Below, in pieces: positions 1 through 64,000 of a stretch of DNA of 64,000 bases. Under the pieces are notes generated by a model. That model searched no databases and was not told where the DNA came from. It saw only the letters and a list, made by a program, of their open reading frames with translations. How positions within the stretch are numbered: the stretch's first letter is position 1; every line of letters begins with the position of its first letter. Both the position numbers and the translations under genes were made by a program. Source of the stretch: Burkholderiaceae bacterium (lineage in GTDB: Bacteria > Pseudomonadota > Gammaproteobacteria > Burkholderiales > Burkholderiaceae_C); NCBI GenBank assembly GCA_014879745.1, contig JACSRM010000436.1:11577-75576 (forward strand). Reading direction: 5' to 3'.

Positions 1-85
1 GCCGCATGCGCGCCGGTGACGGCCGCCCGTTCAGTGGCGCCGCCGAGGCTTGGCGAAGGATGTCGAAGCCGCGGGCGACAGGCAT
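1..85 (-). CDS. hypothetical protein, first 28 codons only (gene continues beyond the left edge)
   Basis: ATG at 85..83 lies only 5 nt after the stop of the upstream minus-strand gene. Third codon positions are G/C-rich (MPVARGFDILRQASAAPLNGRPSPARMR). Too short for a family call. Confidence 0.25.
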   Translation of the reverse strand, partial: MPVARGFDILRQASAAPLNGRPSPARMR

Positions 86-90
86 GTCCT

Positions 91-1368
91 TCAGCCAGCG
101 TATCTGCGCGCGGCGTCGAACATCGTGCGCACGTTCTCCACAGGCGTCTCGTCGGGAATTCCGAAGGCCGTGTCGAGGATCAGACTGCCGCCCTTGTTCC
201 ACACGTTATCGACCAGGTGCTTGACCGCGGCATCGACTTCCTGAGGCGTGCCGGTCGTCATCATTGACGGAGAAAGGTTGCCTCGCAGCGCCACGCGGTC
301 GCCGAGCACCTCGAATGCTTTGACGATGTCGGTGCGTTCGAACCAGTAAATGCACTTGCCGGCCGGAATATCCTTGATGACGTCCAATCGTTTCGTGCAG
401 TCAGACTCCCAAAGAGGCATGGGGATCAAGTCAGCATCGATCAAGTCAAGCAGCATCTGGCGAAATGACGGCCACCAAAATGTCTCGAACTGCTTGGGCG
501 ACATGAACGCATCAGGCGCCCAGTGAATTGGAATGAAGACGACGGGGTTGCCGGAAGCTTTGGCGTTCGCGATCGACATACGAACGAGGTTGCGACGCAT
601 CATGTCGAGCACGTCATGCAGCTGGTCCTTGTGCCGAAACAAATCCTTCATCATCCCCGTGGCACCGCGGAAGTAGTCCGCGATCACGTCGTACGGCGCC
701 CCTGTGTTGCTGCCGCCGAGTATCGGAAATCCCAGGCTGTTTGCGCGCTGATTCCACTGACCGGCACGTGTCATGTACCGATCCACTTCGTCGGCAGCAT
801 CGAGCACCCGGCGCAACGCATCCCGAACTTTCGGGCGCGCCAGCGGCCGCAACGCGGTGATGGCCCGAAAGTAGAAAGCTCCCGGGAGTTCCGGGAACTC
901 CTCAAAGCCGTCGAAGGCGCCGAAAATGCGTGGCAGATAGCTTCTCAGGTAGAACCCCGTGGGGTCGCGTAGCAGATCTTGCAGTTCTTCCGCGCTGACG
1001 TACTCACGGTCCAGATACTGGTAGGGCTGGTGATCGCCAACACCGTGTCCTGGCCATTGAAGTTGCTTGTAGTCGACGGCTTCGAGGACTCTGCCGAGAG
1101 CGCTTCCCGCGAACATCGGCGACACTCCATCGGGTTCGAACTCCAGTACCGCGCGCTCGGCGATCTGTGCGGTCTGCTCATAGTCGTACATCAACTCGCG
1201 CTTCGAAACGCCGCCGTACTTCGAGAGCCAGAAGGTGGCATACATCGCCACCGGCATGCGATCCGGTTGCTGCAACCTTACGCAATCCATGAGGCGTTGC
1301 CAGCGCGCGTCATAAGCGGCCTCTGCCTCGATTGGTGGCGGCGTGGAACTAGCGTTAACGGTTGACAT
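91..1368 (-). CDS. URO-D (uroporphyrinogen decarboxylase) superfamily protein, candidate MtaA/CmuA-like corrinoid methyltransferase
   Basis: Track ORF is 91..1401. I prefer ATG 1368 (MSTVNASS...) because AGGAG sits 5 nt upstream. About 425 aa. Length and C-terminal ...LILDTAFGIPDETPVENV... are typical of URO-D-fold methyltransferases. It lies directly downstream of a B12-binding protein gene. Confidence 0.75.
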   Translation of the reverse strand: MSTVNASSTPPPIEAEAAYDARWQRLMDCVRLQQPDRMPVAMYATFWLSKYGGVSKRELMYDYEQTAQIAERAVLEFEPDGVSPMFAGSALGRVLEAVDYKQLQWPGHGVGDHQPYQYLDREYVSAEELQDLLRDPTGFYLRSYLPRIFGAFDGFEEFPELPGAFYFRAITALRPLARPKVRDALRRVLDAADEVDRYMTRAGQWNQRANSLGFPILGGSNTGAPYDVIADYFRGATGMMKDLFRHKDQLHDVLDMMRRNLVRMSIANAKASGNPVVFIPIHWAPDAFMSPKQFETFWWPSFRQMLLDLIDADLIPMPLWESDCTKRLDVIKDIPAGKCIYWFERTDIVKAFEVLGDRVALRGNLSPSMMTTGTPQEVDAAVKHLVDNVWNKGGSLILDTAFGIPDETPVENVRTMFDAARRYAG

Positions 1369-1600
1369 ACGCACTCCTGTCTGGCGTTCCAAAGCAACCA
1401 TTGCATCGGTCGATTCAGGTCACATGACGAGATCGTCGACATCTTCACTTCGCAATGCCGCACGCTGCCGCGTTTGGCACGCCAGAAGCCTGCGCGCAGT
1501 TCCACCGGCAAGCTGTCAGCACGCATGCGGCATCACACCATCGACGATGCCTCGTCAGCTTTCGCAATTTGCCGTTCTGGCCAAGGGCGTCCGAGTGACT

Positions 1601-2263
1601 TCACGGAGTGACCACGGACCATTGTTTGCAAAGCTTGACAGCTTCGACGGCATTGACACCGAACGCGTCAGCACCCGTGTAGGCACGCACCGTCTCGTCG
1701 ATCTGGCCACCACCGATCATCACTTTGAACCGATTGCGCATTCCGGCACCTTCGAAAGCTTCAATCGTTTCCTTCATCGAATCGAACGCCAGCGTCAGGA
1801 AGCCAGACAAACCCACCACGTCAGGCTTGAACTCGTTAATCGATTCGATGAAGGTCTGAGAAGGAACGTCGATGCCGACGTCCTTCACTTCAAAGCCGTT
1901 GATGTCGAGCATGAAGCTGACAATGTTCTTGCCGATGTCGTGAAGGTCGCCATGCACTGTGCCGATGAGCACTTTGCCCAGCGACTTCTTGGCCTCGCCA
2001 GGCGAAGACTTGATGAGCGGCTTGGCGATGGCTCCTATCGTTTCGAGCATTTCGCCTGCCAGCACAAGCTCTGGCAGAAAGTACTCACCCTCCTCGAAGC
2101 GCTTGCCGACGATGTCCATCGAGGCGCGACACAACTCCAGGACGCGCACCGGATCCCTGCCGTCCTCGAGCAGCATCCGCTTGGCCAGCCGCAGCGCGTC
2201 GTCCTCGTTCATGTCGGCCAGCCACGCCACCAGTTGCTTCTCTTCTTCATTCATCGGATTCAT
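1601..2263 (-). CDS. cobalamin-binding corrinoid protein (B12-binding domain with N-terminal helical cap)
   Basis: 220 aa. Intact DxHxxG cobalamin-ligand motif (GDLHDIGKN) followed by ...VGLSGFLT... and ...MIGGG..., the classical B12-binding Rossmann pattern. Confidence 0.85.
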   Translation of the reverse strand: MNPMNEEEKQLVAWLADMNEDDALRLAKRMLLEDGRDPVRVLELCRASMDIVGKRFEEGEYFLPELVLAGEMLETIGAIAKPLIKSSPGEAKKSLGKVLIGTVHGDLHDIGKNIVSFMLDINGFEVKDVGIDVPSQTFIESINEFKPDVVGLSGFLTLAFDSMKETIEAFEGAGMRNRFKVMIGGGQIDETVRAYTGADAFGVNAVEAVKLCKQWSVVTP

Positions 2264-2330
2264 TGCTCGCCTCTTTCGATGCAGGATTCGGAGTCGGTTG
2301 CTCGATCGCGTCTAGGGCAATTCGCCGTAC

Positions 2331-2363
2331 TGTTTGGAACTCCAGCGTGTGCCGGTCCAAACA
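2331..2363. promoter_or_regulatory. inverted repeat TGTTTGGA-N17-TCCAAACA upstream of the corrinoid protein gene
   Basis: 8-bp perfect arms read directly at 2331..2338 and 2356..2363, about 70-100 nt upstream of start 2263 on the minus strand. Function unknown: operator, or terminator of the upstream binding-protein gene. Confidence 0.3.
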
Positions 2364-2529
2364 CCTCCTGCGGGATCGACGGCACGCAATCGCTTTGCCT
2401 TCGTGCCTGACTTGAAGCATTCTTGGGCGTGGATTTCTGCAACGACTCTCAGTTCCGACCGTTCGTGCAGGAGAACGTCGCGCAGGGCCCACTGGTCGAA
2501 CTGCAGTGCTTCGCCGTATCCGCCGCCCG

Positions 2530-3729
2530 TCACTTCACTTCGGGCTGCAGTTCCCACTTGCCGTCCACGATCTTCACCAGTACCTGGCTGCGCGCGTCAA
2601 CGCCGTTGTGATCTGTGGGGCTCATGTTGTAGACACCTTCCGCGCCTACGAAGTCGTGCAGGTTCTCCAGGGCATCGCGCAGCGCCGAGCGAAACTCGGG
2701 CGTCCCCGGCTTCGCCTTTTTCTTTGCCTCGCGTGCTGCACCCTCGACGATCAGCATCGCGTCCCATGCCGTCGCTCCGAACAGGGAGAGTGTGCCGGCG
2801 CCGTACTTGGCCTGGTAGCGTTGCGCGTAGTCGAGCGCAGGCTTGCGGATCGGGTTGCTGGCCGGCAGTTGCTCGGCCACCAAGGCTGGTGCGACGGTCA
2901 TGAAGCTGCCGTCAAGTGACTTGCCTCCCACGCGCAAGTAGTCGTTGTTGGCCACACCCTGCGTCTGATAAACGAGACCCTTGTAGCCTCGCCTGGCCAA
3001 CTCGATCTGCGGCAGCGCGCCTGGGGTGCCAGAGGCGAAGATGTATACGCCGTCTGGATTGGACGCCATTGCCTTCAGCACCTGCGCGGTCACGCTCTGG
3101 TCGGTTGGGTTGTAACTTTCGGTGGCCGTAACCGTCACACCACGCTGCTTTGCGATGGCCTCGAACGACTTCAGGAAGCCATCGCCGTAGCTTGTGGCAA
3201 AGCCGATGGTTGCCATCGTCTTGCCCTTTTGCGCGAGGAAGTGGTCGAGCACACGGTTGATCGAGATGGCTTCAGTCGGCGACAGCTTGAACGCCCAAGT
3301 ACGCACTCCCGTCTGCGGCAGGACAATGGAGCCGCCGCCAGCCAGCGAAACCATCGGTACTTTGGCGCTGCCGGCCACCTCCAGCGCCGCCATCGAGGTG
3401 GGAGTTACCGAGGGCCCAATGATTACATCGACGTTGTTCTCGGTGATGAGCTTGCTCGCGTTCTTTACGGCGCCGGTCGTGTCGCTTCCATCATTGAGAA
3501 TGATGAAGTTGACCTTTTCGCCCGCCATCTCGGCAGGCCACATCCGGACTGTTTGCTCCTCAGGGATGCCCAGCGAGGCAGCGGGTCCCGTGGTGGACAG
3601 GATGACGCCGACATTGATATCGGCCTGCGCGGCAGCCGATACCGTACAAAGAGCAATCACACAGGTCAGCGACGCCGCCGTTTTGCGAACGCTGGCATGA
3701 GTATGGGCAAGCACTTTGATGAATGCCAT
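2530..3729 (-). CDS. ABC transporter substrate-binding protein, LivK/branched-chain-amino-acid-binding family
   Basis: Track ORF is 2530..3762. Start moved to ATG 3729 (MAFIKVLAH...), with GGAGA 8 nt upstream. Signal-peptide-like N-terminus (...TVSAAAQA/DINVGVILSTTGPAASLG) and a type I periplasmic binding protein pattern. Confidence 0.85.
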   Translation of the reverse strand: MAFIKVLAHTHASVRKTAASLTCVIALCTVSAAAQADINVGVILSTTGPAASLGIPEEQTVRMWPAEMAGEKVNFIILNDGSDTTGAVKNASKLITENNVDVIIGPSVTPTSMAALEVAGSAKVPMVSLAGGGSIVLPQTGVRTWAFKLSPTEAISINRVLDHFLAQKGKTMATIGFATSYGDGFLKSFEAIAKQRGVTVTATESYNPTDQSVTAQVLKAMASNPDGVYIFASGTPGALPQIELARRGYKGLVYQTQGVANNDYLRVGGKSLDGSFMTVAPALVAEQLPASNPIRKPALDYAQRYQAKYGAGTLSLFGATAWDAMLIVEGAAREAKKKAKPGTPEFRSALRDALENLHDFVGAEGVYNMSPTDHNGVDARSQVLVKIVDGKWELQPEVK

Positions 3730-3825
3730 TTGCGTTGTCTCCTGGAGGATTCCACAAATCACGACCGGGAAACTCCGGCGTGCCGATCTTGCCGCGCTAG
3801 TCTATGCTAGGCATTTGATGGCGCG

Positions 3826-3845
3826 TGTCCTCCCTGTAGAGGACA
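3826..3845 (+). promoter_or_regulatory. palindromic box TGTCCTC-N6-GAGGACA (copy 1 of 3), upstream of the LuxR gene
   Basis: Read directly: GTCCTC 3827..3832, spacer cctgta, GAGGAC 3839..3844, followed by AGATA. 38 nt before ATG 3883. Confidence 0.6.
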
Positions 3846-3882
3846 GATAGCAACCCGAAACCACAGGCTTGCCCGCAGCACC

Positions 3883-4665
3883 ATGGAAATCCGACTGCTC
3901 CAGTCGACCGTTCCGGCAGGCGTCATGTCCATCGACGCGACGCTGGCGATCGCGGGGCTGATCGGCAATATTGGCAGCCCGTGCTTCGGCCAACGCGGCA
4001 TCGAGCAGCTTGACCGGCTGCTGCCGCTAGGCTGGTGGACTGCGTTCCGCATATTCGACGATGCCCCGCCGCAGCTACTTGTCGGCGGCCACCTGCATGC
4101 AAACGACTGCGTCGCGGACGCCTTCGGCGCCTACCGCGGTGGCCTGTACCGCAGCGATCGCATTTTTGAGCAAGTGCGCGACCGCGTGCGTAACGGCTCG
4201 GCAGTGATGACCTACCTGCGAGCCAGCGAGATGGAGCGCGCCCATCGTCAGCGCATCTACGCGCCCCACGGAATGTCCGAGCGGCTGTCGCTGCTGCGGG
4301 TTGACGAAGCCGGCGGCATGCTCAGCCTCAACCTGTACCGGCACGTCGACCAGCCGTTCATAGATGATGACGAACGCGACCTCCTCCAGCAGATCGGTCC
4401 GCTGCTGCTCGCCTGCGTGTCTCGTCATTTGGCGCTGGCGCCTTCCAGCGCCGCCGAGAGGGTCCTTGGCGCGCTGCCTCGGCGCGAACGCGAGGTGTGC
4501 GAGCGCCTGTTGCGTGGATGGACACACGAGGGTATCGCCGCCGACTTGAAGCTCGCGCCAACCACGATCAAGACCTATCGTGATCGCGCATTCGATCGAC
4601 TGGGCATACATCACCGCAACGAGTTGTTTGCATTGGTGATGAAGGGCGCGTATGCGCATAGCTGA
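3883..4665 (+). CDS. LuxR/FixJ-family transcriptional regulator with N-terminal sensor-like domain of unknown family
   Basis: C-terminal HTH ...REREVCERLLRGWTHEGIAADLKLAPTTIKTYRDRAFDRLGIHHRNELF.... An alternative start at M15 (3925) is possible. Confidence 0.8.
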   Translation: MEIRLLQSTVPAGVMSIDATLAIAGLIGNIGSPCFGQRGIEQLDRLLPLGWWTAFRIFDDAPPQLLVGGHLHANDCVADAFGAYRGGLYRSDRIFEQVRDRVRNGSAVMTYLRASEMERAHRQRIYAPHGMSERLSLLRVDEAGGMLSLNLYRHVDQPFIDDDERDLLQQIGPLLLACVSRHLALAPSSAAERVLGALPRREREVCERLLRGWTHEGIAADLKLAPTTIKTYRDRAFDRLGIHHRNELFALVMKGAYAHS

Positions 4666-4684
4666 GTTGGGCGACGCCACATGA

Positions 4685-4702
4685 GTCCTCGGTAGGGAGG
4701 AC
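4685..4702 (+). promoter_or_regulatory. palindromic box GTCCTC-N6-GAGGAC (copy 2 of 3), upstream of the PhyH gene
   Basis: GTCCTC 4685..4690, spacer ggtagg, GAGGAC 4697..4702, then AGACA. A -10-like TATTCT at 4725..4730 lies exactly 22 nt after the box. Confidence 0.6.
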
Positions 4703-4800
4703 AGACAAGCGACGCTTTCGCGCCTATTCTTTGTCAGTGTCGGAAAGTCACAGAGGCGCAGAAGCCCGAGACCGGCATCCTAAATCCTGGGAGATAGGCC

Positions 4801-5661
4801 ATGCACTCCACCACAATCTCCTTCGCCCCGCCCATCATCGACGACGCCTTGCGCGCCAGCTACGAGCGTGATGGCGTCGTCATCCTGCGCCAAGCGATTT
4901 CGCCCGACTGGGTCGAGCGCATGAACCGATTCGCCCAAGCGCAACTTGATGCGCCCAGCCGCTGGGTCAACGACCAACCCGAGTCCTCAGGCACGGGCGG
5001 GCGCCTGTTCACAGACCGCTACCTGTGGCGCACCCATGTCGATGTACGCGCGTTTGCGTTCGAGTCAGGCGTTGCCGGGCTGGTGGGACAACTAATGGGC
5101 AGCCGGACCGCGCGCCTGTACTTCGACCACCTTTTGATCAAAGAGCCGCGCACGCTGGCGCCCACGCCCTGGCACCAGGACGCGCCCTACTGGCCCTTTC
5201 GGGGGCGCCAGATCGCCTCGGCCTGGGTAGCCATGACGGATGCCACTTTGGAGGGCAGCGCGATGGAGTTCGTTCGCGGTTCCCATGCCGATGGGCGTGT
5301 TTACCACCCCGAGGTGTTTGGCAGCGCCGAAAAGAGTGCCAGCGCCACTTGGCAGACCAGAGGTGATGCCGAGCGCGTGCCCGATATCGAAGCCAACCGC
5401 AGCGCATTCGACATCACCGGCTGGGACATGCGCGCGGGCGACGCTGTGGTGTTTTCTGCCTGGGTGCTGCACGGGGCGCGTGGCAATGCCTCGGCCGCGC
5501 AACGGCGTGTGGCGCTATCCACCCGCTGGTTGGGCGACGACGCGGTGTGGGCGCCGACGGAGGGCACCGACCCGACCGTGACACAGGCTGATGTGTGCGT
5601 GGCGCCGGGCATGCCGCCACACGACGATGACCGCTTCCCGCTAGTCTGGCAAGCGAACTGA
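4801..5661 (+). CDS. phytanoyl-CoA dioxygenase (PhyH) family Fe(II)/2-oxoglutarate-dependent oxygenase
   Basis: 286 aa. WHQDAPYWPF motif and later ...SHADG.../...VLHGA... His pattern typical of the PhyH family. GGGAGA 6 nt before the ATG. Confidence 0.8.
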   Translation: MHSTTISFAPPIIDDALRASYERDGVVILRQAISPDWVERMNRFAQAQLDAPSRWVNDQPESSGTGGRLFTDRYLWRTHVDVRAFAFESGVAGLVGQLMGSRTARLYFDHLLIKEPRTLAPTPWHQDAPYWPFRGRQIASAWVAMTDATLEGSAMEFVRGSHADGRVYHPEVFGSAEKSASATWQTRGDAERVPDIEANRSAFDITGWDMRAGDAVVFSAWVLHGARGNASAAQRRVALSTRWLGDDAVWAPTEGTDPTVTQADVCVAPGMPPHDDDRFPLVWQAN

Positions 5662-5797
5662 CTTGCGTTTGCCGGCTTGCCTGCCTGGGGGACCGATCAT
5701 TGGTGCGCCGATTCCGATGCAGGCGCAGGCTGGCCCGGGCGCGGTGGTCGGATGAACGTCGCCGCTGCGCACATCTGAGCTGGGCCACGCCGCATGA

Positions 5798-5815
5798 GTC
5801 CTCGATCGGGAGGAC
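5798..5815 (+). promoter_or_regulatory. palindromic box GTCCTC-N6-GAGGAC (copy 3 of 3), upstream of the Rieske oxygenase gene
   Basis: GTCCTC 5798..5803, spacer gatcgg, GAGGAC 5810..5815, then AGACA. A -10-like TATCCT at 5838..5843 again lies exactly 22 nt after the box. The left flank CGCATGA is shared with copy 2 (CACATGA). Confidence 0.6.
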
Positions 5816-5875
5816 AGACATCGGAGTAGACAGACCCTATCCTCAGGGAATCGATTTCTTGAGTCTGGATTCGCC

Positions 5876-6940
5876 ATGTTCGTCCGCAACTGCTGGTACG
5901 TCATCGCCTGGGACCATGAAGTTCCCGCAGATGGCTTGTTCACTCGCACCGTCCTCAATGAGGCGATCTTGTTGTATCGCACGCACGACGAACGAATAGT
6001 TGCGTTGCGCGACCGTTGCTGCCACCGTCTCGCACCACTGTCCAAAGGCCGCAAGGAGAACGACTGCGTGCGCTGCGGCTACCATGGTCTGCTGTTCGAC
6101 GCCGAGGGCCGCTGCATCGAGATTCCGGGAGCCGACACTGTCCCGCCGAAGGCGCGGGTGCAGACCTACCCCATCTCGGTGAAGAACAAGTGGGTGTTCG
6201 TGTGGATGGGCGAACCCGGCAAGGCCGATCCCGCACTGCTGCCCGACAACTTCTCGTGCGACGACCCCGAGTGGGAGTACATCCCGGGCTATCTTCATTA
6301 CGACACACCGCAGCCGCTGGTATGCGACAACCTTCTCGATTTCTCGCACCTAAGCTACGTGCATGAGAAGACGCTCGGCGGATCCACGGCAATCGCGCAG
6401 GCGCGCCCGATCATCGAGACCTTGCCGCGTGGCGTGCGTCTGACTCGGCGCATTCACAATGTGCCGGCACCGCCGTACTACCGTGCCTTGCGTGATTTCG
6501 ACGGCAACGTCGACCGCTGGTTCATCTACGACTTCGTGCTACCCGGCACCTTGCTCATGCACTCGGGAGGGCGCCCCATCGCAGATGCACCAGACGACAT
6601 GCGCCGCGCCGTGCGTCTCCACAGTTGCCAGACCGTCACCCCGGAGACTGACCGCTCCACCCACTACTTCTTCCAGCAGTCGCGTCGCACCGCGGACGGC
6701 GATCGTTCCACGACCGAAGCGTTGTTCAGGTCGCTGCTGACGGCCTTCGAAGAAGACCGCGCAATGATCACCGCACAAAGCGCAGCGATCGACGCCGACC
6801 CCGATGCACCAATGCTCCCGTTGGCACTGGATGCCGCAGTGGTACGGTTTCGCCGGCTGGTCGAACAGCTGGCCAGCGCCGAACGTGGCGAAACGCCCGA
6901 GAAGGCGGCAAAGGCGGTGCCCGCCACTGCAGCAAGCTGA
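5876..6940 (+). CDS. Rieske [2Fe-2S] non-haem-iron oxygenase, VanA (vanillate O-demethylase oxygenase)/phthalate-family-like
   Basis: 354 aa. Rieske motif CCHRLAPLS...CGYHG. Mononuclear iron motif NLLDFSHLSYVH. N-terminal MFVRNCWYV... is typical of VanA-type proteins. Confidence 0.85.
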   Translation: MFVRNCWYVIAWDHEVPADGLFTRTVLNEAILLYRTHDERIVALRDRCCHRLAPLSKGRKENDCVRCGYHGLLFDAEGRCIEIPGADTVPPKARVQTYPISVKNKWVFVWMGEPGKADPALLPDNFSCDDPEWEYIPGYLHYDTPQPLVCDNLLDFSHLSYVHEKTLGGSTAIAQARPIIETLPRGVRLTRRIHNVPAPPYYRALRDFDGNVDRWFIYDFVLPGTLLMHSGGRPIADAPDDMRRAVRLHSCQTVTPETDRSTHYFFQQSRRTADGDRSTTEALFRSLLTAFEEDRAMITAQSAAIDADPDAPMLPLALDAAVVRFRRLVEQLASAERGETPEKAAKAVPATAAS

Positions 6941-6949
6941 AGTCAGGTA

Positions 6950-6978
6950 CCACCGGCAAAGCCGGTGGCTTGTTTTGT
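6950..6978 (+). terminator. rho-independent terminator after the Rieske oxygenase gene
   Basis: CCACCGGC-aaa-GCCGGTGG stem-loop (6950..6968) followed by CTTGTTTTGT. A second hairpin, GCCCCT-caa-AGGGGC, lies at 6981..6995. Confidence 0.7.
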
Positions 6979-7139
6979 GAGCCCCTCAAAGGGGCCGGAA
7001 GTCAGCGCCTAAAGGTGCACCGCCGACGACGCTTTCATCTTCTCCCCGAGTCACTTCAAGTCCTCACCGAACCAGTCGCGAACACACGCGTCCAGCCGGC
7101 GGCAGGTCTCGGCGCGCGTCAACTTGGTTGTCGCCTCAT

Positions 7140-7741
7140 TCATGCAGCCAACGGCTGTTTATCGTCTGTCTTCGTGTGAGCCGCGACGACCGAGTCGCGT
7201 TCTGGGTTGAGGGTGACTGCGCCGATAGGCGTCCAATCGCGCGTGGTGCCGGACCAGCGCGCGGGGTGGCGCTCACGGGCCTGGACGTAGAGCTCGTGTC
7301 GAGCCGCCAGGATGGCCTGATCTGCGCCGCAATGACGCTGCCCAGGGGTGACGTAGCGGATGCCGCTGTGTCGGTGCTCATCGTTGTACCAACGCACGAA
7401 TTGAGCTCCCCAGGCGCGAGCGGCGTCCAGGTCGGCGAAGCCCTTGGCAGGGAACTCAGGGCGGTACTTGGCCGTGCGGAACAACGACTCCGCATAAGCG
7501 TTGCCGCGCGCCGGGGAGCGAATACGATGGCTTGACGCCCAGCCAGTACTGCATCCCCAGCGCCGTGGTGGCCTTCAGCGTGGCGCCGTTGTCGCCGTGC
7601 AGCACGGACTTGCTCAGCGTCGTGGCGATGCTTTCGGCCAGCGCCGTGCGGCGCACCAAGTGTGCCGCGTGCGCGCTGTCGTCCGTGGCGTGCACTTCCC
7701 AGCCGACGATCTTGCGGCTGTACAGGTCCAGGATCAGGGCG
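7140..7741 (-). pseudogene. IS3-family transposase OrfB (rve integrase core) fragment, 5'-truncated and frameshifted
   Basis: ...ALILDLYSRKIVGWEVH...HGDNGATLK...LGVKPSYS in one frame. After a 1-nt shift near 7505 it continues ...NAYAESLFRTAKYRPEFP...WYNDEHRHSGIRYVTPGQRH... (track ORF 7140..7484). Homology stops abruptly at 7741, where the IS256-family end begins. Confidence 0.8.
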
Positions 7742-9167
7742 ATGTCCCGAAGTTTGTTGAACGCGTGAGTTGAGGTGGCGGCTCCTGCGACCCGCATGAG
7801 TGAACATGCGGGTTGCCTCGCAAGCAACCGAAGGAGCCACCAAGATGAAGTCTCACACGAAGCCCGCAGTGCGGGTGATGCCTGCTGTGCAGGTTCAGAT
7901 CTCGCTTCCCGTGCAGGGCGTTTTGCGCGATGTACGCCACGCCTTCCTGGGCCTGTACATCGACACGGGCCAGAAGGTGCTGGGCGCGATGATGGAAGCC
8001 GATCGCATCGCGCTGTGCGGGCCCAAGGGAGTGCCCGACGCTGCACGGCGGGCCGTGCGTGGCGGCAGCACCGCCAGTCAGGTCGTACTGGGGGGTCAGC
8101 GCATTGCGGTGCGCCGACCGCGAGCCCGCGCGATGAGCGAAGGCGAACTGTCGCTGCCAAGCTTCCTGTGGGCCGCCTGCGGCGACCCGCTGGACGCGGC
8201 CACGATGGCCGCCATCGCCGCGGGCGTGTCGACGCGGCGCTATGCCAGGACGCAGGAGCCGGTGCCGGCGGCGCACCGGCCCCGCGCGGCGTCCAAGAGC
8301 GCGGTGTCGCGCCGTTTCGTACAGATGAGCCAGGAGCAACTGACACAGTGGCTCGCGCGCCCGATCGGCGATCTCGATCTGCCGGTGGTGATGATCGACG
8401 GCATGCACTATCGCGACCGCGTGATCCTGCTGGCCCTGGGCATCGATGCGAAGGGCGACAAGCACGTGCTGGGGCTGCGCGAGGGCTCCAGCGAGGCCAC
8501 GCGTGTGGTCGCCTCGCTGCTGTCGGACCTGGTCGAGCGCGGGCTCGATGCCGATCGCATGCGGCTGTGGGTCATCGACGGCGGCAAGGCGCTGCGCAAG
8601 GCCATCGTCCAGACCTTCGGCCAGCGCGCGCTGATCCAGCGCTGCCAGGAACACAAGCGGCGCAACGTCTTGGGGCACTTGCCCGAGGACGCGCACGCCA
8701 GCGTCAAGCTTGAAGGACGCCTGGTCGGCCTCGGATACCGATCTGGCGCGAAAGCAACTGGCTCGCCTGGCCTCGTCGCTGCAGGCCAAGCACCCAGGGG
8801 CCGCGGCCAGCGTGCGCGAAGGCCTGGACGAGACGCTGACGGTGCAGGCGCTGGGCATCACCGGCTCGCTGTACCGCACCTTGTGCACGACCAATCCGAT
8901 CGAAAACCTCAACAGCTCGGTGGCGCGCTACTGCCGCAACGTCAAGCGCTGGGGTGACGGTCAGATGGTGCTGCGCTGGGTCGCCAGCGCGCTCAGCGAC
9001 GCAGCCCATCGCATGCGCAAGCTGCGCGGGTGCAGCCAGATGCGCACTTTGCTGGAGGCCTTGGATGCGCGCCGCTGCGACACCGACAACGGCACCGTGC
9101 GCAAGGCCGCGTAGCATGTCCAATCAAGGAGCCGTCACCGCTCACGGTTCAACAGCGAGCGGGACAT
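7742..9167 (+). mobile_element. IS256-family insertion sequence with imperfect ~40-bp terminal inverted repeats
   Basis: Left end ATGTCCCGaagtttGTTGAACgCGTGAG...GGCGGCTCC (7742..~7785). The reverse complement of the right end (9128..9167) reads ATGTCCCGctcgctGTTGAACCGTGAG...GACGGCTCC. The element encloses the transposase reading frames. No matching 8-bp direct repeat was seen at the flanks. Confidence 0.75.
7845..9114 (+). pseudogene. IS256-family (mutator-type) transposase interrupted by a +1 frameshift near 8706..8711
   Basis: ATG 7845 with AAGGAG 8 nt upstream. Frame 1 runs to ...EHKRRNVLGHLPEDAHASVK. It continues in frame 2 from 8710 as KDAWSASDTDLARKQL...NPIENLNSSVARYCRNVKRW... (track ORFs 7800..8957 and 8710..9114). 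Confidence 0.8.
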
Positions 9168-9273
9168 GCCTAAAGGCCCAATCCTCGCGGCGCGACGATT
9201 TTCAGTCTGAAATCATCGCGCGACGAAGCCGTGGCAGGGCTAGAGTTTCAGCATTCCTTGGAGTGCTTTGCTC

Positions 9274-9501
9274 ATGCCGCATCCCAACGCCAGTTTCCGA
9301 GTCGAGCATCCGGTCAGCGCCGCCGACCTGCTGCGCCTGCCCGCCGTCGTCAGGCAAACGGGGCTCAGCCGATCGACGATCTACAGGCTGATGGCAACGC
9401 GGCATTTTCCACTGCCGGTGAAGCTGACGAACCGAGCAGTTGGCTGGCGGCGATCGGACGTGGACCGGTGGAGCAACGCCCTGCCGCCAGCTGCGCACTG
9501 A
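9274..9501 (+). CDS. AlpA-family phage/island regulatory protein (MerR-like excisionase-type HTH)
   Basis: 75 aa from ATG 9274. ...LLRLPAVVRQTGLSRSTIYRLMATRHFPLPVKLTNRAVGWRRSDVDRW... matches the AlpA/Xis-type DNA-binding pattern. Confidence 0.75.
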   Translation: MPHPNASFRVEHPVSAADLLRLPAVVRQTGLSRSTIYRLMATRHFPLPVKLTNRAVGWRRSDVDRWSNALPPAAH

Positions 9502-9512
9502 TGCGTCGCGCG

Positions 9513-9818
9513 CTATGCCATGAGCTTCAGTGCAGCACCCACTGCAAGCAGCGCTGCCAGAGGCAGGCCGCAACGCCACGCGGTGAACTGGTATCGCTCG
9601 TTGTGCCACAGCGCACGATCGCCTCGGCGAATGGCGAACAACCCGCATAGGGTCAGCGCCAGCGACCCCAAGACGCCGATTTGCATCGCTGAACTGCTGA
9701 CCATTGCCGCGAGCAGCGCTGGCCAGGCGACCGCATCGAGCATTGCTAGAAATCGGCGTCCCGGCCAATCCGGAGCATCAGGCACAGGGGCTCGGGCGTA
9801 CAACAACCACATGATCAA
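9513..9818 (-). CDS. small hypothetical membrane protein
   Basis: 101 aa with about three hydrophobic stretches (AVAWPALLAAMVSS, IGVLGSLALTLCGLFAI, GLPLAALLAVGAAL). No family recognised. Confidence 0.4.
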   Translation of the reverse strand: MIMWLLYARAPVPDAPDWPGRRFLAMLDAVAWPALLAAMVSSSAMQIGVLGSLALTLCGLFAIRRGDRALWHNERYQFTAWRCGLPLAALLAVGAALKLMA

Positions 9819-10091
9819 TGGCCTCCGCGGTGCAGTTCAGCCGGTGCAAAGCGTCCGAGCTTCGACCAAGCGTACGACGGCCGATGCCGAGATGGGGAAG
9901 CGCACGGTAACCGTGTGTTGCTTGGTGGTACGCGGCAGCATCGTGCTCGAGCCCTCACGGCTATACGGCCACGACAAGCGCGTCTGTAACGTAGTGATGC
10001 ACTTGCGTTGTGGACAGGTCGATTCGACCGCGTTATATGTGCGTCGCCGACATCCTGTTCTGCGTGCGTTCTCGGTGAAGGCGAGGTGCCT

Positions 10092-10394
10092 ATGAACCTT
10101 GATGAACTCCCGGAAGTTGCGTGCCTCAGCTTTGCCTGTCCGCGTTGCGGCGCGATCGAAGTTGACGACTTCGAAGTTCTGACGCAGGACGACATGCACG
10201 TGATCCGATGCGATGCATGCAGGCAACGCTTTTATCTGCTGATCACCGAGTGCAACCGCTGCGCCGAAGAATGCGTGTTGACGTGGGCGGACGTGCCGAC
10301 CCCCTCTGAGATCGGCTCCGCTATTTGCCATCGGTGTGGCGAGCCGTTGACGAATCATGCCGACGACTTTCGCAGCCTGGGCTCAGGCCGATAG
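10092..10394 (+). CDS. hypothetical Cys-rich protein with four CxxC pairs (two putative zinc-ribbon knuckles)
   Basis: ATG 10092 with GAGG upstream. 100 aa containing CPRC...CDAC and CNRC...CHRC. Third codon positions are more A/T-rich than neighbouring genes. Confidence 0.5.
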   Translation: MNLDELPEVACLSFACPRCGAIEVDDFEVLTQDDMHVIRCDACRQRFYLLITECNRCAEECVLTWADVPTPSEIGSAICHRCGEPLTNHADDFRSLGSGR

Positions 10395-10662
10395 ACCCGA
10401 TGCGCTGACCTTGCGCAGCACCGACGGCGTCCTCGTCGTCACGATGCAGCGGACTGCTTGCGGCCTTTTCGTCGAGCGCGTGCTGCAACGGCCCAAGGCA
10501 GCGCGAATCGTCCAGGCCGCCGTGTTCGACACACCCGGGTCGTTCCATCGGTGGTGCGATGCCGACTCGGCTCGATTCGAGTATCCGCTGCTGTATTCGA
10601 GGTTGGCACGCGGCGCGGACCAACTCTTCGCCGACCATGCAGATGCGCAAGCCGCTGGCTGA
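10357..10662 (+). CDS. hypothetical protein
   Basis: 101 aa with GC-rich third positions. Overlaps the preceding gene by 38 nt and the following LuxR start by 26 nt. No family recognised. Confidence 0.4.
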   Translation: MPTTFAAWAQADRPDALTLRSTDGVLVVTMQRTACGLFVERVLQRPKAARIVQAAVFDTPGSFHRWCDADSARFEYPLLYSRLARGADQLFADHADAQAAG

Positions 10663-11401
10663 GCTCGCACGCGAGCCCGCCTATTCCGACAACGTATTGG
10701 GGACGATTCGCTTGCTCGCGCAGGCCGCCGATGAAGCGCAAGCCGTGGGAGTTCTGGCTGCAGCCTGCGAGCAGATGGGCATCGACGCCGCAGCATTCGT
10801 CAGCTTCGTGCGAGACGACCCGTCGCACGAATCGTTTCGCTTCCTGCTGGCCTGCGATCCGGTTTACTGTCTCGAGTACGAGCGGCGCGCCTGGTACACC
10901 GACGATCCCTGGCTGCAGTATTCGCTGAAACACACCGAACCCGCGCGCGGCGAAGACATCCGGCTCGCTACGGCGAAGCAACGCGATGTCGTGGAACTGG
11001 CGGCGCAGTTCGGCTTCAGGTCGGCGCTGATCGTGCCGGCGCCGTCAAGTGGTGCGTTGACTCGCACCGGCGTGCTCTGCCTCGGCTCGTCGGCGCCGGC
11101 GTTCTTCAATGACGAAGGCTACCTTGCACTCAAGGTGCTGGCGCGAAGCCTGGCCATGGAAATGCACGAGTGGTGGATCGCCAGAATCAAGAATGAACTG
11201 CTTGAAAGCGCGCGACTGACGGGGGAAGACCTGCTCTTGTTGATGCATGAGCGCCTGGGTCACTCGACCAAGTTCATTGCCACCAAGCTGGACATGTCGC
11301 CCAATGCCATCAACTCGCGCTTCCAGCGCATGAATGCGAAGCTCGGCGTCCCCAACCGCAAGACGGCCGCGCAACTCGCGGCCGAGTACGGAATGATCTG
11401 A
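10637..11401 (+). CDS. LuxR-family regulator with autoinducer-binding-like N-terminal domain (LuxR solo; no luxI seen)
   Basis: Start moved to ATG 10637 (MQMRKPLAEL...). ...AWYTDDPWLQYS... and ...GVLCLGS... resemble the acyl-HSL-binding domain pattern. C-terminal HTH ...LTGEDLLLLMHERLGHSTKFIATKLDMSPNAINSRFQRMNAKLGV.... Confidence 0.7.
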   Translation: MQMRKPLAELAREPAYSDNVLGTIRLLAQAADEAQAVGVLAAACEQMGIDAAAFVSFVRDDPSHESFRFLLACDPVYCLEYERRAWYTDDPWLQYSLKHTEPARGEDIRLATAKQRDVVELAAQFGFRSALIVPAPSSGALTRTGVLCLGSSAPAFFNDEGYLALKVLARSLAMEMHEWWIARIKNELLESARLTGEDLLLLMHERLGHSTKFIATKLDMSPNAINSRFQRMNAKLGVPNRKTAAQLAAEYGMI

Positions 11402-11432
11402 TCACAGACGCGTCGTCTGAAAGGATTCCGCC

Positions 11433-12530
11433 ATGGACAAACAGTGGATGCTTGCGGCCGGCTACCTGACGATCTTGCTGATGCCGACGCTGTTTGTTCT
11501 GGGTGCGCTCGTTCAAGAACCCTGGCTCACGTTCGGCGTCGTGATACTCGTCTTCCCGCTTGCGCGTGTGGTCTTTGGCGCGATGCCATCGACCGATGCG
11601 CCGGAGTGGCGTGAACGGATAGCCACGCTGCTGCATGGCTTGCCGCTGGCATTCGCCTGCGTGCTTCCGGCGTGCGTGCTGCCCGGACTGGTCTTGGCAG
11701 CCCAGTCACAAACTGGCAAGGGCTCGGCCGTGCTTGGCCTCGGCCTGAGTCTTTGGATGACTCTGCTCTTCGCAACCTGCGTCGCGCACGAGCTGATTCA
11801 CCGGCGGGACAAGCGGCATGCGTCGATCGGCAACATGCTCGCCGGCTTCTGTGGCTATCCGGCACTCGGCAGCGAGCATCTTGCGCACCATGCACGGCCC
11901 GGCGACACGCACTTGGCGGAGTACCCGCTGAAAGGCGAGTCGGTCTGGAGGTTCGCGGGCAGGCGCATGATTCGCATCACCGTGGAACTGCTCGGTCCAG
12001 GAGCGCAGACTTGGCGTCCGGGCGCGCAGTCGCTGACTGTGATGCACACCAGAGTCGCACTGTCGTGCACCGCGCTGACCTGGATCGGCTTCACCGCCAT
12101 CGCCGGTGTGCCGGGCATGTGCCTCTACCTCGCCGCGATGCTGGGCGTGGCATTCGGCGTCCAGCTCATCACATACATCCAGCACTGGGGACTTGGCGAC
12201 GACAGCATCCCCGGCCGCATTGCCTATGGTCGCGGCTGGGAAGACGATTGTCGGTTCCAGGCATGGGTGACATTGAGCCTCAGCCTGCACGACCAGCATC
12301 ATCGCGACAGCCGAAGGCCCTTCTATCGCATCGGCCCCTCGCCCGATTCGCCGCGATTGCCGGCCGGGTACGTGCTGCTGATGTTTGCCAGTCTGGTGCC
12401 GCCAGTGTGGCGCAGGGTGATGGCGACTCCTCACCAGTACTGGCTCGCGAGCCCTGCGAGCCCGCTTTCCGCTGGCCACCGGCTCACCTGTTTCGGCCTT
12501 CGCGAGCCGCGGTCCAACACGTCACCCTGA
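11433..12530 (+). CDS. integral-membrane di-iron hydroxylase/desaturase, AlkB (alkane 1-monooxygenase)-like
   Basis: 365 aa with several TM segments. Histidine boxes HELIHR, EHLAHH and LHDQHH occur in the AlkB/fatty-acid-desaturase order. Confidence 0.75.
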   Translation: MDKQWMLAAGYLTILLMPTLFVLGALVQEPWLTFGVVILVFPLARVVFGAMPSTDAPEWRERIATLLHGLPLAFACVLPACVLPGLVLAAQSQTGKGSAVLGLGLSLWMTLLFATCVAHELIHRRDKRHASIGNMLAGFCGYPALGSEHLAHHARPGDTHLAEYPLKGESVWRFAGRRMIRITVELLGPGAQTWRPGAQSLTVMHTRVALSCTALTWIGFTAIAGVPGMCLYLAAMLGVAFGVQLITYIQHWGLGDDSIPGRIAYGRGWEDDCRFQAWVTLSLSLHDQHHRDSRRPFYRIGPSPDSPRLPAGYVLLMFASLVPPVWRRVMATPHQYWLASPASPLSAGHRLTCFGLREPRSNTSP

Positions 12531-12806
12531 AGAAGCTGGATTCGACGCGGCAATGAACCATGTGCTCGAAGGTGCCCAGACGCCGTCGGTCCGGACGAAG
12601 GGCGCAAGAACCTCGCGCAGCGCCACCATCACCTGAGGCGCGCGTCGGGCGCCTTCCTCGCCCGCAAGGCGGATGATTTCTCCGGCGGGCCCAAGCGCCA
12701 TGGCGAATTCGACGGCATCGTCAATATCGCGGCCGATGCATACGTCGCTGTCGTGGCGTTCGAAGCTGATGTTCTCGAAGCCTGCATCACCAAGCATCGT
12801 GCTCAC
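12522..12806 (-). pseudogene. C-terminal fragment of a class I SAM-dependent methyltransferase
   Basis: ...MLGDAGFENISFERHDSDVCIGRDIDDAVEFAMALGPAGE... looks like a methyltransferase C-terminal region. An in-frame stop lies immediately upstream of the first codon (GTG 12806), so the N-terminal two-thirds is missing. Confidence 0.5.
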
Positions 12807-12897
12807 TCACTGCGTCGGCGTCCGTCATCGAAAAGCCTCTCTTGAATTCCGAGTGGGTACTCTTGGGTCATGTTGAGCATGGAAGAGAGGAGTCGGG

Positions 12898-13204
12898 ATG
12901 ACAGCCAAGGTGTTTGAGGCGGCGCTGGGAATTACCGATCCGTGGTCGGTGGACGTCGGTGGACTTTGATGAAGCCGCCAAGGTGCTGACAGTGCTGATC
13001 GACTTCGCGCCGGGCAGCCGCTTTGCGGTGTCAGGCCACGAAGGCGTGCATCCGGTGGCCGGCGACACGCTGGCGGCGCTGGAGAGCGAACTGCTCGCGC
13101 GCTTGCGCGACCGGCTGCGCATCCGGCCCGTGTTCGCATGGCTCGCGCCCGGCACACTGCCGCGCGAGGCGGGCAAGACGAGGCACATCGAGATCGAAGG
13201 CTGA
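12898..13204 (+). pseudogene. ISL3-family transposase N-terminal fragment (frameshifted, truncated)
   Basis: MTAKVFEAALGITDPWSVDV then a stop. After a frame shift it continues VDFDEAAKVLTVLIDFAPGSRFAV..., the characteristic ISL3 N-terminus, but the zinc-finger cysteines are lost. No DDE domain follows. Confidence 0.55.
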
Positions 13205-13217
13205 ATAGGAGGTGGCG

Positions 13218-14000
13218 ATGGACATGCATCTGCGCGGACGCAGCGCGCTGATCACCGGGGCATCGAAGGGCATCGGCTTCTCGATCGCGAGCCTGCTCGC
13301 CGACGAGGGCTGCCACCTGCATCTCGCCGCGCGCTCGCAAGACGACCTGCAAGCCGCGCGCCAGCGCATCCTCGAGCGCGCCGACGTGCGGGTGCAGGTG
13401 CATGCGGTCGACCTGTCGCAGCGTGGCTGCGCCGCGCAACTCGCGCTGCGCTGCGGCGACGTGGACATCCTCGTCAACAACGCCGGATCGACACCGCGCG
13501 GGACGCTCGAGGAGATCGACGACGAGCGCTGGCGCGCCGCCTTCGACCTGAAAGTCTTCGGCTACATCGACATGTGCCGGCACTTCTTCGCGCGCATGAA
13601 GGCGCGGCGCAGCGGCGTCATCGTCAATATCCTCGGCAACGGCGGCGAACGGGTCGACGCCGGCTACATCGCCGGCGCCGCGTGCAACGCGTCTCTGATG
13701 GCGTTCACGCGCGCGCTCGGTGGCACGAGCGGCGACTTCGGCGTGCGCGTCGTCGGCGTCAATCCGGGCCCGGTCGCGACCGAGCGCCTCGTCGGCCTGA
13801 TGCGCAAGGAGGCGCAGACCCGACTCGGCCACGCCGAGCGCTGGGCCGAACTCGGCAGGGGCTTCCCGCTCGGGCGCGCGGCGAGCGTCGACGAGATCGC
13901 CGCCACCGTCGTGCTGCTCACCTCGGATCGGTCGTCGTACACGACGGGGACGATCGTCACGATCGACGGCGGGATGGCGAATCGCGGCTCGCTGATCTGA
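13218..14000 (+). CDS. short-chain dehydrogenase/reductase (SDR)
   Basis: ATG 13218 lies 5 nt after AGGAGG. ALITGASKGIG, NNAG and a Y..A.C.ASL-type catalytic region. About 260 aa. Confidence 0.85.
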   Translation: MDMHLRGRSALITGASKGIGFSIASLLADEGCHLHLAARSQDDLQAARQRILERADVRVQVHAVDLSQRGCAAQLALRCGDVDILVNNAGSTPRGTLEEIDDERWRAAFDLKVFGYIDMCRHFFARMKARRSGVIVNILGNGGERVDAGYIAGAACNASLMAFTRALGGTSGDFGVRVVGVNPGPVATERLVGLMRKEAQTRLGHAERWAELGRGFPLGRAASVDEIAATVVLLTSDRSSYTTGTIVTIDGGMANRGSLI

Positions 14001-14159
14001 GTGGTCTTGTCAGAGGCGACGAGCGAGCCTTGATATGAATCATTCGACTCGTGTCGGCGAAGCTGTGGGCTGGGACGGCGCCGAGAACTTCGCCCGAGTG
14101 GCCGAGCACGATGCTCGCGAGAACAACGTCAACAATGCGCGCTTCCTCGTCAGCGACGC

Positions 14160-14430
14160 TCAAGTCCACACCCGCAGCGCCAGCTTGGTACCCTCAAAGA
14201 TGGTGCCGTTGATCAGGCTGGTCTTCTGGTGCGGACAACCCGCGCATTGCCAGTAGCGCATTCCGGCGCGATCGAACACTCTGTGCGCCCTACCGCCGCA
14301 GGATGGACACGCGAAACCTCGCGGCCAGCGCGGCTTCAAGCGCCTGTCGGCACTTGTCCTCGGTGCCGTAGCGGTCGAAGAGCTCGGTGATCGAAAGTCC
14401 GCGTTGAAGCTGCACTCGGTTCGTTGCCAT
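14160..14430 (-). pseudogene. IS1595-family transposase N-terminal (zinc-ribbon) fragment, frameshifted and truncated
   Basis: My own translation of the minus strand gives MATNRVQLQRGLSITELFDRYGTEDKCRQALEAAL. After a 1-nt shift it reads WPRGFACPSCGGRAHRVFDRAGMRYWQCAGCPHQKTSLINGTIFEGTKLALRVW then a stop. This is the typical ISXO2-like/IS1595 N-terminus. Confidence 0.65.
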
Positions 14431-14664
14431 GCCGCACCTCAATGTTGGGTACGCCCATCTTCCTGTCGCACTGACTCATAGCATGAGTTTGCTGAAGGTT
14501 CTCCCTAATCAAGTGGTTCGATGGAAGAGGCGTCGTGCCGCGGGCGCTGCGGCAAGCGCCTGCGCCGGCGTTGCTGCTGCCTCCGCGGACCGCTGGCCGC
14601 ATCTGGGTCCTTGTCTGGAGGGTGAGTGATCGACGACTGGCGGTGGCCCCGCGGCCGCAGGGGT

Positions 14665-17070
14665 TCAGGCGGCCGCCATAACGGGTGCGCCAGTACGCCG
14701 GGACCGGGCGAGCAGGAAGTGCGCGAGCGCAGGCAGCAGCAGCAACGCGCCGAGCATGTTCCACAGGAACATGAAGGCGAGCAGCACGCCCATGTCGGCC
14801 TGGAACTTGATCGGAGAGAACACCCAGGTGGCGACACCGACCGACAGCGTCAGTCCGGTCAGAAGCACGACGCGCCCGGTGAAATGAAGCGCGACGCAGT
14901 ACGACTCGCCGATCGATCCGCCCTTGCGCAATTCGACGAGCATCACCGACAGGATGTAGAGCGCGTAGTCGACGCCGATGCCGACGCCGAGCGCGATGAC
15001 GGGCAGCGTCGCGACCTTCACGCCCATGCCGAGCGCGACCATCAACGCCTCGGCGAGGACCGAGGTCAGCATTAGCGGCAGCACCGCGACGACGACCGCG
15101 CGCCACGAGCGGAAGGTGATGAACGCGAGCACGATCACCGCGCCGTAGACGAGCAGCAGCATGCGGTACCAGGCCGCGCGGACGACGATGTTGGTCGCCG
15201 CCTCGACGCCCGAACTGCCGGCGGCGAGCAGGAACTTCACACCCTTGGTGTCGTTCGCCGCTGCAAAGCCTTCCACCTCGTCGACGAGTGCGGAGAGCGT
15301 CGCCGCCTTGTGATCCTGCAGGAACACGATCAGCGTCAGCAGGCTGCAGTTGTCGTTGTACAGCTCGCGCGGCGCGTTGCCGGTGACCATATTGAGCATC
15401 TTCTGGTTCGGAATTAGCTCGAACCACTTCGGGTGGCCTTCGTTCAGCCCGGTCAGAACGAGACGGTTCAGGCGCGCCAGCGACTGCGTCGATTCGACGC
15501 CGGGAAGCTGCAGCAGCTGCCATTCGAGCCCGTCGACGCGCATCAGCGTGTCGTAGTCGGCGCAGGCGCCGTCGGGGGTCTCGATCATCACCGCGAAGAC
15601 GTCGCTGCTCGCGCCGTAGTGCGCGTTGACGAAGCCGACGTCGCGGTTGTAGCGGGAGTCAGCGCGCAGTTCGGGCGCGCCGGGGTCGAGGTCGCCGATC
15701 GCGAGATGGCGGCTGACCGCGTAGCCGCCTACGGCCAGCGCGACGCTGACGAGCACCGTCGGCAGCGCCCAGCGCCTCTGCGTGAAGCGGGCGAGCGCGT
15801 GGAACAGCCCGCTGCGTTCGTCGCCGCCGGCACGCGCGAACGCCTGCTCCGCCTTCAGCGCGCGCGCTGCTGCGCGCGGGCTGACGCCGGTGTAGCTGAG
15901 CAGGATCGGCAGCATGATCAGGTTGGTGAAGACCAGCGCCGCAACGCCGATGCTCGCCGCGATGGCCAGTTCCTGGATCACCCGGATATCGATCGCCAGC
16001 AGCACCGCGAAGCCGACCGCATCGGCCATCAGCGCCGTCAACCCGGCGAGGAACAGGCGCCGGAACGTGAAGCGCGCGGCGACGAGCTTGTCCGTGCCGC
16101 GGCCGATGTCCTGCATGATGCCGTTCATCTTCTGCGCGCCGTGGCTCATGCCGATCGCGAACACCAGGAACGGCACGAGCATCGAGTACGGGTCTAGTGC
16201 GTAGCCGAGCGTTGGCAGCAGGCCGAGCTGCCAGACGACGGCGGTGAGCGATGCGGCGACTACGAGCAGGGTCGAGCGGATGCAGCGTGTGTAGGCGAAG
16301 ACCATCGTCGCGGCGATCGCGATCGCCGCGGCGAAGAAGACGAGCATCTGGCGCAGCCCGGCGATCAGGTCGCCGACGATCTTCGTGAAGCCGGTGATGT
16401 GGACCGTCACACCCTTGCCCTCGTACGCGGCGCGCAGCGCGTCGAGGCGGTCGGAGAGGGCAACGACATCGAGGGCACGGCCCTGCGCGTCCCTCGCGAG
16501 CAGTGGCACGAAAATCACGCTCGAGCAGCCGTCGAGGGCGACGATCTGCCCGATCTCGCCCGAGCGCTGGACGTTGGTCCGAAGGTCCTGCAGGCTCTTC
16601 GCGCTGCCGTCGTAACCGTCGGGGATCACCGGTCCGCCTTCGAGCCCTTCCTCGGTGACGCCGGTCCAGCGCATGTTCGGCGTCCACAGCGACTTCATCG
16701 CCGCGCGATCGACGCCGGGGATCAGGAAGACTTCGTCGTTAAGCTTGCGCAGCGTCTCCAGGTACGCGGCGTCGTAGATCTCGCCGTTCGGATTAGCGAC
16801 CGCGATGCGGATCGCGTTGCCGAGCCCCTTCAGATCGCCTTGGCGCGCCAGCCAGTTGGCGATGTACGGATGATGCTGCGGGATCGTCTTCTCGAAGCTC
16901 GCGTTGAGCCTGAGCTTGGTCGCCTGCAGGCCGAGCAGCACGGTCACGATCGCGCACAGCAGCAGCACAATCGCGCGGTGGTTGAACAGCGCCCGCTCGA
17001 CGATCGAACCCGACTTCCGATCGAAGTCGGCGGTGCCGGCATCGAACGCGCTTGCAGGCTTCGCGATCAT
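14665..17070 (-). CDS. RND-superfamily (MMPL/HpnN-like) inner-membrane transporter
   Basis: 801 aa. Two hydrophobic bundles each preceded by a large soluble loop. The sequence style matches RND proteins that accompany DUF1302/DUF1329 genes. No membrane-fusion or TolC-like gene lies adjacent. Confidence 0.8.
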   Translation of the reverse strand: MIAKPASAFDAGTADFDRKSGSIVERALFNHRAIVLLLCAIVTVLLGLQATKLRLNASFEKTIPQHHPYIANWLARQGDLKGLGNAIRIAVANPNGEIYDAAYLETLRKLNDEVFLIPGVDRAAMKSLWTPNMRWTGVTEEGLEGGPVIPDGYDGSAKSLQDLRTNVQRSGEIGQIVALDGCSSVIFVPLLARDAQGRALDVVALSDRLDALRAAYEGKGVTVHITGFTKIVGDLIAGLRQMLVFFAAAIAIAATMVFAYTRCIRSTLLVVAASLTAVVWQLGLLPTLGYALDPYSMLVPFLVFAIGMSHGAQKMNGIMQDIGRGTDKLVAARFTFRRLFLAGLTALMADAVGFAVLLAIDIRVIQELAIAASIGVAALVFTNLIMLPILLSYTGVSPRAAARALKAEQAFARAGGDERSGLFHALARFTQRRWALPTVLVSVALAVGGYAVSRHLAIGDLDPGAPELRADSRYNRDVGFVNAHYGASSDVFAVMIETPDGACADYDTLMRVDGLEWQLLQLPGVESTQSLARLNRLVLTGLNEGHPKWFELIPNQKMLNMVTGNAPRELYNDNCSLLTLIVFLQDHKAATLSALVDEVEGFAAANDTKGVKFLLAAGSSGVEAATNIVVRAAWYRMLLLVYGAVIVLAFITFRSWRAVVVAVLPLMLTSVLAEALMVALGMGVKVATLPVIALGVGIGVDYALYILSVMLVELRKGGSIGESYCVALHFTGRVVLLTGLTLSVGVATWVFSPIKFQADMGVLLAFMFLWNMLGALLLLPALAHFLLARSRRTGAPVMAAA

Positions 17071-17086
17071 CGTGCCCTCGAGGTGC

Positions 17087-18166
17087 TCAGCGTGCGTGCG
17101 GCAGGTCGACGGCGCGCGTGATGCCGTTCCAGCCGGCCACCAGCAGCGCGTCGGGCCCGAGGCGCAGCAGGTCCGACGGTTGCTGCGCCGAGGTCTGGAC
17201 GACGAGCTCGAGCTTGTCGGCGCTGGGCGTCGCGGCCAGCACCTGACCGGCCTGGTTGGCGAGCCACGTCTCGCCGCCGGCAGCGGGAGCGAGCGCGGTC
17301 AGGCTCACCGGCGCCGGTACGGCAAGCGTCGTCCAGTTCCTGCCGCCATCGCGGCTGCGCAGGGCGGTGCCGCGCAGACCGGCGACGAGCCAGCTGCCGC
17401 CGGCCTCGCGGGCGACGCAGAAGTAGCTGCCCTTGTACGGCGTTTCGACGCGCTCGAAGCTGCCGCCGCCGTCGCCCGAGTACGCGAGCAGCCCCTGCTC
17501 GCCGGCGACGAGCAACTCGACGCCGCTGCGGTACAGCGCATACAGGTGCGCCGACTTCGGGTTGTCGAGCCGCGACGCGATCGACACCCAGGTCTTGCCG
17601 CCGTCCTTCGTCTGCAGCAGCAGGTTGAACGCGCCGGCGACGATGCCATCGCTGTCGTTCGCGAACTGCAGCGCGAGCAGCGGCTTGTCGGTGCCCTCCT
17701 GCACCGCGCGCTCGGCCTCGGCGACAGCCCTGGCGTTGCCGGTGGCCTTGGCGTCGGCGAGCATCAGCTGCGCTGCGGCGCTTCCTTCCAGCTGACGCGT
17801 CCAGTGCTCGCCGCCGTCGTCGCTGCGCAGCACGACGCCGTAGTGGCCGACGGCCCAGCCGACGCGCTCGCTCGCGAACTGCACCGCGGTCAGCGTCGCG
17901 CTGATCGGCACTGATGCCGCCTGACGCCAACTCGAGCCGGCGTCGTCGGAGAGCAGCACGGTGCCGCGCTCGCCGACGGCGACGATGCGCGGCCCGGCCT
18001 GCGCGAGGCCCAGCATCGCCGCGCGCCGCGGATCGCGCAGCCTGAGCGCCGGACGCTCGAGCGGCGCGGCGAGCGCCGCCGCCAGTGCGGCGCGCGGCGC
18101 GCAGGCAGCGGCGGCAGCAGCCGCCAGCCCGCTGCACAGCGTGCGGCGCGACAACGCAACGCTCAC
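17087..18166 (-). CDS. BNR/Asp-box repeat, Ycf48 (photosystem II stability/assembly factor)-like beta-propeller protein, probably Tat-exported
   Basis: GTG start at 18166. N-terminal SRRTLCSGLAAAAAAA twin-arginine-like signal. Repeated S.D.G.(S/T)W motifs (SDDAGSSW, SDDGGEHW, TKDGGKTW, SGDGGGSF, SRDGGRNW). Confidence 0.8.
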   Translation of the reverse strand: MSVALSRRTLCSGLAAAAAAACAPRAALAAALAAPLERPALRLRDPRRAAMLGLAQAGPRIVAVGERGTVLLSDDAGSSWRQAASVPISATLTAVQFASERVGWAVGHYGVVLRSDDGGEHWTRQLEGSAAAQLMLADAKATGNARAVAEAERAVQEGTDKPLLALQFANDSDGIVAGAFNLLLQTKDGGKTWVSIASRLDNPKSAHLYALYRSGVELLVAGEQGLLAYSGDGGGSFERVETPYKGSYFCVAREAGGSWLVAGLRGTALRSRDGGRNWTTLAVPAPVSLTALAPAAGGETWLANQAGQVLAATPSADKLELVVQTSAQQPSDLLRLGPDALLVAGWNGITRAVDLPHAR

Positions 18167-18194
18167 GTCGGCAGCCTCTTCGGTGTTCCGCGCT

Positions 18195-19544
18195 TCAGCG
18201 CACGCCCTCGCCGCCGAGCGACTCGGCGGTGAACGTCGTGTCGGGATAGCGCGGCATGATCTTGTACTGTTCGGCGGCGTCGTTGAGCGCGCTGTCGTAG
18301 TACCAGGCGCCCGAGATCAGGTCGTAGAAACCGAACATCTGCGGCGAGGTCGTCGCCGGAAGGTCGGGCATCACGACCGGGTTCGCGAAGCCCATCTGCC
18401 ATAGCTGCCCGTTCGCATCCCAGTGGTCGGCGAGCACCGCGATCCACGTGTCTTCGTCGAGGTAGTAGCGGCGCTTGGGCGACTGGTGGCGCTTGCCGGC
18501 GGCGACCGTCGCCTCGATCACCCATACACGGTGCAGCTCCCAGCGCATCGCGTCCGGATTCAGGTGATGCGGCATCACCGCGCCTGCCTCGGGCGTCGCA
18601 AGCAGCTTGTTGCCGTTGTACGGGATCAGCATCTCCTTCTTGCCAACGATCTTCCAGTCGAAGCGGTCGATACGGCCGTTGAAAACGTCGGTCTGGTCGA
18701 ACATCGACACGCCCGCGCTGGCCGGCGTCGGCGTGTCGCAGCAGGCGTTGGGCACCTTGCGAACGCGGCGCTGGCCGGTGACGTAGACCCAAACCTGGGT
18801 CTTGTCGCCGTTGAGGTGCTCGCGACCGACGATGCCCTCGCCGGCGCGCAGCGGCGGACCTGACATCATCATCTTGATCATCCAGAACGTGGCGTCGAAC
18901 TTCGCCGGGTCGCCGTCCTTGAAGTAGTACGGCATCTGGAAGTCGCCCGACGCGATGCCAGTGACGACGTGCTTGCCGTCCGACGTGCTCTGGATGGCCT
19001 TGATCGCGACATGCCAGGCTTCGCCGCGCCAGCGCAGCGTATGGTTCCAGATCGCCTCGGCGCCGCTCTTGGGGATCGGGAACGGGATGCCGCCGTAGGC
19101 GTTCACCGGGATCATGTCCTTCAGCTCGGCCTTCACGGCGTTCTTCGCCGTGTTGTCGTAGACCCACTGCGGCGCCGCCGCGGTGCGCCGCGTCGGGTAG
19201 ACGTCGATGCGAAAGCTCTCCGGATACTTTTTCAGCATCGCCTTCGCGCCCTCGGTCAGCTTGTCGGCGTGCTGGTCCATGTTCTTCGCCGTCACCTGGT
19301 AGAGCGGCTTGTCGGCGGCGAACGGGTCGGCGCGCTTGCCGCCGTTCTGGAATCCGGCGATGGGCGTCGTGTAGCCGCCGTCCCACGCCGGAATGCTGCC
19401 GTCCTTGTTGCCCGCCTTCTCGGCGCCGAAGGGCGTCAGTTCGGTCTTCAGCTTCGCCGCCTCTTCCGCCGAGACGGCGGCAAGGGCGGCCTGGCCGCCT
19501 GCGGCAAGCGCGGCGACGGCGACGATCGTCGAGAGTTTGAACAT
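18195..19544 (-). CDS. DUF1329-family periplasmic protein (LolA-like outer-membrane lipoprotein-sorting fold)
   Basis: Internal ATG 19544 of track ORF 18195..21533, with AGGAGA upstream. Signal peptide MFKLSTIVAVAALAAGGQAALA, then ...LTPFGAEKAGNKDGSIPAWDGG..., the hallmark DUF1329 N-terminus. Confidence 0.8.
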   Translation of the reverse strand: MFKLSTIVAVAALAAGGQAALAAVSAEEAAKLKTELTPFGAEKAGNKDGSIPAWDGGYTTPIAGFQNGGKRADPFAADKPLYQVTAKNMDQHADKLTEGAKAMLKKYPESFRIDVYPTRRTAAAPQWVYDNTAKNAVKAELKDMIPVNAYGGIPFPIPKSGAEAIWNHTLRWRGEAWHVAIKAIQSTSDGKHVVTGIASGDFQMPYYFKDGDPAKFDATFWMIKMMMSGPPLRAGEGIVGREHLNGDKTQVWVYVTGQRRVRKVPNACCDTPTPASAGVSMFDQTDVFNGRIDRFDWKIVGKKEMLIPYNGNKLLATPEAGAVMPHHLNPDAMRWELHRVWVIEATVAAGKRHQSPKRRYYLDEDTWIAVLADHWDANGQLWQMGFANPVVMPDLPATTSPQMFGFYDLISGAWYYDSALNDAAEQYKIMPRYPDTTFTAESLGGEGVR

Positions 19545-19561
19545 GCGTGGGTCTCCTGGAT

Positions 19562-21256
19562 TCAGAACGTGCGGCGGATATTGAGCGACACGTAGTCGCG
19601 GTCGCCCCAATACTGCTTGAACATCTGGTGGCCGAACGCGATGAACGGCGCCGAGCTTCCGAAGTAATGCGTGTAGCTCAACCCGAAACGCCAGACGTCG
19701 AGGTACGAGCCGTTGAGGCCGACGCTGATGTCGCCGATACCTTCGCCCTGGAATGCGCCGACCACCGACGAGTTGCCGTCGATGCCGTAGCCGACGCCGA
19801 CCGGCACCGACAGGTCGACGCCGGGGAAGACCTGGCGGTACTTCGGCTCGAAGACGAAACGGATGTTGGTCGCGTTGCGCGTCGCGAGCGGGTTGACGGC
19901 GTTCGGATTCCTGCTCACCGAGAGCAACCGGTTCCACGCCAGCTCGCCGACGAAGTCGGCCTCGTTGGCGAGGAAGGTCGGGCCGAGGCTCGCGATCCAG
20001 TTGATCTGCGCATGCACCGACTTTCCGACCGCGTACAGCGGGTTGTCGCTGTTGTTGCCGCCGCTCAGGTTGACCTGCGCGTCGCTGCTGACCGGCGTGT
20101 TCCAGCGGTAAGACACCTCGGCGCCGAAGTTGACCTTGTCGAACGTCGTATTCGCGCTCGCGCCGACGGCGCGGATCCCCTCGTGGAAGACGAACTGGTA
20201 GTTGCCGACCTGCAGCCCCTTCGAGAACGGCACCGGCGCCGCGAACGGGACCAGGTACGGACCGGACGGGCCGTGGTCGTTCCACTGCACCGCGTACAGG
20301 CCGTAGTCGGTCTCGGCGACGTGGAAGCGCAGCTGCAGCCCGAACTGGCCGCTGTTCTTCGCGTGCATGTTCTCGATATGGTTGAACGACACGTTGCCGA
20401 GCGGCGAGTAGCCGACGATCAGCCGCTCGGCACCGGTGCCGAGCGCGTCCATGAACGAGAAGTAGCTTCCGGACGCCGGCAGGCGGTCGGACTTCCACTC
20501 GAACATGTAGTAGCCGCCGACCATGACCTCGGGCGTGATCTGCAGTTGGCCCGAGACCTGATTCACCGGCATCATGAATTCCTTGAACTGCGCGTTCGGC
20601 ACTGTCGCCGCCTTGATGACGTCGATTGGCGCCTGCGCCGCGGCGATGCCGTTGGCGCCGAACATCAGGCTCTCGCCGTAGAGCAGCGTGTGCTTGCCCA
20701 AGCGGACCGTTCCGCGCATGCCGTCGCCGAGCGTGCCCTTGGCGAACACGAAGGCGTCGAGCAATTCGGCGTCCGCGCCCATCAGCACCTGGGTCGCGTG
20801 CGTGAACTGGTTGGCATCGACCGAGATCGGGTTGGCCGTTGTCGGCGAGTTGTTGGCGTTGCCGTCGCGCCGGTAGATCGTGTCGTACCAGCCGGCGCCC
20901 GAGACGCGGGCGCCGATATTGCGGTACAGGATGTCGAGTTCGCTCAGGATGTCGAGCCGGTTCGAGACCGGGCCGGTCTTGAAGTTGCGGCTCCCGTCGT
21001 CGGTGTTCGGAAAATAGCTTGGCGACGCCGGGTCGTAGTTCGGCAGCGTGCTGCCAACGATCGCCTCCGAAGAGCCCTCGACGCGAAACGTAGCGCTGTA
21101 CTTGAACGTTGTGTCCCAGAGGATCTTCAGGTCGGGGTCGCCTGTCTCGATCTGGAATGCCGCTGCCGGTAGCGCAAGTGCGGCGGCGATGGCGCCGACG
21201 CTCAGCGGCGCGCTGCGATACCGCGCCCTGTTCGGCGCTCGCATGAACATGGGCAT
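19562..21256 (-). CDS. DUF1302-family putative outer-membrane beta-barrel protein
   Basis: Start moved to ATG 21256 (MPMFMRAPN...), with GAGAGGA upstream. Signal peptide, then ...FQIETGDPDLKILWDTTFKYSATFRV... typical of DUF1302. C-terminal ...YVSLNIRRTF ends in an aromatic residue, as in OM barrels. Confidence 0.8.
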   Translation of the reverse strand: MPMFMRAPNRARYRSAPLSVGAIAAALALPAAAFQIETGDPDLKILWDTTFKYSATFRVEGSSEAIVGSTLPNYDPASPSYFPNTDDGSRNFKTGPVSNRLDILSELDILYRNIGARVSGAGWYDTIYRRDGNANNSPTTANPISVDANQFTHATQVLMGADAELLDAFVFAKGTLGDGMRGTVRLGKHTLLYGESLMFGANGIAAAQAPIDVIKAATVPNAQFKEFMMPVNQVSGQLQITPEVMVGGYYMFEWKSDRLPASGSYFSFMDALGTGAERLIVGYSPLGNVSFNHIENMHAKNSGQFGLQLRFHVAETDYGLYAVQWNDHGPSGPYLVPFAAPVPFSKGLQVGNYQFVFHEGIRAVGASANTTFDKVNFGAEVSYRWNTPVSSDAQVNLSGGNNSDNPLYAVGKSVHAQINWIASLGPTFLANEADFVGELAWNRLLSVSRNPNAVNPLATRNATNIRFVFEPKYRQVFPGVDLSVPVGVGYGIDGNSSVVGAFQGEGIGDISVGLNGSYLDVWRFGLSYTHYFGSSAPFIAFGHQMFKQYWGDRDYVSLNIRRTF

Positions 21257-21370
21257 GGTTGTCCTCTCGATGATTGAATGTGAGTCGGCCAAACGCACGA
21301 ACAACAGTGGGTTGCGATGTCCGGCGTCCGTTTGTTGGGGCCGCAATGTAGGCTGATCGATCGCGCAATG

Positions 21371-21413
21371 CACGTCGGTTTTCGCGATGCAACGCATCGC
21401 GTGGTGCGATTTC
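21371..21413 (+). promoter_or_regulatory. four-element operator, site A (cacgtcg-N5-CGCGATG-N5-CATCGCG-N5-CGATTTC)
   Basis: Read directly. Perfect 7-5-7 palindrome at 21383..21401 plus the flanking element CGATTTC at 21407..21413. Lies in the divergent region between DUF1302 (start 21256, minus) and the EthD-like gene (start 21691, plus). Confidence 0.6.
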
Positions 21414-21460
21414 AGGGTCAACCCGAATGCGCTTGGGCGCTCGCAGAAACGCCGCACAGC

Positions 21461-21503
21461 GCAATCGGAATTCGCGATGCAAGGCATCGCACGAATGGAC
21501 TTC
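21461..21503 (+). promoter_or_regulatory. four-element operator, site B (GCAATCG-N5-CGCGATG-N5-CATCGCA-N5-ggacttc)
   Basis: Read directly. Same 12-bp phasing as site A, 90 bp downstream of it. Confidence 0.6.
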
Positions 21504-21690
21504 ACGCCGCTCGCCGGCGTCGATATCCTGCATCGCGCACTTCGATCGCTCTCACTTCCTGCCGCGCCCGCGGACCGACCATGGCAGCAACTTCACCAGA
21601 AAATCATCGCGCGGCGATCGAGTCGCGCGCGGACCGCCGGATCTCGATTCGTGCGCCGATCACCCTGGCCGCGAGCGACGCGGAGGCAGC

Positions 21691-22479
21691 ATGAGCGCGG
21701 GCGGAATGTGCAAACTCGTGGTCCTGCACGATCTATTGTCGAACAACGACCGACCGGCGCTCGAGCGCTGGTTCCGGCGCCAACACTGCCCCGAAGTGCT
21801 GGCTCAGGCGCCATGGATGACGCGCTACGTGATGTACCGCTGCCAGCCGCCGCCGCCGGGCGCCGAGGGGCTTGCCTGCTTCAACTATCGCGTGCACGAG
21901 AACTGGGTGCGCGGCAGCGACGAGCGTCGCGGTGTCGCAGGACTCCTGTCCATGTCGCCGCAGCCGGGCGAGATGGATGTCGTGCTGCTGACCGTTCCAG
22001 CCGAGCCGAGCGACGACTTTCTCGGGGCCGACCTCAGGTTCGACGACACGACGATCCTGCGCTGGATGCAAGTCATTGCCTGGCCCGACGGTGTCGACGA
22101 AGCCGCCGCGGAGAGCTGGTACCTCAACGTCCACGCGCCCGAGGTATGCAGACAACCGGGGCTGATTCGCTTCTTCAGCCACAGGGCCGCGCCCTCGAGC
22201 GGACCGCCGATCCCATCGTCTGCCGGACAGCGGCCGTTCGTGTCCCGGCTACCGCCGCTGTTCGGCAAGCGCTGGCGCCGGCTGACCGAGCTGTGGTACG
22301 CGAACGACGCCGCATGGATCAGGGCCGTGCTCGAACAACCCCCGCACTACACGCCGCCGCCCTGGGGACCGATGCGTGGCTACCCATTTCTGGAACCCGG
22401 CAGCGACTTCGTTTCGGCCTTCCTGCTCGAACACCCGGACCAGAATCTGCTGCGCGACTGCGAGCATCGAATGTTCTGA
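21691..22479 (+). CDS. hypothetical protein with two EthD/dimeric-alpha-beta-barrel-like repeats
   Basis: ATG 21691 with GGAGG 4 nt upstream (internal to track ORF 21427..22479). Two similar segments (...RPALERWFRRQHCPEVLAQ... and ...EAAAESWYLNVHAPEVCRQ...). The family assignment is tentative. Confidence 0.55.
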   Translation: MSAGGMCKLVVLHDLLSNNDRPALERWFRRQHCPEVLAQAPWMTRYVMYRCQPPPPGAEGLACFNYRVHENWVRGSDERRGVAGLLSMSPQPGEMDVVLLTVPAEPSDDFLGADLRFDDTTILRWMQVIAWPDGVDEAAAESWYLNVHAPEVCRQPGLIRFFSHRAAPSSGPPIPSSAGQRPFVSRLPPLFGKRWRRLTELWYANDAAWIRAVLEQPPHYTPPPWGPMRGYPFLEPGSDFVSAFLLEHPDQNLLRDCEHRMF

Positions 22480-22507
22480 TCCGCGCAGCGTGGCGCGGGC
22501 ATGCGTC

Positions 22508-22550
22508 GGCATTGCAACGCGCGATGCGCGCCATCGCGATAAACGATTTC
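22508..22550 (+). promoter_or_regulatory. four-element operator, site C (ggcattg-N5-CGCGATG-N5-CATCGCG-N5-CGATTTC)
   Basis: Perfect 7-5-7 palindrome at 22520..22538 and CGATTTC at 22544..22550. Ends 47 nt before ATG 22598. Confidence 0.6.
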
Positions 22551-22597
22551 CGCCGGGTTGCACGCGCTCGTTACCCTTCGGCCTCGGAGGCCTTCAA

Positions 22598-24466
22598 ATG
22601 ACACAAGCAAGCTACGATATCGTCACGATGGGTGCCGGCCACAACGGCCTGGTCGCGGCGGCGTACCTGGCCAAGGCCGGCAAGAAGGTGCTCGTGCTCG
22701 AGCGCAAGGCCTATCCGGGCGGTGGCGTCAGCACGCAGCAACTCAACGCGCCCGGCTACTGGCACGACGAGCACTCGAGCGTGCACATCATGATCCAGGG
22801 CAACCCGATGCTGCGCCAGGACGAGCTCGGGTTGATCTCGAAGCACGGGTTGAAGTACCACTACTCCCCGGTGCCGCACGCGACGATCTTCCCCGATCAA
22901 TCGGTGCTCTACACCTACAAGGACATCGACAAGACCTGCGAAGGCCTGGCCAAGGTCTCGGCGAAGGATGCCGAAACCTACCGCGGCTTCGTGAAGATGA
23001 GCCAGGAGATCCTGAAAGTCTTCATGCCCGGGCTCTACGCGCCACCTCCGCCGCTCGGGGAACTCGTCGCGATGCTCGACCGCAGCGACGAAGGGCGGTT
23101 GATGCTCGACTACATGAACCGCGACTGCCTCGACCTCGTGAACCGGCTCTACGAGAGCGACAAGGTCAAGATCCACCTGCTGCGCCTGGTCACCGAGAAC
23201 CTGCAGATGCCCAACGAACTGGGTACCGGCATGGGCGTGCTGCTGATGCCCGGCATCATCCATACGTACGGCGTCTCGCAGCCGGTGGGCGGCAGCGGCA
23301 AGCTCACCGAGTCGCTCGTGCGCTGCCTCGAGTCGCACGGCGGCGAGCTGCGCTGCAACGCCGAGGTGGCGCGCATACTGGTGAGGGACGGCCGTGCGGC
23401 CGGTGTCGAACTGGCCTGCGGCGAGCGCGTCGCGGCGCGCGACGCCGTGATCGGCGCGATCCACCCGCATGTGGTGCGCAAGTTCGTCGACGGCGTGCCC
23501 GAGCCGGTGCTGCAGCGCGCCGAGCGCGCGGCGCTGGCGCCGTTCTCGATCATGGTCAGCCATTACGCCCTGAACGAGAACGCCCGCTACTACGCGGGTG
23601 AGGAAGTCGGCCAGGCGACGATGCTCGAGTTCATGGCGACCGATCGGCTCGACGAGATGCTGGCCGACTTCGACGACCTCAAGCGCGGCCTGGTCACCGA
23701 GCGGCGACTGTGCGCCGGCGGCGACGAGAGCATCAGCGACAAGACGCGCGTGCCGCCGGGCAAGGGCTTGTTCCACGGCATCACCTTCGCACCTTACGAC
23801 GTGAAGGACAAGCGCTGGGCCGGCCGCGGCTGGGACGACATCAAGGAAGAGCTGGGCGACTTGTCGCTCGCGCATTACCGCAAGTTCGTCGCCAATCTCA
23901 CCAGCGACAACATCGTCGCACGCACCATCGTGAGCCCGCTCGACCTCGAACGCTCGAGCCCCAACAGCATGATGCGCGGCGACCTGCACGGCGTCGCGCC
24001 GTACTTCTACCAGAGCGCCGGCCACCGCCCGACACCCGACCTCGGGCAGTACACCGTGCCCGGCGTCGAGCGCCTGTACCTTGCGGGCCCGTTCCAGCAT
24101 CCGGGCGGTGGCGTCTACGGCGCAGGCCGCGCGACCGCCATCAAGATGTTCGGGCAACTCGGCATGGACTTCACCAGCGTCAGCGGCGGCAGCCGCCAGG
24201 ACCTCGGCGTGCCGGCGACGGCGGCCGCGGTGAAGAGGGACGGGATGGTGCTCAGGGGCCCGGCCGACGAGGAGCTGATGCACGTCGAGTCGCTCGAGCG
24301 CCACGGCGGCGAGCTGGTGATCAAGGGCAAGAGCTTCGGCACGATGCCGATGGAGGCGCGGCTAGACGGCCCTTCTGCGCGCGCGGGGCTCAAGATGCTC
24401 GGGCTGTCCAAGCTCGCCTTCCTGGCCACGCTGCCGCTTCGCAGAGGCAACCGGCATGAACCGTGA
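22598..24466 (+). CDS. phytoene-desaturase (CrtI)-family NAD(P)/FAD-dependent oxidoreductase with extra C-terminal ~95-100 aa
   Basis: ATG 22598 (GGAGG upstream). N-terminal dinucleotide fold YDIVTMGAGHNGLVAAAYLAKAGKKVLVLER. C-terminal FAD motif ...LYLAGPFQHPGGGVYGAGRATA... followed by about 97 further residues of unknown nature. Confidence 0.8.
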   Translation: MTQASYDIVTMGAGHNGLVAAAYLAKAGKKVLVLERKAYPGGGVSTQQLNAPGYWHDEHSSVHIMIQGNPMLRQDELGLISKHGLKYHYSPVPHATIFPDQSVLYTYKDIDKTCEGLAKVSAKDAETYRGFVKMSQEILKVFMPGLYAPPPPLGELVAMLDRSDEGRLMLDYMNRDCLDLVNRLYESDKVKIHLLRLVTENLQMPNELGTGMGVLLMPGIIHTYGVSQPVGGSGKLTESLVRCLESHGGELRCNAEVARILVRDGRAAGVELACGERVAARDAVIGAIHPHVVRKFVDGVPEPVLQRAERAALAPFSIMVSHYALNENARYYAGEEVGQATMLEFMATDRLDEMLADFDDLKRGLVTERRLCAGGDESISDKTRVPPGKGLFHGITFAPYDVKDKRWAGRGWDDIKEELGDLSLAHYRKFVANLTSDNIVARTIVSPLDLERSSPNSMMRGDLHGVAPYFYQSAGHRPTPDLGQYTVPGVERLYLAGPFQHPGGGVYGAGRATAIKMFGQLGMDFTSVSGGSRQDLGVPATAAAVKRDGMVLRGPADEELMHVESLERHGGELVIKGKSFGTMPMEARLDGPSARAGLKMLGLSKLAFLATLPLRRGNRHEP

Positions 24467-24878
24467 GCGCTTCGGCGACTACCTGCGGCGCTTCAATGCA
24501 CGCGACGCGAGCGCCTTCGACGACTATCTGACACCCGATGTCGCCGTTCGCAACGGCGGCCTGCATTACCGCGGCGTGCAGGCGATGAAGGACCACTACG
24601 CGAAGATCTGGAACAGCATGCAAGAGACGCTGCACCTGCAGCGCTTCGTCGCCGACGGCGAGACGATGGCGGTCGAGCTGCACACCGAGTTCGTCGCCGT
24701 GCGCGACGACGCCGATTCGGTCTTCGGTCCGGTGCAGGCTGGCGAGCGCTTCGACTACCGCGGCATCGTGATGTACCGCCTGCGCGGCGGACGCATCGCC
24801 GACATCTGCGTGTCCTACCTCGGCTTCGAGCGCACCGGACTCGATGGCGTGCAGCGTTCGCTCGGCATCCCGCACTGA
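24456..24878 (+). CDS. SnoaL/NTF2-like fold protein
   Basis: 140 aa. ...YLRRFNARDASAFDDYLTPDV... is typical of SnoaL-like polyketide-cyclase/NTF2 domains. Overlaps the upstream gene by 11 nt. Confidence 0.65.
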   Translation: MNRERFGDYLRRFNARDASAFDDYLTPDVAVRNGGLHYRGVQAMKDHYAKIWNSMQETLHLQRFVADGETMAVELHTEFVAVRDDADSVFGPVQAGERFDYRGIVMYRLRGGRIADICVSYLGFERTGLDGVQRSLGIPH

Positions 24879-24906
24879 TGGCCCGCACCGCTGCACGGAG
24901 AAGACT

Positions 24907-25650
24907 GTGACCCGACGTTCCCCCGATCGCGTCGCGCTCGTCACCGGTGCCGCGCGCGGCCTTGGCCAGGCCTTCGCCGAGCGCCTGGCGCAGGACGGCT
25001 GCCGGCTCGTCCTCGTCGATCGGCTCGACTGCGCCGAGACCCTGGCGCTGGTCGAGCGTGCTGGCGCGCGCGGCCGTGCGGCGTTCTGCGACCTGGCCGA
25101 CACGACGCAGATCGAAAACCTCGGCGCCGACGTTCTCGCGCACGAAGGCCGGGTTGACATCCTCGTCAACAACGCCGCATACCAGCCGCCGATGCCGTGG
25201 GATAAGCTCACGCCGGCGATCCTGCGCCGGATGCTGGCGATCAACACCGAAGCCTCGTTCCTGCTCGCGCAGGCCTTCGCACACGGCATGGCCGAACGCG
25301 GCTGGGGGCGCATCGTCAACCTGGCGTCGAGTTCCGCGTGGGCGCCGCCGCTGGGATTCACGGGCTATATCACGACGAAGATGGCCAACATCGGCATGAC
25401 GCGGTCGCTGGCGAAAGAGCTGGGCGACAAGGGCATCACGGTCAACGCGATCGCCCCCGGACTGACGCGCACGTCGGCCGCAGCGGCCGACGTACCGCAA
25501 TTTGTCTGGGACAAGGTCCGGGAGCAGCAATTGATCCCGCGCGCTGGTGAGCCGCGCGACCAGGTCGGCGCACTGTCGTTCCTGTGCTCCGACGACGCCG
25601 CGTTCGTCACCGGCCAGACCTACCACGTCGACGGCGGCGCCACGCTCTGA
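24907..25650 (+). CDS. short-chain dehydrogenase/reductase (SDR)
   Basis: GTG 24907 preferred (GGAGAAG upstream). VALVTGAARGLG, NNAA, YITTKMA catalytic Y-x3-K. Confidence 0.8.
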   Translation: MTRRSPDRVALVTGAARGLGQAFAERLAQDGCRLVLVDRLDCAETLALVERAGARGRAAFCDLADTTQIENLGADVLAHEGRVDILVNNAAYQPPMPWDKLTPAILRRMLAINTEASFLLAQAFAHGMAERGWGRIVNLASSSAWAPPLGFTGYITTKMANIGMTRSLAKELGDKGITVNAIAPGLTRTSAAAADVPQFVWDKVREQQLIPRAGEPRDQVGALSFLCSDDAAFVTGQTYHVDGGATL

Positions 25651-25701
25651 CGCCCGCAGCAGCGGGTTCGGCAAAGCCGCAGTGTGGGATGCCAGGCGCC
25701 G

Positions 25702-26511
25702 CTACCAGGCGGTGGCGCCGGCGTCGATGTTCACCTCCGACGCCGTGACCCAGCTCGATTCGTCGCTGGCGAGAAACAGCGCCGCCCAGGCGATGTCTTG
25801 CGGTTGTCCAAGGCGCTTGACCATGAACTTGGATAGCACCTGTTCCTCGAAGCCCGGGATATCGGCGAGCGGGCGCGATGTCGCCTCGGTCACCACCAGC
25901 GCCGGGCTGATCGAGTTGACGCGGATGCCGTGCGGGGCGCCCTCCATTGCAAGCTGCCGGCTCATCGCAAGTACCGCCCCCTTGCCCGCGCAATGCGCAA
26001 GCGCAGGCGACAGCGGCAGCGCCATATGCGCGTTCGCCGAAGCGAAGTTGATCACCGAACCGCCGCGCACCTTCAGATGCGGCCACGCGGCCTGGCAGGC
26101 AAGGAAGACGATGTCTGCCTCGCCCGTGAGCGTACGCCGCCAATCGCGCTCGTAGTCCATCGCCTCGAGCCATTGGAAGGCGCCGAAGGCCGCCGCGTTG
26201 ACAAGCACATCGAGGCCGCCGCACCGCTGCACGGTGTGCTCGACGAGTCGGCGCACCTGCGCCGGTTGCGTGAGATCGAGCGGGTGCACGCTGTCGATCG
26301 CATCGCCCTGCGCGCGCGCCGCGTCGACCGTCGCCTGCGCACTGGCCGCGTCGATGTCGCAGCCCACGACGTGTGCGCCCTGCTGCGCGAACAGCAGCGC
26401 GATGCCCCGCCCGATGCCTGCGCCTGTTCCGGTGACCAGCGCCACCTTGCCCGAGAGGCGATCACCGCGCCGGGCGGGCAGCGCGGGCTTGAACTTCCAT
26501 GCAGTCGTCAT
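25702..26511 (-). CDS. short-chain dehydrogenase/reductase (SDR)
   Basis: ATG 26511 (MTTAWKF...). VALVTGTGAGIG. An unusual ...HCAGKGA... sits at the catalytic Y-x3-K position (His/Cys in place of Tyr, by eye). C-terminal ...NIDAGATAW. Confidence 0.75.
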   Translation of the reverse strand: MTTAWKFKPALPARRGDRLSGKVALVTGTGAGIGRGIALLFAQQGAHVVGCDIDAASAQATVDAARAQGDAIDSVHPLDLTQPAQVRRLVEHTVQRCGGLDVLVNAAAFGAFQWLEAMDYERDWRRTLTGEADIVFLACQAAWPHLKVRGGSVINFASANAHMALPLSPALAHCAGKGAVLAMSRQLAMEGAPHGIRVNSISPALVVTEATSRPLADIPGFEEQVLSKFMVKRLGQPQDIAWAALFLASDESSWVTASEVNIDAGATAW

Positions 26512-26660
26512 CGTCTGTTCTCGGTGCGTCAGTGGCGCCGTGCGGTGCGGACTGTATGCGCAATCGCCGCACGCGCACCACGCCTCGGCGAAGTCATTGC
26601 CGCGCGCCCGATCTGCGCCGCGCGCTACACGGGACCAATCCACTCCGCCAGCGATCGTCG

Positions 26661-27893
26661 TTACTCACCCTTGCGCATAAGACCGCTGACCAGCGCGACT
26701 GCGGCAAGAGCACCGAGCACGGCGCCGACCAAGCCCACGGCCTGTGCGCGTTGTCCGCCGCTGACCGACTTCTCGAGCCAGACGATCAGGATCGGGTTCA
26801 GGAACATCCCCAGGAACTGGCACGACTGGAACGCACCGACGCCCATGCCGCGCCGCGACAGCGGCAGGACGCGCATGTTCCAGGTGACCATCGTCGGCAG
26901 CAGGATCCCGCACCCGACGCCGTTGACGAAGCCGGCAGCGGTGAGCGTCGGGTAGTCGGCCGCACCCTTCATCATCCAGAACCCGGCGCCTGCGACGAGC
27001 GCGCCTGCGGTGAGTTGCCAAGCCACGCGCAGTCGCAGCGCCAGCACCCAGCCGAACAGCAACGTGCCGCTGATCACGCCCAAGCTGTTGATGCCGTAGG
27101 CGATGCCGATCCGGGACGGAGACTCGACGCCGATCGAGCCGTACAGATAGCCGAAATGAACCGGCACCGTCAGGAAGACGATGCCCAGCAGCACGCTGAG
27201 CAGACAGATGAAGACGAGCAGCCCGGGACGAAACGCCCCGCTGTCCTTCGCGAGTTGGGCCGGCGTCATGTCCGCGCGTACGCGCGGATCCCAGAGAAAG
27301 ACGGCCATCAGCGGCGCCAGCAGCAGGCTGATCGCGAACACCGCATACGGTGCGCGCCAACCTGCCTCTGCGATCAGGCCGCCCAGGTTGTTCAGCAGGA
27401 ACGCCGACGTTGCCGCGACCGTGGTCTGCAGCGACATCATCCGTTCCCGCCGTGCGCCGTGGTAGTAGTCGCCGATCATCGTCGTGCTGACGGTCATCAA
27501 CACGGCTTCCATGATGCCGAGCGCGAAGCGGCTCGCGATGATGGTGTGCAGCGACTCGAGGTACATCGGCGCGGTGCCGACGACGGCATAGAGCACCGCC
27601 GAGCCGACGAGCAGCCGTTTGCGGCCGAACCGGTCGGCCAACTCACCGGCAAACACCGACAGGCCCGCCATCATCAGCATCGGCGCTGTCATCGTCAACG
27701 GTACCAGGTATTCGGCGCCGGGCACGTCCTTGAAGTGCGCCTGCATCGCCGGTAGGCTCGGCCCGAGGATGGCGGTCACCAGAACGGTGAGACCGCTCGT
27801 CACGAGCAAGATGACGGCGTGGATCAGGCGCGGTTCGCGCGCGTCGGCCTGCAGCGAACCTGCGCCTGCGAGCGTGATCGATGGATGAATCAT
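26661..27893 (-). CDS. MFS transporter
   Basis: ATG 27893 (GAGGGA upstream). About 410 aa with roughly 12 hydrophobic segments. ELADRFGRKRLL loop motif typical of MFS. Confidence 0.85.
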   Translation of the reverse strand: MIHPSITLAGAGSLQADAREPRLIHAVILLVTSGLTVLVTAILGPSLPAMQAHFKDVPGAEYLVPLTMTAPMLMMAGLSVFAGELADRFGRKRLLVGSAVLYAVVGTAPMYLESLHTIIASRFALGIMEAVLMTVSTTMIGDYYHGARRERMMSLQTTVAATSAFLLNNLGGLIAEAGWRAPYAVFAISLLLAPLMAVFLWDPRVRADMTPAQLAKDSGAFRPGLLVFICLLSVLLGIVFLTVPVHFGYLYGSIGVESPSRIGIAYGINSLGVISGTLLFGWVLALRLRVAWQLTAGALVAGAGFWMMKGAADYPTLTAAGFVNGVGCGILLPTMVTWNMRVLPLSRRGMGVGAFQSCQFLGMFLNPILIVWLEKSVSGGQRAQAVGLVGAVLGALAAVALVSGLMRKGE

Positions 27894-28025
27894 GGATGTC
27901 CCTCGCGCCGTGCCGGCGCCGGCGCGTGCAGCGCAGCCCACCGTGGAATGCCGGGGCTGCACGGCGCGGCGCGCCGAGGCCCGAGTGCCTGGAGGGCGAT
28001 CTTATTGACTCGCCGATGTGGGGCG

Positions 28026-28068
28026 GTAATCGATTCTGCGGATGCGTGCCATCGCGGGCGCCCATGTT
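28026..28068. promoter_or_regulatory. four-element operator, site D (GTAATCG-N5-GCGGATG-N5-CATCGCG-N5-ccatgtt)
   Basis: Read directly in the divergent MFS (start 27893) / hydantoinase A (start 28310) region. The first three elements fit the motif and the fourth is poor. Confidence 0.5.
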
Positions 28069-28309
28069 AGGGAATTCCATGAGAGTGCCGGACCGCGAAA
28101 GCGCGACTCCGTAGTCCCGACGCGGGCCCTGAGGCGTCGCCCCGGAACCCTCGCGCGATCGGCGCGCGTGTCGCGCATGGGTTTCGCGCATGCATCGGCG
28201 CTGCGGATAGCTCGACTCTCGATAAACCATTTTTCAATCCGATCGCCGCTCGGTACAAACCGCAACGTCGGGCCGCGACCCGATCATTCATGGCAATCGG
28301 AGACGATCG

Positions 28310-30394
28310 ATGGGATACCGGATTTCAGTGGACAGCGGCGGGACATTCACCGACGGCGTCCTGACCGACGAACACGGCACTGCGCTGATGCGCAAGGCGC
28401 ACACCACGCCGCACGACCCGACTCTGGGCACGCTCGACTGCATCGGCAAGCTCGCCGAGGCGCGCGGCGTGTCGCTCGGCGAACTGCTCGCCCAGACGCA
28501 GTCGGTCGTGCTCGGCACGACGATGGCGACCAACGTCGTCGCCACGCTGTCGGGGCCGCGCATGGGCACGATCGCGACACGCGGCTACCGGCTGCGCATG
28601 GCGTTCCCGCAGGTCTCGAAGGTGGAGTGGCGCGAAGGCCCGCAGGACATGTACGACTTCCGCACCGAGCCGCCGCAGCCGCTGACGCCGTACCACCTGA
28701 TGACGGAAGTCGACGAGCGCGTCGACTTCCGCGGCGAAGTGCTGACGCCGGTCGACGAGGCCGACGTGCGCCGCGCTGCGCGCGAGCTCGCGGCGCAGGA
28801 CGTGAGCACGGTGGCCGTGATGCTGCTGCACTCGCACGTCAATCCGGCGCACGAGCGGCGTGTGGCAGAGATCCTGGCGGAGGAGGCGCCGCAGATGCAG
28901 GTGACGCTGTCGTCGTCGGTGCTGCCGGTGGCCGGCGAGACGGAGCGCTGGGGCACGGCGATGTTCTGCGCCTACATCGCGCCGGTGGTGCGCGCCTTCG
29001 TCGCCAGGATCGGCGGCCTGCTCGAGAAGAACGGCTTCAAGGGCCAGCTGCTCTTCATACAGAGCAACGGCGGCATCGCCACGCCCGAGATCGTGGCCGA
29101 AAACCCGGCCGTGCTGCTGCTGTCGGGCCCCGCGGCGGGCCCGTCGCTCGGGCGCGCGCTCGGCGCCGAGCACGGCTACTCGAACGTGCTGTCGGTCGAC
29201 ATGGGCGGCACCAGCTTCGACATCGGCGTCGTGCACGACGGCACGGTCGACACTGTCAAGCAGAAGATCATCGACGGCAAGAAGTTCGCGCTGCCCTGCG
29301 TCGACGTGACGGCCATCGGCGCCGGCGGCGGCAGCATCGCCTACGTCGATCAGGCCGGGCGGCTGCAGGTCGGCCCCAAGAGCGCCGGCGCCAACCCGGG
29401 TCCGGCGTGCTACGGCAAGGGCGGCGAGCAGCCGACCGTGACCGACGCCAATGTCGTGCTCGGATACATCGACCCGGGCTTCTTCCTCGGCGGCACGACG
29501 AAGCTGCGCAAGGACCTTTCCGAGAAGGTGATCCGCGAGCGCATCGCCGAGCCGCTCGGCCTCTCGGTGCCCGAGGCGGCGGCGGCGATCTACGAAGTGA
29601 TCAACGCCAACATGGCCAGCGGCACCGACGTCGCCTTCGCCAAGCGCGGCTACGACCCGCGCGACTTCGCCCTCGTCGCGGCCGGCGGCGCGGCCGCGGT
29701 GCACGCGGTGCGCATCATGCAGGAGCTGCGCATACGCAAGCTGATCGTGCCCAAGGTCGCGCCGACCTACTGCGCCTACGGCATGCAGTTCTGCGATGTG
29801 CGGCACGACTTCCAGCGCAGCTATCACGCCGAGACCGACAAGGCCGACTGCGAGCGCATCGACGCGCTGCTCGCCGGGATGGAGCGCGAGGCGCGCGACA
29901 CGCTGCGCCGCGAAGGCGTGGCCGAGGCTGCGATGGTGATCCGCCGCTCGATCGAGATGCGCTACTACGGCCAGTTCCGCGAGCGCGCCGCGCCGCTCGC
30001 CGACGGGCCGGTGACGGCCGCGTCGCTGCAGGGTGCGCTGCAGGCGTTCCACCGCGTGCACGAGCAGACGGTGGGCTACTCCGATGCGGCTTATCCGACC
30101 GAGATCGTGCGGCTGCACGTCTCGGGCGGCACCGCGACGCAAGCGCCGAGCCTTCAGCCGGTACCGCCGGCGACGGGCCTGGACGCGGCGCGCAAGGGCC
30201 GGCGCCCGGCCTGGTTCAGCGGCCAGGGCTTCGTCGACACGCCTGTCTATGACGGCGACCGGCTCGGCGCCGGCGCCGTCGTCGAGGGCCCGGCGATCGT
30301 CGAGGAGACCTTCACCACCTTCGTGCTGCCGCCGGGCGCACGCACCCAGGTCGACCGCCACGGTCATTTCGTCACCACTGCGCAGGAGGCCTGA
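28310..30394 (+). CDS. hydantoinase A/oxoprolinase family ATP-dependent hydrolase/carboxylase subunit (HyuA-like)
   Basis: 694 aa. N-terminal ISVDSGGTFTDGV and later ...LSVDMGGTSFDIG... ASKHA-type ATPase motifs. Confidence 0.9.
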   Translation: MGYRISVDSGGTFTDGVLTDEHGTALMRKAHTTPHDPTLGTLDCIGKLAEARGVSLGELLAQTQSVVLGTTMATNVVATLSGPRMGTIATRGYRLRMAFPQVSKVEWREGPQDMYDFRTEPPQPLTPYHLMTEVDERVDFRGEVLTPVDEADVRRAARELAAQDVSTVAVMLLHSHVNPAHERRVAEILAEEAPQMQVTLSSSVLPVAGETERWGTAMFCAYIAPVVRAFVARIGGLLEKNGFKGQLLFIQSNGGIATPEIVAENPAVLLLSGPAAGPSLGRALGAEHGYSNVLSVDMGGTSFDIGVVHDGTVDTVKQKIIDGKKFALPCVDVTAIGAGGGSIAYVDQAGRLQVGPKSAGANPGPACYGKGGEQPTVTDANVVLGYIDPGFFLGGTTKLRKDLSEKVIRERIAEPLGLSVPEAAAAIYEVINANMASGTDVAFAKRGYDPRDFALVAAGGAAAVHAVRIMQELRIRKLIVPKVAPTYCAYGMQFCDVRHDFQRSYHAETDKADCERIDALLAGMEREARDTLRREGVAEAAMVIRRSIEMRYYGQFRERAAPLADGPVTAASLQGALQAFHRVHEQTVGYSDAAYPTEIVRLHVSGGTATQAPSLQPVPPATGLDAARKGRRPAWFSGQGFVDTPVYDGDRLGAGAVVEGPAIVEETFTTFVLPPGARTQVDRHGHFVTTAQEA

Positions 30395-30398
30395 AGCC

Positions 30399-32216
30399 AT
30401 GGCAGCGAACCAAACAAAAGCAGCACGCGCCGACATCGACCCGATCACCTTCTCGGTGGTCTGGAACAAGCTGCAGTACCTGGCCGAGCAGGTCGGCGAG
30501 AAGGTGCTGTACTCGACGCAGTCCTTCGTCACGGCGCTGGCGCGCGACCTGGGCCAGAGCATCCTCGACCCGCGCGGCAAGATCGTCGTCGCCGCGAGCA
30601 GCGCGCCGATCCACGCCATGGTGGCCGAGGAGGCGATCAAGGGCCTGGAATCGAAGTTCCACGGCGACTACCAGCCGGGCGACTTCATCGTCGCCAACGA
30701 CCCCTACATCGTCAAGGGCGGCCACCTGCCCGACTGGAACTTCATCCGCCCATTGTTCTTCGAGGGCGAGCTGCTTGGCTTCTTCCAGGCCAAGACCCAC
30801 GTTAGCGACACCGGCGGCTTCCTGCCCGGCGGCTACGGCGCCGGCGCCTACGACATCATCGCCGAGGGCCTGAACATCCCGCCGATGAAGCTGATCAAGC
30901 GGGGCGTGGTGCAGCAGGATCTGTGGGATCTGGTGCTGCGCAACGTGCGCATGCCCACCGAGCTCGACATGGACACGCGGCTGATCAACGGCTGCATGGC
31001 GCACGCCGAGGAGCAGCTGCAGCACCTGTGCCGCAAGTACGGCGCGGCCACCGTCAAGGCATGCATGGCCGAGATCGTCGCCGCCGGCGAGCGCGCGATG
31101 CGCGCCGAGATCGCGAAGATTCCCGACGGCGTCTACGAGGCCGAGTCGGCCTGCGACTGGGACGGCCACGACGACCGCCAGATCTTCGTGCGCGTCAAGG
31201 CCGTCGTCGACGGCGACTCGCTCACCTTCGACTTCAGCGGCAGCGACAAGCAGGCGACCTTCGTCAACTGCCCGGTGGGTGTCACGATCTGCAGCGCGAT
31301 GGTCGGGCTGTTCTACCTCGTCGACGCCAGTGTGCCTAAGAACGGCGGCGCGTTGAACCCGGTGAAGTTCGTGATGCCCGAGGGCAGCGTCGTCAACCCG
31401 CGCTACCCGGCCACCGTCGGCGCGTCGCAGATCTCGGTTGGCACTCAGATCGTCGAGGCCTGCATGCTCGCCATCGGCAAGGCACTGCCGGATCGCGCGA
31501 TGGCGGCGTGGTCCAAGCACCTGTGCCCGATCAACATCGGCACGATGCCCAACGTGATCGACCCGCGCACGCGCCACGCGCGCAACTACTTCACCGAGAC
31601 CTTCGGCAGCGACGGCGGCAGCGGCGCCGTCAAGCACCACGACGGCTGGCTCGGCGCCGGGTTCCAGAGCGCGTGCGCCAACCTCGTGCGGCCGAATATC
31701 GAGTTCTTCGAGTCGTCGTCGCCCTATCTCGTGACGCACTACGAGGTGCTGCAGGACTGGGAGGGCGCGGGCGAGTTCCGCGGCTCGCCGGGCAGCTACG
31801 TGCGCTTCGTCGCGCGCACCCAGCCCGGCGCGATGTCGCTCTTGATGACGGGCAACAGCGACGGCCAGCGCAGCGCGCCCTCCGGCGTGGCCGGCGGCGG
31901 CAGCGGCCCGTGCGCCGAGATGGAGATCGTCTCGCCCGACGGCAAGCAGCGGCGCGTGCTGCGCACCTTCGAGACCAAGCCCATCTTCCCGGGCGAGGCC
32001 TGCGAGACGCGCAACAGCGGCGGCGGCGGCTGGGGCGACCCGCTGGCGCGCGACGCGCAGAATGTGCGCGCCGACGTGCAGTCGGGCTTCGTGTCGGCGG
32101 GGCGCGCGCGCGACGTCTACGGCGTCGTGCTCGACGCGTCGGGCGGGGCCGTCGACGAAGCCGCGACGCGCCGCCAGCGCGCTGCGCTGCGCGCGGCGGC
32201 GGGAGCGGCGCGTTGA
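30399..32216 (+). CDS. hydantoinase B/oxoprolinase family subunit (HyuB-like)
   Basis: ATG 30399, 4 nt after the HyuA-like stop. ...DPITFSVVWNKLQYLAEQVG..., ...NDPYIVKGGHLPDWN... typical of HyuB. Confidence 0.9.
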   Translation: MAANQTKAARADIDPITFSVVWNKLQYLAEQVGEKVLYSTQSFVTALARDLGQSILDPRGKIVVAASSAPIHAMVAEEAIKGLESKFHGDYQPGDFIVANDPYIVKGGHLPDWNFIRPLFFEGELLGFFQAKTHVSDTGGFLPGGYGAGAYDIIAEGLNIPPMKLIKRGVVQQDLWDLVLRNVRMPTELDMDTRLINGCMAHAEEQLQHLCRKYGAATVKACMAEIVAAGERAMRAEIAKIPDGVYEAESACDWDGHDDRQIFVRVKAVVDGDSLTFDFSGSDKQATFVNCPVGVTICSAMVGLFYLVDASVPKNGGALNPVKFVMPEGSVVNPRYPATVGASQISVGTQIVEACMLAIGKALPDRAMAAWSKHLCPINIGTMPNVIDPRTRHARNYFTETFGSDGGSGAVKHHDGWLGAGFQSACANLVRPNIEFFESSSPYLVTHYEVLQDWEGAGEFRGSPGSYVRFVARTQPGAMSLLMTGNSDGQRSAPSGVAGGGSGPCAEMEIVSPDGKQRRVLRTFETKPIFPGEACETRNSGGGGWGDPLARDAQNVRADVQSGFVSAGRARDVYGVVLDASGGAVDEAATRRQRAALRAAAGAAR

Positions 32217-32875
32217 GTGCGGCGGCCGACGACGCCGTCGCCGCGCTGCGTGCCGAAGTGGCGGCGCTGCGCGCGCGCGTGCAGCAGCTCGAAGACGTCG
32301 AGGCGATCCAGAAGCTGCAGCGCATCTACGGCTACTACGTCGACAAGGGGCTGTGGAGCGAAGTCGTCGCGCTGTTCTCGCCCGACTGCGAGATCGAGAT
32401 CTCGGGCCGCGGCGTCTACCTCGGCACGGCCGGCGCGACGACGGTGTTCTCGCGCCTGATCGGCACGCTGATCGGCCAGCCCGGCGGCGCCGACGGCCTG
32501 ATGCACGGCCGGCTGCACAACCACTTGCAACTGCAGGGCGTGGTGAACGTGGCGCCTGACGGCAGCACAGCCAAGGGCCGCTGGCGCGCACTGATCCAGG
32601 TCGGCGTGATCGGCGAGATGGGTCACTGGGCAGAGGGCCCCTACGAGATGGAGTACGCGAAGCGCGACGACGGCGTGTGGACGATCCGCGTGATGCGTTG
32701 GTTCCCTACCTTCTACACGCCCTACGAAGAGGGCTGGGGCCGCACTGGGCTGCCGATGCCCGGCGTGTCGGCCGAGTTCCCGCCCGACCGGCCGCCGACG
32801 CACGTGTACGAGACCTATCCGAGCGTCTTCGTGCCGCCGTTCCACTACGCCAACCCGTGCAGGAAGAAGACGTAG
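32213..32875 (+). CDS. NTF2-like (SnoaL_4-type) protein with N-terminal coiled-coil-like Ala/Leu/Arg segment
   Basis: In frame with track ORF 31508..32875. The likely TTG start at 32213 overlaps the HyuB stop (TTGA), with GGGAG upstream. ...LEDVEAIQKLQRIYGYYVDKGLWSEVVALFSPD... is the SnoaL_4 signature. The start codon is uncertain. Confidence 0.65.
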   Translation: MSAAADDAVAALRAEVAALRARVQQLEDVEAIQKLQRIYGYYVDKGLWSEVVALFSPDCEIEISGRGVYLGTAGATTVFSRLIGTLIGQPGGADGLMHGRLHNHLQLQGVVNVAPDGSTAKGRWRALIQVGVIGEMGHWAEGPYEMEYAKRDDGVWTIRVMRWFPTFYTPYEEGWGRTGLPMPGVSAEFPPDRPPTHVYETYPSVFVPPFHYANPCRKKT

Positions 32876-32879
32876 CACG

Positions 32880-34436
32880 ATGGCCGTCAGCGACTTCCTC
32901 GAGCGCGGCGCGCGGCTGAACCCCGACGCCGTGTGCATCGTGCAGGGCGAGCGGCGCCATCGCTACCGCGAGGTGCGCGCGCTCGCCTGGCGCGTCGCGC
33001 ACGCGCTGCTGCGCGACGCGGACACGATGGGCATCGCACGCCACGCCGCCATCCTGTGCGGCAACGACGCGACAGGCTTCGCGTGCAGCTTCGGCATCAT
33101 GCGCGCCGGCTGGGCCTACGTGCCGATGGACTTTCGCAACTCGGCCGACGACAACGCGAAGATCCTGGATTTCGGCGACGTCGACCTGCTGTTCTTCCAG
33201 GCCGAATATGCCGAACAGGTGCGCAGGCTGCGCGAGCGCCTGCCGCGGCTGCGTGCGTGCGTCTGCCTCGACGCCGACCTGACCGATTTCGCGAGCCTCG
33301 CGCAGTGGCTCGCCGACGCGCCCGAGAGCGAGCCGCCGGTCGAGGTCGACGCCGCCGCCACGGCCTGGCTGCAGACCGGTTCGGGAACGAGCGGCGACTT
33401 CCGCATGGCGATGCAGCCGCACCGCGCCTATAACGCCTTTGTTGCCTACAGCCTGCTGTGGCTGCCCGACCCGGCGCCGGTGATGCTGGTGGCTGCGCCG
33501 ATCACGCACGCCGCGGGCGGGCTCGCCTATCCGGTGCTGGCGCAGGGCGGCCGGCTCGTGCTGCTCGATCGCCCCGACCCCGGTGCGATGCTCGAGGCGA
33601 TCGAGCGCCACCGCGTCACGCAGCTGTTCCTGCCGCCGACAGTGATCTACCGGCTGATGGCCCACCCCAACGTGCGTCAGCGCGACCTGTCGAGCCTGCG
33701 CTATCTCGCCTTCTCGGCCGCGCCCATGGCGGTGGCCAAGCTGCGCGAGGCCGTCGCGCTGTTCGGGCCGATCGTCGCACAAGGCTACGGCCAGACCGAG
33801 GCGCTGGGCATCACGTGCATGCGCCCCGACGAACTGCTCGCGAGCGACGGCGCCATCGCGCCCGACGCGCGCCTCGCGGCCTGCGGCCGCCCGGCGCTGC
33901 CGTTCTGCCGCGTCATCGTGATGGCCGACGACGGCACGCTCCTGCCCGCGGGTGAGGCGGGCGAGATCTGCGTGCGCGGCGACCAAGTGATGACAGGCTA
34001 CTACAAGAACGAGGCCGCGACGCGCGCCACGCTCGTCGACGGCTGGCTGCACACCGGCGACATCGGGCGCTTTGACGACGCCGGCTACCTGCACATCGTC
34101 GACCGCAAGAAGGACATGATCGTCAGCGGCGGCTTCAACGTCCATTCGGCCGAGATCGAGCAGGCGCTCGCCGAACACCCGGCGGTGCACGAGGCAGCCG
34201 TGATCGGCGTGCCCGACGACGACTGGGGCGAGGCGGTGCGCGCCGTCGTCGTGCTGCGTGCCGGGCACGAGGCGAGCGCCGTCGAGTTGATCGCGCACTG
34301 CAAACGCCGGCTCGGCTCGGTGAAGGCGCCGAAAGCGGTCGACTTCGTCGCCGACCTGCCGCGCAGCGCACGCGGCAAGGTGCTCAAGCGCGTGCTGCGC
34401 GAGCTGCACTGGGCCGGCCGCGAGCGCCAGGTGTAG
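32880..34436 (+). CDS. AMP-dependent synthetase/ligase (acyl-CoA synthetase family)
   Basis: 518 aa. ...LQTGSGTSGDF... (degenerate AMP-binding P-loop), ...GYGQTE..., ...TGDIGRFDDAGYLHIVDRKKDMIVSGGFNV.... Confidence 0.9.
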   Translation: MAVSDFLERGARLNPDAVCIVQGERRHRYREVRALAWRVAHALLRDADTMGIARHAAILCGNDATGFACSFGIMRAGWAYVPMDFRNSADDNAKILDFGDVDLLFFQAEYAEQVRRLRERLPRLRACVCLDADLTDFASLAQWLADAPESEPPVEVDAAATAWLQTGSGTSGDFRMAMQPHRAYNAFVAYSLLWLPDPAPVMLVAAPITHAAGGLAYPVLAQGGRLVLLDRPDPGAMLEAIERHRVTQLFLPPTVIYRLMAHPNVRQRDLSSLRYLAFSAAPMAVAKLREAVALFGPIVAQGYGQTEALGITCMRPDELLASDGAIAPDARLAACGRPALPFCRVIVMADDGTLLPAGEAGEICVRGDQVMTGYYKNEAATRATLVDGWLHTGDIGRFDDAGYLHIVDRKKDMIVSGGFNVHSAEIEQALAEHPAVHEAAVIGVPDDDWGEAVRAVVVLRAGHEASAVELIAHCKRRLGSVKAPKAVDFVADLPRSARGKVLKRVLRELHWAGRERQV

Positions 34437-34440
34437 CCCG

Positions 34441-35211
34441 ATGCCTCGCGTCGAATACACGAAGCGCGGCCACCTCGTGGCGATCACGCTCGACCGCCCC
34501 GAGCGGCTGAACGCGATCGACGCCGCGATGCAGGACGACCTCGCCGCCGCCTGGCGTCGCTACGACGCCGACGACGACGCGTGGCTCGCCATCATCACCG
34601 GCCGCGGCCGCGCGTTCTGCGCCGGCGCCGATACGAGCTGGTTCAAGGCGATGCAGCGCGGCGACGACAGCCTCGGCCGCTTTCTCGAAGGCATCGACCG
34701 CGACCCGTACTGGTCGGGCGCGATCGACAAGCCCAGTATCGCGGCGATCGACGGCCTGGCCGTCGGCGCCGGCGTCGACCTCGCGCTGCGCGCCGACCTG
34801 CGCGTGGCCGGCGCGGGCGCGAGCTTTCGCCTGCCCGAGGTCGACCTCGGCAGCTTCCAGCTGCTTTGGGAGAACCTGCCCTATGCGCTGGCCGCCGAGA
34901 TGCTGACGGGCGCCGCGATTGACGCGCCGCGCGCGCACCAGGTCGGGCTGGTGAACCGCCTCGCGCCCGCCGGCGATGCGCTCGACGCGGCCACCGCCTG
35001 GGCCGAGGAACTGCTCGCCAAGCCGCCGCTCGTGCTGGCCGGCGCGCTGAAGGCGCTGCGCGGCATCCGCAATGCGAACGCCGTGCCGTCGGCGCGCTGG
35101 CTGCGCGCGCGCTCGACCGAGCTGTCGCGGCAGTGGGCGGGCAGCGACGACGTGCGCGAGGCGGTGACGGCGCGGCTCGAGAAGCGGCGGGCGACGTATC
35201 GGCGCCGCTAG
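34441..35211 (+). CDS. enoyl-CoA hydratase/isomerase (crotonase) family protein
   Basis: 256 aa. ...ITLDRPERLNAID..., ...FCAGAD..., ...AAIDGLAVGAGVDLAL.... Confidence 0.9.
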   Translation: MPRVEYTKRGHLVAITLDRPERLNAIDAAMQDDLAAAWRRYDADDDAWLAIITGRGRAFCAGADTSWFKAMQRGDDSLGRFLEGIDRDPYWSGAIDKPSIAAIDGLAVGAGVDLALRADLRVAGAGASFRLPEVDLGSFQLLWENLPYALAAEMLTGAAIDAPRAHQVGLVNRLAPAGDALDAATAWAEELLAKPPLVLAGALKALRGIRNANAVPSARWLRARSTELSRQWAGSDDVREAVTARLEKRRATYRRR

Positions 35212-35247
35212 CGCTGTGCGCGTCCGGCTCTCGCGCCCGTCGCGCTG

Positions 35248-36165
35248 CTACGCCGGATCGTCATCGCGCTGCATCGCCTCGGCCATCAGCCCGCGCAGCC
35301 AGGCGATGCCCTGGTCGGCGTCGCGCAGGCGGTGCCAGACGGCGGTTTCGATCAGGTGCGGCGTCTCGACCGGCAGTGGGTGCACGCGCAGCGGCAACAG
35401 GCGCTCGTAGTAGCGCGCGAGCCGCGTCTGCATGGTGGCGACGCGCGTCGTCCCGACGATCGTGTGCGCCAGCGCGTTGAAGTCGTTGACGATCAGCTCG
35501 GCGCGGCGCCGCAGCCCGCTGCCGACCATGAACGCTTCGTCGAAAGCGGGCACGCGCTGGTTGCCGAAGCGCACCACGACGTGGCCCGCGGCGAAATATT
35601 CGTCGCGCGTCGGCTGCGCCGCCGACGCCGGGTTGCCGGACCACATGACGCAGCGGTAGTCGTCGTCGAACAGCGGCTGCGACGGATGCGTCGTGTGCAG
35701 GTAGTGCGCCGGCATCAGGAGCATGTCGATGTCCCCGCGGTCGAGCGACTCCCACGGCGCGTCGTTGTACGGCAGCAACTCGAGCACGGCGCCGGGCGCG
35801 AGTTGCTGCAGCCGCGGCAGCAGGCGCGCCATCAGCACCGTCTCGACGTAGTCCGACATCAACAGCCGGAAACGCCGGTCGCTCGTGGCGGGATCGAAGT
35901 CGGGCCGGCGGCGCAGCGCCGTCTCGACGCGCAGCACGATGTCACGCACCGGCTCGGCAAGCGCTTCGCCCAGCGGCGTGGGCACCATGCGCCGCCCCAC
36001 CTGCACCAGCAACTCGTCGTCGAAGTATTCGCGCAGCCGGTTCAGCGCGCCGCTCATCGTCGACTGCGCGACGAACATGCGCTCGGCCGCGCGTGTCGTG
36101 TTGCGCGCGTCGAGCAAGCGGTCGAGCGCGACCAGCAGGTTCATATCGAGGCCGTGGAAATGCAT
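35248..36165 (-). CDS. LysR-family transcriptional regulator, NodD-like (paralogue 1 of 3)
   Basis: MHFHGLDMNLLVALDRLLDARNTTRAAERMFVAQSTMSGALNRLREYFDDELLV.... Closely parallel N-terminus to 60329..61249 and 46114..47028. Confidence 0.9.
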   Translation of the reverse strand: MHFHGLDMNLLVALDRLLDARNTTRAAERMFVAQSTMSGALNRLREYFDDELLVQVGRRMVPTPLGEALAEPVRDIVLRVETALRRRPDFDPATSDRRFRLLMSDYVETVLMARLLPRLQQLAPGAVLELLPYNDAPWESLDRGDIDMLLMPAHYLHTTHPSQPLFDDDYRCVMWSGNPASAAQPTRDEYFAAGHVVVRFGNQRVPAFDEAFMVGSGLRRRAELIVNDFNALAHTIVGTTRVATMQTRLARYYERLLPLRVHPLPVETPHLIETAVWHRLRDADQGIAWLRGLMAEAMQRDDDPA

Positions 36166-36477
36166 GCGCGTGCCCGGTGGCTGCGGAGACCGAGTATGGT
36201 GGCCGGCGGCAAACCGGTCCCTTGCCGCAGATCAATTGTCCGAGTTCGTCGCTGTCGTTCGATTCCTGCGCATCGCCCGGGGGAAGTTCGTTCACTGAAC
36301 CGGAGCGAGTCTACCGATAGACAGCACCGGGCAGGCGCTCGGGGCCGCTCGGATCTACGCTGGCACCACAAGGCCGAAGCGTTGATCGCGATCGCCAAGA
36401 TTCGCACCGCGTATCGCAAGTACGGCGCGGCCCGACCCGTTGCCTCCTGGTTGAGCAGCATCCGGGGCGCTGCGGCG

Positions 36478-38127
36478 TCAATCCTCCGCGCCGATGTACA
36501 GGTGTCGCAGGCGCGTGTCGTCGCGCACGGTGCGCGCCGTACCGCTGAGCGCGATGCGACCGTGCTCCAGCACGTGCACGTCGTCGGCCAGCGCGAGTGC
36601 GCGCTCGACATCCTGCTCGACGATCAGCATCGTCAGCCCAGCGCGCTTCAATGCAGCGAGCGCCGCGTAGAGCCGGTCCAGCACGATGGGGGCCAAGCCG
36701 AGGCTGATCTCGTCGAAGACGACGAGGCGCGGGCGATTCATCAACGCGCGGCCGATTGCGAGCATCTGCTGCTGGCCGCCTGACATCGACGTGCCTGCAT
36801 GGCCGCGGCGCGCTTCTAGATCGGGAAACATTGCGTAGACCGCGTTGAGCCGCTCGGTGCGCTCGGCGGCACCCGCACTGCGCGCGGCCACCAGCAGGTT
36901 TTCCTCGACACTGAGCGAGGCAAAGATGCGCCGCCCCTCCATGCATTGTGCGATGCCCAAGTCGGCGACGATGTGCGGCGCGCTGCCGGTGACGTCGCGA
37001 CCGTCGACCCGCACATTGCCCGCGGTCGGGCGTAGCATGCCCGCGATCACGCTGGCGAGCGTCGTCTTGCCCGCGCCGTTGGTGCCCAGGATCGCGACGA
37101 CGCGCTGGCGCACCACGGCGAGGTCGATGCCCTCGAGGATGCGGGCCTGGCCGTAGCCGGCGTGTACGCCGCGCAGAACGAGCAGAGGCACCATAGTAGC
37201 CTCGACGGGCACCGAGACAGGCGCGACAAGCGCGGCGGCGAGCCGGCAGACCTCGGCCGTCGGGCCGCCTTCACTTTCACTTTCACTTTCACTATCTGCG
37301 CTGCCTGCACCTCTGGGACCTTCTGTACCCTCGGTACCTTCCGCTTCACCCGCACCGCCCGGACTGTTCGCGGCGTCGGCCGCGACGGCCTTCATTGCGC
37401 CATGCGCCGTGCCTAGGTAGACGGTGGCAACCTCGTCGCTCGCCAGCACGTCGACCGTCGCACCTTCGGCGAAAACGCGACCGAAGTGGATGACGACGAG
37501 GCGGTCGCAGCATTCGCGCACGATGCGCAGCACGTGCTCGATGATGACGATGCTCTTCACCTCGCTGCGCAGCGAGCGGATCAGCGCGATCAACTCGCTC
37601 ACCTCGGCGTCGACCAGGCCGGCGCCGACCTCGTCGAGCAGCAGCAGCTGGGGATCGAGCGCGAGCGCACGCGCCACCTCCAGCCGCTTGCGGCGCAGCA
37701 GCGGCAGCGCGCGCGCCGACAGCCCCGCGGCGTCGGCAAGGCCGCAGCGCTCGAGCACGCGCGCGCAGGCCGCCTCGGCGTCGGCGCGCCGCGCCAGCGG
37801 CTGCAGCGAATAGCGCGCCGCGAGCAGGTTTTCGCGCACCGTCATGTCGAGGAAGGGGCGCGGGATCTGGTAGGTGCGGCCGATGCCGCGGCGCGCGCGC
37901 TCGGGCGCGGGCAGCCGGCCGATGTCGGCACCGTCGTAGCGGATCGTGCCCTCGTCGGCGGTAAGCGCGCCGCCAAGCAGTCCGACGAGCGTCGATTTGC
38001 CGGCGCCATTGGGCCCGATGACGCCGAGCACTTCGCCGCGCGCGACAGCGAGCGACACGCGATCGGTGGCAATCACGCCGCCGTAGCGCTTGACGAGGCC
38101 CTCGGCTTCGAGCAGTCGTTCAGCCAC
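36478..38127 (-). CDS. fused LivG-LivF-type ABC transporter ATP-binding protein (two NBDs in one polypeptide)
   Basis: GTG start at 38127. First Walker A GPNGAGKST, second Walker A GTNGAGKTT. The two domains are joined by a low-complexity linker ...GGAGEAEGTEGTEGPRGAGSADSESESESEGG.... Confidence 0.85.
   Translation of the reverse strand: MAERLLEAEGLVKRYGGVIATDRVSLAVARGEVLGVIGPNGAGKSTLVGLLGGALTADEGTIRYDGADIGRLPAPERARRGIGRTYQIPRPFLDMTVRENLLAARYSLQPLARRADAEAACARVLERCGLADAAGLSARALPLLRRKRLEVARALALDPQLLLLDEVGAGLVDAEVSELIALIRSLRSEVKSIVIIEHVLRIVRECCDRLVVIHFGRVFAEGATVDVLASDEVATVYLGTAHGAMKAVAADAANSPGGAGEAEGTEGTEGPRGAGSADSESESESEGGPTAEVCRLAAALVAPVSVPVEATMVPLLVLRGVHAGYGQARILEGIDLAVVRQRVVAILGTNGAGKTTLASVIAGMLRPTAGNVRVDGRDVTGSAPHIVADLGIAQCMEGRRIFASLSVEENLLVAARSAGAAERTERLNAVYAMFPDLEARRGHAGTSMSGGQQQMLAIGRALMNRPRLVVFDEISLGLAPIVLDRLYAALAALKRAGLTMLIVEQDVERALALADDVHVLEHGRIALSGTARTVRDDTRLRHLYIGAED
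37270..37293. repeat. hexanucleotide microsatellite (TTCACT)x4 inside the LivG-LivF linker
   Basis: Read directly. Encodes (Ser-Glu)x4 on the minus strand, in frame. Confidence 0.9.
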
Positions 38128-39106
38128 GTCGGGCTCTCGCCCACACTCGCTGCCCGAGTCCGACCAACCCCTGCGGCGCGTAGCGGATGACGACGATCAG
38201 GATCACCCCCGTGATCGCCAGATGCAGCGCCGGCCAGTCGGCGAGCAGTTCGCCTAGGCCCACGACGAAAATCGCGCCGACCAGCGGCCCGGCGCGCAGG
38301 CCCTGGCCACCGATCACGACGATCGACAGCACCGTGACGGTCCACTGCACGCCGAACGTGCCGTAGGGTTCGATCGCGCCGAGCTTGAGGCCCTGCAGCG
38401 CGCCGGCGACGCCGGTCAGGAAGCTGGCGACGACAAAGGCAGCCAGCTTGACGCGGAACGCGCGCACGCCGATCTGCGCCGCGGCGTCCTCGTCGTCGCG
38501 CACCGCGCGCAGCAGGATCGAGAAGCGCGAGCGCGTCGCCAGTGTCATCACGACCGTCGCCACGGCGACCAGCGCGAGCGCGATGCCGTACAGCGCGCGC
38601 AGCCCCGGCGGGTCCTGCGTGAGGAACAGACCCGTCGCGCCGCCGAAGCCGTTGTAGTTGATCATGAACAGGCGCAGCGCCTCGGCCAGCGCCAGTGTGC
38701 CGACGGTGAAGTAGAGGCCGCGCAGGCGGAACACGGCGCGCGACACGAGCACGGCCATCAGCGCGGCGGCCAGCCCCGCGACGACGAGCGCCAGCACGAG
38801 CGGCGCCTCGGCGCGATTGACCAGCCCGGTCAGTACATAGGCACCGACACCGAAGAACGACGCCGTGCCAAGCGACACCAGACCACCGTAGCCCGCCATC
38901 AGGTTCCAGGCCTCGGCCAGCGTGACGAACAGCAGCAGCCGGAAGCCGATCTCGAGCCCATAGTCGTCGCCGACGACGCCGAAGAGTACGGCGATGCCGG
39001 ACAGCAGCGCCACGACGGCGAACCCGGCGTCGCGCCACCACGGCGCGCCGCGCGGCGCCGCCGAAGCGGAAGAGGACGCCGAAGCTCCTTCCATCACGGC
39101 CGACAT
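38120..39106 (-). CDS. branched-chain-amino-acid-type ABC transporter permease (LivM-like)
   Basis: ATG 39106 overlaps the upstream stop (ATGA). ...AEAWNLMAGYGGLVSLGTASFFGVGAY... is typical of LivM. Its 3' end overlaps the ATPase start by 8 nt. Confidence 0.85.
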   Translation of the reverse strand: MSAVMEGASASSSASAAPRGAPWWRDAGFAVVALLSGIAVLFGVVGDDYGLEIGFRLLLFVTLAEAWNLMAGYGGLVSLGTASFFGVGAYVLTGLVNRAEAPLVLALVVAGLAAALMAVLVSRAVFRLRGLYFTVGTLALAEALRLFMINYNGFGGATGLFLTQDPPGLRALYGIALALVAVATVVMTLATRSRFSILLRAVRDDEDAAAQIGVRAFRVKLAAFVVASFLTGVAGALQGLKLGAIEPYGTFGVQWTVTVLSIVVIGGQGLRAGPLVGAIFVVGLGELLADWPALHLAITGVILIVVIRYAPQGLVGLGQRVWARARRG

Positions 39107-39993
39107 CAGTGCACCTTCGCCGCGACGATCCCCTGTGGCCGCAACGCAAGCACCGCGAGGAACAGCGCCAGCCCGACGAAGTCGCGCCAGCCGTCGCCGA
39201 ACAGCACCGCGCCCAGGCTCTGCAGCACGCCGAGCACGAGGCCCGCGACGAGCGTGCCGAAGATGTTGCCGATGCCGCCGAGCACGACGACGGCGAAGCT
39301 GATCAGCAGCCACGTCGCGCCGGCGCTCGGCGTGAACGCGAACGCCGTGCCGATCAGCACGCCGCCCATCGCGGCGCAGGCGGCGCCGAGCGCGAAGGTC
39401 AGCGCGTGCACGCGCTGGACGTCGACGCCCATCGCGGCGGCCGCCACCGGATCGGCCGAGGCGGCGCGCAGATCGCGGCCGAACGACGTGCGCGACACCA
39501 GCAGGTGCACGGCCAGCACGAGCAGCACCGACACGGCGCAGCCGATGACGTAAATCTCGGCCACCGTCACCGGCCCGAAATGCAGCGGCCGCGCCGCGTA
39601 CGGCGCCTCGATGGCGCGCGTGTCTGCGCGAAACGCCAGCAGGTAGGCGTTCTGCAGGATGATCGAGACGCCGAACATCGTCATCATCGGCGCTTCCATG
39701 CCCTTGCCGGCCAGCGGCGCGATCAGCAGGCGCTGCAGCGGAAGCACGAGCGCGGCCATCGTCAGGCCCACGAGCAGCAGCCCGGCGATCGGGTCGATAC
39801 CGAACTGCTGCAGCGCGAACCAGCCAAGATAGGCGCCGCCCACCAGCAGCTCGCCGTGCGCCAGGTTGACCAGCCGCATCACGCCCAGCGCGATAGACAG
39901 GCCGAGCGCCGTCAGCGCCAGCATGCCGCCCAGCAGCAGGCCCGACGCCAGACTGCTCGCAACAACGGCGGCGTCGGGCAGGGCGAACGGCAT
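39106..39993 (-). CDS. branched-chain-amino-acid-type ABC transporter permease (LivH-like)
   Basis: 295 aa. ...LGVMRLVNLAHGELLVGGAY... is typical of LivH. Confidence 0.85.
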   Translation of the reverse strand: MPFALPDAAVVASSLASGLLLGGMLALTALGLSIALGVMRLVNLAHGELLVGGAYLGWFALQQFGIDPIAGLLLVGLTMAALVLPLQRLLIAPLAGKGMEAPMMTMFGVSIILQNAYLLAFRADTRAIEAPYAARPLHFGPVTVAEIYVIGCAVSVLLVLAVHLLVSRTSFGRDLRAASADPVAAAAMGVDVQRVHALTFALGAACAAMGGVLIGTAFAFTPSAGATWLLISFAVVVLGGIGNIFGTLVAGLVLGVLQSLGAVLFGDGWRDFVGLALFLAVLALRPQGIVAAKVH

Positions 39994-40012
39994 CGCGCTC
40001 GGGTCCGACGCT

Positions 40013-41218
40013 TCAGTTCGCCGCCGGCAGCGGGAACAGCAGCTTGCCGTTCGCGCGATCCTTCGGCCAGACGACGACGGCCTTGCCCGACTGCCACTGC
40101 ATCAGCGTGATCGGGATGCGCGACGTGTGGTCGGCGTCGAACTTGACGGGGCCGACGACGTAGCTCTTGTCCGTCTTCGCGATGGCGGCGTTGATCGTCT
40201 CGCGGTCGGTGCTGCCGGCCGCGGCGATGGCGTCGAGCAGCACCTGCGCTGCGGCGCGCGAGTCGGCGATGTGCTGGCTCTGCGTCTGCTTGGTCTCGCT
40301 TTCGAAACGCTTGCCGAGCTCGGCCGCGCCGGGGTACGGGAAGCTCGGGTCCCAGTAGCCGCCGACGAGCACGCCGTCGGCGAGCCTGCCCAGCGCCTGC
40401 GCGAACTGCTCGGGCTCGGCGCCCTTCTCCATCACGAGCAGCTTGGGGTTGTAGCCGGCCGACGCCATCTGCTTGCGGATCGCGATCGCCTGCGGCGGGA
40501 TCGCGTCGACGAGCGCGATGTCGGCGCTCGCCGCCTTGGCTTGGCCGATCATCGACGTGAACTGCTGCGCGTCGACCGGGAACGACGAGCTGTGCACCAC
40601 CTCGTAGCCGCCCGACTTGGCGGTGGCCGGCCAGAACCGACCGCCGACGACCTGGCCGTCGGGGCCGTTGTCGGCGAGGATGGCGACCTTCTTGTTCGTC
40701 GCGAGGCCGAGGTCGGCCATCATGCGGAACGGCGCCGTCGCGAGGTCGGTCTCGTCGAAGAACAGCACCCAGGCGTAGTTCCACTTGCGCACCGACTTGA
40801 ACGCCATCAGCGGGTCGCAGCCGGCGACGATCGGCACCTTGCGCCGCTCGGCGACGAGCGCGCCGGCGTTGACGAGCGCCGGCGTGCACGAGCCGAGCAT
40901 CGCGACGGCCTTGTCGCGCGAGATCAGCGTCTCGGTGTTGCTCGCTGCGACGTTGGGGTCGGTCTTGTCGTCGCGGATGACGAGCCGGACCTTCATCGGC
41001 TTGCCGTCGATCACGATGCCGCCGGCCTTGTTCCGATCGTCGACCGCCGTCTCATAGCCCCATTTCTGATAGCTCCCGAATCCGGCCAGCGGCCCCGACA
41101 GTGGCAGCGACGCGCCGATGACGATCTCGTCGGCGCCGAAGGCGGCGCCAGCCAGCGACAGCCCTGCCACGACCACTAGCGCTCGTGTGGTTCGGGTAGC
41201 GAGATCGATACTCTTCAT
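40013..41218 (-). CDS. ABC transporter substrate-binding protein, LivK-like family
   Basis: 401 aa. Signal peptide ...VVVAGLSLAGAAFG/ADEIVIGASLPLSGPLAGFG.... Confidence 0.85.
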   Translation of the reverse strand: MKSIDLATRTTRALVVVAGLSLAGAAFGADEIVIGASLPLSGPLAGFGSYQKWGYETAVDDRNKAGGIVIDGKPMKVRLVIRDDKTDPNVAASNTETLISRDKAVAMLGSCTPALVNAGALVAERRKVPIVAGCDPLMAFKSVRKWNYAWVLFFDETDLATAPFRMMADLGLATNKKVAILADNGPDGQVVGGRFWPATAKSGGYEVVHSSSFPVDAQQFTSMIGQAKAASADIALVDAIPPQAIAIRKQMASAGYNPKLLVMEKGAEPEQFAQALGRLADGVLVGGYWDPSFPYPGAAELGKRFESETKQTQSQHIADSRAAAQVLLDAIAAAGSTDRETINAAIAKTDKSYVVGPVKFDADHTSRIPITLMQWQSGKAVVVWPKDRANGKLLFPLPAAN

Positions 41219-41293
41219 TGCGTCGTCTCCAACAGAAGGGTCCGGTCGGACTCGACGTCGACCTTCCGCTGCCGCACTTCTCTTGCGCCCGCT

Positions 41294-42232
41294 TCAGAAA
41301 GCCACGTTGTCGCCGCCCTTGAGCGCGAGCATCTCGCGCGCCTCGGCGGGTGTGGCGACCTCGAGGCCGAGCTCCTCGAGGATGCGGCGGATCTTCTGCA
41401 CCTGGGCCGCGTTGCTCGGCGCGAGTTGACCGCGGCCGAGGTAGACGCTGTCTTCGAGGCCGACGCGCACGTTGGCGCCCATCACGGCGGCGTGCGTCAA
41501 GAGCGGCATCTGATGCCGGCCGGCGGCAAGCACCGACCAGCGGTAGCTGTCGCCGAACAATCGATTGGCCGTGTCGCGCATGAAGGTGACGCACTGCGGG
41601 TCGGGGCCGATGCCGCCGAGGATGCCGAAGATCGTCTGGATGAAGAACGGCGGCTTGACCAGCCCAGCGTCGACGAAGTGCGCCAGGTTGTAGAGGTGGC
41701 CTACGTCGTAGCACTCGAACTCGAAGCGCGTGCCGCAGCCTTCGCCGAGGTTCTTCAGGATGTGGCGGATGTCGCGAAAGGTGTTGCGAAAGATGATGTC
41801 TTCCGTGCCCTCGACATAGGCCTGCTCCCAGTCGTACTTCCAGTTCTTGATCTTCTGGGCTACCGGATGGATCGAGAAGTTCATCGACCCCATGTTGAGC
41901 GACGCCATCTCGGGCTTGAAGTGCAGCGGCGGCGCGAGACGTTCCTCGAGCGTCATCTTCGTCGAGCCGCCCGACGTGATGTTGATCACCGCCTCGGTGG
42001 CCGCCTTGATCGGCGCGAGAAACTGCGCGAACACGTCGGGGTCGGCGCTCGGCCGGCCGTCGGCCGGGTTGCGCGCGTGCAGATGCAGGATCGCCGCACC
42101 CGCGTTCGCCGCATCGATTGCCTGCTCGGCGATCTGCGCTGGCGTGAGTGGCAGGTGCTCGCTCATCGTCGGCGTGTGGATCGCGCCGGTCACGGCGCAG
42201 GTGATGACCACCTTGTCGGCTCGCTTGGCCAT
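41294..42232 (-). CDS. beta-keto acid cleavage enzyme (BKACE/DUF849, 3-keto-5-aminohexanoate cleavage enzyme family)
   Basis: 312 aa. ...VVITCAVTGAIHTPTMS...LPLTPAQIAEQAIDAANAGAAILHLHARNP... is the family hallmark. Confidence 0.85.
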   Translation of the reverse strand: MAKRADKVVITCAVTGAIHTPTMSEHLPLTPAQIAEQAIDAANAGAAILHLHARNPADGRPSADPDVFAQFLAPIKAATEAVINITSGGSTKMTLEERLAPPLHFKPEMASLNMGSMNFSIHPVAQKIKNWKYDWEQAYVEGTEDIIFRNTFRDIRHILKNLGEGCGTRFEFECYDVGHLYNLAHFVDAGLVKPPFFIQTIFGILGGIGPDPQCVTFMRDTANRLFGDSYRWSVLAAGRHQMPLLTHAAVMGANVRVGLEDSVYLGRGQLAPSNAAQVQKIRRILEELGLEVATPAEAREMLALKGGDNVAF

Positions 42233-42248
42233 GGTCTTTCGTCCTTCG

Positions 42249-43154
42249 TCAGGCGGCGTCGGCCGCGTTCATTGCCTTCAAGTGCGCCAGCACACGCGCG
42301 CGTAGCGCGCCCTGCTCGTCGGCAGTCCAGCGGAGAAAGCCCTCGCCGCATTTCATGCCGAGTCGCCCTTGCGCCACGAGTTGTACGAGGTAGGGCGATG
42401 GCCCGCGCGTCGCGTCGATCGCCGGCAGCACGGTGCGGTGGATCGCGAGCGTCAGGTCGGTGCCGACGAGGTCAGCGTTTTCGAGCGGCCCCAGCACCGG
42501 CAGGCGGCGGCCGAAGCTCGCCTTGACAACGGTGTCGACCGTCGCGGCGTCGCACACGCCTTCGGCGACGAGTGCGATCGCCTCGCGCCACAACGCGTGC
42601 TGCAGCCGGTTCCCGATGAAGCCAGGCACATCCTTCTCGACCATCGCTGGCGTCTTGCCGACGCGCGCGAGCAGGTCGAACATGCGCTGTGCGACGGCGG
42701 CCTCGGTGTGCGTCGTCTTGATCACTTCGACCAGCGGCACCAGGTACGGCGGGTTCCACCAGTGGGTGCCGAGCGCGCGCGTGCCGGTCGCGAGTCCGTC
42801 CATGATCTGCGTGATCGGAATCACCGACGTGTTGCTCGCCAGCGTGGTCTGCGCCGACGTCAGCGTCTCGAGGCGTGCGAACAACGCGCGCTTCCACACC
42901 AGATCCTCTGGGCCGGCCTCGAAGACGACATCGGCGTCGCGCACGGCGTCGGCGAGCTCCGCGCAGCCGTGCACGCGCCGGGCAGAAGTGGCGTCGAGCC
43001 CGAGTTCGACGAGGTTGCGGCCGATACGCTCGCGCAGGCTCGCCAGCGCGTCAGCCGACACGTCGTGCACGCGCACTGTATGACCGGCGAGCGCGAAAAC
43101 CTGCGCGATGCCGTGCCCCATCAGGCCTGCGCCGATGACCGCAATGCGCTCCAT
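42249..43154 (-). CDS. 3-hydroxyacyl-CoA dehydrogenase family NAD-binding protein (carnitine-dehydrogenase-like architecture)
   Basis: ATG 43154 (MERIAVIGAGLMGHGIAQ...), 4 nt after the upstream stop. Confidence 0.85.
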   Translation of the reverse strand: MERIAVIGAGLMGHGIAQVFALAGHTVRVHDVSADALASLRERIGRNLVELGLDATSARRVHGCAELADAVRDADVVFEAGPEDLVWKRALFARLETLTSAQTTLASNTSVIPITQIMDGLATGTRALGTHWWNPPYLVPLVEVIKTTHTEAAVAQRMFDLLARVGKTPAMVEKDVPGFIGNRLQHALWREAIALVAEGVCDAATVDTVVKASFGRRLPVLGPLENADLVGTDLTLAIHRTVLPAIDATRGPSPYLVQLVAQGRLGMKCGEGFLRWTADEQGALRARVLAHLKAMNAADAA

Positions 43155-43158
43155 CGCG

Positions 43159-43968
43159 TCAGCCCGCCGTGTAGCCGCCGTCGGCATAGACCGTATGGCC
43201 TGTGTGGAAGTCGCTCGCGCGCGAGCAAAGGAAGAGCAGCGGGCCCGCCAGATCCTCGGGTTCCCCGAGTCGCCCGATCGGCACGCGCGCGAGGAAACCG
43301 GCGCGCACGGCGTTGGCCTTTTCGTTGTCTTCGAACATCCACGCCGTGAGCGGCGAGCGGAATACGGTTGGCGCGATGGCGTTTACCGTGATGCCGTGCC
43401 TGCCCCACTCGCAGCCGAGCGCGCGCGTCAGGCCGTCGGTGGCGGCCTTGCTCGTGCAGTAGGCGGTGTAGCCGGCCGGGTGGCCGAGCTTGCCGCGCGC
43501 CGAGCTCATCAGCACGACCTTGGCCTTCGTACTGCGCGGGATGACGCGCTGGCCGAACGCGCGGCACAGCAGCCAGGCGCTCGTCAAGTTGCCGTCCATT
43601 ACGGTCTCGAAACGCTCGAGCGACTGCTCCGTGATCGGGCACGGATCGTTGAGACCCGAGCCGACGACGAGAATGTCGAGCGCGTCGTAGGCCGCGAGCG
43701 CGGCGTCCATGATGGCGTTGCAGTCGGCCTCGGTCGACGGGCGGCTCGCGATCGTCGTGACCTTGGCGCCGAGCGCGCAGCACGCGTCTGCCGTCTCAGC
43801 CATTGCCTTGTCGTTACCGGCCGCCAGCACGAGACGGGCACCGGCTCCCGCCAGCACCTTGGCGGCCAAGCTGCCGAAGGCGCCTGACGCGCCGGTAACG
43901 ACGGCGACCTTGCCGCGCACGTCGAACAGCGACAGTGGATCGGCAAGCCAGTTCTCGGTGTTGCTCAT
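43159..43968 (-). CDS. short-chain dehydrogenase/reductase (SDR)
   Basis: 269 aa. VAVVTGASGAFG, ...YCTSKAA... Y-x3-K. Confidence 0.85.
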   Translation of the reverse strand: MSNTENWLADPLSLFDVRGKVAVVTGASGAFGSLAAKVLAGAGARLVLAAGNDKAMAETADACCALGAKVTTIASRPSTEADCNAIMDAALAAYDALDILVVGSGLNDPCPITEQSLERFETVMDGNLTSAWLLCRAFGQRVIPRSTKAKVVLMSSARGKLGHPAGYTAYCTSKAATDGLTRALGCEWGRHGITVNAIAPTVFRSPLTAWMFEDNEKANAVRAGFLARVPIGRLGEPEDLAGPLLFLCSRASDFHTGHTVYADGGYTAG

Positions 43969-44073
43969 GGAAATGCTCTCATGCGGTTTGCGGTCAAACC
44001 ATAGGAGCCACTCGGCGTTTCGACAGGCTCAGCGCGAACGTTCTTGTCGTTTGAGCGCACACCGGTATCACGC

Positions 44074-44421
44074 TCATCGCGCATTCGGCGGATACGGCAT
44101 CACGACGAGGATCGTCGCGACCTCGTTGCCGTGGTTGACGACTTCGCGCGATTCGTTGGACGCAATCGTGCAGCTGTCGAGCGGACCGAGCACGACTTCC
44201 ACGCCTGGCGTCTTGATCGTGATGGCGCCGGCCAGCACGACATAGACCTTCTCGAGTGGCGACGCGTCAGGGCCCGCGCCGCCGCCGGGCAGGAAGTGCG
44301 ACAGCCCCAGCCAGAAGCCCTCGGGCCCGCCGGGCACGAAACCTTGCAGGCGCAGCGATCGTACGTCTCGGTGGTTGGGCGCCTCGTACGGCGGCGCCTC
44401 GCCGAAGCGGGTGACTTTCAT
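44074..44421 (-). CDS. cupin-domain protein
   Basis: ATG 44421 (MKVTRFGEAPPYE...). About 115 aa with ...GLSHFLPGGG...EKVYVVLAGAITI... beta-barrel motifs. Confidence 0.7.
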   Translation of the reverse strand: MKVTRFGEAPPYEAPNHRDVRSLRLQGFVPGGPEGFWLGLSHFLPGGGAGPDASPLEKVYVVLAGAITIKTPGVEVVLGPLDSCTIASNESREVVNHGNEVATILVVMPYPPNAR

Positions 44422-44431
44422 GACGCTTGCC

Positions 44432-45274
44432 TCAGCCTTGGCCGTTTTCGAATCGGTATGTACCGCGCTTGTCGACGATGGCGACCAGTCGCACGATGCA
44501 GCCGTCACCCTTCACCCAACGCCACGGGAAGGCTGCGAACGTGACGCGCTTGCCGGTGACCTTGTCGATCTCTCCACCGACGTTCTCGATGCCGCAGATG
44601 CCGTGCGCGAGGATCGCCTGGTGACAAGGCTCCCACTCGGGAAAGTCCTCGATCACCTTGCGCCCGGTTTCCCGCTCGTATTCCTGATTGACCTGCGGCA
44701 GCAGACCGTGGGGCCATCCCGGGCCGTGCGGGCCGATCGCCGTTCCAAGCGGATGGTCGAGCGCCTGTGTGTCGGTGCCGATCATCTTGACCTTCTTCTT
44801 CGCGAACCACTCGCCGGCCTCCTTGTAGAAGCCGGGCGAGTAGGCGTAGTACATGCGGCTGTCGTCGTAATACTTGTGCCAGCCAGTGTTTACGATGACG
44901 ATGTCGCCTTCGCGGATCTGGGGCGAGGCACGCTCGAGATCCTCGGCGGTGATGACCTCCCACTTCTTCTTGGGGATCGAGACGACGACACCGGTGCCGA
45001 AGAAGTGCGGCAGCGGCACCTCGTCCATGAACGGCGTGCCCTCGACGACGTGCGCCGGCGCATCGATGTGCGTACCCGAATGCATCACCGTTGTGATGCG
45101 CTGCGTCAACACGCCCGACTTGGCCATGTTGTGCAGCCGCTCGATCTTGACGTCCTCGAAGTAGGGCCAGCACGGCTGGCCTAGGCCCCAGGGATGACTG
45201 AGGTCGTAGAACTCGAGTCCCATGTCATTGTTGAGGTTCTCCTGAAAGGAGGTACCGCGGATGGTGATCGTCAT
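44432..45274 (-). CDS. cyclase-family protein (kynurenine-formamidase-like fold)
   Basis: 280 aa. HSGTHIDAPAH metal motif. AGGAG 7 nt upstream of ATG 45274. Confidence 0.8.
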   Translation of the reverse strand: MTITIRGTSFQENLNNDMGLEFYDLSHPWGLGQPCWPYFEDVKIERLHNMAKSGVLTQRITTVMHSGTHIDAPAHVVEGTPFMDEVPLPHFFGTGVVVSIPKKKWEVITAEDLERASPQIREGDIVIVNTGWHKYYDDSRMYYAYSPGFYKEAGEWFAKKKVKMIGTDTQALDHPLGTAIGPHGPGWPHGLLPQVNQEYERETGRKVIEDFPEWEPCHQAILAHGICGIENVGGEIDKVTGKRVTFAAFPWRWVKGDGCIVRLVAIVDKRGTYRFENGQG

Positions 45275-45309
45275 TTGTGGGCTCCTGCCGTCTATGTGTT
45301 TCAGAATTT

Positions 45310-45331
45310 ACTGTACTACCCTTCAGTACAG
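45310..45331. promoter_or_regulatory. inverted repeat ACTGTACT-N7-AGTACAG in the AT-rich promoter region of the cyclase operon
   Basis: Read directly. Lies about 35-55 nt upstream of ATG 45274 within the locally AT-rich stretch 45290..45365. Confidence 0.45.
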
Positions 45332-46113
45332 ATGTATCATATAGTGGTCCAGTAGACGCTACTGTGGATGAACCTTCGAGTTCGTGCCATCGGTATTACC
45401 CCTTAGAGTCCTACAGAGATCCGCATTGAGCCGTCGGCAGACAAGATCACGCATGGGGTGGAGTTCGAGCACACAGAGTGCAACCGCTCCCAGACTCCGA
45501 CGACAAGCACGAGCTCTATGCGCCGCAGAAGCCTGCAGTGCGATGCATCGGCAAATGGACGGCGCGCAAGCCCTGCGAGGTCGACGTCCAGGCGGCGGCC
45601 GCGCGTTTGGGTCTGGCCGACTGATGGCGGTCGCGCGCAGCTTCTCCTACAAGCTCCACGACGGCGGCATCCGCAGCACCGTGTCCGAGCAAGCTGCCAG
45701 CTTGCAGCAGGAGGCGCAGGGCGGAATCCATCTGCGCCGTGGTGGTAGGCGCACCGACGACGCGTCGGAACATAGGACCATGTGGGATCGACTGCGGCAG
45801 GCGGGATAGTCGTCTGCGGTCGGCGCACCGCCGGTTTGCCGGATCAGGCCGAAAGCAAGCCGGTGAACAAGAAGCCGGCTCGATTCGAAACCGCTTCGGG
45901 CCCGCTTCAACGTTCGGGGTGCCGCGTGGACTACGGCGATGGGTCTGGCGGCGCGACGGTCGGGGGCACGAGCCAGTTCGGCGCAGGTCCGTTCAGGCAA
46001 CGGACTCGAGCCTTCATTTGGCTTGCAGCCTCTACGCCGCGACGCGTCGCCTCACACCGAGCACCCGCGCCGAACTTTCATGTTCGGGGCGAGGGGGATC
46101 AGCGCGCGATTGG

Positions 46114-47028
46114 TCAAGCCGGCGCCGCAAGCGCCCGCGCGTGCGCCATGATGCGTTCGCGCAGCCAGAGGCTGCCGGGGTCGTGGTCGCGGTACTTGTG
46201 CCAGGCCAGCATCTCGGCGAAGGGAGGAAGCTCGAAATCCAGCCGGACCCGGCGCAGCGATTCATCCTGGCAGGCGAGCATCGCCTGTCGCGTGTGAAGC
46301 GTCGCGATTCTGCGCGTGCTCAGTACCAGAAGCGGCAGCATCACGAAGCCCGGGAACGCAACCTCGACGCGCCGCGCCGCGGCATGCCGGCGCGAGAACC
46401 AAAGGTCGAACATCGGCTGGCCGCTGTTGGTAAGGCAAGCTACATGGCCAAGCGCCAGGTACTGCTCTAGCGACAACGTGTCGCCGACATCCGGGTTGTC
46501 GCGCGCAACGACGCCGCTGTAGTCGTCGCCGAACAGCAGCGCCGACGAGAAGCCCGGCGTGTCCGCCCATTCTGGCGCGATCAGGAAGTCGACCTCGCCA
46601 GTCTCCAAATCCTGGTACGAGAGCCGGTGCGCCTGACGTAACTCGATCGTGATGCCACCGGCACATAGCGCCAAGTCGCGCAGCACCTCATGCAGCAGTA
46701 CGGTGACGGCATAGTCCGAGGCGACGATATTGAAATGCCGGCGCGTCGTTGCGGGGTCGAACTCGGGCCGGGTGCCCAGCGTCGCGTCGATCATCAGTAT
46801 CAGGTCATTGACCTTGTCGACCAGACTTTCGCCGAGCGGCGTCAACTCCATGCGCCGGCCCAGCGGGACGATCAGCGGATCCTCGAAATACTCGCGCAGC
46901 CGTGCCAGGATGCCGCTCATCGCCGACTGGCTCACGCACAGCAATTCACCGGCCCGGGTGACGTTCTTCTCCGTCAGCAAAGCGCGCAGCGCGTTGATCA
47001 GGTTGAGGTCCAGGCGCTGATAGCGCAT
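46114..47028 (-). CDS. LysR-family transcriptional regulator, NodD-like (paralogue 2 of 3)
   Basis: MRYQRLDLNLINALRALLTEKNVTRAGELLCVSQSAMSGILARLREYFEDPLIV.... Confidence 0.9.
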   Translation of the reverse strand: MRYQRLDLNLINALRALLTEKNVTRAGELLCVSQSAMSGILARLREYFEDPLIVPLGRRMELTPLGESLVDKVNDLILMIDATLGTRPEFDPATTRRHFNIVASDYAVTVLLHEVLRDLALCAGGITIELRQAHRLSYQDLETGEVDFLIAPEWADTPGFSSALLFGDDYSGVVARDNPDVGDTLSLEQYLALGHVACLTNSGQPMFDLWFSRRHAAARRVEVAFPGFVMLPLLVLSTRRIATLHTRQAMLACQDESLRRVRLDFELPPFAEMLAWHKYRDHDPGSLWLRERIMAHARALAAPA

Positions 47029-47068
47029 GCCAACAATTCTAATATCGGCCTCCCGCGGCGCACCTGGC

Positions 47069-47111
47069 CATCGCTCCGCGGCGAATGCGCCGCATCCGCA
47101 GAGCCCGCTTC
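47069..47111. promoter_or_regulatory. degenerate copy of the four-element operator (CATCGCT-N5-GCGAATG-N5-CATCCGC-N5-ccgcttc)
   Basis: Same 7-5-7-5-7 geometry, read directly. Begins 40 nt upstream of the LysR paralogue 2 start codon. The central dyad matches 6 of 7 positions. Confidence 0.35.
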
Positions 47112-47294
47112 ACGCCGTGTACGGCGGTTCGCAGGACGCCAACAAGCATTTGGCGGCGCGCAGCGGCGTCGCCGCCTTCGTCCGGAGTCTGGTCACGTGA
47201 GGCCCCGTGCGACAGCCCGTCCGTGAGCCCAAGACAGTGATTTCCCCTGCGCCGCAAGTAGAGGTGTCCTCATTAATTCTCAGAGAAGAAGTCA

Positions 47295-47687
47295 GTGGGG
47301 CAGGAGACCGGGCTGATCAGTCAGAAGGAAGTGCTGCAACGGGTGCTGCAACGCGATCTCAATCAATTGGCGGCCTCGGCCCTACTGAGGCTGTCGCTGC
47401 GCAAGGTCAAGCGCCTGTGCAAACGTTTGCACGAGCAAGGCGCAGGGGGGTCGATCTCACGCCAGCAGAGGCGGCCCAGCAACCGGCGCGTGCCCGAGAC
47501 GCGCACTACATTGTCACGCGAGCACTACACCGACTCCGGCCCCGAACTCGAACGGAAATACCTCGTGCGCGAACACGGCTACGCGTGGAGCACCGAGACC
47601 CTGCGCGGCTGTATGATCCAGGCCGAACTGTCGCATCCCAAGCGGCACCGCGCGCAGCGGGTGCGCAGCCCGCGCGAGTGGGTGTGA
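47295..47687 (+). pseudogene. ISNCY (IS1202-group)-like transposase N-terminal fragment
   Basis: ...LISQKEVLQRVLQRDLNQLAASALLRLSLRKVKRLCKRLHEQGAGGSISRQQRRPSNRR...REHYTDSGPELERKYLVREHGYAWSTETLRGCMIQAEL... follows the HTH N-terminus of ISNCY transposases. No intact DDE domain follows, although weak WF...G.C...LV similarity continues in the same frame after the stop. Confidence 0.5.
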
Positions 47688-48437
47688 CGGCTGTCGCCAG
47701 CGGCATGGGTTTCCCGAGCGCCGCGCGGGCGTATGGACCGGCGGGTACCGGGAGCGCGGGCAGCTTGGCCCCCGGAGGTATGGTTCCGCATCGCCGGTGT
47801 CTGTGCGATGGGTTTGGTACAGGCTATGGTGTTCGGTTTCCTGGAGCGCGTGGGTCAGCAGCGCAGCTTCTGACCCGACGCGTTCACCGCCGTGCTCGTT
47901 TCGCCCTGGTGAACCTTGTGCCGGCGGCCCTGGCTGCAGCGCTGGAGCGCCGGCTCAATGCGCCGGGTGATCCCGGTCGGCCCGGTACCTTACAACGCGC
48001 GCCTTGAATGCTTGGCGCGCGCAGGTCGGCGTTGCCACCTCGGACCCGCGTAACGAGGCCCATTTCGGCCCCGAGCCTGCAGCCTGGGAAGCTGCGTCCA
48101 TCGTCGATCACGTCGATGTGGCGCCGTTCCCGCTGTGGATCAGCTTCGCCGAGCGCGATCTGCTGCAGATGCAGGTGCAGATGCAGACCGGCGATCTGTT
48201 CGCGCGGCATGTCACGCTACGGCTTCTCGCCGGAACTACACATGGTGCGCGAGCACAACCACTTCTCGGGCGGCTTCAGCTTCGGCGCCGACGACATCAG
48301 CGTCAGCGCGCCGCTGGCTGAATTCGTGCGGCAGGTGACGGCCGGTCGAACCGGGCCGTGAAGAAGCTCGCGCTGCATCGCCAGCACGACGCGCACGGGC
48401 CCGAGGCGACCGTGATCGCTCCGCCCGCTGTACCCTG

Positions 48438-49040
48438 CTACCGAAGGACGACGATTTCCTCACGTGGCTTGCGCGGCCGGTTGCGGCCTTGCTGGGCCGG
48501 ATACCCGACCAGAACGAGGCCCTGCGGCTCCCAGCCGTGCGGCAACGCCAGTTTCGAGCACACCTCGTCGGGACAGAACAGCGGCGCGCACATCCAGCAT
48601 GCCCCCAGCCCTTGTGCTTCGGCAGCCAGGAGAAGGTTCTGGCCGGCCATCGCCGTGCTCTGCACCGCCATCCGATGCTCCGCCCGGGCGCGTTCGGGAT
48701 CCGGATATCGGTCCATCTCCGCCATCGTCAGGCAGACCACGATAACTAAGGGAGCCTCGACGATCCGATCTCGCGAACGCCGCACATCGGCGTCGATCTC
48801 CAGCGCATCGGCACCGTCGCGCTCGCGGTCGGTGTGCAGGCGCCGCCCCATCGCGTCGGCCAGCGATACCTTGCCGGACGCCTCGCGAACGAGGCAGAAG
48901 CGCCACGGCTGGCAGTTGTGCGCCGAAGGCGCCCTGGCTGCAGAGTCGATCAGACGCTCGATTGCATCCGGCGGCACGCTCTCGGAGCGAAAGCGTCGGA
49001 TCGTCTGCCGCTTCACGAGCAGCTCGAGCGCTTCGTGCAT
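48438..49040 (-). CDS. nitroreductase-family protein resembling the C-terminal (dehydro-F420-0 reductase) domain of FbiB
   Basis: ATG 49040 (MHEALELLVKRQTIRRFRSESV...). ...APSAHNCQPWRF..., ...YPDPERARAEHRMAV...GLGACW...LPHGWEPQGLVLVGY.... The FbiB comparison is from memory of the mycobacterial protein. Confidence 0.7.
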   Translation of the reverse strand: MHEALELLVKRQTIRRFRSESVPPDAIERLIDSAARAPSAHNCQPWRFCLVREASGKVSLADAMGRRLHTDRERDGADALEIDADVRRSRDRIVEAPLVIVVCLTMAEMDRYPDPERARAEHRMAVQSTAMAGQNLLLAAEAQGLGACWMCAPLFCPDEVCSKLALPHGWEPQGLVLVGYPAQQGRNRPRKPREEIVVLR

Positions 49041-49311
49041 GACGGCGGGAGCACCGTCAGTGAACGTCCCGCGACCGTCCAGCGAAGACCTGTCGCCCAT
49101 CGGTTGCATCTCCGGCGGCCGAGTTGCCGGGCCCAGGCCCGACCGCCCACTCTGTCGCGCACCGGGCGGCTTGACCAATGGATTGTTGGAAATCGAGCTT
49201 TCGATCGCGCTGGTCAGCACGCTGCGCGCATGCCGAATAGCACGCGCGACGCTGGCTTTGCCGGCCGCTTTCGATCCTGTGCGGGAATCCGGCAGAATGC
49301 GCCGCCTGACG

Positions 49312-49932
49312 TCAGCCGATGTGCACGTACCGCGCCTCGCGACCCGTGCCGTCGACGCTCAAGTCAGTAAACGGATTGCGGCGCGTGTCGGTGACGACGC
49401 TGTAGAGCTGGTATAGCGTCGGCAGGAAGCGCTCCCAGTTGCCGATCTCCTGCGCGGCGTGTGCGGCCCACACCTTACCGGCGGCTTCGTCCTCCTGCTT
49501 GCGCCTGCCGATGCCTGAGCTGCGCCCGACGACGCCGCAGTCGCTCGGCGACCACTGGTGCACGCGGTATCCCATGGGATCGCCAGTGCGCATTTCCTCC
49601 TCGGTCAGTCCGAGGCCGGCAACAATCATCACGTGGCGATGCACGATAGTGTCGCGCACTTCGGGCGGCACGTCGGTCAGTCGCTCGAAGCGGATGTAGA
49701 GGTTCTGCCGCCTCCCATCGCTCCAGGTCTGCGGCGCGTTATGGATCGCGCCCAGCGGGTCGCCGTGCCGGGGCGGCACCGGCCACTCGAGCGGCTCGTG
49801 CTGCTCCGGATGCCACAGAATGAAGCCCTTCTCCATGTTCGACCAGAACCAGTCGATCATGCGCGGCGTCACGCCGTCGAGCTGCCAGTCAAAGTGGGTG
49901 CCCAGCACATCGTGTTCGATTGCAATGTCCAT
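49312..49932 (-). CDS. hypothetical protein, possibly DAPG hydrolase (PhlG)-like C-C hydrolase family
   Basis: ATG 49932 (MDIAIEHD...). ...RMIDWFWSNMEKGFILWHPEQHEPLEW... recalls the MIDWWF...LWHP.DH region of PhlG. Family call is tentative. Confidence 0.45.
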   Translation of the reverse strand: MDIAIEHDVLGTHFDWQLDGVTPRMIDWFWSNMEKGFILWHPEQHEPLEWPVPPRHGDPLGAIHNAPQTWSDGRRQNLYIRFERLTDVPPEVRDTIVHRHVMIVAGLGLTEEEMRTGDPMGYRVHQWSPSDCGVVGRSSGIGRRKQEDEAAGKVWAAHAAQEIGNWERFLPTLYQLYSVVTDTRRNPFTDLSVDGTGREARYVHIG

Positions 49933-49961
49933 CTCTTGCGTCCTCGCTTGCACGGTTGCCG

Positions 49962-50816
49962 TCACAGCGGCTTCGGGATGTTCCATCCCGACAGCCCCTG
50001 CGCGTAAATCTTCCCTTCGAGTGTCTCGGGATCGAGCACGGCGGGGCGCGGACTGCTGCGCTCGAGGTGCGTGTAGTCGTAGATGATTCGCTCCGTCGTC
50101 ACCATCGAGAAGCTGCCGGCCGGATCGACGAACGTTGATTCGCTCGTGTTCAGTGCGTCGCGCCAAGTCGGATCGCTTGCCAGCTCAGCCATGTCGTCGA
50201 CACTGCGGAACCAGTATTCCTCGACGCCGGCGTAGCCTTCGGTATCGCCCGCGGCGAACAGCGAGCCACCGAAGTTGTCGGCGGGGACGGCGAGCTTGCG
50301 GTTCTGCACATAGCGCCGGATCAGTGAGCTCTCGCGGTTGAGCGTCTCGACGGCGCGCGCATGGCGGCCCGACCATTGGCTCTCGAATTGTTCGGGCGTC
50401 ACGCCGGCGCGGCGTTTCAGGAAGTGCACCAGCTTGACGCCGCCCTGCCCGCGCTCGAAGCCGTGCTCCTCGAACATCACCTGCGGGCGCGACAGCACCA
50501 GCACGAAGTTGGAGTCTCCGAACTTGTGCGGCTGCATGCGCGTCACGTAGTCGCTCACGCGCGTGCTCGCGACGAAGTCGTCGAAGTTGTCGAGAATATG
50601 CTCGGCCATGTTGTCCCATTCCATCGGCGACAACGGGTGGCGCAACATCTCCGGCGTGATGCCGCCGACCGAGTAGTGCTGCACGTAACGGCGAAACAAC
50701 TGCATCACATGCGGCGAGCTGATCATCAACGCGACGTGGATGATTCCCCACTCGTAGAAGTAGCGCTCCTGCGTGTCTTCGCGCTTGCGGCGTGCGGCAA
50801 TGATGAAGTTGATCAT
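49962..50816 (-). CDS. EthD-domain protein (two dimeric-alpha-beta-barrel repeats)
   Basis: ATG 50816 (MINFIIAARRKREDTQERYFYEWGIIHVAL...). Second repeat ...VKLVHFLKRRAGVTPEQFESQWSGRHARAV.... Confidence 0.65.
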   Translation of the reverse strand: MINFIIAARRKREDTQERYFYEWGIIHVALMISSPHVMQLFRRYVQHYSVGGITPEMLRHPLSPMEWDNMAEHILDNFDDFVASTRVSDYVTRMQPHKFGDSNFVLVLSRPQVMFEEHGFERGQGGVKLVHFLKRRAGVTPEQFESQWSGRHARAVETLNRESSLIRRYVQNRKLAVPADNFGGSLFAAGDTEGYAGVEEYWFRSVDDMAELASDPTWRDALNTSESTFVDPAGSFSMVTTERIIYDYTHLERSSPRPAVLDPETLEGKIYAQGLSGWNIPKPL

Positions 50817-50899
50817 GGGCTTGGCTCGAAGACGCCGCGATGCAGCAGCATGTAGGTGGTACCGGGCCACGCCATCGTAGGCAGAGCAGCGCGACGAGG

Positions 50900-50942
50900 C
50901 GAATCGAAAATTGCGATCCCGGGCATCGCGATAAGCGATTTC
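50900..50942 (+). promoter_or_regulatory. four-element operator, site E (CGAATCG-N5-TGCGATC-N5-CATCGCG-N5-CGATTTC), the most symmetrical copy
   Basis: Read directly. 83 nt upstream of the EthD gene start (50816, minus strand) and 321 nt upstream of the ThDP enzyme start (51264, plus strand). Confidence 0.6.
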
Positions 50943-51263
50943 AGAGTCCCGGATCCGCTCGTTACGCTGCACGGGGATCGACAGAAGGAATCACGTCGGA
51001 GAGACCGCTTGGTGTGCTCGCGCTCGAACAACCCAATGGCCCGCTTCGCCTCAGCGAACCCGGGCTCCAGCGTCGCAATGCATGCGCTCGGCGGTCAATG
51101 CGGCACGGCCAATGCTGACGTTTCAGACTTCGCGTACATCGGCGGACCGGACCGGTTGGTGCGCTGTCGCTCCCTTCCTCCCACGACGCTGCCTCCACCA
51201 TTTCAACCACCTACCCTGTCGATGGCAACGCACCCGCGGATGCCATGACGAATGGAGAGACCC

Positions 51264-52895
51264 ATGACCCAGACTCTCAGCGGCGGAGAAGCCATCGTCG
51301 ATGCACTCCTGCGCCACGGCGTCGAACATGTATTCGGCATTCCAGGCGTGCAGACCTACGGCCTGTTCGACGCGCTGCAGCGCGCGGGTGGGCGCATCCG
51401 CACGATCGGCGCGCGCCACGAACAGACCGCCGCCTACATGGCGTTCGGCTACGCGAAGGCGTCGGGCCGCGAAGGCGTCTATTCCGTGGTGCCGGGGCCC
51501 GGCGTGCTCAACACGGCCGCCGCGCTGTGCTCGGCCTTCGGCGCGAGCGCGCCGGTGCTGTGCGTCACGGGCCAAGTGCCCTCCGAGTACATTGGCCGGG
51601 GCTTGGGTCACCTGCACGAACTGCCTGACCAACTCGGCACGCTGCGCTCGATCACGAAGTGGGCTGCGCGCATCGCGCACCCGGCCGAGGCGCCGCGCCT
51701 GGTGGCCGAAGCGTTTACCCAGCTGCGCGTCGGCCGGCCGCAGCCGGTTGCGCTCGAGATGCCGTGGGAGGTGTTCTCGCAGCGCGCGCCAGTGCAGCCG
51801 ATCGACCCGCCTGCAACCTATCCGAAACCGGCTGTCGACGCCGAGGCCATCGCACGTGCCGCCGATTTGCTGGCGAACGCACGCAACCCGATGATCATGA
51901 CGGGCAGTGGCGCCCAGCACGCGGCTGCCGAGGTGCGCGCTCTGGCCGAGTTGCTGCAGGCGCCAGCCGTGCCGTGGCGCGGCGGGCGCGGCATCGTCGC
52001 CGAGGACTCGCACCTCGGATTCAACTGCGCATCGGGCTACCAGCACTGGGCCGACACCGACGTCGTGATCGGCATCGGTTCGCGGATGGAACTGCAGTGG
52101 TTCCGCTGGCCGGCACCGGCGCGTCCGCCCGAGATCGTGCTGATCGACATCGACCCGGCGCAGATGGCGCGCCTGCGCCCCCGCCTGGGGCTGGTCGCCG
52201 ACGCGCGCGACGCCACCACCGCGCTCATCACCGAGCTCGAGCGTCGCGGCCACCGCGCGGCATCGCGGCGCGAGGAATTCGAGGCCGCTCAGCGCCGCAC
52301 GCGCGAGGCGACGCAGGAGGTGCAGCCACACCTGGCGTACCTGCAAGCGATCCGCGCCGCGCTGCCGCGCGACGGCTACTTCGTCGAGGAGATCTGCCAG
52401 GCAGGCTTCAGCTCGTACTTCGGCTTTCCGGTCTACGAGCCGCGCCACTTCGTCACCTGCGGCTACCAGGGCACGCTGGGCTTCGGCTACCCGACGGCGC
52501 TCGGCGTCAAGGTCGCGCAGCCCGACAAGGCCGTGGTCTCGATCGCCGGCGACGGCGGCTTCATGTTCGGCGTGCAGGAGCTGGCGACCGCAGTGCAATA
52601 CGGTATCAATGTCGTCAGCGTCGTGTTCGACAACGGCGCTTTCGGTAACGTGATGCGCGACCAGGAGCAGCGATTCGACGGCCGTGTCATCGGTGCGCAA
52701 CTGCGCAACCCCGACTTCGTCCAGCTCGCGGAGAGTTTCGGCGTCGCGGCCTGGCGTGCAGGTTCGCCCGACGAACTGGGAAAGTTGCTGCGGCGCGCCC
52801 TCGATCTCGACCGGCCGGCACTGATCCACGTGCCGGTCGATCGCGTCGCGGAGGTGTCACCGTGGAAGTACCTGATGCCGGCGCCGCACCGCTGA
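51264..52895 (+). CDS. thiamine-diphosphate-dependent enzyme (acetolactate synthase large subunit-like family)
   Basis: Track ORF starts at 51252. ATG 51264 is preferred (GGAGAGA upstream). ...GGEAIVDALLRHGVEHVFGIPG..., ...IAGDGGFMF...N..(F/Y)G ThDP-binding motif. Confidence 0.85.
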   Translation: MTQTLSGGEAIVDALLRHGVEHVFGIPGVQTYGLFDALQRAGGRIRTIGARHEQTAAYMAFGYAKASGREGVYSVVPGPGVLNTAAALCSAFGASAPVLCVTGQVPSEYIGRGLGHLHELPDQLGTLRSITKWAARIAHPAEAPRLVAEAFTQLRVGRPQPVALEMPWEVFSQRAPVQPIDPPATYPKPAVDAEAIARAADLLANARNPMIMTGSGAQHAAAEVRALAELLQAPAVPWRGGRGIVAEDSHLGFNCASGYQHWADTDVVIGIGSRMELQWFRWPAPARPPEIVLIDIDPAQMARLRPRLGLVADARDATTALITELERRGHRAASRREEFEAAQRRTREATQEVQPHLAYLQAIRAALPRDGYFVEEICQAGFSSYFGFPVYEPRHFVTCGYQGTLGFGYPTALGVKVAQPDKAVVSIAGDGGFMFGVQELATAVQYGINVVSVVFDNGAFGNVMRDQEQRFDGRVIGAQLRNPDFVQLAESFGVAAWRAGSPDELGKLLRRALDLDRPALIHVPVDRVAEVSPWKYLMPAPHR

Positions 52896-53350
52896 GAGGC
52901 AAGCATGTAGCCTTGCATCCAGCCCGAACTTTTCGACAAGGTCGTGCCTTTACTTTCCGATGTCTGCAGCGGCCTGCTGCAGACCATGGACCCGCATGGC
53001 ATCGGCTGCGTCGTGCTGTCACTGTCCAGCCCGGGTCTGCAGATCGAACCGGAGACGCACAAGGCTGCCGCAGCGCGCGGCCAACGACGCGCACTGGCCA
53101 AGGCCGTGGCAACCCATCCGACGCGTTTCGGCGGATGCGCGCACTTGGCGATGCAGGACCCGGCGGCGGCGGACGAACTCGAACGTGCATCAGCCAGCTC
53201 AAGTTCCAGGGCGCGATGATCAGCGGGACGACCCACGGCGTGCGCCTCGAAGATCGGGGCTGCGACGTCTACTGGGAGCGCGTGCAGGCGCTGGACGCAC
53301 CCGTGTACCTGCGTCCGGCCAATCCTTTCACGCGACCTGATCACATCTAG
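52896..53350 (+). pseudogene. amidohydrolase-2/ACMSD-family decarboxylase (gamma-resorcylate-decarboxylase-like) N-terminal half, frameshifted and truncated
   Basis: Pieces lie in three frames: GKHVAL..., ...LLQTMDPHGIGCVVLSLSSPGLQIEPETHKAAA...ALAKAVATHPTRFGGCAHLAMQDPAAADELER..., then ...QLKFQGAMISGTTHGVRLEDRGCDVYWERVQALDAPVYLRPANPF and a stop. The order is colinear with the N-terminal ~170 aa of this family. Confidence 0.7.
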
Positions 53351-53739
53351 TCCAGGCCGTTGGGCCGCCTCTCTATGAAGCGCGGACACACGTCGAGCAC
53401 CAGTGCGATGCTCATCAGCACGATGGAGAGCGCCACGGTACCCTGCATCGCCGCGTCGCCGATCCCGCGTGGCGAGCCACAGCGGAACTTCGGCCGCCAG
53501 CCAGACCAACACCGTCACCGGTGCAATCCACGTCATTGCGCCGCGAACGGGCCGCATGATTCATCGCTCCGAAGAAATGCCATCGGCTCGATCGAGCCGG
53601 CCCAGCGACCAACGCACGCCAGAGCCCGGATAGGGCCTCGGACTCGCATCGCGCAAGGATGGGTCAGCGCGGTGGCCCCAGGCACTGCGATCCATTGGCG
53701 GCCCGTGCATGGCGGCGCTGGGCTCAATCGCAGTCAGGT

Positions 53740-55140
53740 TCAGGCGCAACGCTCGATGGCGAGCTCTTCCATGGGCGCTGCGCCGCCCTCCTCCGCCGTC
53801 GGCGGCGGCGGCAAGGCGCGCTTTTCACCGGGGGCCGGGTCACCTGGATCGCCTGGAATCGGCAGGCCGGGGCGCGGCAACGTGGCCCCAGGGCGCGCTT
53901 CGCCCGCGTAGGCTGCATCGAGGCGCTTGTCTATCTCCACTGCGGATATGCCGGCTGTGTGCAGGCGCTCGACGGCCTCATCGGCGACCACGCGGCGCCG
54001 GTATTCGATCGGCGCGTTGGGCGACGGCACTCGCTCGCGCTGGCGACGCGCCATGCGCTGAAGCATGTTCCACGCCTTGCGGTGCTCGGCGATCGGCCAG
54101 GTCTCGACCTGCCCGCTCGCCTCGAAGTCGCGCCACAACTCGACGGCTGCTGCGGTGCGCAGCACGACCAGCGTCGCACGGTCGGTGCCGATCCCGCCGC
54201 ATGAGATGTCGGCGAGTTCGGCCGAGAAGTCTGTGCAGTGGGCACAGGCCGGCCGCTGGTACTCCGCCATCGCCTCGGCAAGGGGAACGCTGGCGACACT
54301 GCCGTCGCGGGTGTGGATCAGCACCTCGCCCTTGACGTTGAACTTCTCGACATCGGCCAGCGCGATGCCCATGCGCTCCTGCACCCGCTCGGTCATCAGT
54401 TCCGGGCGGAACACCTCTGTGCAGAACAGACCGACGCTGATAGCGACACGCTCGGACAGGCCGCGCAGAAAGCGGCGCTGGTGCCCGACCATCGTGTGAT
54501 GCTTTCCTTCACGCAGCAGGAAGCCGGGATCAACGCTGCCCATCTTGCGCACCGGCGTCACTTGGCAGGGTACGCCAACGAAGGCTACGCGCTGCAATCC
54601 GTCGGTCTTCGCCTGCGAAAGCGCGAGCGGGTTCGGGCAATAGGTGTACCAACTGCCCGCGCTGGCCTCGATCTCGGCGACGGTCGTCGCGAGCCGTGGT
54701 GACGGAAAGCATGGCGGATCGTCCTCACCGACCGCGGCCAGCGCGGCACCGTCGATGCGTCCAGTCTCGCGCGCCCAGGCGAGCAGCGCGGTGACGATGC
54801 CACCGTCCTGCGCGCGCGCCACCGCGCGCCGCGAGCGGGCGACGAAGACGTGCCGGTAGACGCCGAACACGCCCTCCCAGCGACGCTCGTCGGCGAACGC
54901 CGCGTCGCGCAACTGCAGCTCGTAGGGCTCGATGCGAGGGCACACCGCCGCGCAAACGTCGCAGCCCTTTGTCGCGCTGACGAAGCAGTAGTCGAAGGCA
55001 CGCACCTGCGGGTCGGCCACGCGCGGGCGGCCGTCGACGTATTCGATGACCTTGTACGGGCAGACGGTGACACAGGCCGCGCACTCGGCACAGCGGCCGA
55101 CGGCGACGACGTCGTTCATCATCATGGCGAAGGTCGGCAT
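53740..55140 (-). CDS. coenzyme F420 hydrogenase/dehydrogenase beta-subunit (FrhB/FdhB)-family protein with N-terminal 4Fe-4S ferredoxin-type motif and Pro-rich C-terminal tail
   Basis: ATG 55140 (MPTFAMMMNDVVAVGRCAECAACVTVCPY...). ...DGGIVTALLAWARETGRIDGA..., ...CAHCTDFSAELADISCGGIG... are typical of FrhB_FdhB N/C domains. The last ~100 aa (…PGLPIPGDPGDPAPGEKRALPPPP…) were not recognised. Confidence 0.75.
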   Translation of the reverse strand: MPTFAMMMNDVVAVGRCAECAACVTVCPYKVIEYVDGRPRVADPQVRAFDYCFVSATKGCDVCAAVCPRIEPYELQLRDAAFADERRWEGVFGVYRHVFVARSRRAVARAQDGGIVTALLAWARETGRIDGAALAAVGEDDPPCFPSPRLATTVAEIEASAGSWYTYCPNPLALSQAKTDGLQRVAFVGVPCQVTPVRKMGSVDPGFLLREGKHHTMVGHQRRFLRGLSERVAISVGLFCTEVFRPELMTERVQERMGIALADVEKFNVKGEVLIHTRDGSVASVPLAEAMAEYQRPACAHCTDFSAELADISCGGIGTDRATLVVLRTAAAVELWRDFEASGQVETWPIAEHRKAWNMLQRMARRQRERVPSPNAPIEYRRRVVADEAVERLHTAGISAVEIDKRLDAAYAGEARPGATLPRPGLPIPGDPGDPAPGEKRALPPPPTAEEGGAAPMEELAIERCA

Positions 55141-55196
55141 CTCGGGCACGGCAGGCTCCAAAGGGTGGAAGTGGCGCTGCGGGGCGCCGGATCGGG

Positions 55197-57608
55197 TCAG
55201 GCAGCGGCGCCATGTAGCGCGGGGCTGGCATGCATGAGACGCATCTCGGCGGCGTCCCCATAGAGTGTGGTGCGCTGACGCGGGGTGCGGCCCAGGTCGC
55301 GCACGACGCGTTCGATGCGCACGACGTCCATCGCTTGGCCGTGAAGCGCACCGGCGGCGCGCGAGATGCTCTCCTCCATCAGCGTGCCGCCGAAGTCGTT
55401 CGCGCCGGCCTGCAGCACGTGGCGCATCACTTCCTCGCCGAGCTTGACCCAGGAGCCCTGAATATTCGGCACGAGCGGATGCAGCGCGAGGCGGGCGACA
55501 GCGTGCACGAGCACCGCCTCGCGCAAGGTCGCGCCAGCACGCGCGGCGCCGGAGGCAAACAGCGGCGTCGCATCCGCGACGAATGGCAGAGGAACGAACT
55601 CGGTGAAGCCGCCACTTCGCACTTGCAGGCGGCGCAGGTGCAGCAGGTGGCGCGCCCAGTGCTCGGGACGGTCGACGTGACCGAACATCATCGTCGCCGT
55701 GCTGCGCAGACCGAGGTCGTGCGCGGTGCCGACCACCTCCAGCCACTCGTCGGTGCTCAGCTTGTCCGGGCAGATGACGCGGCGCACCTCTTCGTCGAGG
55801 ATTTCGGCCGCGGTGCCAGGCAGGCTGCCCAGGCCGGCATCGCGCAGCGCGGCGAGGAACTCGCGCACGCCGATGCCCGAAGCCGCCGCCCCGTGGTGGA
55901 TCTCGAGCGGCGAGAACGCGTGGACGTGGATGGCGGGCGCCGCGCGCTTGACGGCGCGCACGATGTCGAGGTAGTGCCCGGCGTCGTAGCGGCGCCGTAT
56001 CCCGCCCTGGATGCAGACCTCGGTCGCACCGCTCGCCCAGGCATCAGCACTGCGCCGCGCGATCTCGTCGGCGTCCAGCTCGTACGGCGCGTCGCGTGCC
56101 GGTGCCTCGGTCCGGCCGCGCGAGAACGCACAGAACCCGCAGCGGTAGCCGCACAGATTGGTGTAGGTGATGTTGCGCGTGACGACGTAGCCGACCACTT
56201 CTGCGCAGACCTGCCGGCGCAACGCGTCGGCCGCTTCGCACACACGCCAGAAGTCGGCGCCGCGCGCGCGCAGCAGCGCAGCGATCTGATCTTCGCCAAG
56301 TTCGCGTCCCTGCACGGCGTCGTCGAGCGCACGCTCGAGCGCGAGTCGCATTGGCGTGCGCGGGCGAGCCAGCGGGTGTGCCGGCTCGCGCGGCGGCACG
56401 CCGGGTCGGCCCGGTGCCCAGTCGCCGACGCGCGCAAGCCCGTCGGCGTCGCTGGCGCGCAGCACACGCGTGTGCAACGCCGGATCGATCCAGCCCCCGG
56501 GGTCGGTGATCCAGCGCGGATGCGCGGCAAGCCGCTCGACGAGTACCTTGCCGGCCGCCGCGCTCGCCTGTGCCAACTGTTCGACCTGCGGCCACGGCGC
56601 CTCCGGATTCACATGGTCGGCAGTGACAGGCGATACGCCACCCCAGTCGTCGATCCCGGCATCGATGAGCTGCTGCAGCGGACCGACCGCCAGGTTGGGC
56701 GGTGCCTGAATGTGCGTGTTCGGCCCGAAGACGATGCGCGCGACCGCGATCGTCCACAGGTGCTCGCCGAACGACAGTGACGGTGCATGCGCCATGCGCG
56801 TGCCCGGCTTGGCACGGAAGTTCTGCACGATCACTTCCTGCAGGTGCCCGTAGCGATCGTCGAGGTCGCGCAGTTCGAGCAGCGAGGCGATGCGTTCGAG
56901 CCGCGTTTCGCCGATACCGACCAGGATGCCGGACGTGAACGGCACTGAAGCCGCACCGGCCGCGGCGATCGTCGCCAAGCGCGACGCCGGTCGTTTGTCG
57001 GGGCAGCCGTGGTGCGGCCCGCCGTACGCGGCAAGTCGCTCCGCGCTGCTTTCGAGCATCAGTCCCATCGACAGCGCGAGCGGGCGCAACGCGTCGATCT
57101 GCGCACGGCTCATCACGCCCGGGTTGAGGTGCGGCAGCAGCGCCGTGTGCTCGACCACGAGCCGGGCCATCGCCGCGACGTAGTCGAGTGTGGAGCGATA
57201 GCCGAGCCGCCGCAGCGTATCCCGCGCCGCGCGGTACCGTGTCTCCGGTCGGTCGCCGAGCGTGAACAGCGCTTCCTTGCACCCGGCACGCTGACCCGCC
57301 TCGGCGATGGCCAGAACCTCGTCCGGCGACAGGTAGGCCGGTTGGCCGTCCTGCGGCGGATGCGCATAGGCACAGTAGCCGCAGCGGTCGCGACACAGGT
57401 GGGAGAGCGGGATGAAAACCTTGCGCGACCAGGTGATCGCGTCGCCGAAGGCGCGATCGCGGATGAATCCCGCTACCGTCATCAGCGCGGCAATATCGTC
57501 GCACTCGGCAAGTGCCAGCGCATCGAAGGCGTTCGGGCGCTCGCCGACGAGTGCACGCTGCAGGACGTGGGCAATCCGGTTCGATTGGAAATCGTTCGAC
57601 ATGGTCAT
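55197..57608 (-). CDS. fbiC: bifunctional FO synthase (7,8-didemethyl-8-hydroxy-5-deazariboflavin synthase, CofG+CofH fusion)
   Basis: ATG 57608 overlaps the cofC stop (ATGA). Two radical-SAM motifs, CRDRCGYC and CGYRCGFC. About 803 aa, colinear with FbiC. Confidence 0.9.
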   Translation of the reverse strand: MTMSNDFQSNRIAHVLQRALVGERPNAFDALALAECDDIAALMTVAGFIRDRAFGDAITWSRKVFIPLSHLCRDRCGYCAYAHPPQDGQPAYLSPDEVLAIAEAGQRAGCKEALFTLGDRPETRYRAARDTLRRLGYRSTLDYVAAMARLVVEHTALLPHLNPGVMSRAQIDALRPLALSMGLMLESSAERLAAYGGPHHGCPDKRPASRLATIAAAGAASVPFTSGILVGIGETRLERIASLLELRDLDDRYGHLQEVIVQNFRAKPGTRMAHAPSLSFGEHLWTIAVARIVFGPNTHIQAPPNLAVGPLQQLIDAGIDDWGGVSPVTADHVNPEAPWPQVEQLAQASAAAGKVLVERLAAHPRWITDPGGWIDPALHTRVLRASDADGLARVGDWAPGRPGVPPREPAHPLARPRTPMRLALERALDDAVQGRELGEDQIAALLRARGADFWRVCEAADALRRQVCAEVVGYVVTRNITYTNLCGYRCGFCAFSRGRTEAPARDAPYELDADEIARRSADAWASGATEVCIQGGIRRRYDAGHYLDIVRAVKRAAPAIHVHAFSPLEIHHGAAASGIGVREFLAALRDAGLGSLPGTAAEILDEEVRRVICPDKLSTDEWLEVVGTAHDLGLRSTATMMFGHVDRPEHWARHLLHLRRLQVRSGGFTEFVPLPFVADATPLFASGAARAGATLREAVLVHAVARLALHPLVPNIQGSWVKLGEEVMRHVLQAGANDFGGTLMEESISRAAGALHGQAMDVVRIERVVRDLGRTPRQRTTLYGDAAEMRLMHASPALHGAAA

Positions 57609-58312
57609 CGGTTCAGGACGCGCGGCGGTGGCAGCGGTAGCGGTAGCGGCGACGCCGGCGTGACCGGGTCGACGAGGTTGAGGGCTTCGATCAGTCGCCA
57701 GGTCCGGGTCGGCGACGGCACCGCGGCGAAGCGGCGCAGGTCGTCCGGCGTGTCGAGGTCCAGCCCGATGCCGGGCAGAGGCCGCACGCGCGGCACGAGG
57801 CCGGTGATGCAGGCCGCAAGCAGGTTGCGCGCGCAACTGTCGCGACCGAAGAACAGAGCGACGCGGTCGGGCGGCGTCAGCAGCACGCCGTTGCTGCCGC
57901 GTCCGTCGAGCGACGGCACGATCGTCAACCCGGCAGCCTCACCATGCGCGGCGAGCACCGCGTCCACCTCGCACGCGCTGATACCGGGGACGTCGCCGTG
58001 CACCACGAACATGCCGCCGCGGCCCGAGCCGGCCAGCCAGCGCGCTGTATGAGCCACCGCCGGGGTCAGCGCACGGTCGTCGGGGTCCAGCCGAACCTCG
58101 GCGCCGTGACGCCGCGCGATGCATGCGGCTGCCGGGTCGCGCGTCACCACGATCACACCGGCCAGACGCTGCGAGCGGCCGAGCTCGTCGAGCACATCGG
58201 CCAGCATGGCCTGTGCGAGGTGGGATCGCACTTGGGCGCTGGCGGCGCCAGCCATGCGCTGCTTGGCGAACCGAAACGGCTTCACCGGAACGACGGCCCA
58301 GCAGTCGATCAT
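57605..58312 (-). CDS. cofC: 2-phospho-L-lactate (or PEP/3-PG) guanylyltransferase
   Basis: 235 aa. ...CWAVVPVKPFRFAKQRM..., ...VVTRD..., ...GDVPGI... are typical of CofC/FbiD. Start overlaps the cofD stop (ATGA). Confidence 0.85.
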   Translation of the reverse strand: MIDCWAVVPVKPFRFAKQRMAGAASAQVRSHLAQAMLADVLDELGRSQRLAGVIVVTRDPAAACIARRHGAEVRLDPDDRALTPAVAHTARWLAGSGRGGMFVVHGDVPGISACEVDAVLAAHGEAAGLTIVPSLDGRGSNGVLLTPPDRVALFFGRDSCARNLLAACITGLVPRVRPLPGIGLDLDTPDDLRRFAAVPSPTRTWRLIEALNLVDPVTPASPLPLPLPPPRVLNR

Positions 58313-59310
58313 GGCCTTGCGCCATGGCGCCCTGCCGCTGTGCGCGTCGCGAGCCGCTCGGCAACCGGTAGCGTCGCCAATTGCGCCGCCGTCGCGAGGA
58401 CCGTGCGGGCCAGCGCCTCGCGTTGCTCGAGATCGTCCATCAGGATGCGGGCGATCACCGGCTCGATTCCGACCTCCGCTACTGCCTCCGCATCCGCCGC
58501 GTCGACCAGCAAGGCGTCGATCAATCCGGCATAGCGGCGCGCAACGCCGGCCGCGCTCGCGGGCAGGCCCAAGTCCCGCATCAGCTTGACGGTCGGTCCT
58601 TTCACTGCCTGGCCGGCGATCACCGGCGAGACGGCCACCACCGGTGCCGGGCAGGCGGCAAGGGCATCGCGCACCCCGGGCAGCGCGAGCATCGGCTCGA
58701 CACTGAGCAGTGGGTTCGACGGGCAGACGATGACCGCGCGCAGCGACGCACCCGCCAGCCCCTCACGCAGCGCCTCAGCCGGCCGTGCAATGTCCGCGCC
58801 AGCATAGGCCACCGCGCGCACCGCCGGGGCGCATCGACGGCGCACGAAGTAGTCCTGGAAGTCGAGCCAGCCATCGTCGGTACGCAGGCGGGTCGCCACC
58901 GCATCGTCGCTCATCGGCACGATGCGTGCGGCTATGCCCAGTCGCGATACGACCGCGTGCGTGACTTGGCCGAGCGTGTGCCCGGCCGCGAGCCGATGAG
59001 TTCGCTCGACGTGCATCGCGAGATCGGCGTCGCCGATGCGAAACCACGTCTCGCCTCCGAGCGACTCCAGAGCATCCATGAAGTGCCAGCTCTCGTCGCG
59101 CCGGCCCCAGCCGCGCTGCGGGTCGGCCAGGCCCGCGAGCGTGTAGACCAGCGTGTCCACATCCGGAGACACGGCGAGGCCGAGATGTCGGAAGTCGTCG
59201 CCGGTGTTGGCGACGACCGTCAGCGTCCCGGGCGCGAGCACGCGCGATAGCCCCAGCGCGAGCTTGGCTCCGCCGACTCCGCCCGAAAGGGCGAGCACCG
59301 TGCCGCTCAT
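58309..59310 (-). CDS. cofD: 2-phospho-L-lactate transferase (FO phosphotransferase)
   Basis: ATG 59310 overlaps the cofE stop (ATGA). ...VLALSGGVGGAKLALGL..., ...VANTGDDF..., ...CPSNPLLS.... Confidence 0.9.
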   Translation of the reverse strand: MSGTVLALSGGVGGAKLALGLSRVLAPGTLTVVANTGDDFRHLGLAVSPDVDTLVYTLAGLADPQRGWGRRDESWHFMDALESLGGETWFRIGDADLAMHVERTHRLAAGHTLGQVTHAVVSRLGIAARIVPMSDDAVATRLRTDDGWLDFQDYFVRRRCAPAVRAVAYAGADIARPAEALREGLAGASLRAVIVCPSNPLLSVEPMLALPGVRDALAACPAPVVAVSPVIAGQAVKGPTVKLMRDLGLPASAAGVARRYAGLIDALLVDAADAEAVAEVGIEPVIARILMDDLEQREALARTVLATAAQLATLPVAERLATRTAAGRHGARP

Positions 59311-60080
59311 CGAAACAGATCCTCGCTCGGTGGCCGCAGTAGTGAACAAGCCGGCAGCGGCGGTCCCTGCAAAGCAAGCCCGCGAACAACGACCGCCGGC
59401 ACCGCCTCGTCGGCCTGGCCCATCAGCAGCGAGGCAGCAGCGGCGATCTCGTCGGCGAGGGCAACCTCGGTGATGCGCAATGTGCGGCCGAACAGATCCG
59501 GCCGACCCCGCAGGTCGTGCAACGCGGGCAGTCCGCTGCAGCCGAGTGCGACGCCGACACTGCCTCGCCGCCAGGGGCGGCCGAAGCTGTCGTTGACGAT
59601 CACGGCAATGGTGCCACCGCAACGCGCTTGCAGCGCGTCGCGCAGCCGCTCGGCACTGCGGTCGGGGTCCGCGGGCAGCAGCAGGGCCAGATCGTCATCG
59701 CCGCCGACGTTCGACTGATCGACACCGGCATTGGCCATCACGAAGCCGAGCCTGTGCTCGACGATGAGCACGTCCTTGCGGCTGCGCACGACGCGCACCG
59801 ACTCGCCGAGGATGATCTCGACCAAGCGCGCGTCCTTGCCGGTCTCGCGGGCGAGTTCGCGCGCGCGCGCCGATGGCGTTATGCGCCGCAGGTCGACCGT
59901 GCGGCCCTCAGCCTTCGAGACGATCTTCTGCGCGAACACGACCACGTCGCCCGCGCGCAGCGAACCGCCCGAGCGATCGAGCGAAGCGACGAGGAGCGAG
60001 ACTAGATCGTCGCCCGGCTGCACCAGCGGCAGCCCGGCGACGCCGATCAGCGACAGCGCCGGTGCGGCGCGTACGTTCAT
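59307..60080 (-). CDS. cofE: coenzyme F420-0:L-glutamate ligase (stand-alone, no fused nitroreductase domain)
   Basis: ATG 60080 (MNVRAAPALSLIGVAGLPLVQPGDDL...). ...VVFAQKIVSKAEGR..., ...GFVMANAGVDQSNV..., ...NDSFGRPWRRG.... About 257 aa. Confidence 0.9.
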   Translation of the reverse strand: MNVRAAPALSLIGVAGLPLVQPGDDLVSLLVASLDRSGGSLRAGDVVVFAQKIVSKAEGRTVDLRRITPSARARELARETGKDARLVEIILGESVRVVRSRKDVLIVEHRLGFVMANAGVDQSNVGGDDDLALLLPADPDRSAERLRDALQARCGGTIAVIVNDSFGRPWRRGSVGVALGCSGLPALHDLRGRPDLFGRTLRITEVALADEIAAAASLLMGQADEAVPAVVVRGLALQGPPLPACSLLRPPSEDLFR

Positions 60081-60169
60081 GGCGAGCCTCGCCGTTCCAA
60101 TGCGTTCATCACGCAGATAGCGTAGGACGAACGCGCGCGCCGCCCAAGCGGAACTCTTGGATGGCTCGT

Positions 60170-60184
60170 ATCGATCGCGACGAT
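60170..60184. promoter_or_regulatory. ATC-N9-GAT (nod-box-core/LTTR-like) palindrome ATCGATCGCGACGAT in the cofE / LysR divergent region
   Basis: Read directly. About 90 nt upstream of the cofE start and about 145 nt upstream of the LysR start. Confidence 0.3.
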
Positions 60185-60328
60185 GCACGCGCGGGATGAG
60201 GACGCGACCTTGACTTCGATCAAACGAACCATCCACGGCGCGCGAGACCATCCATCCGGAACATGCCGCTGCCAGGATCGCACCGTTCGACGCATGCGGC
60301 GGCGACGGGCGTGTCAGCAGGACGATCG

Positions 60329-61249
60329 ATGCATTTCAAGGGACTCGACCTCAACCTCCTGGTTGCGCTGGACCTTCTGCTCGCCGAGCGCAGCATCACC
60401 CGCGCGAGCGAACGTTTGCACCTGAGTCAGTCGGCCATGAGCAGCGCGCTCGGCCGCCTTCGCTCGTACTTCGACGACGAACTGCTGGTACAGACCGGGC
60501 GCAACATGGTGCCGACTGCGCTGGCCGAGGCCCTTGCTGCACCGGTGCGCGAGGTCTTGTTGAAGATCGACAGTACGGTGCGCACGCGGCCGCAGTTCGA
60601 AGCGGCAACGTCGACGCGCCACTTCAAGTTGCTGATGTCCGACTACGTGTCGACCGTGCTGCTGGCCAATCTGCTGCCGCGCCTCGAACGAGAGGCGCCG
60701 GGCGTCAGCCTCGATCTGCTGCCGTACGCCGATTCGCACTGGGAAATGCTCGAGCGCGGCAGCGCCGACTTCCTCTTCATACCGTCGCAATACCTGCGCG
60801 GCGAGCATCCCTGGGAAGTGCTGTTCGAAGACGAGTTCGTCGGTGTAGTCTGGTCCGGCAACGCTTTGGTCGGGGCGCAACTCACGCTCGAGCAGTACAT
60901 GGCACTCGGCCACGTCGCTGTTCGTTTCGGCAACCTGCGCGCACCGACAACGGTCGACTCGTTCTTTGATAATCTCGGCCACCATCGCCGGATTGACGTG
61001 GTCGCTGCCGACTTCAACTCGACGACGCGTATGGTAATCGGGACTCACCGCATCGCCACCGTGCAAAGGCGCCTGGCGTGCTACTACGCCACCTACCTTC
61101 CCTTGCGCGTGCTGGAGCTGCCCATGAACATGCCGCGCTTGTGCGAGATCATCGCCTGGCACGGCTTCCGCACGAACGATCCAGGGAGCGTCTGGTTGCG
61201 CCGGATGATGGCCGACGCGATGCGCGACGCTGCACCGGCATCGCCCTGA
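60329..61249 (+). CDS. LysR-family transcriptional regulator, NodD-like (paralogue 3 of 3), divergent from the F420 operon
   Basis: ATG 60329. MHFKGLDLNLLVALDLLLAERSITRASERLHLSQSAMSSALGRLRSYFDDELLV.... Confidence 0.9.
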   Translation: MHFKGLDLNLLVALDLLLAERSITRASERLHLSQSAMSSALGRLRSYFDDELLVQTGRNMVPTALAEALAAPVREVLLKIDSTVRTRPQFEAATSTRHFKLLMSDYVSTVLLANLLPRLEREAPGVSLDLLPYADSHWEMLERGSADFLFIPSQYLRGEHPWEVLFEDEFVGVVWSGNALVGAQLTLEQYMALGHVAVRFGNLRAPTTVDSFFDNLGHHRRIDVVAADFNSTTRMVIGTHRIATVQRRLACYYATYLPLRVLELPMNMPRLCEIIAWHGFRTNDPGSVWLRRMMADAMRDAAPASP

Positions 61250-61330
61250 GGCGCTCGACGGCGCCGATCCTTCAGCGCCCGCCGAGCTCCCGGCGGCACA
61301 GGTGATGGCGGTGTACTGGAAGCGTCGCGC

Positions 61331-62622
61331 TCAGGCGCCGTGCTTGCGCGCCGCGTGGTACATCGCACGCACGCTCTCGATCGGCGCCTCGTCGGGGATG
61401 CCAAAGGCGGTGTCGAGAATCAGCCAGCCGCCCTTGGCGAATACCTCGGCGACCAACCGGGCGACCGCCGCCTCGACGTCGGCCGGCGTACCCATCGACA
61501 TCACCGACGGGTGCATGCCGCCGCGCAGTGCGACGCCGCCGCACCTCGCGCGCGCGAACCATGTCGGTCCGCTCGAACCAGTACAGGCACTTGCCTGCGG
61601 GGACGTCGCAGATCGTTTCCAGCGGCTTCGTGCAATCGGCCTCCCGCAGCGGCATCGGAATCAAGCCCAGCTCGATGATGCCGAGCATCAGTTCGCGAAA
61701 CGACGGCCACCATAAGGTCTCGAACTGCTTGGGCGACATCAACGCGTCGGGCACCCGATGCACCGGGATGAACACCGGCGGCCTGCTCATGAGAGGCTTT
61801 TGCACCTAGAGCCGACGCAGCGTCAGCACCATCATCTTGTCGAGCGCCTGCAGCACCTTGGCTGGCCGAAGTTACAGATCCTTCATCATCGCGGTGGCGC
61901 CGCGGAAGTAATCGCCGAAGTTGTCGTACGGCCCGCAGCACACCCCACCGATACCTGAAGGAAAAATCCATGCCGACGATCCGCCCCATCATCTCGCCGG
62001 CTATCCCCAGGTGCCTGGCGGTCTTGCGGCCGGTATCGATCAGCCGCATCATCGCCAACTGCAATCGAGGCTCGACGAAGACCACCGTGTTGTAGACAAC
62101 ATCGAAGTAGCTCGCTCCGGCGAACGAACCCAGCGCCTCGCTGCCCTCGAAGGCGGTCGCCACGCGCGCAGGTACTTGCTGTAGTGGAAGCCGGGCGGGT
62201 CGAACAGGAAATCGTCGTACTCGTCGACGAGCATGTACTCGCGATCGAGGAACTGGAACGGCCGGTCGTGGGGCAACGCCCCCCCGGCCATTCGATCTGC
62301 CGATAGCCGATGGCGTCCAACGGCGCGCCGAAGCCCATCGTCAGCAGGCTCGGGCAACACAGGTCGGGTTCGAGTTCACGAGTGATGTCGATCAACGTCG
62401 GCACGAGGCGCTCGGGGTCGTACATGGCGTCGCGGAAACTGAAGCCGCCGTACTTGGCCGGTCAGAACATCACGGACAGCGCCGTCGGCATGCGATCCGG
62501 CTGCCGCAATTCGATGCAGTCCGTGACGCGCCGCCGACGCGCTTCGTGCGCGGCGGCACGACGGGCGGCATCGGTCCCTGGTCCACGGGCGGTGCGACAT
62601 CCATCGTCCGCATCGCCTTCAT
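61331..62622 (-). pseudogene. decayed paralogue of the URO-D-type methyltransferase at 91..1368
   Basis: Colinear pieces in several frames: ...VTDCIELRQPDRMP..., MYDPERLVPTLIDITRELEPD...IGYRQIEWPGG, ...FQFLDREYMLVDEYDDFLFDPPGF..., ...YDNFGDYFRGATAMMKDL then stop (TAA, 61872..61874), a second stop (TAG, 61806..61808), ...PVFIPVHRVPDALMSPKQFETLWWPSFRELML..., ...GGWLILDTAFGIPDEAPIESV.... Confidence 0.85.
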
Positions 62623-63254
62623 GCCGGCACTCCCATCCAGCCGTTGCAAAGGTTGACCGCCGCGACTGCGTTGACGCCGAAGGCGTCGGCACCGGTCCAG
62701 GAACGCACGGTTTCGTCGACTTGATCGCCACTCACCACGACCTTGACGCGCGAGTGCAGGCCGGCGGCCTCGAGTGTGGCGACCGTTTGCTTCATCGAAT
62801 CGAAAGCGAGCGTGAGAAAACCCGACAGCGCCACGATGTCGGGTTCCGCGGCGCACACCTCGTCGCCAAAGCGCGAAACCGGCACGTCGACGCCGATGTC
62901 CTTCACCTCGTCGTCGTTGATGTCGAGCATGAACGGCACGATGTTCTGTCGTGCAGGTCGCCGGCTACGGCGCCGATCAGGGCGCTGCACCGGTGCGCCC
63001 GCGTCGGTCAGCAGCGGCTTGGCGATCGCGCCGACCGTCTCGAGCATCTCGCCGGCCAATACCAGTTCGGGTAGGAAGTAATCACCCGCCTCGAAGCTTT
63101 TGCCCACCTCGTCCATCGCCATGTGGCAAAGCTCGAGCACGCGCAGCGGATCCTTGCTTTCTTCGAGCAGCATGCGCCGCGCCAACGCCAGCGCATCGTC
63201 CTCGTTCATGTCGGCGAGCCACTCGACCAGCTGGCGTTCGTTCGGTCCTTCGAT
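62619..63254 (-). pseudogene. decayed paralogue of the corrinoid protein at 1601..2263 (cobalamin His-ligand motif destroyed)
   Basis: Track ORF 62619..63209 is colinear with 1601..2263. The segment that should read ...LIGAVAGDLHDIGKNIV... is traversed out of frame: GGCGACCTGCACGAC at 62948..62962 encodes GDLHD in another frame, and about 7 nt of the IGK codons are missing. The N-terminal codon aligned to Met is ATC. Confidence 0.75.
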
Positions 63255-63267
63255 CCACCCTCCTCGA

Positions 63268-64000
63268 TCAGCGAAATGCCGGAATGACGTGGCGGCCGAA
63301 CAGGCGGATCGTGTCCTCGCTGTACGCCGGGTCCATGCCGCCGAAATGCTGGCACAGCACCGGATGCGTGACGTTCATCGCCTGGATACGCCGCAACGGC
63401 TCGATTACGTCCTCGGGTGTGCCGACGAGGAACGGCGAACCGAGGAAGTGCATGCGCTTCAAGCTGTCGACGTCGCGTGGGTCGGGGAGCGGGTCAACGC
63501 CGAAATATCCACCCGGCTTGTCGCGAAACCAGGCGAAGTCAGGGTGACGATCGAACTCCGACTTGTAGTATTGGAGCCAGCGGATCATCGGTTCGCCGGC
63601 GCGCTGCCATGCTTCCTCGCGCGTCGACGCGAGCACGACATAGACCAGCATCGCGCGATTGAAATCCTTCGGGTCGCGGCCGTACGCGCGCAGCTTCTGC
63701 TCGTACAGATCAAAGCCGGTGCCCGAGCCGGCGAGGTGGTAACCCAGGCGCGCCGCGCGGTCGAGCGCTGCGGGCGCGTTGCCGGCCAGCCAGATTGGCG
63801 GCTTGGTTTGCACTGGTCGCGGGTTCATCGTGAAGTTGCGCACGGCATAGTGGTTGCCGCTGAACGAGAAGTCGCGCCGCGTCCAGACGCCGGAGATGAT
63901 CGCCAGGCTCTCCTCCATGCGCGCGGCGCGCTCCTTGCGCGAGACGCCGAAGTTGTCGAACTCCTCCTGGAAGTTGCCGATGCCCAGGCCGAGGTCCAGG
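63268..64000 (-). CDS. luciferase-like monooxygenase (LLM) class flavin/F420-dependent oxidoreductase, 5' end outside the window
   Basis: The frame is open to the right edge (...LDLGLGIGNFQEEFDNFGVSRKERAARMEESLAIISGVW...PIWLAG...). Cofactor preference (FMN versus F420) cannot be read from this piece. Confidence 0.8.
   Translation of the reverse strand, partial: LDLGLGIGNFQEEFDNFGVSRKERAARMEESLAIISGVWTRRDFSFSGNHYAVRNFTMNPRPVQTKPPIWLAGNAPAALDRAARLGYHLAGSGTGFDLYEQKLRAYGRDPKDFNRAMLVYVVLASTREEAWQRAGEPMIRWLQYYKSEFDRHPDFAWFRDKPGGYFGVDPLPDPRDVDSLKRMHFLGSPFLVGTPEDVIEPLRRIQAMNVTHPVLCQHFGGMDPAYSEDTIRLFGRHVIPAFR

Follow-up and report, generated by a model that had tools for sequence, protein, structure and literature searches.

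Flavonoid sensing by NodD-type regulators is textbook plant-microbe signalling. The nod box has been described as a 47-bp element with ATC-N9-GAT motifs and has been proposed as a general LysR box; in the real nodD1-nodA region of S. meliloti it reads ATC-N9-GAT-N7-ATC-N9-AAT-TTTACC. FdeR of Herbaspirillum seropedicae, a betaproteobacterial NodD-like LysR regulator of flavonoid catabolism, has been described as a multimer that is operator-bound with and without naringenin. Its footprint covers 60 bp, with LysR boxes that reach into the -35 region, and it activates a flavonoid-degradation operon (fde) whose pathway is oxidative, with 8-hydroxylation and dioxygenation of the A-ring. A different route, through chalcone isomerase (CHI), phloretin hydrolase and phloroglucinol, has been described in anaerobic gut and environmental bacteria. 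The MexT box of Pseudomonas aeruginosa (ATCA-N5-GTCGAT-N4-ACYAT) belongs to another NodD-like regulator, non-rhizobial and with a multi-gene regulon; the confirmed site contains ATC-N9-GAT, but as one palindrome with a short extra element instead of two palindromes 7 bp apart, and the targets are efflux and redox-stress genes. LysR-controlled promoters in general have a recognition site at about -65 and an activation site at about -35, the latter usually weak and hard to recognise.

Here we analyse a 64,000-nt stretch of a contig from an uncultured Burkholderiaceae bacterium (the window), in which a 43-bp box recurs upstream of several transcription units. Judged by their sequence, the boxes are nod-box-type in architecture and are not the nod box proper. 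The first-pass annotation had not recognised the motif as a described operator; its architecture is that of the nod box or LysR box, and the FdeR operator fits the same geometry and the same -10 spacing. The operator type is already described, and the locus is a further example of a known switch. We consider it likely that the boxes are operators of tetrameric NodD/FdeR-like LysR regulators, probably flavonoid-sensing, which control a multi-operon catabolic regulon.

Geometry of the 43-bp boxes

Five full boxes (A to E, Table 1) are present; they are real, intergenic and far beyond chance expectation. Their sequences agree letter for letter with those first reported, with A and B separated by 90 bp centre to centre and the same 43-bp geometry at C, D and E. 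The four 7-mers of a box form two ATC-N9-GAT palindromes that lie 7 bp apart, with their centres 22 bp apart, and each of the five boxes has both palindromes with at most one mismatch in the 12 core bases. The original description of two nested inverted repeats was correct as to the four elements, but nesting is the less useful parse: conservation across genomes falls on the ATC/GAT triplets of a side-by-side pair of palindromes, and the CGCG parts are variable.

The four-element geometry is enriched over chance: ATC-N9-GAT-N7-ATC-N9-GAT with at most one mismatch has 7 matches in the window against 0.09 expected. The inner part by itself (CGCGATG-N5-CATCGCG, at most two mismatches) has 11 matches against 4.1 expected, a number that was reached in 0 of 100 shuffles. 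In leave-one-out position weight matrix (PWM) scans each of boxes A to E ranked first among approximately 63,800 window positions. The scores of A, B, C and E were 38-43 bits against random maxima of 13-19; that of box D was marginal (14.4 versus 11.5), and box D has orthologous boxes in two other genomes. All five full boxes fall within the non-coding part of the window (at most 17%, counted with start codons reassigned), in keeping with the intergenic, promoter-proximal placement originally proposed, and no copies were found inside genes or at gene 3′ ends in the window and the related contigs.

Three sites were found in addition to those first listed, namely B2, D2 and G. Conversely, a supposed degenerate copy at 47069-47111 is ruled out as a box, as 6 of its 12 core bases are mismatched, it does not appear among the top PWM matches and it is without a correctly spaced -10 hexamer. 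A core match with one mismatch at 61966-62002 was treated as chance, being absent both from the top PWM matches and from the set passing the box-plus-spacing filter.

The boxes resemble the S. meliloti nod box in their identical spacing, in the GATG after the first palindrome and in the A/T-rich promoter-proximal end ((C)AATTT/CGATTT). They differ from it in that the wider 47-bp consensus is not kept, the likeness being confined to the ATC/GAT cores and a small number of neighbouring bases, and in that the window consensus is rich in G and C and has CGCGATG-N5-CATCGCG as its strongly palindromic centre. The setting differs as well: no nod genes were found in the window, the targets are catabolic and envelope genes, and the host is not a rhizobium.

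Two sub-types of box, ending in CGATTTC or CCATTTT, were also observed. The CCATTTT end is common to D2, the FdeR-controlled promoter PfdeA and the boxes of related contigs L011 and L012, and a promoter segment CGCTCG(G/T)TAC is common to D2, C and E. Orientation of the boxes by the stronger outer half-site followed no consistent rule, the better half-site being distal in A and B and proximal in C and D.

Table 1. Boxes, predicted promoter hexamers, candidate regulators and box-linked genes, in window coordinates.
Feature	Position	Strand	Description
Box A	21371..21413	-	faces DUF1302 envelope operon; 1 core mismatch; leave-one-out 38.4 bits, rank 1
Box A predicted -10, TACATT	21345..21350	-	20 nt beyond left end of box; inferred start ~21338; DUF1302 ATG 21256, Shine-Dalgarno GAGAGGA read from sequence
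Box B	21461..21503	+	faces chalcone-isomerase-like gene; 1 core mismatch; leave-one-out 39.9 bits, rank 1
Box B predicted -10, TATCCT	21524..21529	+	20 nt beyond right end of box; inferred start ~21536
Site B2	21507..21549	.	extra site in the A/B region; 1 core mismatch; low PWM score
Box C	22508..22550	+	between CHI and CrtI-like oxidoreductase gene (ATG 22599); predicted -10 TACCCT 22572-22577
Box D	28026..28068	-	faces MFS transporter/SDR unit (MFS ATG 27893); predicted -10 TAAGAT 27999-28004
Box D2 (weak)	28191..28233	+	2 core mismatches; faces hydantoinase A/B, AMP-ligase, enoyl-CoA hydratase operon (ATG 28310); TACAAA 28254-28259 at expected spacing, merely -10-like
Box E	50900..50942	.	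perfect core; 43.1 bits; -10-like hexamers on both sides
Box E leftward hexamer, TACGAT	50874-50879		faces EthD-like/PhlG-like/nitroreductase unit (ATG 50816)
Box E rightward hexamer, TACGCT	50963-50968		faces ThDP enzyme gene (ATG 51265)
Box G (weak)	60145..60187	-	3 core mismatches; faces cofE (F420 ligase, ATG 60080), divergent from LysR3; predicted -10 TACGCT 60119-60124
LysR1	35248..36165	-	NodD/FdeR-like, candidate box binder; ~40% full-length identity to rhizobial NodD1/2
LysR2	46114..47028	-	NodD/FdeR-like regulator
LysR3	60329..61249	+	NodD/FdeR-like; paralogue nearest FdeR
Envelope operon	14665..21256	-	DUF1302, DUF1329-position gene, BNR-YCF48, MMPL-RND; predicted target of box A
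CHI homologue	21691..22479	+	predicted target of box B; Pfam Chalcone_N above cut-off
Box E leftward unit	48438..50816	-	EthD-like 49962-50816; PhlG/phloretin-hydrolase-like 49312-49932; FbiB-C-terminal-like nitroreductase 48438-49220

Conservation in related contigs

In related Burkholderiales contigs, orthologous promoters again carry boxes, in which the identical two-palindrome spacing and the 7-mers are kept and the spacers have diverged. Box D has orthologues of this kind upstream of the MFS gene in L011 and L012, and phylogenetic footprinting of the MFS promoters of the three genomes gave the four elements as the invariant columns, with divergent spacers and flanks. Contigs L003-L006 show the same divergence of envelope operon and CHI gene with a box between them, the second gene of the operon being called DUF1329, and also contain a positional equivalent of box C after CHI. 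A bidirectional box similar to E is found in L003, and L011 and L012 have syntenic boxes between cofE and a LysR3-like gene.

CHI homologues in the non-syntenic contigs L007 and L008, which have no LysR gene there, were without a box; the contexts of PhlG-like homologues in L013-L016 were varied and contained no convincing boxes; and an exact match to the ThDP protein was absent from the contig index. A metagenome scan with ATCG-N5-CGCGATG-N5-CATCGCG served as a negative control: among the 80 matches listed, none had the fourth element, three fitted the spacing rule given below, none had related neighbouring genes, and most were in coding sequence. These matches look like chance occurrences, and they are a control only and not a measure of how widely the regulon is spread.

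Spacing rule and predicted promoters

In each of the five full boxes, a TAnnnT hexamer follows one end at a distance of 20-21 nt, against a background frequency of 0.0058 per position. The same rule holds for eight boxes in independent contigs, namely L003 (both boxes, one bidirectional), L009, L010, L011 (two boxes) and L012 (two boxes), and in the experimentally studied FdeR promoter PfdeA, as read from a supplementary plasmid file. The best PfdeA site, at positions 9-51 of the insert, has the same two-palindrome geometry followed by TAAGCT 20 nt on. With 3 core mismatches it reaches a poor score of -2.4 when the window PWM is applied, and the common feature is therefore the architecture and not the exact sequence.

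If the hexamer is the -10 element and transcription starts approximately 7 nt later, each box would extend from about -75 to -33 and so overlap the -35 region of its target promoter, and its two palindromes would be centred close to -65 and -43. The starts predicted in this way lie near 21338, 21536, 22584, 27992, 50867 and 50975. A generic sigma-70 scan of the box intergenic regions returned no -35/-10 pair; such a match is not expected because the promoters would be activator-dependent, which leaves the spacing rule as the sole basis of the -10 call. The predicted arrangement is that of LysR promoters in general, and ATC-N9-GAT contains the T-N11-A motif. It departs from them in that both palindromes are strong and in that E and the L003 box each appear to act on a divergent pair of promoters.

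The fixed position of the boxes also bears on whether they are protein-binding sites at all. A dispersed palindromic repeat of the REP type, or an RNA or DNA hairpin element, would account for the ability of the inner CGCGATG-N5-CATCGCG to pair as a 7-bp hairpin, and A and B do fold somewhat better than shuffled sequences (z of about -2). Against this, C, D and E show no folding advantage over shuffled sequences (z between -0.3 and +0.8), an Rfam search of the whole window gave no match, and the bases conserved between genomes are the ATC/GAT triplets and not the stem-forming CGCG. The copies are moreover few, with none inside genes or at 3′ ends; all are upstream of genes, at a fixed distance from a -10-like hexamer and so upstream of the inferred starts. 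A repeat or hairpin is thus largely refuted as the explanation, and we regard it as extremely improbable.

Several transcription units are linked by the operator-like boxes, as first suggested, and at least six promoters are predicted. The start of the CHI gene at 21691, downstream of box B, agrees with that of a 100% identical 262-aa database protein (P0001). Site B2 overlaps the predicted -10 and start of the box B promoter, and its role is possibly repressive. For box E, the rightward promoter would imply a leader of approximately 290 nt.

Candidate regulators, predicted target genes and probable effector

The window encodes three LysR paralogues, and these are the strongest candidates for binding the boxes, as had been proposed. 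All three contain the Pfam domains PF00126 (HTH_1) and PF03466 (substrate-binding domain), and their DNA-binding domains are 48-71% identical to those of NodD1 or FdeR (55-71% for LysR1 and LysR3, 48-61% for LysR2), with LysR1 at 65% to FdeR and 55% to NodD1 and LysR3 at 71% to FdeR; taken against FdeR only, the range is 61-71%. Over the full length, identity to NodD1 or FdeR is 34-43%. Annotated NodD1 and NodD2 proteins are matched at approximately 40% over 99-100% of length and FdeR at 38-43%, which places the paralogues in separate clades; they are about equally far from FdeR and NodD1 and orthologous to neither. NCBIfam assigns them to a broad LeuO/BsrA-like branch only, well under equivalog cut-offs. 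The presence of several paralogous regulators in one genome is a further point of likeness to NodD systems.

The paralogues also co-occur with boxes, NodD-like LysR genes accompanying them in L009, L010, L011 and L012. In L009 an EthD-CHI-LysR unit with a box in front of it ends with the LysR2 orthologue (63% identity), and in L011 and L012 only 7 bp separate the start of the LysR3 orthologue from the distal end of a box, much as 8 bp separate the start of nodD1 from its nod box. No box was found beside LysR1 or LysR2 in the window. A genome-wide search for the LysR2 clade returned only 3 loci, or species-level genomes. The closest solved structures to LysR2 are LysR regulators of the DntR type. 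DntR-type regulators are tetramers, and a tetrameric (dimer-of-dimers) protein, the layout originally envisaged, is the reading that best fits the boxes.

A dimer of dimers of another family (TetR, IclR or LuxR type) might instead bind the inner palindrome, the outer ATCG/CGAT elements being incidental. The inner palindrome is indeed the most conserved part among the window boxes, and a LuxR-type gene lies approximately 10 kb away (10559-11401). In other genomes, however, the inner 7-mers are variable in their CGCG, and the outer elements are still found in register. Neither a TetR nor an IclR gene was found beside any box in the window or the related contigs, where the neighbours of boxes include the NodD-like LysR genes named above, and T-N11-A/ATC-N9-GAT palindromes centred at about -65 and -43 are a LysR signature. 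We consider a regulator from another family very improbable.

For NodD/FdeR-like regulators, the scheme that we infer (covering binding itself, the tetramer, activation rather than repression, the pairing of paralogues with boxes and the identity of the effector) would run as follows. One regulator dimer would bind each palindrome, and as the 22 bp between the centres amount to about two turns of the helix, both dimers would lie on the same face of the DNA. The distal palindrome would serve for recognition and the proximal one, lying over the -35 region, for activation. If NodD and FdeR are a guide, the tetramer would be bound with or without ligand. Its effector is most likely a flavonoid or a compound formed in flavonoid breakdown; on binding, it would change the shape of the complex and so give RNA polymerase access to a promoter that lacks a -35 element. 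In this way one or more of LysR1, LysR2 and LysR3 may co-ordinate the six or more promoters, which would drive the DUF1302/RND envelope operon, the CHI homologue, a CrtI-like/SnoaL/SDR unit, the MFS/SDR unit, the EthD-like/PhlG-like/nitroreductase unit and probably the ThDP enzyme gene. Of the weaker boxes, D2 faces the hydantoinase operon and G the F420 gene cofE.

Among the predicted targets, the gene to the right of boxes A and B had been described merely as EthD-like; it encodes a homologue of bacterial chalcone isomerase. The protein matches the E. ramulus enzyme in the PDB (3ZPH/4C9S, also 4D06) with E = 1.7e-15 in two stretches that cover most of its length, and has no detectable paralogy with the EthD-like protein. 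Its gene would be under the direct control of a box here and in L003 and L009. The PhlG-like protein scores 20.5 bits with Pfam DAPG_hydrolase, under the cut-off of 22.7, and in sequence and profile searches of the PDB neither it nor the EthD-like protein had a match. Its predicted fold matches phloretin hydrolase of M. abscessus (E = 4e-6, TM of about 0.5) and PhlG, with generic SRPBCC-fold proteins scoring equally. At 41294-45274, adjacent genes belong to the phloroglucinol reductase, cyclase-family cyclohydrolase, 3-hydroxyacyl-CoA-dehydrogenase-like dehydrogenase and BKACE-family lyase families, which at the level of family, and at that level only, match the enzymes described for C. scatologenes; no box was found upstream of this phloroglucinol-type operon. 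The region is a probable gene island for flavonoid breakdown. It differs from fde in its box-linked genes (the CHI homologue with EthD-like, PhlG-like, CrtI-like and other genes) and in having at least six promoters and three paralogous regulators, where fde has a single fdeR-fdeA divergent pair.

A flavonoid effector is suggested, by analogy, by family resemblance and by one well-supported enzyme, the CHI homologue. The boxes could instead be operators of NodD-like LysR proteins that respond to some other aromatic or hydrophobic substrate, to an intermediate such as phloroglucinol or to a redox or stress cue, with the island degrading something else. CHI is the sole box-linked enzyme that points specifically to flavonoids; the PhlG-like fold is shared with generic SRPBCC proteins, the CrtI-like, SnoaL, SDR, hydantoinase, AMP-ligase, ThDP and DUF1302/RND proteins are all generic, and the full-length identity of the regulators to NodD and FdeR is limited to the 34-43% given above. 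MexT, too, is NodD-like and has a nod-box-like site with no flavonoid link, a redox or stress cue having been proposed for it. Yet the match of the CHI homologue to the E. ramulus enzyme is near full-length and its gene would be box-controlled in the contigs just named, an operon like that of the phloroglucinol pathway, the expected sink for the flavonoid A-ring, lies in the same island, and NodD and FdeR, the characterised relatives with this box architecture, both sense flavonoids. A non-flavonoid signal is, on this evidence, unlikely.

Assuming flavonoid-responsive regulators, a wider interpretation may be offered, tentatively and with more doubt than confidence. In uncultured soil or water Burkholderiaceae the NodD/FdeR switch may have been extended to a multi-promoter, three-paralogue regulon for CHI/phloretin-hydrolase/phloroglucinol breakdown, together with DUF1302/DUF1329/RND uptake and with F420 biosynthesis supplying a flavonoid reductant, the box sub-types being read by different paralogues for different flavonoids or intermediates. 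If true, F420 would be the reductant for flavonoid reduction in a proteobacterium.

FdeR provides the precedent that the same switch controls flavonoid catabolism in a non-nodulating bacterium, and no new regulatory principle is revealed here. The locus adds a second well-delimited example from another clade, with an unusually clean consensus, at least six co-ordinated promoters (as predicted) and three paralogues. It offers a testable regulatory link between a bacterial CHI homologue, a little-characterised DUF1302/DUF1329 envelope cluster and F420 biosynthesis. The rule of a 43-bp box, 20-21 nt and TAnnnT is usable to predict NodD-like regulons in other genomes, and the locus provides new candidate parts for flavonoid-responsive biosensors.

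As a separate observation, a Massilia plasmid was found to have the same box layout with different half-sites.

A probable nod-box-type operator repeated in the window

All six sequences that the first-pass annotation had quoted for a recurring four-element operator were found where it had placed them, and the repeated box is a real feature. Because the G+C content of the window is 67%, gene starts were set using GC3, Shine-Dalgarno sequences and the placement of domains; for the chalcone-isomerase homologue (CHI), a 262-aa database protein of a Burkholderiaceae MAG, 100% identical, confirmed the start. With starts thus corrected, all five full 43 bp boxes lay outside genes, as had been claimed, in a window with a non-coding share of at most 17%. 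The copy at 47069–47111, described earlier as degenerate, had to be dropped, with 6 of 12 core positions mismatched. The inner palindrome CGCGATG-N5-CATCGCG occurs 11 times in the window with up to two mismatches (4.1 expected), and ATC-N9-GAT-N7-ATC-N9-GAT seven times with up to one (0.09 expected). When each of boxes A–E was left out of the position weight matrix in turn, the held-out box ranked first of approximately 63,800 window positions; A, B, C and E far exceeded the random maxima and D was marginal.

Predicted operators, gene starts and LysR genes in the window
Feature	Position	Strand	Hexamer (gene faced)	Linked genes or remarks
Box A	21371-21413		TACATT (DUF1302)	Intergenic; DUF1302 / DUF1329-position gene / BNR / MMPL-RND envelope operon
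Box B	21461-21503		TATCCT (CHI)	Intergenic; bacterial chalcone isomerase homologue (Pfam Chalcone_N; PDB 3ZPH, E = 1.7e-15)
Box C	22508-22550		TACCCT (CrtI-like)	Intergenic; CrtI-like oxidoreductase, SnoaL-like protein, SDR
Box D	28026-28068		TAAGAT (MFS)	Intergenic; MFS transporter, SDR
Box E	50900-50942		left TACGAT (EthD-like); right TACGCT (ThDP enzyme)	Intergenic; leftward EthD-like, PhlG-like and nitroreductase-like genes; rightward ThDP enzyme
Site B2	21507-21549			One core mismatch
Site D2	28191-28233			Additional, weak; hydantoinase A/B, AMP-ligase, enoyl-CoA hydratase
Site G	60145-60187			Additional, weak; cofE
DUF1302	ATG 21256	-
CHI	ATG 21691	+
CrtI-like	ATG 22599	+
MFS	ATG 27893	-
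Hydantoinase A	ATG 28310	+
EthD-like	ATG 50816	-
ThDP enzyme	ATG 51265	+
cofE	ATG 60080	-
LysR1	35248-36165	-
LysR2	46114-47028	-
LysR3	60329-61249	+

The consensus GAAATCG-N5-CGCGATG-N5-CATCGCG-N5-CGATTTC holds ATCG-N5-CGCGAT and ATCGCG-N5-CGAT, and can be re-parsed as two ATC-N9-GAT palindromes 7 bp apart, an architecture that implies the tetrameric regulator proposed earlier. ATC-N9-GAT has been described both as the nod-box motif, within a 47-bp element, and as a general LysR-type box. The real sequence between nodD1 and nodA of S. meliloti, when checked, has the same layout (ATCCATATCGCAGAT-GATCGTT-ATCCAAACAATCAAT-TTTACC). This kind of operator has thus been described before, which the first-pass annotation had not recognised: the nod box with NodD, and likewise FdeR, exemplify its architecture, MexT supplies a nod-box-like site outside rhizobia, and FdeR is a known case of a NodD-like regulator governing flavonoid catabolism. 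Neither FdeR nor NodD is an orthologue of the candidate regulators in the window, which also differ in consensus and targets. A search of the accessible literature returned no paper tying bacterial CHI or phloretin hydrolase to Burkholderiales, an absence that is weak evidence.

A near-identical stretch, CGCATCG-aacat-CGCGATG-tgcat-CATCGCG-tag, was found in many unrelated metagenome contigs (L030, L032, L038, L055, L061, L064 and L083). It presumably encodes a conserved part of some widespread protein, so that coding DNA can yield three of the four elements.

Spacing to the predicted promoters and the linked genes

Reading the flanks, we found a TAnnnT hexamer (background probability 0.0058 per position) 20–21 nt past one end of all full boxes. 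As this rule was found post hoc, it was tried on sequences not used before, and was kept in the related contigs L003 (two boxes, one bidirectional), L009, L010, L011 (two) and L012 (two). It was also kept at PfdeA, a Herbaspirillum FdeR promoter that has been studied by experiment (sequence taken from a supplementary plasmid GenBank file), where TAAGCT lies exactly 20 nt beyond the best site. No consistent rule emerged among the boxes as to which end faces the promoter.

If the hexamer is a -10 element and transcription starts about 7 nt later, each box would span approximately -75 to -33, which puts the palindrome centres near -65 and -43, where the recognition and activation sites of LysR regulators classically lie. 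A generic sigma-70 scan of the box regions returned no -35/-10 pair, which is consistent with activator-dependent promoters and lends no independent support to the hexamer as a -10. Transcripts from the predicted rightward promoter of box E would carry a leader some 290 nt long. Site B2, which comes directly after box B and whose core is almost intact, overlaps both the -10 and the start predicted for CHI transcription; it may serve in repression or autoregulation, or may have arisen by chance.

In the related contig L003 (region 6055–6095), the -10 predicted for the CHI promoter (TACGCT) is separated from the ATG by only 8 nt, and for this reason the transcript may be leaderless; the gene-caller start there is 27 codons too early and runs across the box.

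Conservation in related contigs

Contigs with CHI relatives at 71% identity have matching gene order: in L003–L006 a DUF1302 cluster is followed by divergent CHI, SnoaL, CrtI-like, SDR, ThDP enzyme and nitroreductase genes, and in L009 the order is EthD, CHI, LysR. Boxes occupy orthologous positions in the DUF1302/CHI interval, after CHI and upstream of EthD; the window has two boxes 90 bp apart (A and B), whereas its relatives have one bidirectional box. The joining of ThDP and nitroreductase genes to the CHI operon in L003–L006 supports the earlier proposal of a link between the two regions of the window that lie 30 kb from each other. No box was found at CHI homologues of 64% identity that lie in an unrelated context without a LysR gene.

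LysR2 orthologues were found in three Burkholderiales MAGs, two of which (L011 and L012) cluster all three LysR paralogues with MFS, SDR and F420 genes and carry boxes upstream of MFS and beside the LysR3-like gene. Phylogenetic footprinting bore out the motif: three aligned MFS promoters are invariant at the four elements (ATG, CG.GATG, CATCCGCA and CGATT), with diverged spacers and flanks. As a negative control, none of the 80 metagenome matches listed for the first three elements had the fourth, three fitted the spacing rule, and none had related genes in its neighbourhood.

The Massilia putida plasmid NZ_CP019037.1 (L002) carries three sites that keep the 43-bp geometry of the window boxes (locus positions 19875–19917, 28999–29041 and 37293–37335); TATGAT or TATCAT is again 20 nt away, but the half-sites are of ACC/GGT type (AAAACCG-N5-..CGGTT-N5-TATCAAG-N5-CGGT). 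A NodD-like LysR gene is found 15 bp from one site, and another site is upstream of a DUF1302/DUF1329 cluster; the three appear to belong to this operator family as a variant whose specificity has changed.

LysR regulators and neighbouring pathways

The three LysR paralogues share approximately 40% full-length identity with annotated rhizobial NodD1/NodD2 and 38–43% with FdeR, and among solved structures DntR-type LysR regulators come closest to them. Their DNA-binding domains are 48–71% identical to those of NodD1 or FdeR, compared with only 34–43% for the full-length proteins, the pattern expected if one mode of DNA recognition is shared and the effector domains have diverged. LysR3 is nearest to FdeR, with which its L011 and L012 orthologues share 48% identity; these begin 7 bp from a box, as S. 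meliloti nodD1 begins 8 bp from the nod box. The L009 orthologue of LysR2 is the final gene of an operon with a box in front. The boxes fall loosely into CGATTTC-ended and CCATTTT-ended types, and because the latter is common to PfdeA and the boxes beside LysR3-like genes, the two ends hint at a division of labour among the paralogues.

FdeR is described as a multimer that is operator-bound with and without naringenin and shifts between activation sub-sites; it leaves a 60 bp footprint overlapping the -35. By analogy with NodD and FdeR, a tetrameric regulator would cover the two palindromes from the same side of the helix, and effector binding would remodel the complex, permitting transcription from promoters without a -35 element. 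For the window, the sequences show the motif with its geometry, its hexamer spacing and conservation, and the family of the LysR proteins; binding, oligomeric state, the sign of regulation and the effector are inferred. A LuxR-type regulator with an autoinducer-binding domain (10559–11401, + strand) adjoins a fatty-acid desaturase gene and has no link to a box.

An operon at 41294–45274 (- strand) encodes BKACE-family, 3-hydroxyacyl-CoA-dehydrogenase-like, SDR, cupin and cyclase-family proteins, among which all four enzyme families of phloroglucinol degradation in Clostridium scatologenes (PGR, DPGC, TfD and TAL) are represented; the best PDB match of its SDR is 5G4K/5G4L (E = 1e-53). The operon is followed by an ABC transporter and LysR1, was also present in L012, and had no box upstream in the window. 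F420 biosynthesis genes (FbiC-like radical-SAM fusion, FrhB-like, CofE; 53740–60080, - strand) are accompanied by an FbiB-C-terminal-like nitroreductase and a luciferase-like monooxygenase (48438–49220 and 63268–63918), and their presence in a proteobacterial catabolic island suggests a pathway with F420-dependent steps. The position upstream of cofE, weakly boxed in the window, also has a box in L011 and L012.

The 206-aa PhlG-like protein (49312–49932, - strand) belongs to a large, highly conserved and mostly unannotated family of more than 660 clusters. Structure prediction gives it a Bet v 1/START (SRPBCC)-type fold, for which the top matches include phloretin hydrolase and PhlG, with generic SRPBCC-fold proteins scoring equally well. 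Homologues occur in varied aromatic-catabolic contexts; the copy in contig L014 lies beside FAD monooxygenase and glyoxalase-family genes, families that the ifc paper names among fde-like genes.

Follow-up and report, generated by a model that had tools for sequence, protein, structure and literature searches.

An FrhB-family iron-sulfur flavoprotein encoded after the F420 biosynthesis genes of an activated-sludge bacterium, a candidate F420:iron-sulfur oxidoreductase

In an activated-sludge bacterium, four genes for making F420 are followed on the minus strand by a gene of the FrhB family, designated FrhBL (Table 1), which raises the question of what such a protein does beside F420 biosynthesis genes. 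The stretch of DNA analysed (64 kb) is referred to as the window. With a probability of about 0.6, FrhBL is, judging from its sequence, predicted fold and gene neighbourhoods, an F420/F420H2:iron-sulfur (ferredoxin-type) oxidoreductase, and the five minus-strand genes would constitute one F420 module.

The order cofE-cofD-cofC-fbiC with three ATGA overlaps and an FrhB-family gene downstream, described in the sequence-only reading, was borne out by the reading of the minus strand and by NCBIfam and Pfam scores. The three gene junctions read TTCGATGAGC, GGCCATGATC and ACCGATGACC, and each is therefore a true ATGA stop/start overlap; CofE, CofD, CofC and CofGH all exceed their curated NCBIfam equivalog cut-offs. 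The fused FbiB C-terminal domain is absent from CofE, which is single-domain, like CofE of other Gram-negative bacteria. CofC contains Gly156 at the position of Ser162 of Mycetohabitans CofC (alignment to 7P97 and 6BWG), the residue diagnostic for CofC of the 3-PG type (PMC8764529). The products of the four genes would synthesize F420 in its classical form, not 3PG-F420, possibly via dehydro-F420-0, with the nearby FbiB-C-like nitroreductase as its reductase. This nitroreductase is 36-41% identical to the one encoded after FrhBL in F420 operons of Nitrospinota/Tectomicrobia.

Table 1. Coordinates of genes, protein domains and the intergenic spacer in the window.
Feature	Position	Strand	Details
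cofE, F420-0:gamma-glutamyl ligase	59307..60080	-	257 aa, single domain; TIGR01916 288.9 bits vs cut-off 180.65; Pfam F420_ligase E = 4.5e-80
cofD, 2-phospho-L-lactate (or enolpyruvyl) transferase	58309..59310	-	TIGR01819 291.7 bits vs cut-off 257.45; ATGA overlap at each end
cofC, guanylyltransferase	57605..58312	-	TIGR03552 120 bits vs cut-off 105
fbiC, cofG-cofH fusion, radical-SAM FO synthase	55197..57608	-	803 aa; NF006687 1087 bits vs cut-off 1018; TIGR03550 and TIGR03551 both match
fbiC-FrhBL spacer	55150..55196	-	47 nt to GTG / 56 nt to ATG; GGAG at 55156-55159
FrhBL, iron-sulfur flavoprotein gene	53740..55149	-	Pfam FrhB_FdhB_N 65.3 bits and FrhB_FdhB_C 112.4 bits, both above cut-off
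FrhBL ferredoxin domain	54937..55092	-	C17xxC20xxC23xxxC27P and C52x7C60xxC63xxxC67P (ATG numbering)
FrhB core of FrhBL (FAD + one [4Fe-4S])	54088..54849	-	motif AQDGGIVTALLAWA; cluster ligands PC192-x47-C240-x58-C299-x2-C302
FrhBL C-terminal extension, residues ~371-466	53743..54030	-	two predicted helices, then clade-specific Pro-rich motif
Stand-alone nitroreductase-superfamily gene, candidate dehydro-F420-0 reductase (FbiB C-terminal domain type)	48438..49220	-	best NCBIfam NF009810 (C-terminal part); TIGR03553 FbiB_CTERM 154 bits, below 249.55
LysR-family regulator, divergent	60263..61249	+	Pfam HTH_1, LysR_substrate; 182 nt from cofE start
LLM-class (luciferase-like) oxidoreductase, 3' part, cut by window end	63268..64000	-	Pfam Bac_luciferase; best NCBIfam TIGR03619 (F420-dependent LLM), below cut-off

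Proteobacteria, Actinobacteria and Thermomicrobia have F420 operons with the four core genes that the window has (fbiC, cofC/fbiD, cofD/fbiA, cofE/fbiB, with or without a stand-alone nitroreductase); a stand-alone FbiB-C-like nitroreductase gene is found in the window as well. Unlike the usual bacterial operons, that of the window is extended by the FrhB-like gene, and in its closest relatives an LLM gene is added at the 5' end too. In L069 (7-nt gap) and L071, the two closest relatives, the orthologue of the LLM fragment (82% and 78% identity, respectively) opens the operon, immediately before cofE. The LLM gene at the window edge probably codes for an F420-dependent enzyme and probably stood at the head of the ancestral operon. 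In L069, LysR genes with 51% and 58% identity flank the orthologous operon. No Fgd or Fno was found among the ~48 window proteins scanned. The earlier statement of their absence holds for these proteins, although the LLM fragment and the FbiB-C-like nitroreductase had gone unmentioned; as an argument for the role of FrhBL the absence is weak, since the window represents 64 kb of a multi-Mb genome and has an LLM gene at its edge.

Two starts are available for FrhBL: GTG 55149, giving 469 aa and a 47-nt gap after fbiC, and ATG 55140, giving the 466 aa and 56-nt gap reported previously. GTG 55149, located 6 nt 3' of GGAG, is the better predicted start. Terminator-like and sigma-70-like sites were not found in 53300-60500, and the fbiC-FrhBL spacer showed neither a special fold (z = -0.38) nor sequence conservation in comparison with the spacers of L069, L071, L081 and L051. 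The gene order of the window recurs in L069, L071 and L081 with spacers of 60-70 nt. The five genes may well be co-transcribed.

In FrhBL, a 2x[4Fe-4S] ferredoxin domain at the N-terminus is followed by an FrhB core (FAD/[4Fe-4S]) and, as the third part, a C-terminal extension of ~95 residues. The N-terminal Cys cluster of the sequence-only reading is present, but as two Cys motifs, not one. The N-terminus gives weak matches to the Pfam Fer4 dicluster families Fer4_7 and Fer4_9 and can be aligned with the corresponding ferredoxin domain in FwdI, ACDS-zeta and Fsr. The Pfam domains of the core cover residues 101-177 and 186-354, and its motifs AQDGGIVT, GVPCQ, GLFCTE and CxxCxDFxAELADIxCGGxG align with FrhB (HMMER, chains 6qgr and 3zfs). 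All 12 cluster-ligand Cys, including 8/8 of the ferredoxin domain and those of the core, are invariant in the alignment of 22 homologues (A1). The pattern of core ligands matches the cluster-1 motif of Fsr, PCX40CX54CX2C (PMC10229431). Confidence in the structural model of FrhBL is only moderate (mean pLDDT 66; <50 in the ferredoxin domain).

In the C-terminal extension, the motif G-x-P-I-P-G-D-P-G-x-P-x-P-G-E-K-R-x-L-P-P-P-P-x-x-x-x-G-G-A-x-P is encoded at 53773-53868, and columns A410, Y411, I428, P429, P432, K440, P444, G452, G453 and P456 are invariant or near-invariant in A1. The last 100 residues contain 16% Pro, vs 5% in the rest of the protein. The tail had been described as Pro-rich over its last ~100 residues; the Pro-rich part comprises only the last ~50, while residues ~382-411 form two helices in the structural model, where pLDDT is 65-82 over residues 431-458. 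In 161 loci, the tail motif was found in 67-75 FrhBL genes and elsewhere only in one duplicated gene fragment; the next-best full-length relatives (376-413 aa) have no C-terminal extension. An anonymous low-complexity stretch is ruled out, the tail being a conserved hallmark of the FrhBL clade. It may mediate oligomerisation or partner docking.

Against FrhB, FwdI and ACDS-zeta, FrhBL has a profile E-value of 1e-49, and against Fsr one of 2e-41; for HCAR and FdhB of the Hdr complex the values are only 1e-9 to 1e-10. The best Foldseek matches of the model are 8rja_E and 8riu_B (TM-score 0.71-0.74 on target, 29% identity), spanning residues ~7-380, i.e., the ferredoxin domain and the core. Cofactor-binding signatures, profile and fold similarity place FrhBL in the F420-using branch of the FrhB family. 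FrhBL scores 169 bits vs the FrhB cut-off of 331.5 (TIGR03289) and, in a partial match, 117 bits vs the FpoF cut-offs of 444 and 475; these scores, far below the curated values, mean that none of the characterised enzymes is its orthologue.

FwdI and ACDS-zeta of ‘Candidatus Ethanoperedens thermophilum’ (8RJA chain E, 8RIU chain B), like FrhBL, have a 2x[4Fe-4S] ferredoxin domain followed by an FrhB-type domain with FAD and one [4Fe-4S] cluster; both were identified by experiment as F420 reductase modules, and the C-terminal extension of ACDS-zeta mediates dimerisation (PMC11493965). FrhBL also has such an extension, but it is longer (~95 aa), Pro-rich and unrelated. The two archaeal, anaerobic proteins are stoichiometric subunits of formylmethanofuran dehydrogenase and CO dehydrogenase, respectively, whereas FrhBL is bacterial and has no such partner gene nearby. 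FrhB, the beta subunit of F420-reducing [NiFe] hydrogenase (4OMF, 3ZFS, 6QGR), shares with FrhBL the core fold, FAD-binding motif and [4Fe-4S] ligands (TM-score ~0.8 on target) but has neither the tail nor a ferredoxin domain of its own, the corresponding clusters being provided by FrhG; genes frhA and frhG were not found with FrhBL. The N-terminal F420H2-oxidase half of Fsr (7NP8, 7NPA) likewise combines a ferredoxin domain with an FrhB core and has a non-canonical core-cluster motif, but forms one polypeptide with a siroheme sulfite reductase domain, which is absent from FrhBL. In function, the nearest counterpart to the role proposed here is FpoF/FqoF, the F420H2-oxidising subunit of F420H2 dehydrogenase, an FrhB-type iron-sulfur flavoprotein by which F420 is linked to ferredoxin or a respiratory complex; FpoF is archaeal, however, its sequence match is weak, and no fpo/nuo genes adjoin the window gene. 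Soluble FpoF is a ferredoxin:F420 oxidoreductase in Methanosarcina (Welte and Deppenmeier 2011, cited in a review).

More than 700 full-length homologues of FrhBL have 55-72% identity; the clade is tight (at least 52% identity, including the tail) and is represented in 248 species genomes of Gamma- and Betaproteobacteria, Nitrospinota and Tectomicrobia. Neighbourhoods were surveyed in 80 species-level FrhBL loci, 47 of them well flanked (at least 5 kb on both sides), with genes sought within 10 kb; the locus counts are not phylogenetically independent. F420-linked genes were found near FrhBL in 51/80 loci and in 36/47 well-flanked loci, with none within 10 kb in the remaining 11/47. TIGR03617 F420-dependent LLM genes are present in 28/80 loci (390.8 bits vs cut-off 278), the gene of a TIGR03666 PPOX-class F420-dependent oxidoreductase (FDOR) is located ~155 nt upstream of FrhBL on the same strand in 8/80, and another LLM gene 100-200 nt downstream in 4/80. 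Biosynthesis genes occur within 10 kb in 18/80 loci in several distinct arrangements, among them the operon form of the window, cofG-cofH-FrhBL-NTR-cofD-cofC-cofE in 11 loci of the Nitrospinota/Tectomicrobia type, and, in Sterolibacterium, a divergent order. Association with F420 is not a feature of one organism but recurs across phyla. Genes of an LLM and cofE were also found near a tail-less cousin of FrhBL, P0127.

These independent associations, in several architectures and phyla, bear on the possibility that FrhBL is a ferredoxin-dependent FAD/iron-sulfur reductase of another substrate, like HCAR and BciB, with F420 neighbours due to shared regulation or chance. The superfamily does contain non-F420 enzymes, e.g., HCAR (5dqr, E = 1e-9; also a Foldseek match), and FrhBL is below every equivalog cut-off; nevertheless, in sequence and fold it resembles the F420-using members more than HCAR by ~40 orders of magnitude, and no pigment or other obvious substrate pathway was found in FrhBL neighbourhoods, which makes this explanation very improbable.

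Participation in F420 biosynthesis, with electrons delivered to FMN of the FbiB-C-like nitroreductase (dehydro-F420-0 to F420-0) or to the radical-SAM clusters of CofG/CofH (FbiC), appears rather improbable. It would fit the position of FrhBL directly after fbiC in the window, with the nitroreductase 4.5 kb off, and between cofH and the nitroreductase gene inside the operon in the 11 Nitrospinota/Tectomicrobia-type loci, where in L163 the FrhBL and nitroreductase genes overlap by 4 nt. However, among the 80 closest metagenomic fbiC loci only 1/80 carries FrhBL, in agreement with the earlier view that an FrhB-type gene is not standard in bacterial F420 operons; F420 synthesis therefore generally manages without FrhBL, which is an accessory F420 enzyme rather than part of core biosynthesis. 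Moreover, 62/80 FrhBL loci have no biosynthesis gene within 10 kb and contain F420-using enzymes instead, and a nearby nitroreductase gene is missing from L069, L071 and L081, the relatives of the window type. Braga and colleagues reportedly found in 2020 that heterologous hosts without any FrhB homologue can finish F420 synthesis with a stand-alone nitroreductase, which also counts against a biosynthetic role.

FrhBL could also be a dedicated input/output subunit of a complex encoded elsewhere, e.g., a respiratory complex (cf. FpoF/FqoF) or a dehydrogenase (cf. FwdI/ACDS-zeta), docking via its ferredoxin domain and tail and feeding electrons to or from F420. Characterised relatives of this architecture are all bound modules, such as FwdI and ACDS-zeta (PMC11493965) and Fsr (PMC10229431), and the strictly conserved clade-specific tail fits a docking element; in ACDS-zeta, dimerisation is mediated by such an extension. 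Yet the neighbourhoods of FrhBL in 80 loci of several phyla share no candidate partner gene, no hydrogenase, formate dehydrogenase, Fpo/Nuo or sulfite-reductase genes are adjacent to it in these loci, and many loci look monocistronic or pair FrhBL only with small F420 enzymes; such a subunit is unlikely.

The preferred reading, an F420/F420H2:iron-sulfur oxidoreductase, retains the suggestion of the sequence-only reading that FrhBL links the F420/F420H2 pool with ferredoxin or a different carrier, which agrees with all computed results; cofactor signatures, relatives that are F420 modules and the 36/47 loci speak for it, whereas the argument from missing Fgd/Fno is weak. In the FrhB family, for which the name ‘F420-dependent redox-coupling’ (FDRC) family is also in use, FrhBL would be a stand-alone member. 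We infer that F420 is its substrate, with a hydride exchanged between F420(H2) and the bound FAD; single electrons would then pass from FAD to the core [4Fe-4S] cluster and on, by way of both ferredoxin-domain clusters, to a one-electron partner outside the protein. This may be either a carrier of the ferredoxin type or an iron-sulfur enzyme to which FrhBL docks; none of the 80 FrhBL loci has a small CxxCxxCxxxC ferredoxin ORF at a distance of up to 4 kb. Such a role would resemble those of soluble FpoF of Methanosarcina and of FwdI and ACDS-zeta of ‘Ca. Ethanoperedens’. FrhBL is often located beside enzymes of F420H2-consuming types (FDOR, LLM), and therefore F420 reduction, i.e., supply of F420H2, is the more likely physiological direction. 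The F420/F420H2 pool would in this way be joined to the general iron-sulfur electron carriers of the organism, and FrhBL is a good candidate for the route by which electrons enter or leave F420 in such bacteria.

Genes of F420 biosynthesis, cofE, cofD, cofC and fbiC, follow one another on the minus strand of the window, most of which has a GC content of 0.65–0.72. Their products all exceed the NCBIfam equivalog cut-offs and match the corresponding Pfam models. The junctions cofE/cofD, cofD/cofC and cofC/fbiC read TTCGATGAGC, GGCCATGATC and ACCGATGACC, so an ATGA stop/start overlap is present at each gene pair, and the four-gene operon with three such overlaps, proposed in the sequence-only reading, is confirmed. 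In the PDB, CofC is closest to the 3-phosphoglycerate-using enzyme of Mycetohabitans (7P97), in which Ser162 is the diagnostic residue (PMC8764529); in residue mapping, this position is occupied by Gly156. Glycine instead of serine predicts that the cofactor would be classical F420 rather than 3PG-F420.

Features of the window around the F420 biosynthesis operon
Feature	Coordinates	Strand	Assignment
Nitroreductase-superfamily gene	48438-49220	-	stand-alone, separated from the operon by 4.5 kb; FbiB C-terminal domain among the best NCBIfam matches
FrhBL (FrhB-like iron-sulfur flavoprotein)	53740-55149	-	FrhB_FdhB_N (PF04422) 65.3 bits, gathering cut-off 22; FrhB_FdhB_C (PF04432) 112.4 bits, gathering cut-off 23.3
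fbiC (fused CofG-CofH)	55197-57608	-	NF006687 1087 bits, cut-off 1018
cofC	57605-58312	-	TIGR03552 120 bits, cut-off 105
cofD	58309-59310	-	TIGR01819 291.7 bits, cut-off 257.45
cofE	59307-60080	-	TIGR01916 288.9 bits, cut-off 180.65
LysR regulator	60263-61249	+	divergent from cofE; inside the lower-GC block
Corrinoid/B12-binding protein	62619-63209	-	inside the lower-GC block
LLM-class (luciferase-like) oxidoreductase fragment	63268-64000	-	truncated by the window end; best NCBIfam TIGR03619 (F420-dependent), below cut-off

Among the best matches of the stand-alone nitroreductase is TIGR03553 (154 bits, cut-off 249.55), and about the same score (148.9 bits) was obtained for the nitroreductase of the Nitrospinota operons designated type B below. 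The similar scores make the window gene a candidate dehydro-F420-0 reductase, and the ‘complete’ F420 pathway may include it as a fifth, unlinked gene. It is unlikely that this reaction is catalyzed by FrhBL itself, since a separate FbiB-C-like nitroreductase is encoded beside it in 11 loci and is present in the window as well. Genes for Fno or Fgd were not found among the approximately 48 window proteins scanned, in agreement with the sequence-only reading; the result applies to the 64-kb window and says little about the remaining genome.

The next minus-strand ORF after fbiC matches both FrhB_FdhB Pfam domains, and the existence of an FrhB-family gene at this place is thereby upheld, while its length and spacing require correction. 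The start proposed earlier, ATG 55140, gives 466 residues and a gap of 56 nt to fbiC. GTG 55149 is the better start because it is located 6 nt past a GGAG; it gives 469 residues and a gap of 47 nt (residues are numbered from the ATG here). Neither promoter nor terminator consensus, nor an unusual fold, nor sequence conservation among relatives was found in the fbiC–FrhBL spacer, and a regulatory element within it was rejected. Sequencing runs sharing words with the window are DNA metagenomes only (activated sludge and others; 12–14% of sampled words), and RNA runs were found neither for the window nor for the Spongiibacter locus. The genes fbiC and FrhBL are putatively co-transcribed. On the other side of FrhBL, approximately 850 nt up to a TPP-enzyme gene (52896-53739) contain no assignable gene and have weak GC3 periodicity at about 53100-53450; a 356-aa ORF at 52487-53557 (-) matches no family, and its coding signal is poor.

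Alignment of 22 homologues divides FrhBL into three parts, namely, a ferredoxin region (residues ~1-75), a core (~95-370) and a C-terminal extension (~371-466). The N-terminal cysteine cluster noted earlier is present and consists of two complete motifs, CxxCxxCxxxCP and Cx7CxxCxxxCP, all eight cysteines of which are invariant. The core motifs AQDGGIVT, GVPCQ, GLFCTE and CxxCxDFSAELADIxCGGxG all align with methanogen FrhB, the FAD-site motif AQDGGIVT matching AQDGGI(A/V)T of FrhB. The ligands of the core [4Fe-4S] cluster, PC192, C240, C299 and C302, are invariant and reproduce the non-canonical pattern PCX40CX54CX2C of the F420-dependent sulfite reductase Fsr (PMC10229431). The extension has no Pfam match. 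Its enrichment in proline, described earlier for a tail of about 100 residues, holds (16% in the last 100 residues, 5% in the remainder); the tail also includes two helices at 382-411, predicted in an AlphaFold2 model of moderate confidence (mean pLDDT 66, pTM 0.72), which are followed by the nearly invariant Pro-rich motif GxPIPGDPGxPxPGEKRxLPPPPxxxxGGAxP.

The PDB profile search and Foldseek concur that the best matches of FrhBL are the F420-reductase modules FwdI (8RJA_E) and ACDS-zeta (8RIU_B) of ‘Ca. Ethanoperedens’, with about 29% identity to both in Foldseek, followed by FrhB (6QGR, 3ZFS, 4CI0) and the N-terminal half of Fsr (7NP8, 7NPA). Profile E-values to these four proteins are 1e-41 to 1e-49, and for the predicted model the Foldseek probability is 1.00 with a target TM-score of 0.71–0.81. 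FwdI and ACDS-zeta consist of a ferredoxin domain and an F420-reductase domain and were shown to reduce F420 (PMC11493965); FrhBL has the same order of ferredoxin domain and FrhB core, the alignment beginning at residue ~7. Unlike FwdI, ACDS-zeta and Fsr, it has no fused catalytic domain (Fwd, CODH or sulfite reductase), and a conserved gene for such a partner was not found in 80 loci. FrhBL differs from FrhB in scoring below the cut-offs of TIGR03289 (169.2 bits, cut-off 331.5) and NF006807 (189.5 bits, cut-off 269) and in that the hydrogenase subunit genes frhA and frhG were not found with it; hydrogenase families are absent from the ~48 scanned window proteins and from the 25 families listed, of 64 matched, for the recurrent neighbour clusters of 80 loci. 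FpoF and FqoF are matched only in part (117 bits, cut-offs 475 and 444 for NF040616 and NF006808), and no complex-I-like fpo or fqo genes are present in the scanned window proteins or the listed recurrent neighbour families. HCAR (5DQR; E = 1.3e-9, compared with 1e-49 for FrhB) and FdhB of the Hdr complex are matches weaker by some 40 orders of magnitude. The similarity suggests that FrhBL works like the FwdI, ACDS-zeta, FrhB and Fsr modules, yet it is an orthologue of none of them.

Proteins of this type form a compact clade. A search of 5.8 billion proteins gave more than 700 matches, of which the top 120 have 54–72% identity over 80–99% of the length, tail included. When 1.84 billion representatives at 50% identity were searched with a profile, the whole clade was collapsed into a single full-length representative (788 bits); the next full-length proteins, of 376–413 aa and ~365–380 bits, stop near residue 380 and lack the tail. 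Relatives were found in 248 genomes of the one-genome-per-species GTDB contigs, a collection without the window’s own organism. The carriers are mostly MAGs of Gammaproteobacteria, with Burkholderiales, Sterolibacterium, Nitrospinota and Tectomicrobia also represented, and include one cultured strain, Spongiibacter pelagi KMU-158. Databases label the proteins generically as ‘coenzyme F420 hydrogenase/dehydrogenase beta subunit’. Plasmid carriage was rejected, as PLSDB contains only distant homologues (25–29%) of haloarchaeal and alphaproteobacterial origin. The tail motif is confined to FrhBL genes in 161 loci and in the window, with the exception of one fragment in locus L034, and a shared targeting peptide was accordingly rejected. 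This fragment, at L034:13139-13230 (+), is an isolated second copy of the tail (…GDPGPAPEGEKRILPPPPLAVQGGAAPET, then a stop). The intact gene lies 1.7 kb upstream of it, on the other side of an opposite-strand gene of 509 aa, and the copy resembles a duplicated 3' gene fragment that an insertion left behind.

The best 80 FrhBL loci, including up to 10 kb to either side, were surveyed with the window biosynthesis proteins and NCBIfam-annotated representatives of recurrent neighbour clusters as queries. F420 biosynthesis genes occur within 10 kb of FrhBL in 18 of the 80 loci, and their arrangement is of several kinds. Type A, cofE-cofD-cofC-fbiC-FrhBL as in the window, was found in L069 and L071, and a shortened form, cofC-fbiC-FrhBL, in Spongiibacter. 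Type B, cofG-cofH-FrhBL-nitroreductase-cofD-cofC-cofE, is present in 11 loci of Nitrospinota/Tectomicrobia type, in one of which (L163) FrhBL and the nitroreductase gene overlap by 4 nt. The genes are divergently arranged in Sterolibacterium, and fbiC lies 2–9 kb from FrhBL in L015, L037 and L065. The differing architectures in different phyla are independent associations with F420 genes.

Genes of F420-dependent enzymes also recur: an LLM of TIGR03617 (390.8 bits, cut-off 278) in 28 of the 80 loci, a TIGR03666 PPOX-class F420-dependent oxidoreductase (FDOR) ~155 nt upstream on the same strand in eight, and another LLM 100–200 nt downstream in four. At strict identity thresholds an F420-linked gene is present in 51 of the 80 loci, and in 36 of the 47 with at least 5 kb on both sides, these loci being phylogenetically non-independent. 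A tail-less cousin of FrhBL, P0127, is likewise located near an LLM and a cofE. This context, together with similarity far nearer to the F420-using members than to HCAR, is indirect evidence that FrhBL would act on F420/F420H2 at the FAD. Both the similarity hierarchy and the genomic context count against a non-F420 reductase of HCAR type, which is disfavoured; pigment-biosynthesis genes were not found near FrhBL in the window or the compared loci.

The reverse survey covered the 80 metagenomic loci most similar to the window FbiC (45–63% identity). Genes cofD and cofE are also present in 25–26 of them, and FrhBL in one, the closest relative L081; the earlier statement that such a gene is not standard in bacterial F420 operons is thus borne out. 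With this distribution, FrhBL is an accessory F420-linked enzyme of particular lineages and is not required for F420 synthesis. Type B operons suggest a role as a biosynthesis helper, with the nitroreductase or the radical-SAM FO synthase as recipient of its electrons, but the single occurrence among the fbiC loci, as well as the many FrhBL loci without biosynthesis genes, speaks against it.

In L069 and L071 an LLM gene is located directly upstream of cofE (L069:3912-5165, 82% identity to the window LLM, with a gap of 7 nt; L071:1-804, 78%). Consequently, the ancestral unit was probably LLM-cofE-cofD-cofC-fbiC-FrhBL, in which the biosynthesis genes had a redox enzyme gene on either side. In the window, LLM and cofE are separated by a block of ~3.2 kb with lower GC content (60081-63267; 0.65 versus 0.70), containing unassigned ORFs besides the LysR and corrinoid-binding genes; it looks like an insertion or rearrangement, because the two genes are adjacent in relatives. 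Elsewhere in the window, mobile-element remnants are represented by an ISNCY-family transposase fragment (47295-47687, +) and by a Mutator-family transposase (7800-8957, +). Positions 1-14000 have a GC content of 0.59–0.64, below the rest of the window, and a different gene set, including an autoinducer-binding LuxR, a second LuxR-family (GerE-type) regulator, a Rieske/VanA-type oxygenase, a PhyH dioxygenase, a URO-D-like protein and a fatty-acid desaturase; this region may be acquired.

All ORFs within 7 kb of FrhBL in the 80 loci were clustered in the search for a partner. Recurrent neighbours are only F420-linked genes and lineage-specific synteny (sox genes, CoA-transferase, HiPIP); genes of hydrogenase, Fdh, Fpo and SiR are absent from them, and a conserved adjoining partner gene was rejected. 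An adjacent small ferredoxin was rejected too, as no ORF of 45–200 aa with CxxCxxCxxxC was found within 4 kb in any locus. In S. pelagi, an amino-acid dehydrogenase gene and a gene for an IOR-like 2-oxoacid:ferredoxin oxidoreductase (1167 aa; L051:1089-4592, +, 2 kb upstream) are located just upstream of cofC-fbiC-FrhBL; this arrangement occurs in none of 160 other loci, and the enzyme was rejected as a general electron source. Eight gammaproteobacterial loci (e.g., L165:8634-8972, the same region as L011) have a HiPIP gene ~140 nt downstream of FrhBL. The HiPIP has an N-terminus resembling a Tat-type export signal and, if exported, is unlikely to be a direct partner, though the pairing recurs.

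The anatomy of FrhBL and its relatives suggest a mechanism in which hydride would be exchanged between F420(H2) and FAD, and single electrons would pass from FAD through the core cluster and then both ferredoxin-domain clusters to an external one-electron partner. Soluble FpoF is an F420:ferredoxin-type oxidoreductase. Since no conserved partner gene was found near FrhBL, and small F420-dependent enzymes are often the only ones encoded beside it, FrhBL would most simply be interpreted as a soluble F420:ferredoxin-type oxidoreductase, by analogy with soluble FpoF. FDORs are typically F420H2-consuming reductases, and the adjoining FDOR and LLM genes therefore favour F420 reduction as its physiological direction. 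FrhBL could instead be a docked subunit of a complex encoded elsewhere: its characterised homologues all act as bound modules and its tail resembles a docking element, but a gene for a partner was not found in its neighbourhood. The C-terminal extension of ACDS-zeta mediates oligomerisation (PMC11493965), and the tail of FrhBL may by analogy act in oligomerisation or in partner docking. A fuller version, in which the clade is the missing ferredoxin-linked, Fno/Fgd-independent F420 reductase, horizontally transferred with F420 genes and docking its partner by the tail, is improbable as a whole; the partner would be the FbiB-C-like nitroreductase, as a self-priming dehydro-F420-0 reductase pair, or the radical-SAM FO synthase, and either would place FrhBL directly in the making and charging of F420.

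The FrhB-type (FDRC) family is well known, and its distribution was given as Euryarchaeota only in a 2021 review of F420, which lists as an open question what reason Proteobacteria and the other newly recognised producers have for making F420. No description of the bacterial clade was found in full-text searches of the literature; it may be mentioned in Ney et al. 2017 (ISME J). What appears new from the sequences is an FDRC module that occurs in bacteria as a stand-alone protein, combines a ferredoxin domain with a tail specific to the clade, and recurs in F420 clusters. The existence of a cultured carrier, S. pelagi KMU-158, makes the question directly testable. At least 248 species-level genomes, for the most part from aerobic lineages, contain a member of this compact clade, whose genes are repeatedly embedded in F420 clusters. 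If FrhBL is an F420:ferredoxin-type oxidoreductase, it could serve biocatalysis as an F420-recycling enzyme and would provide these bacteria with a route between F420 and the iron-sulfur/ferredoxin pool independent of Fno and Fgd.
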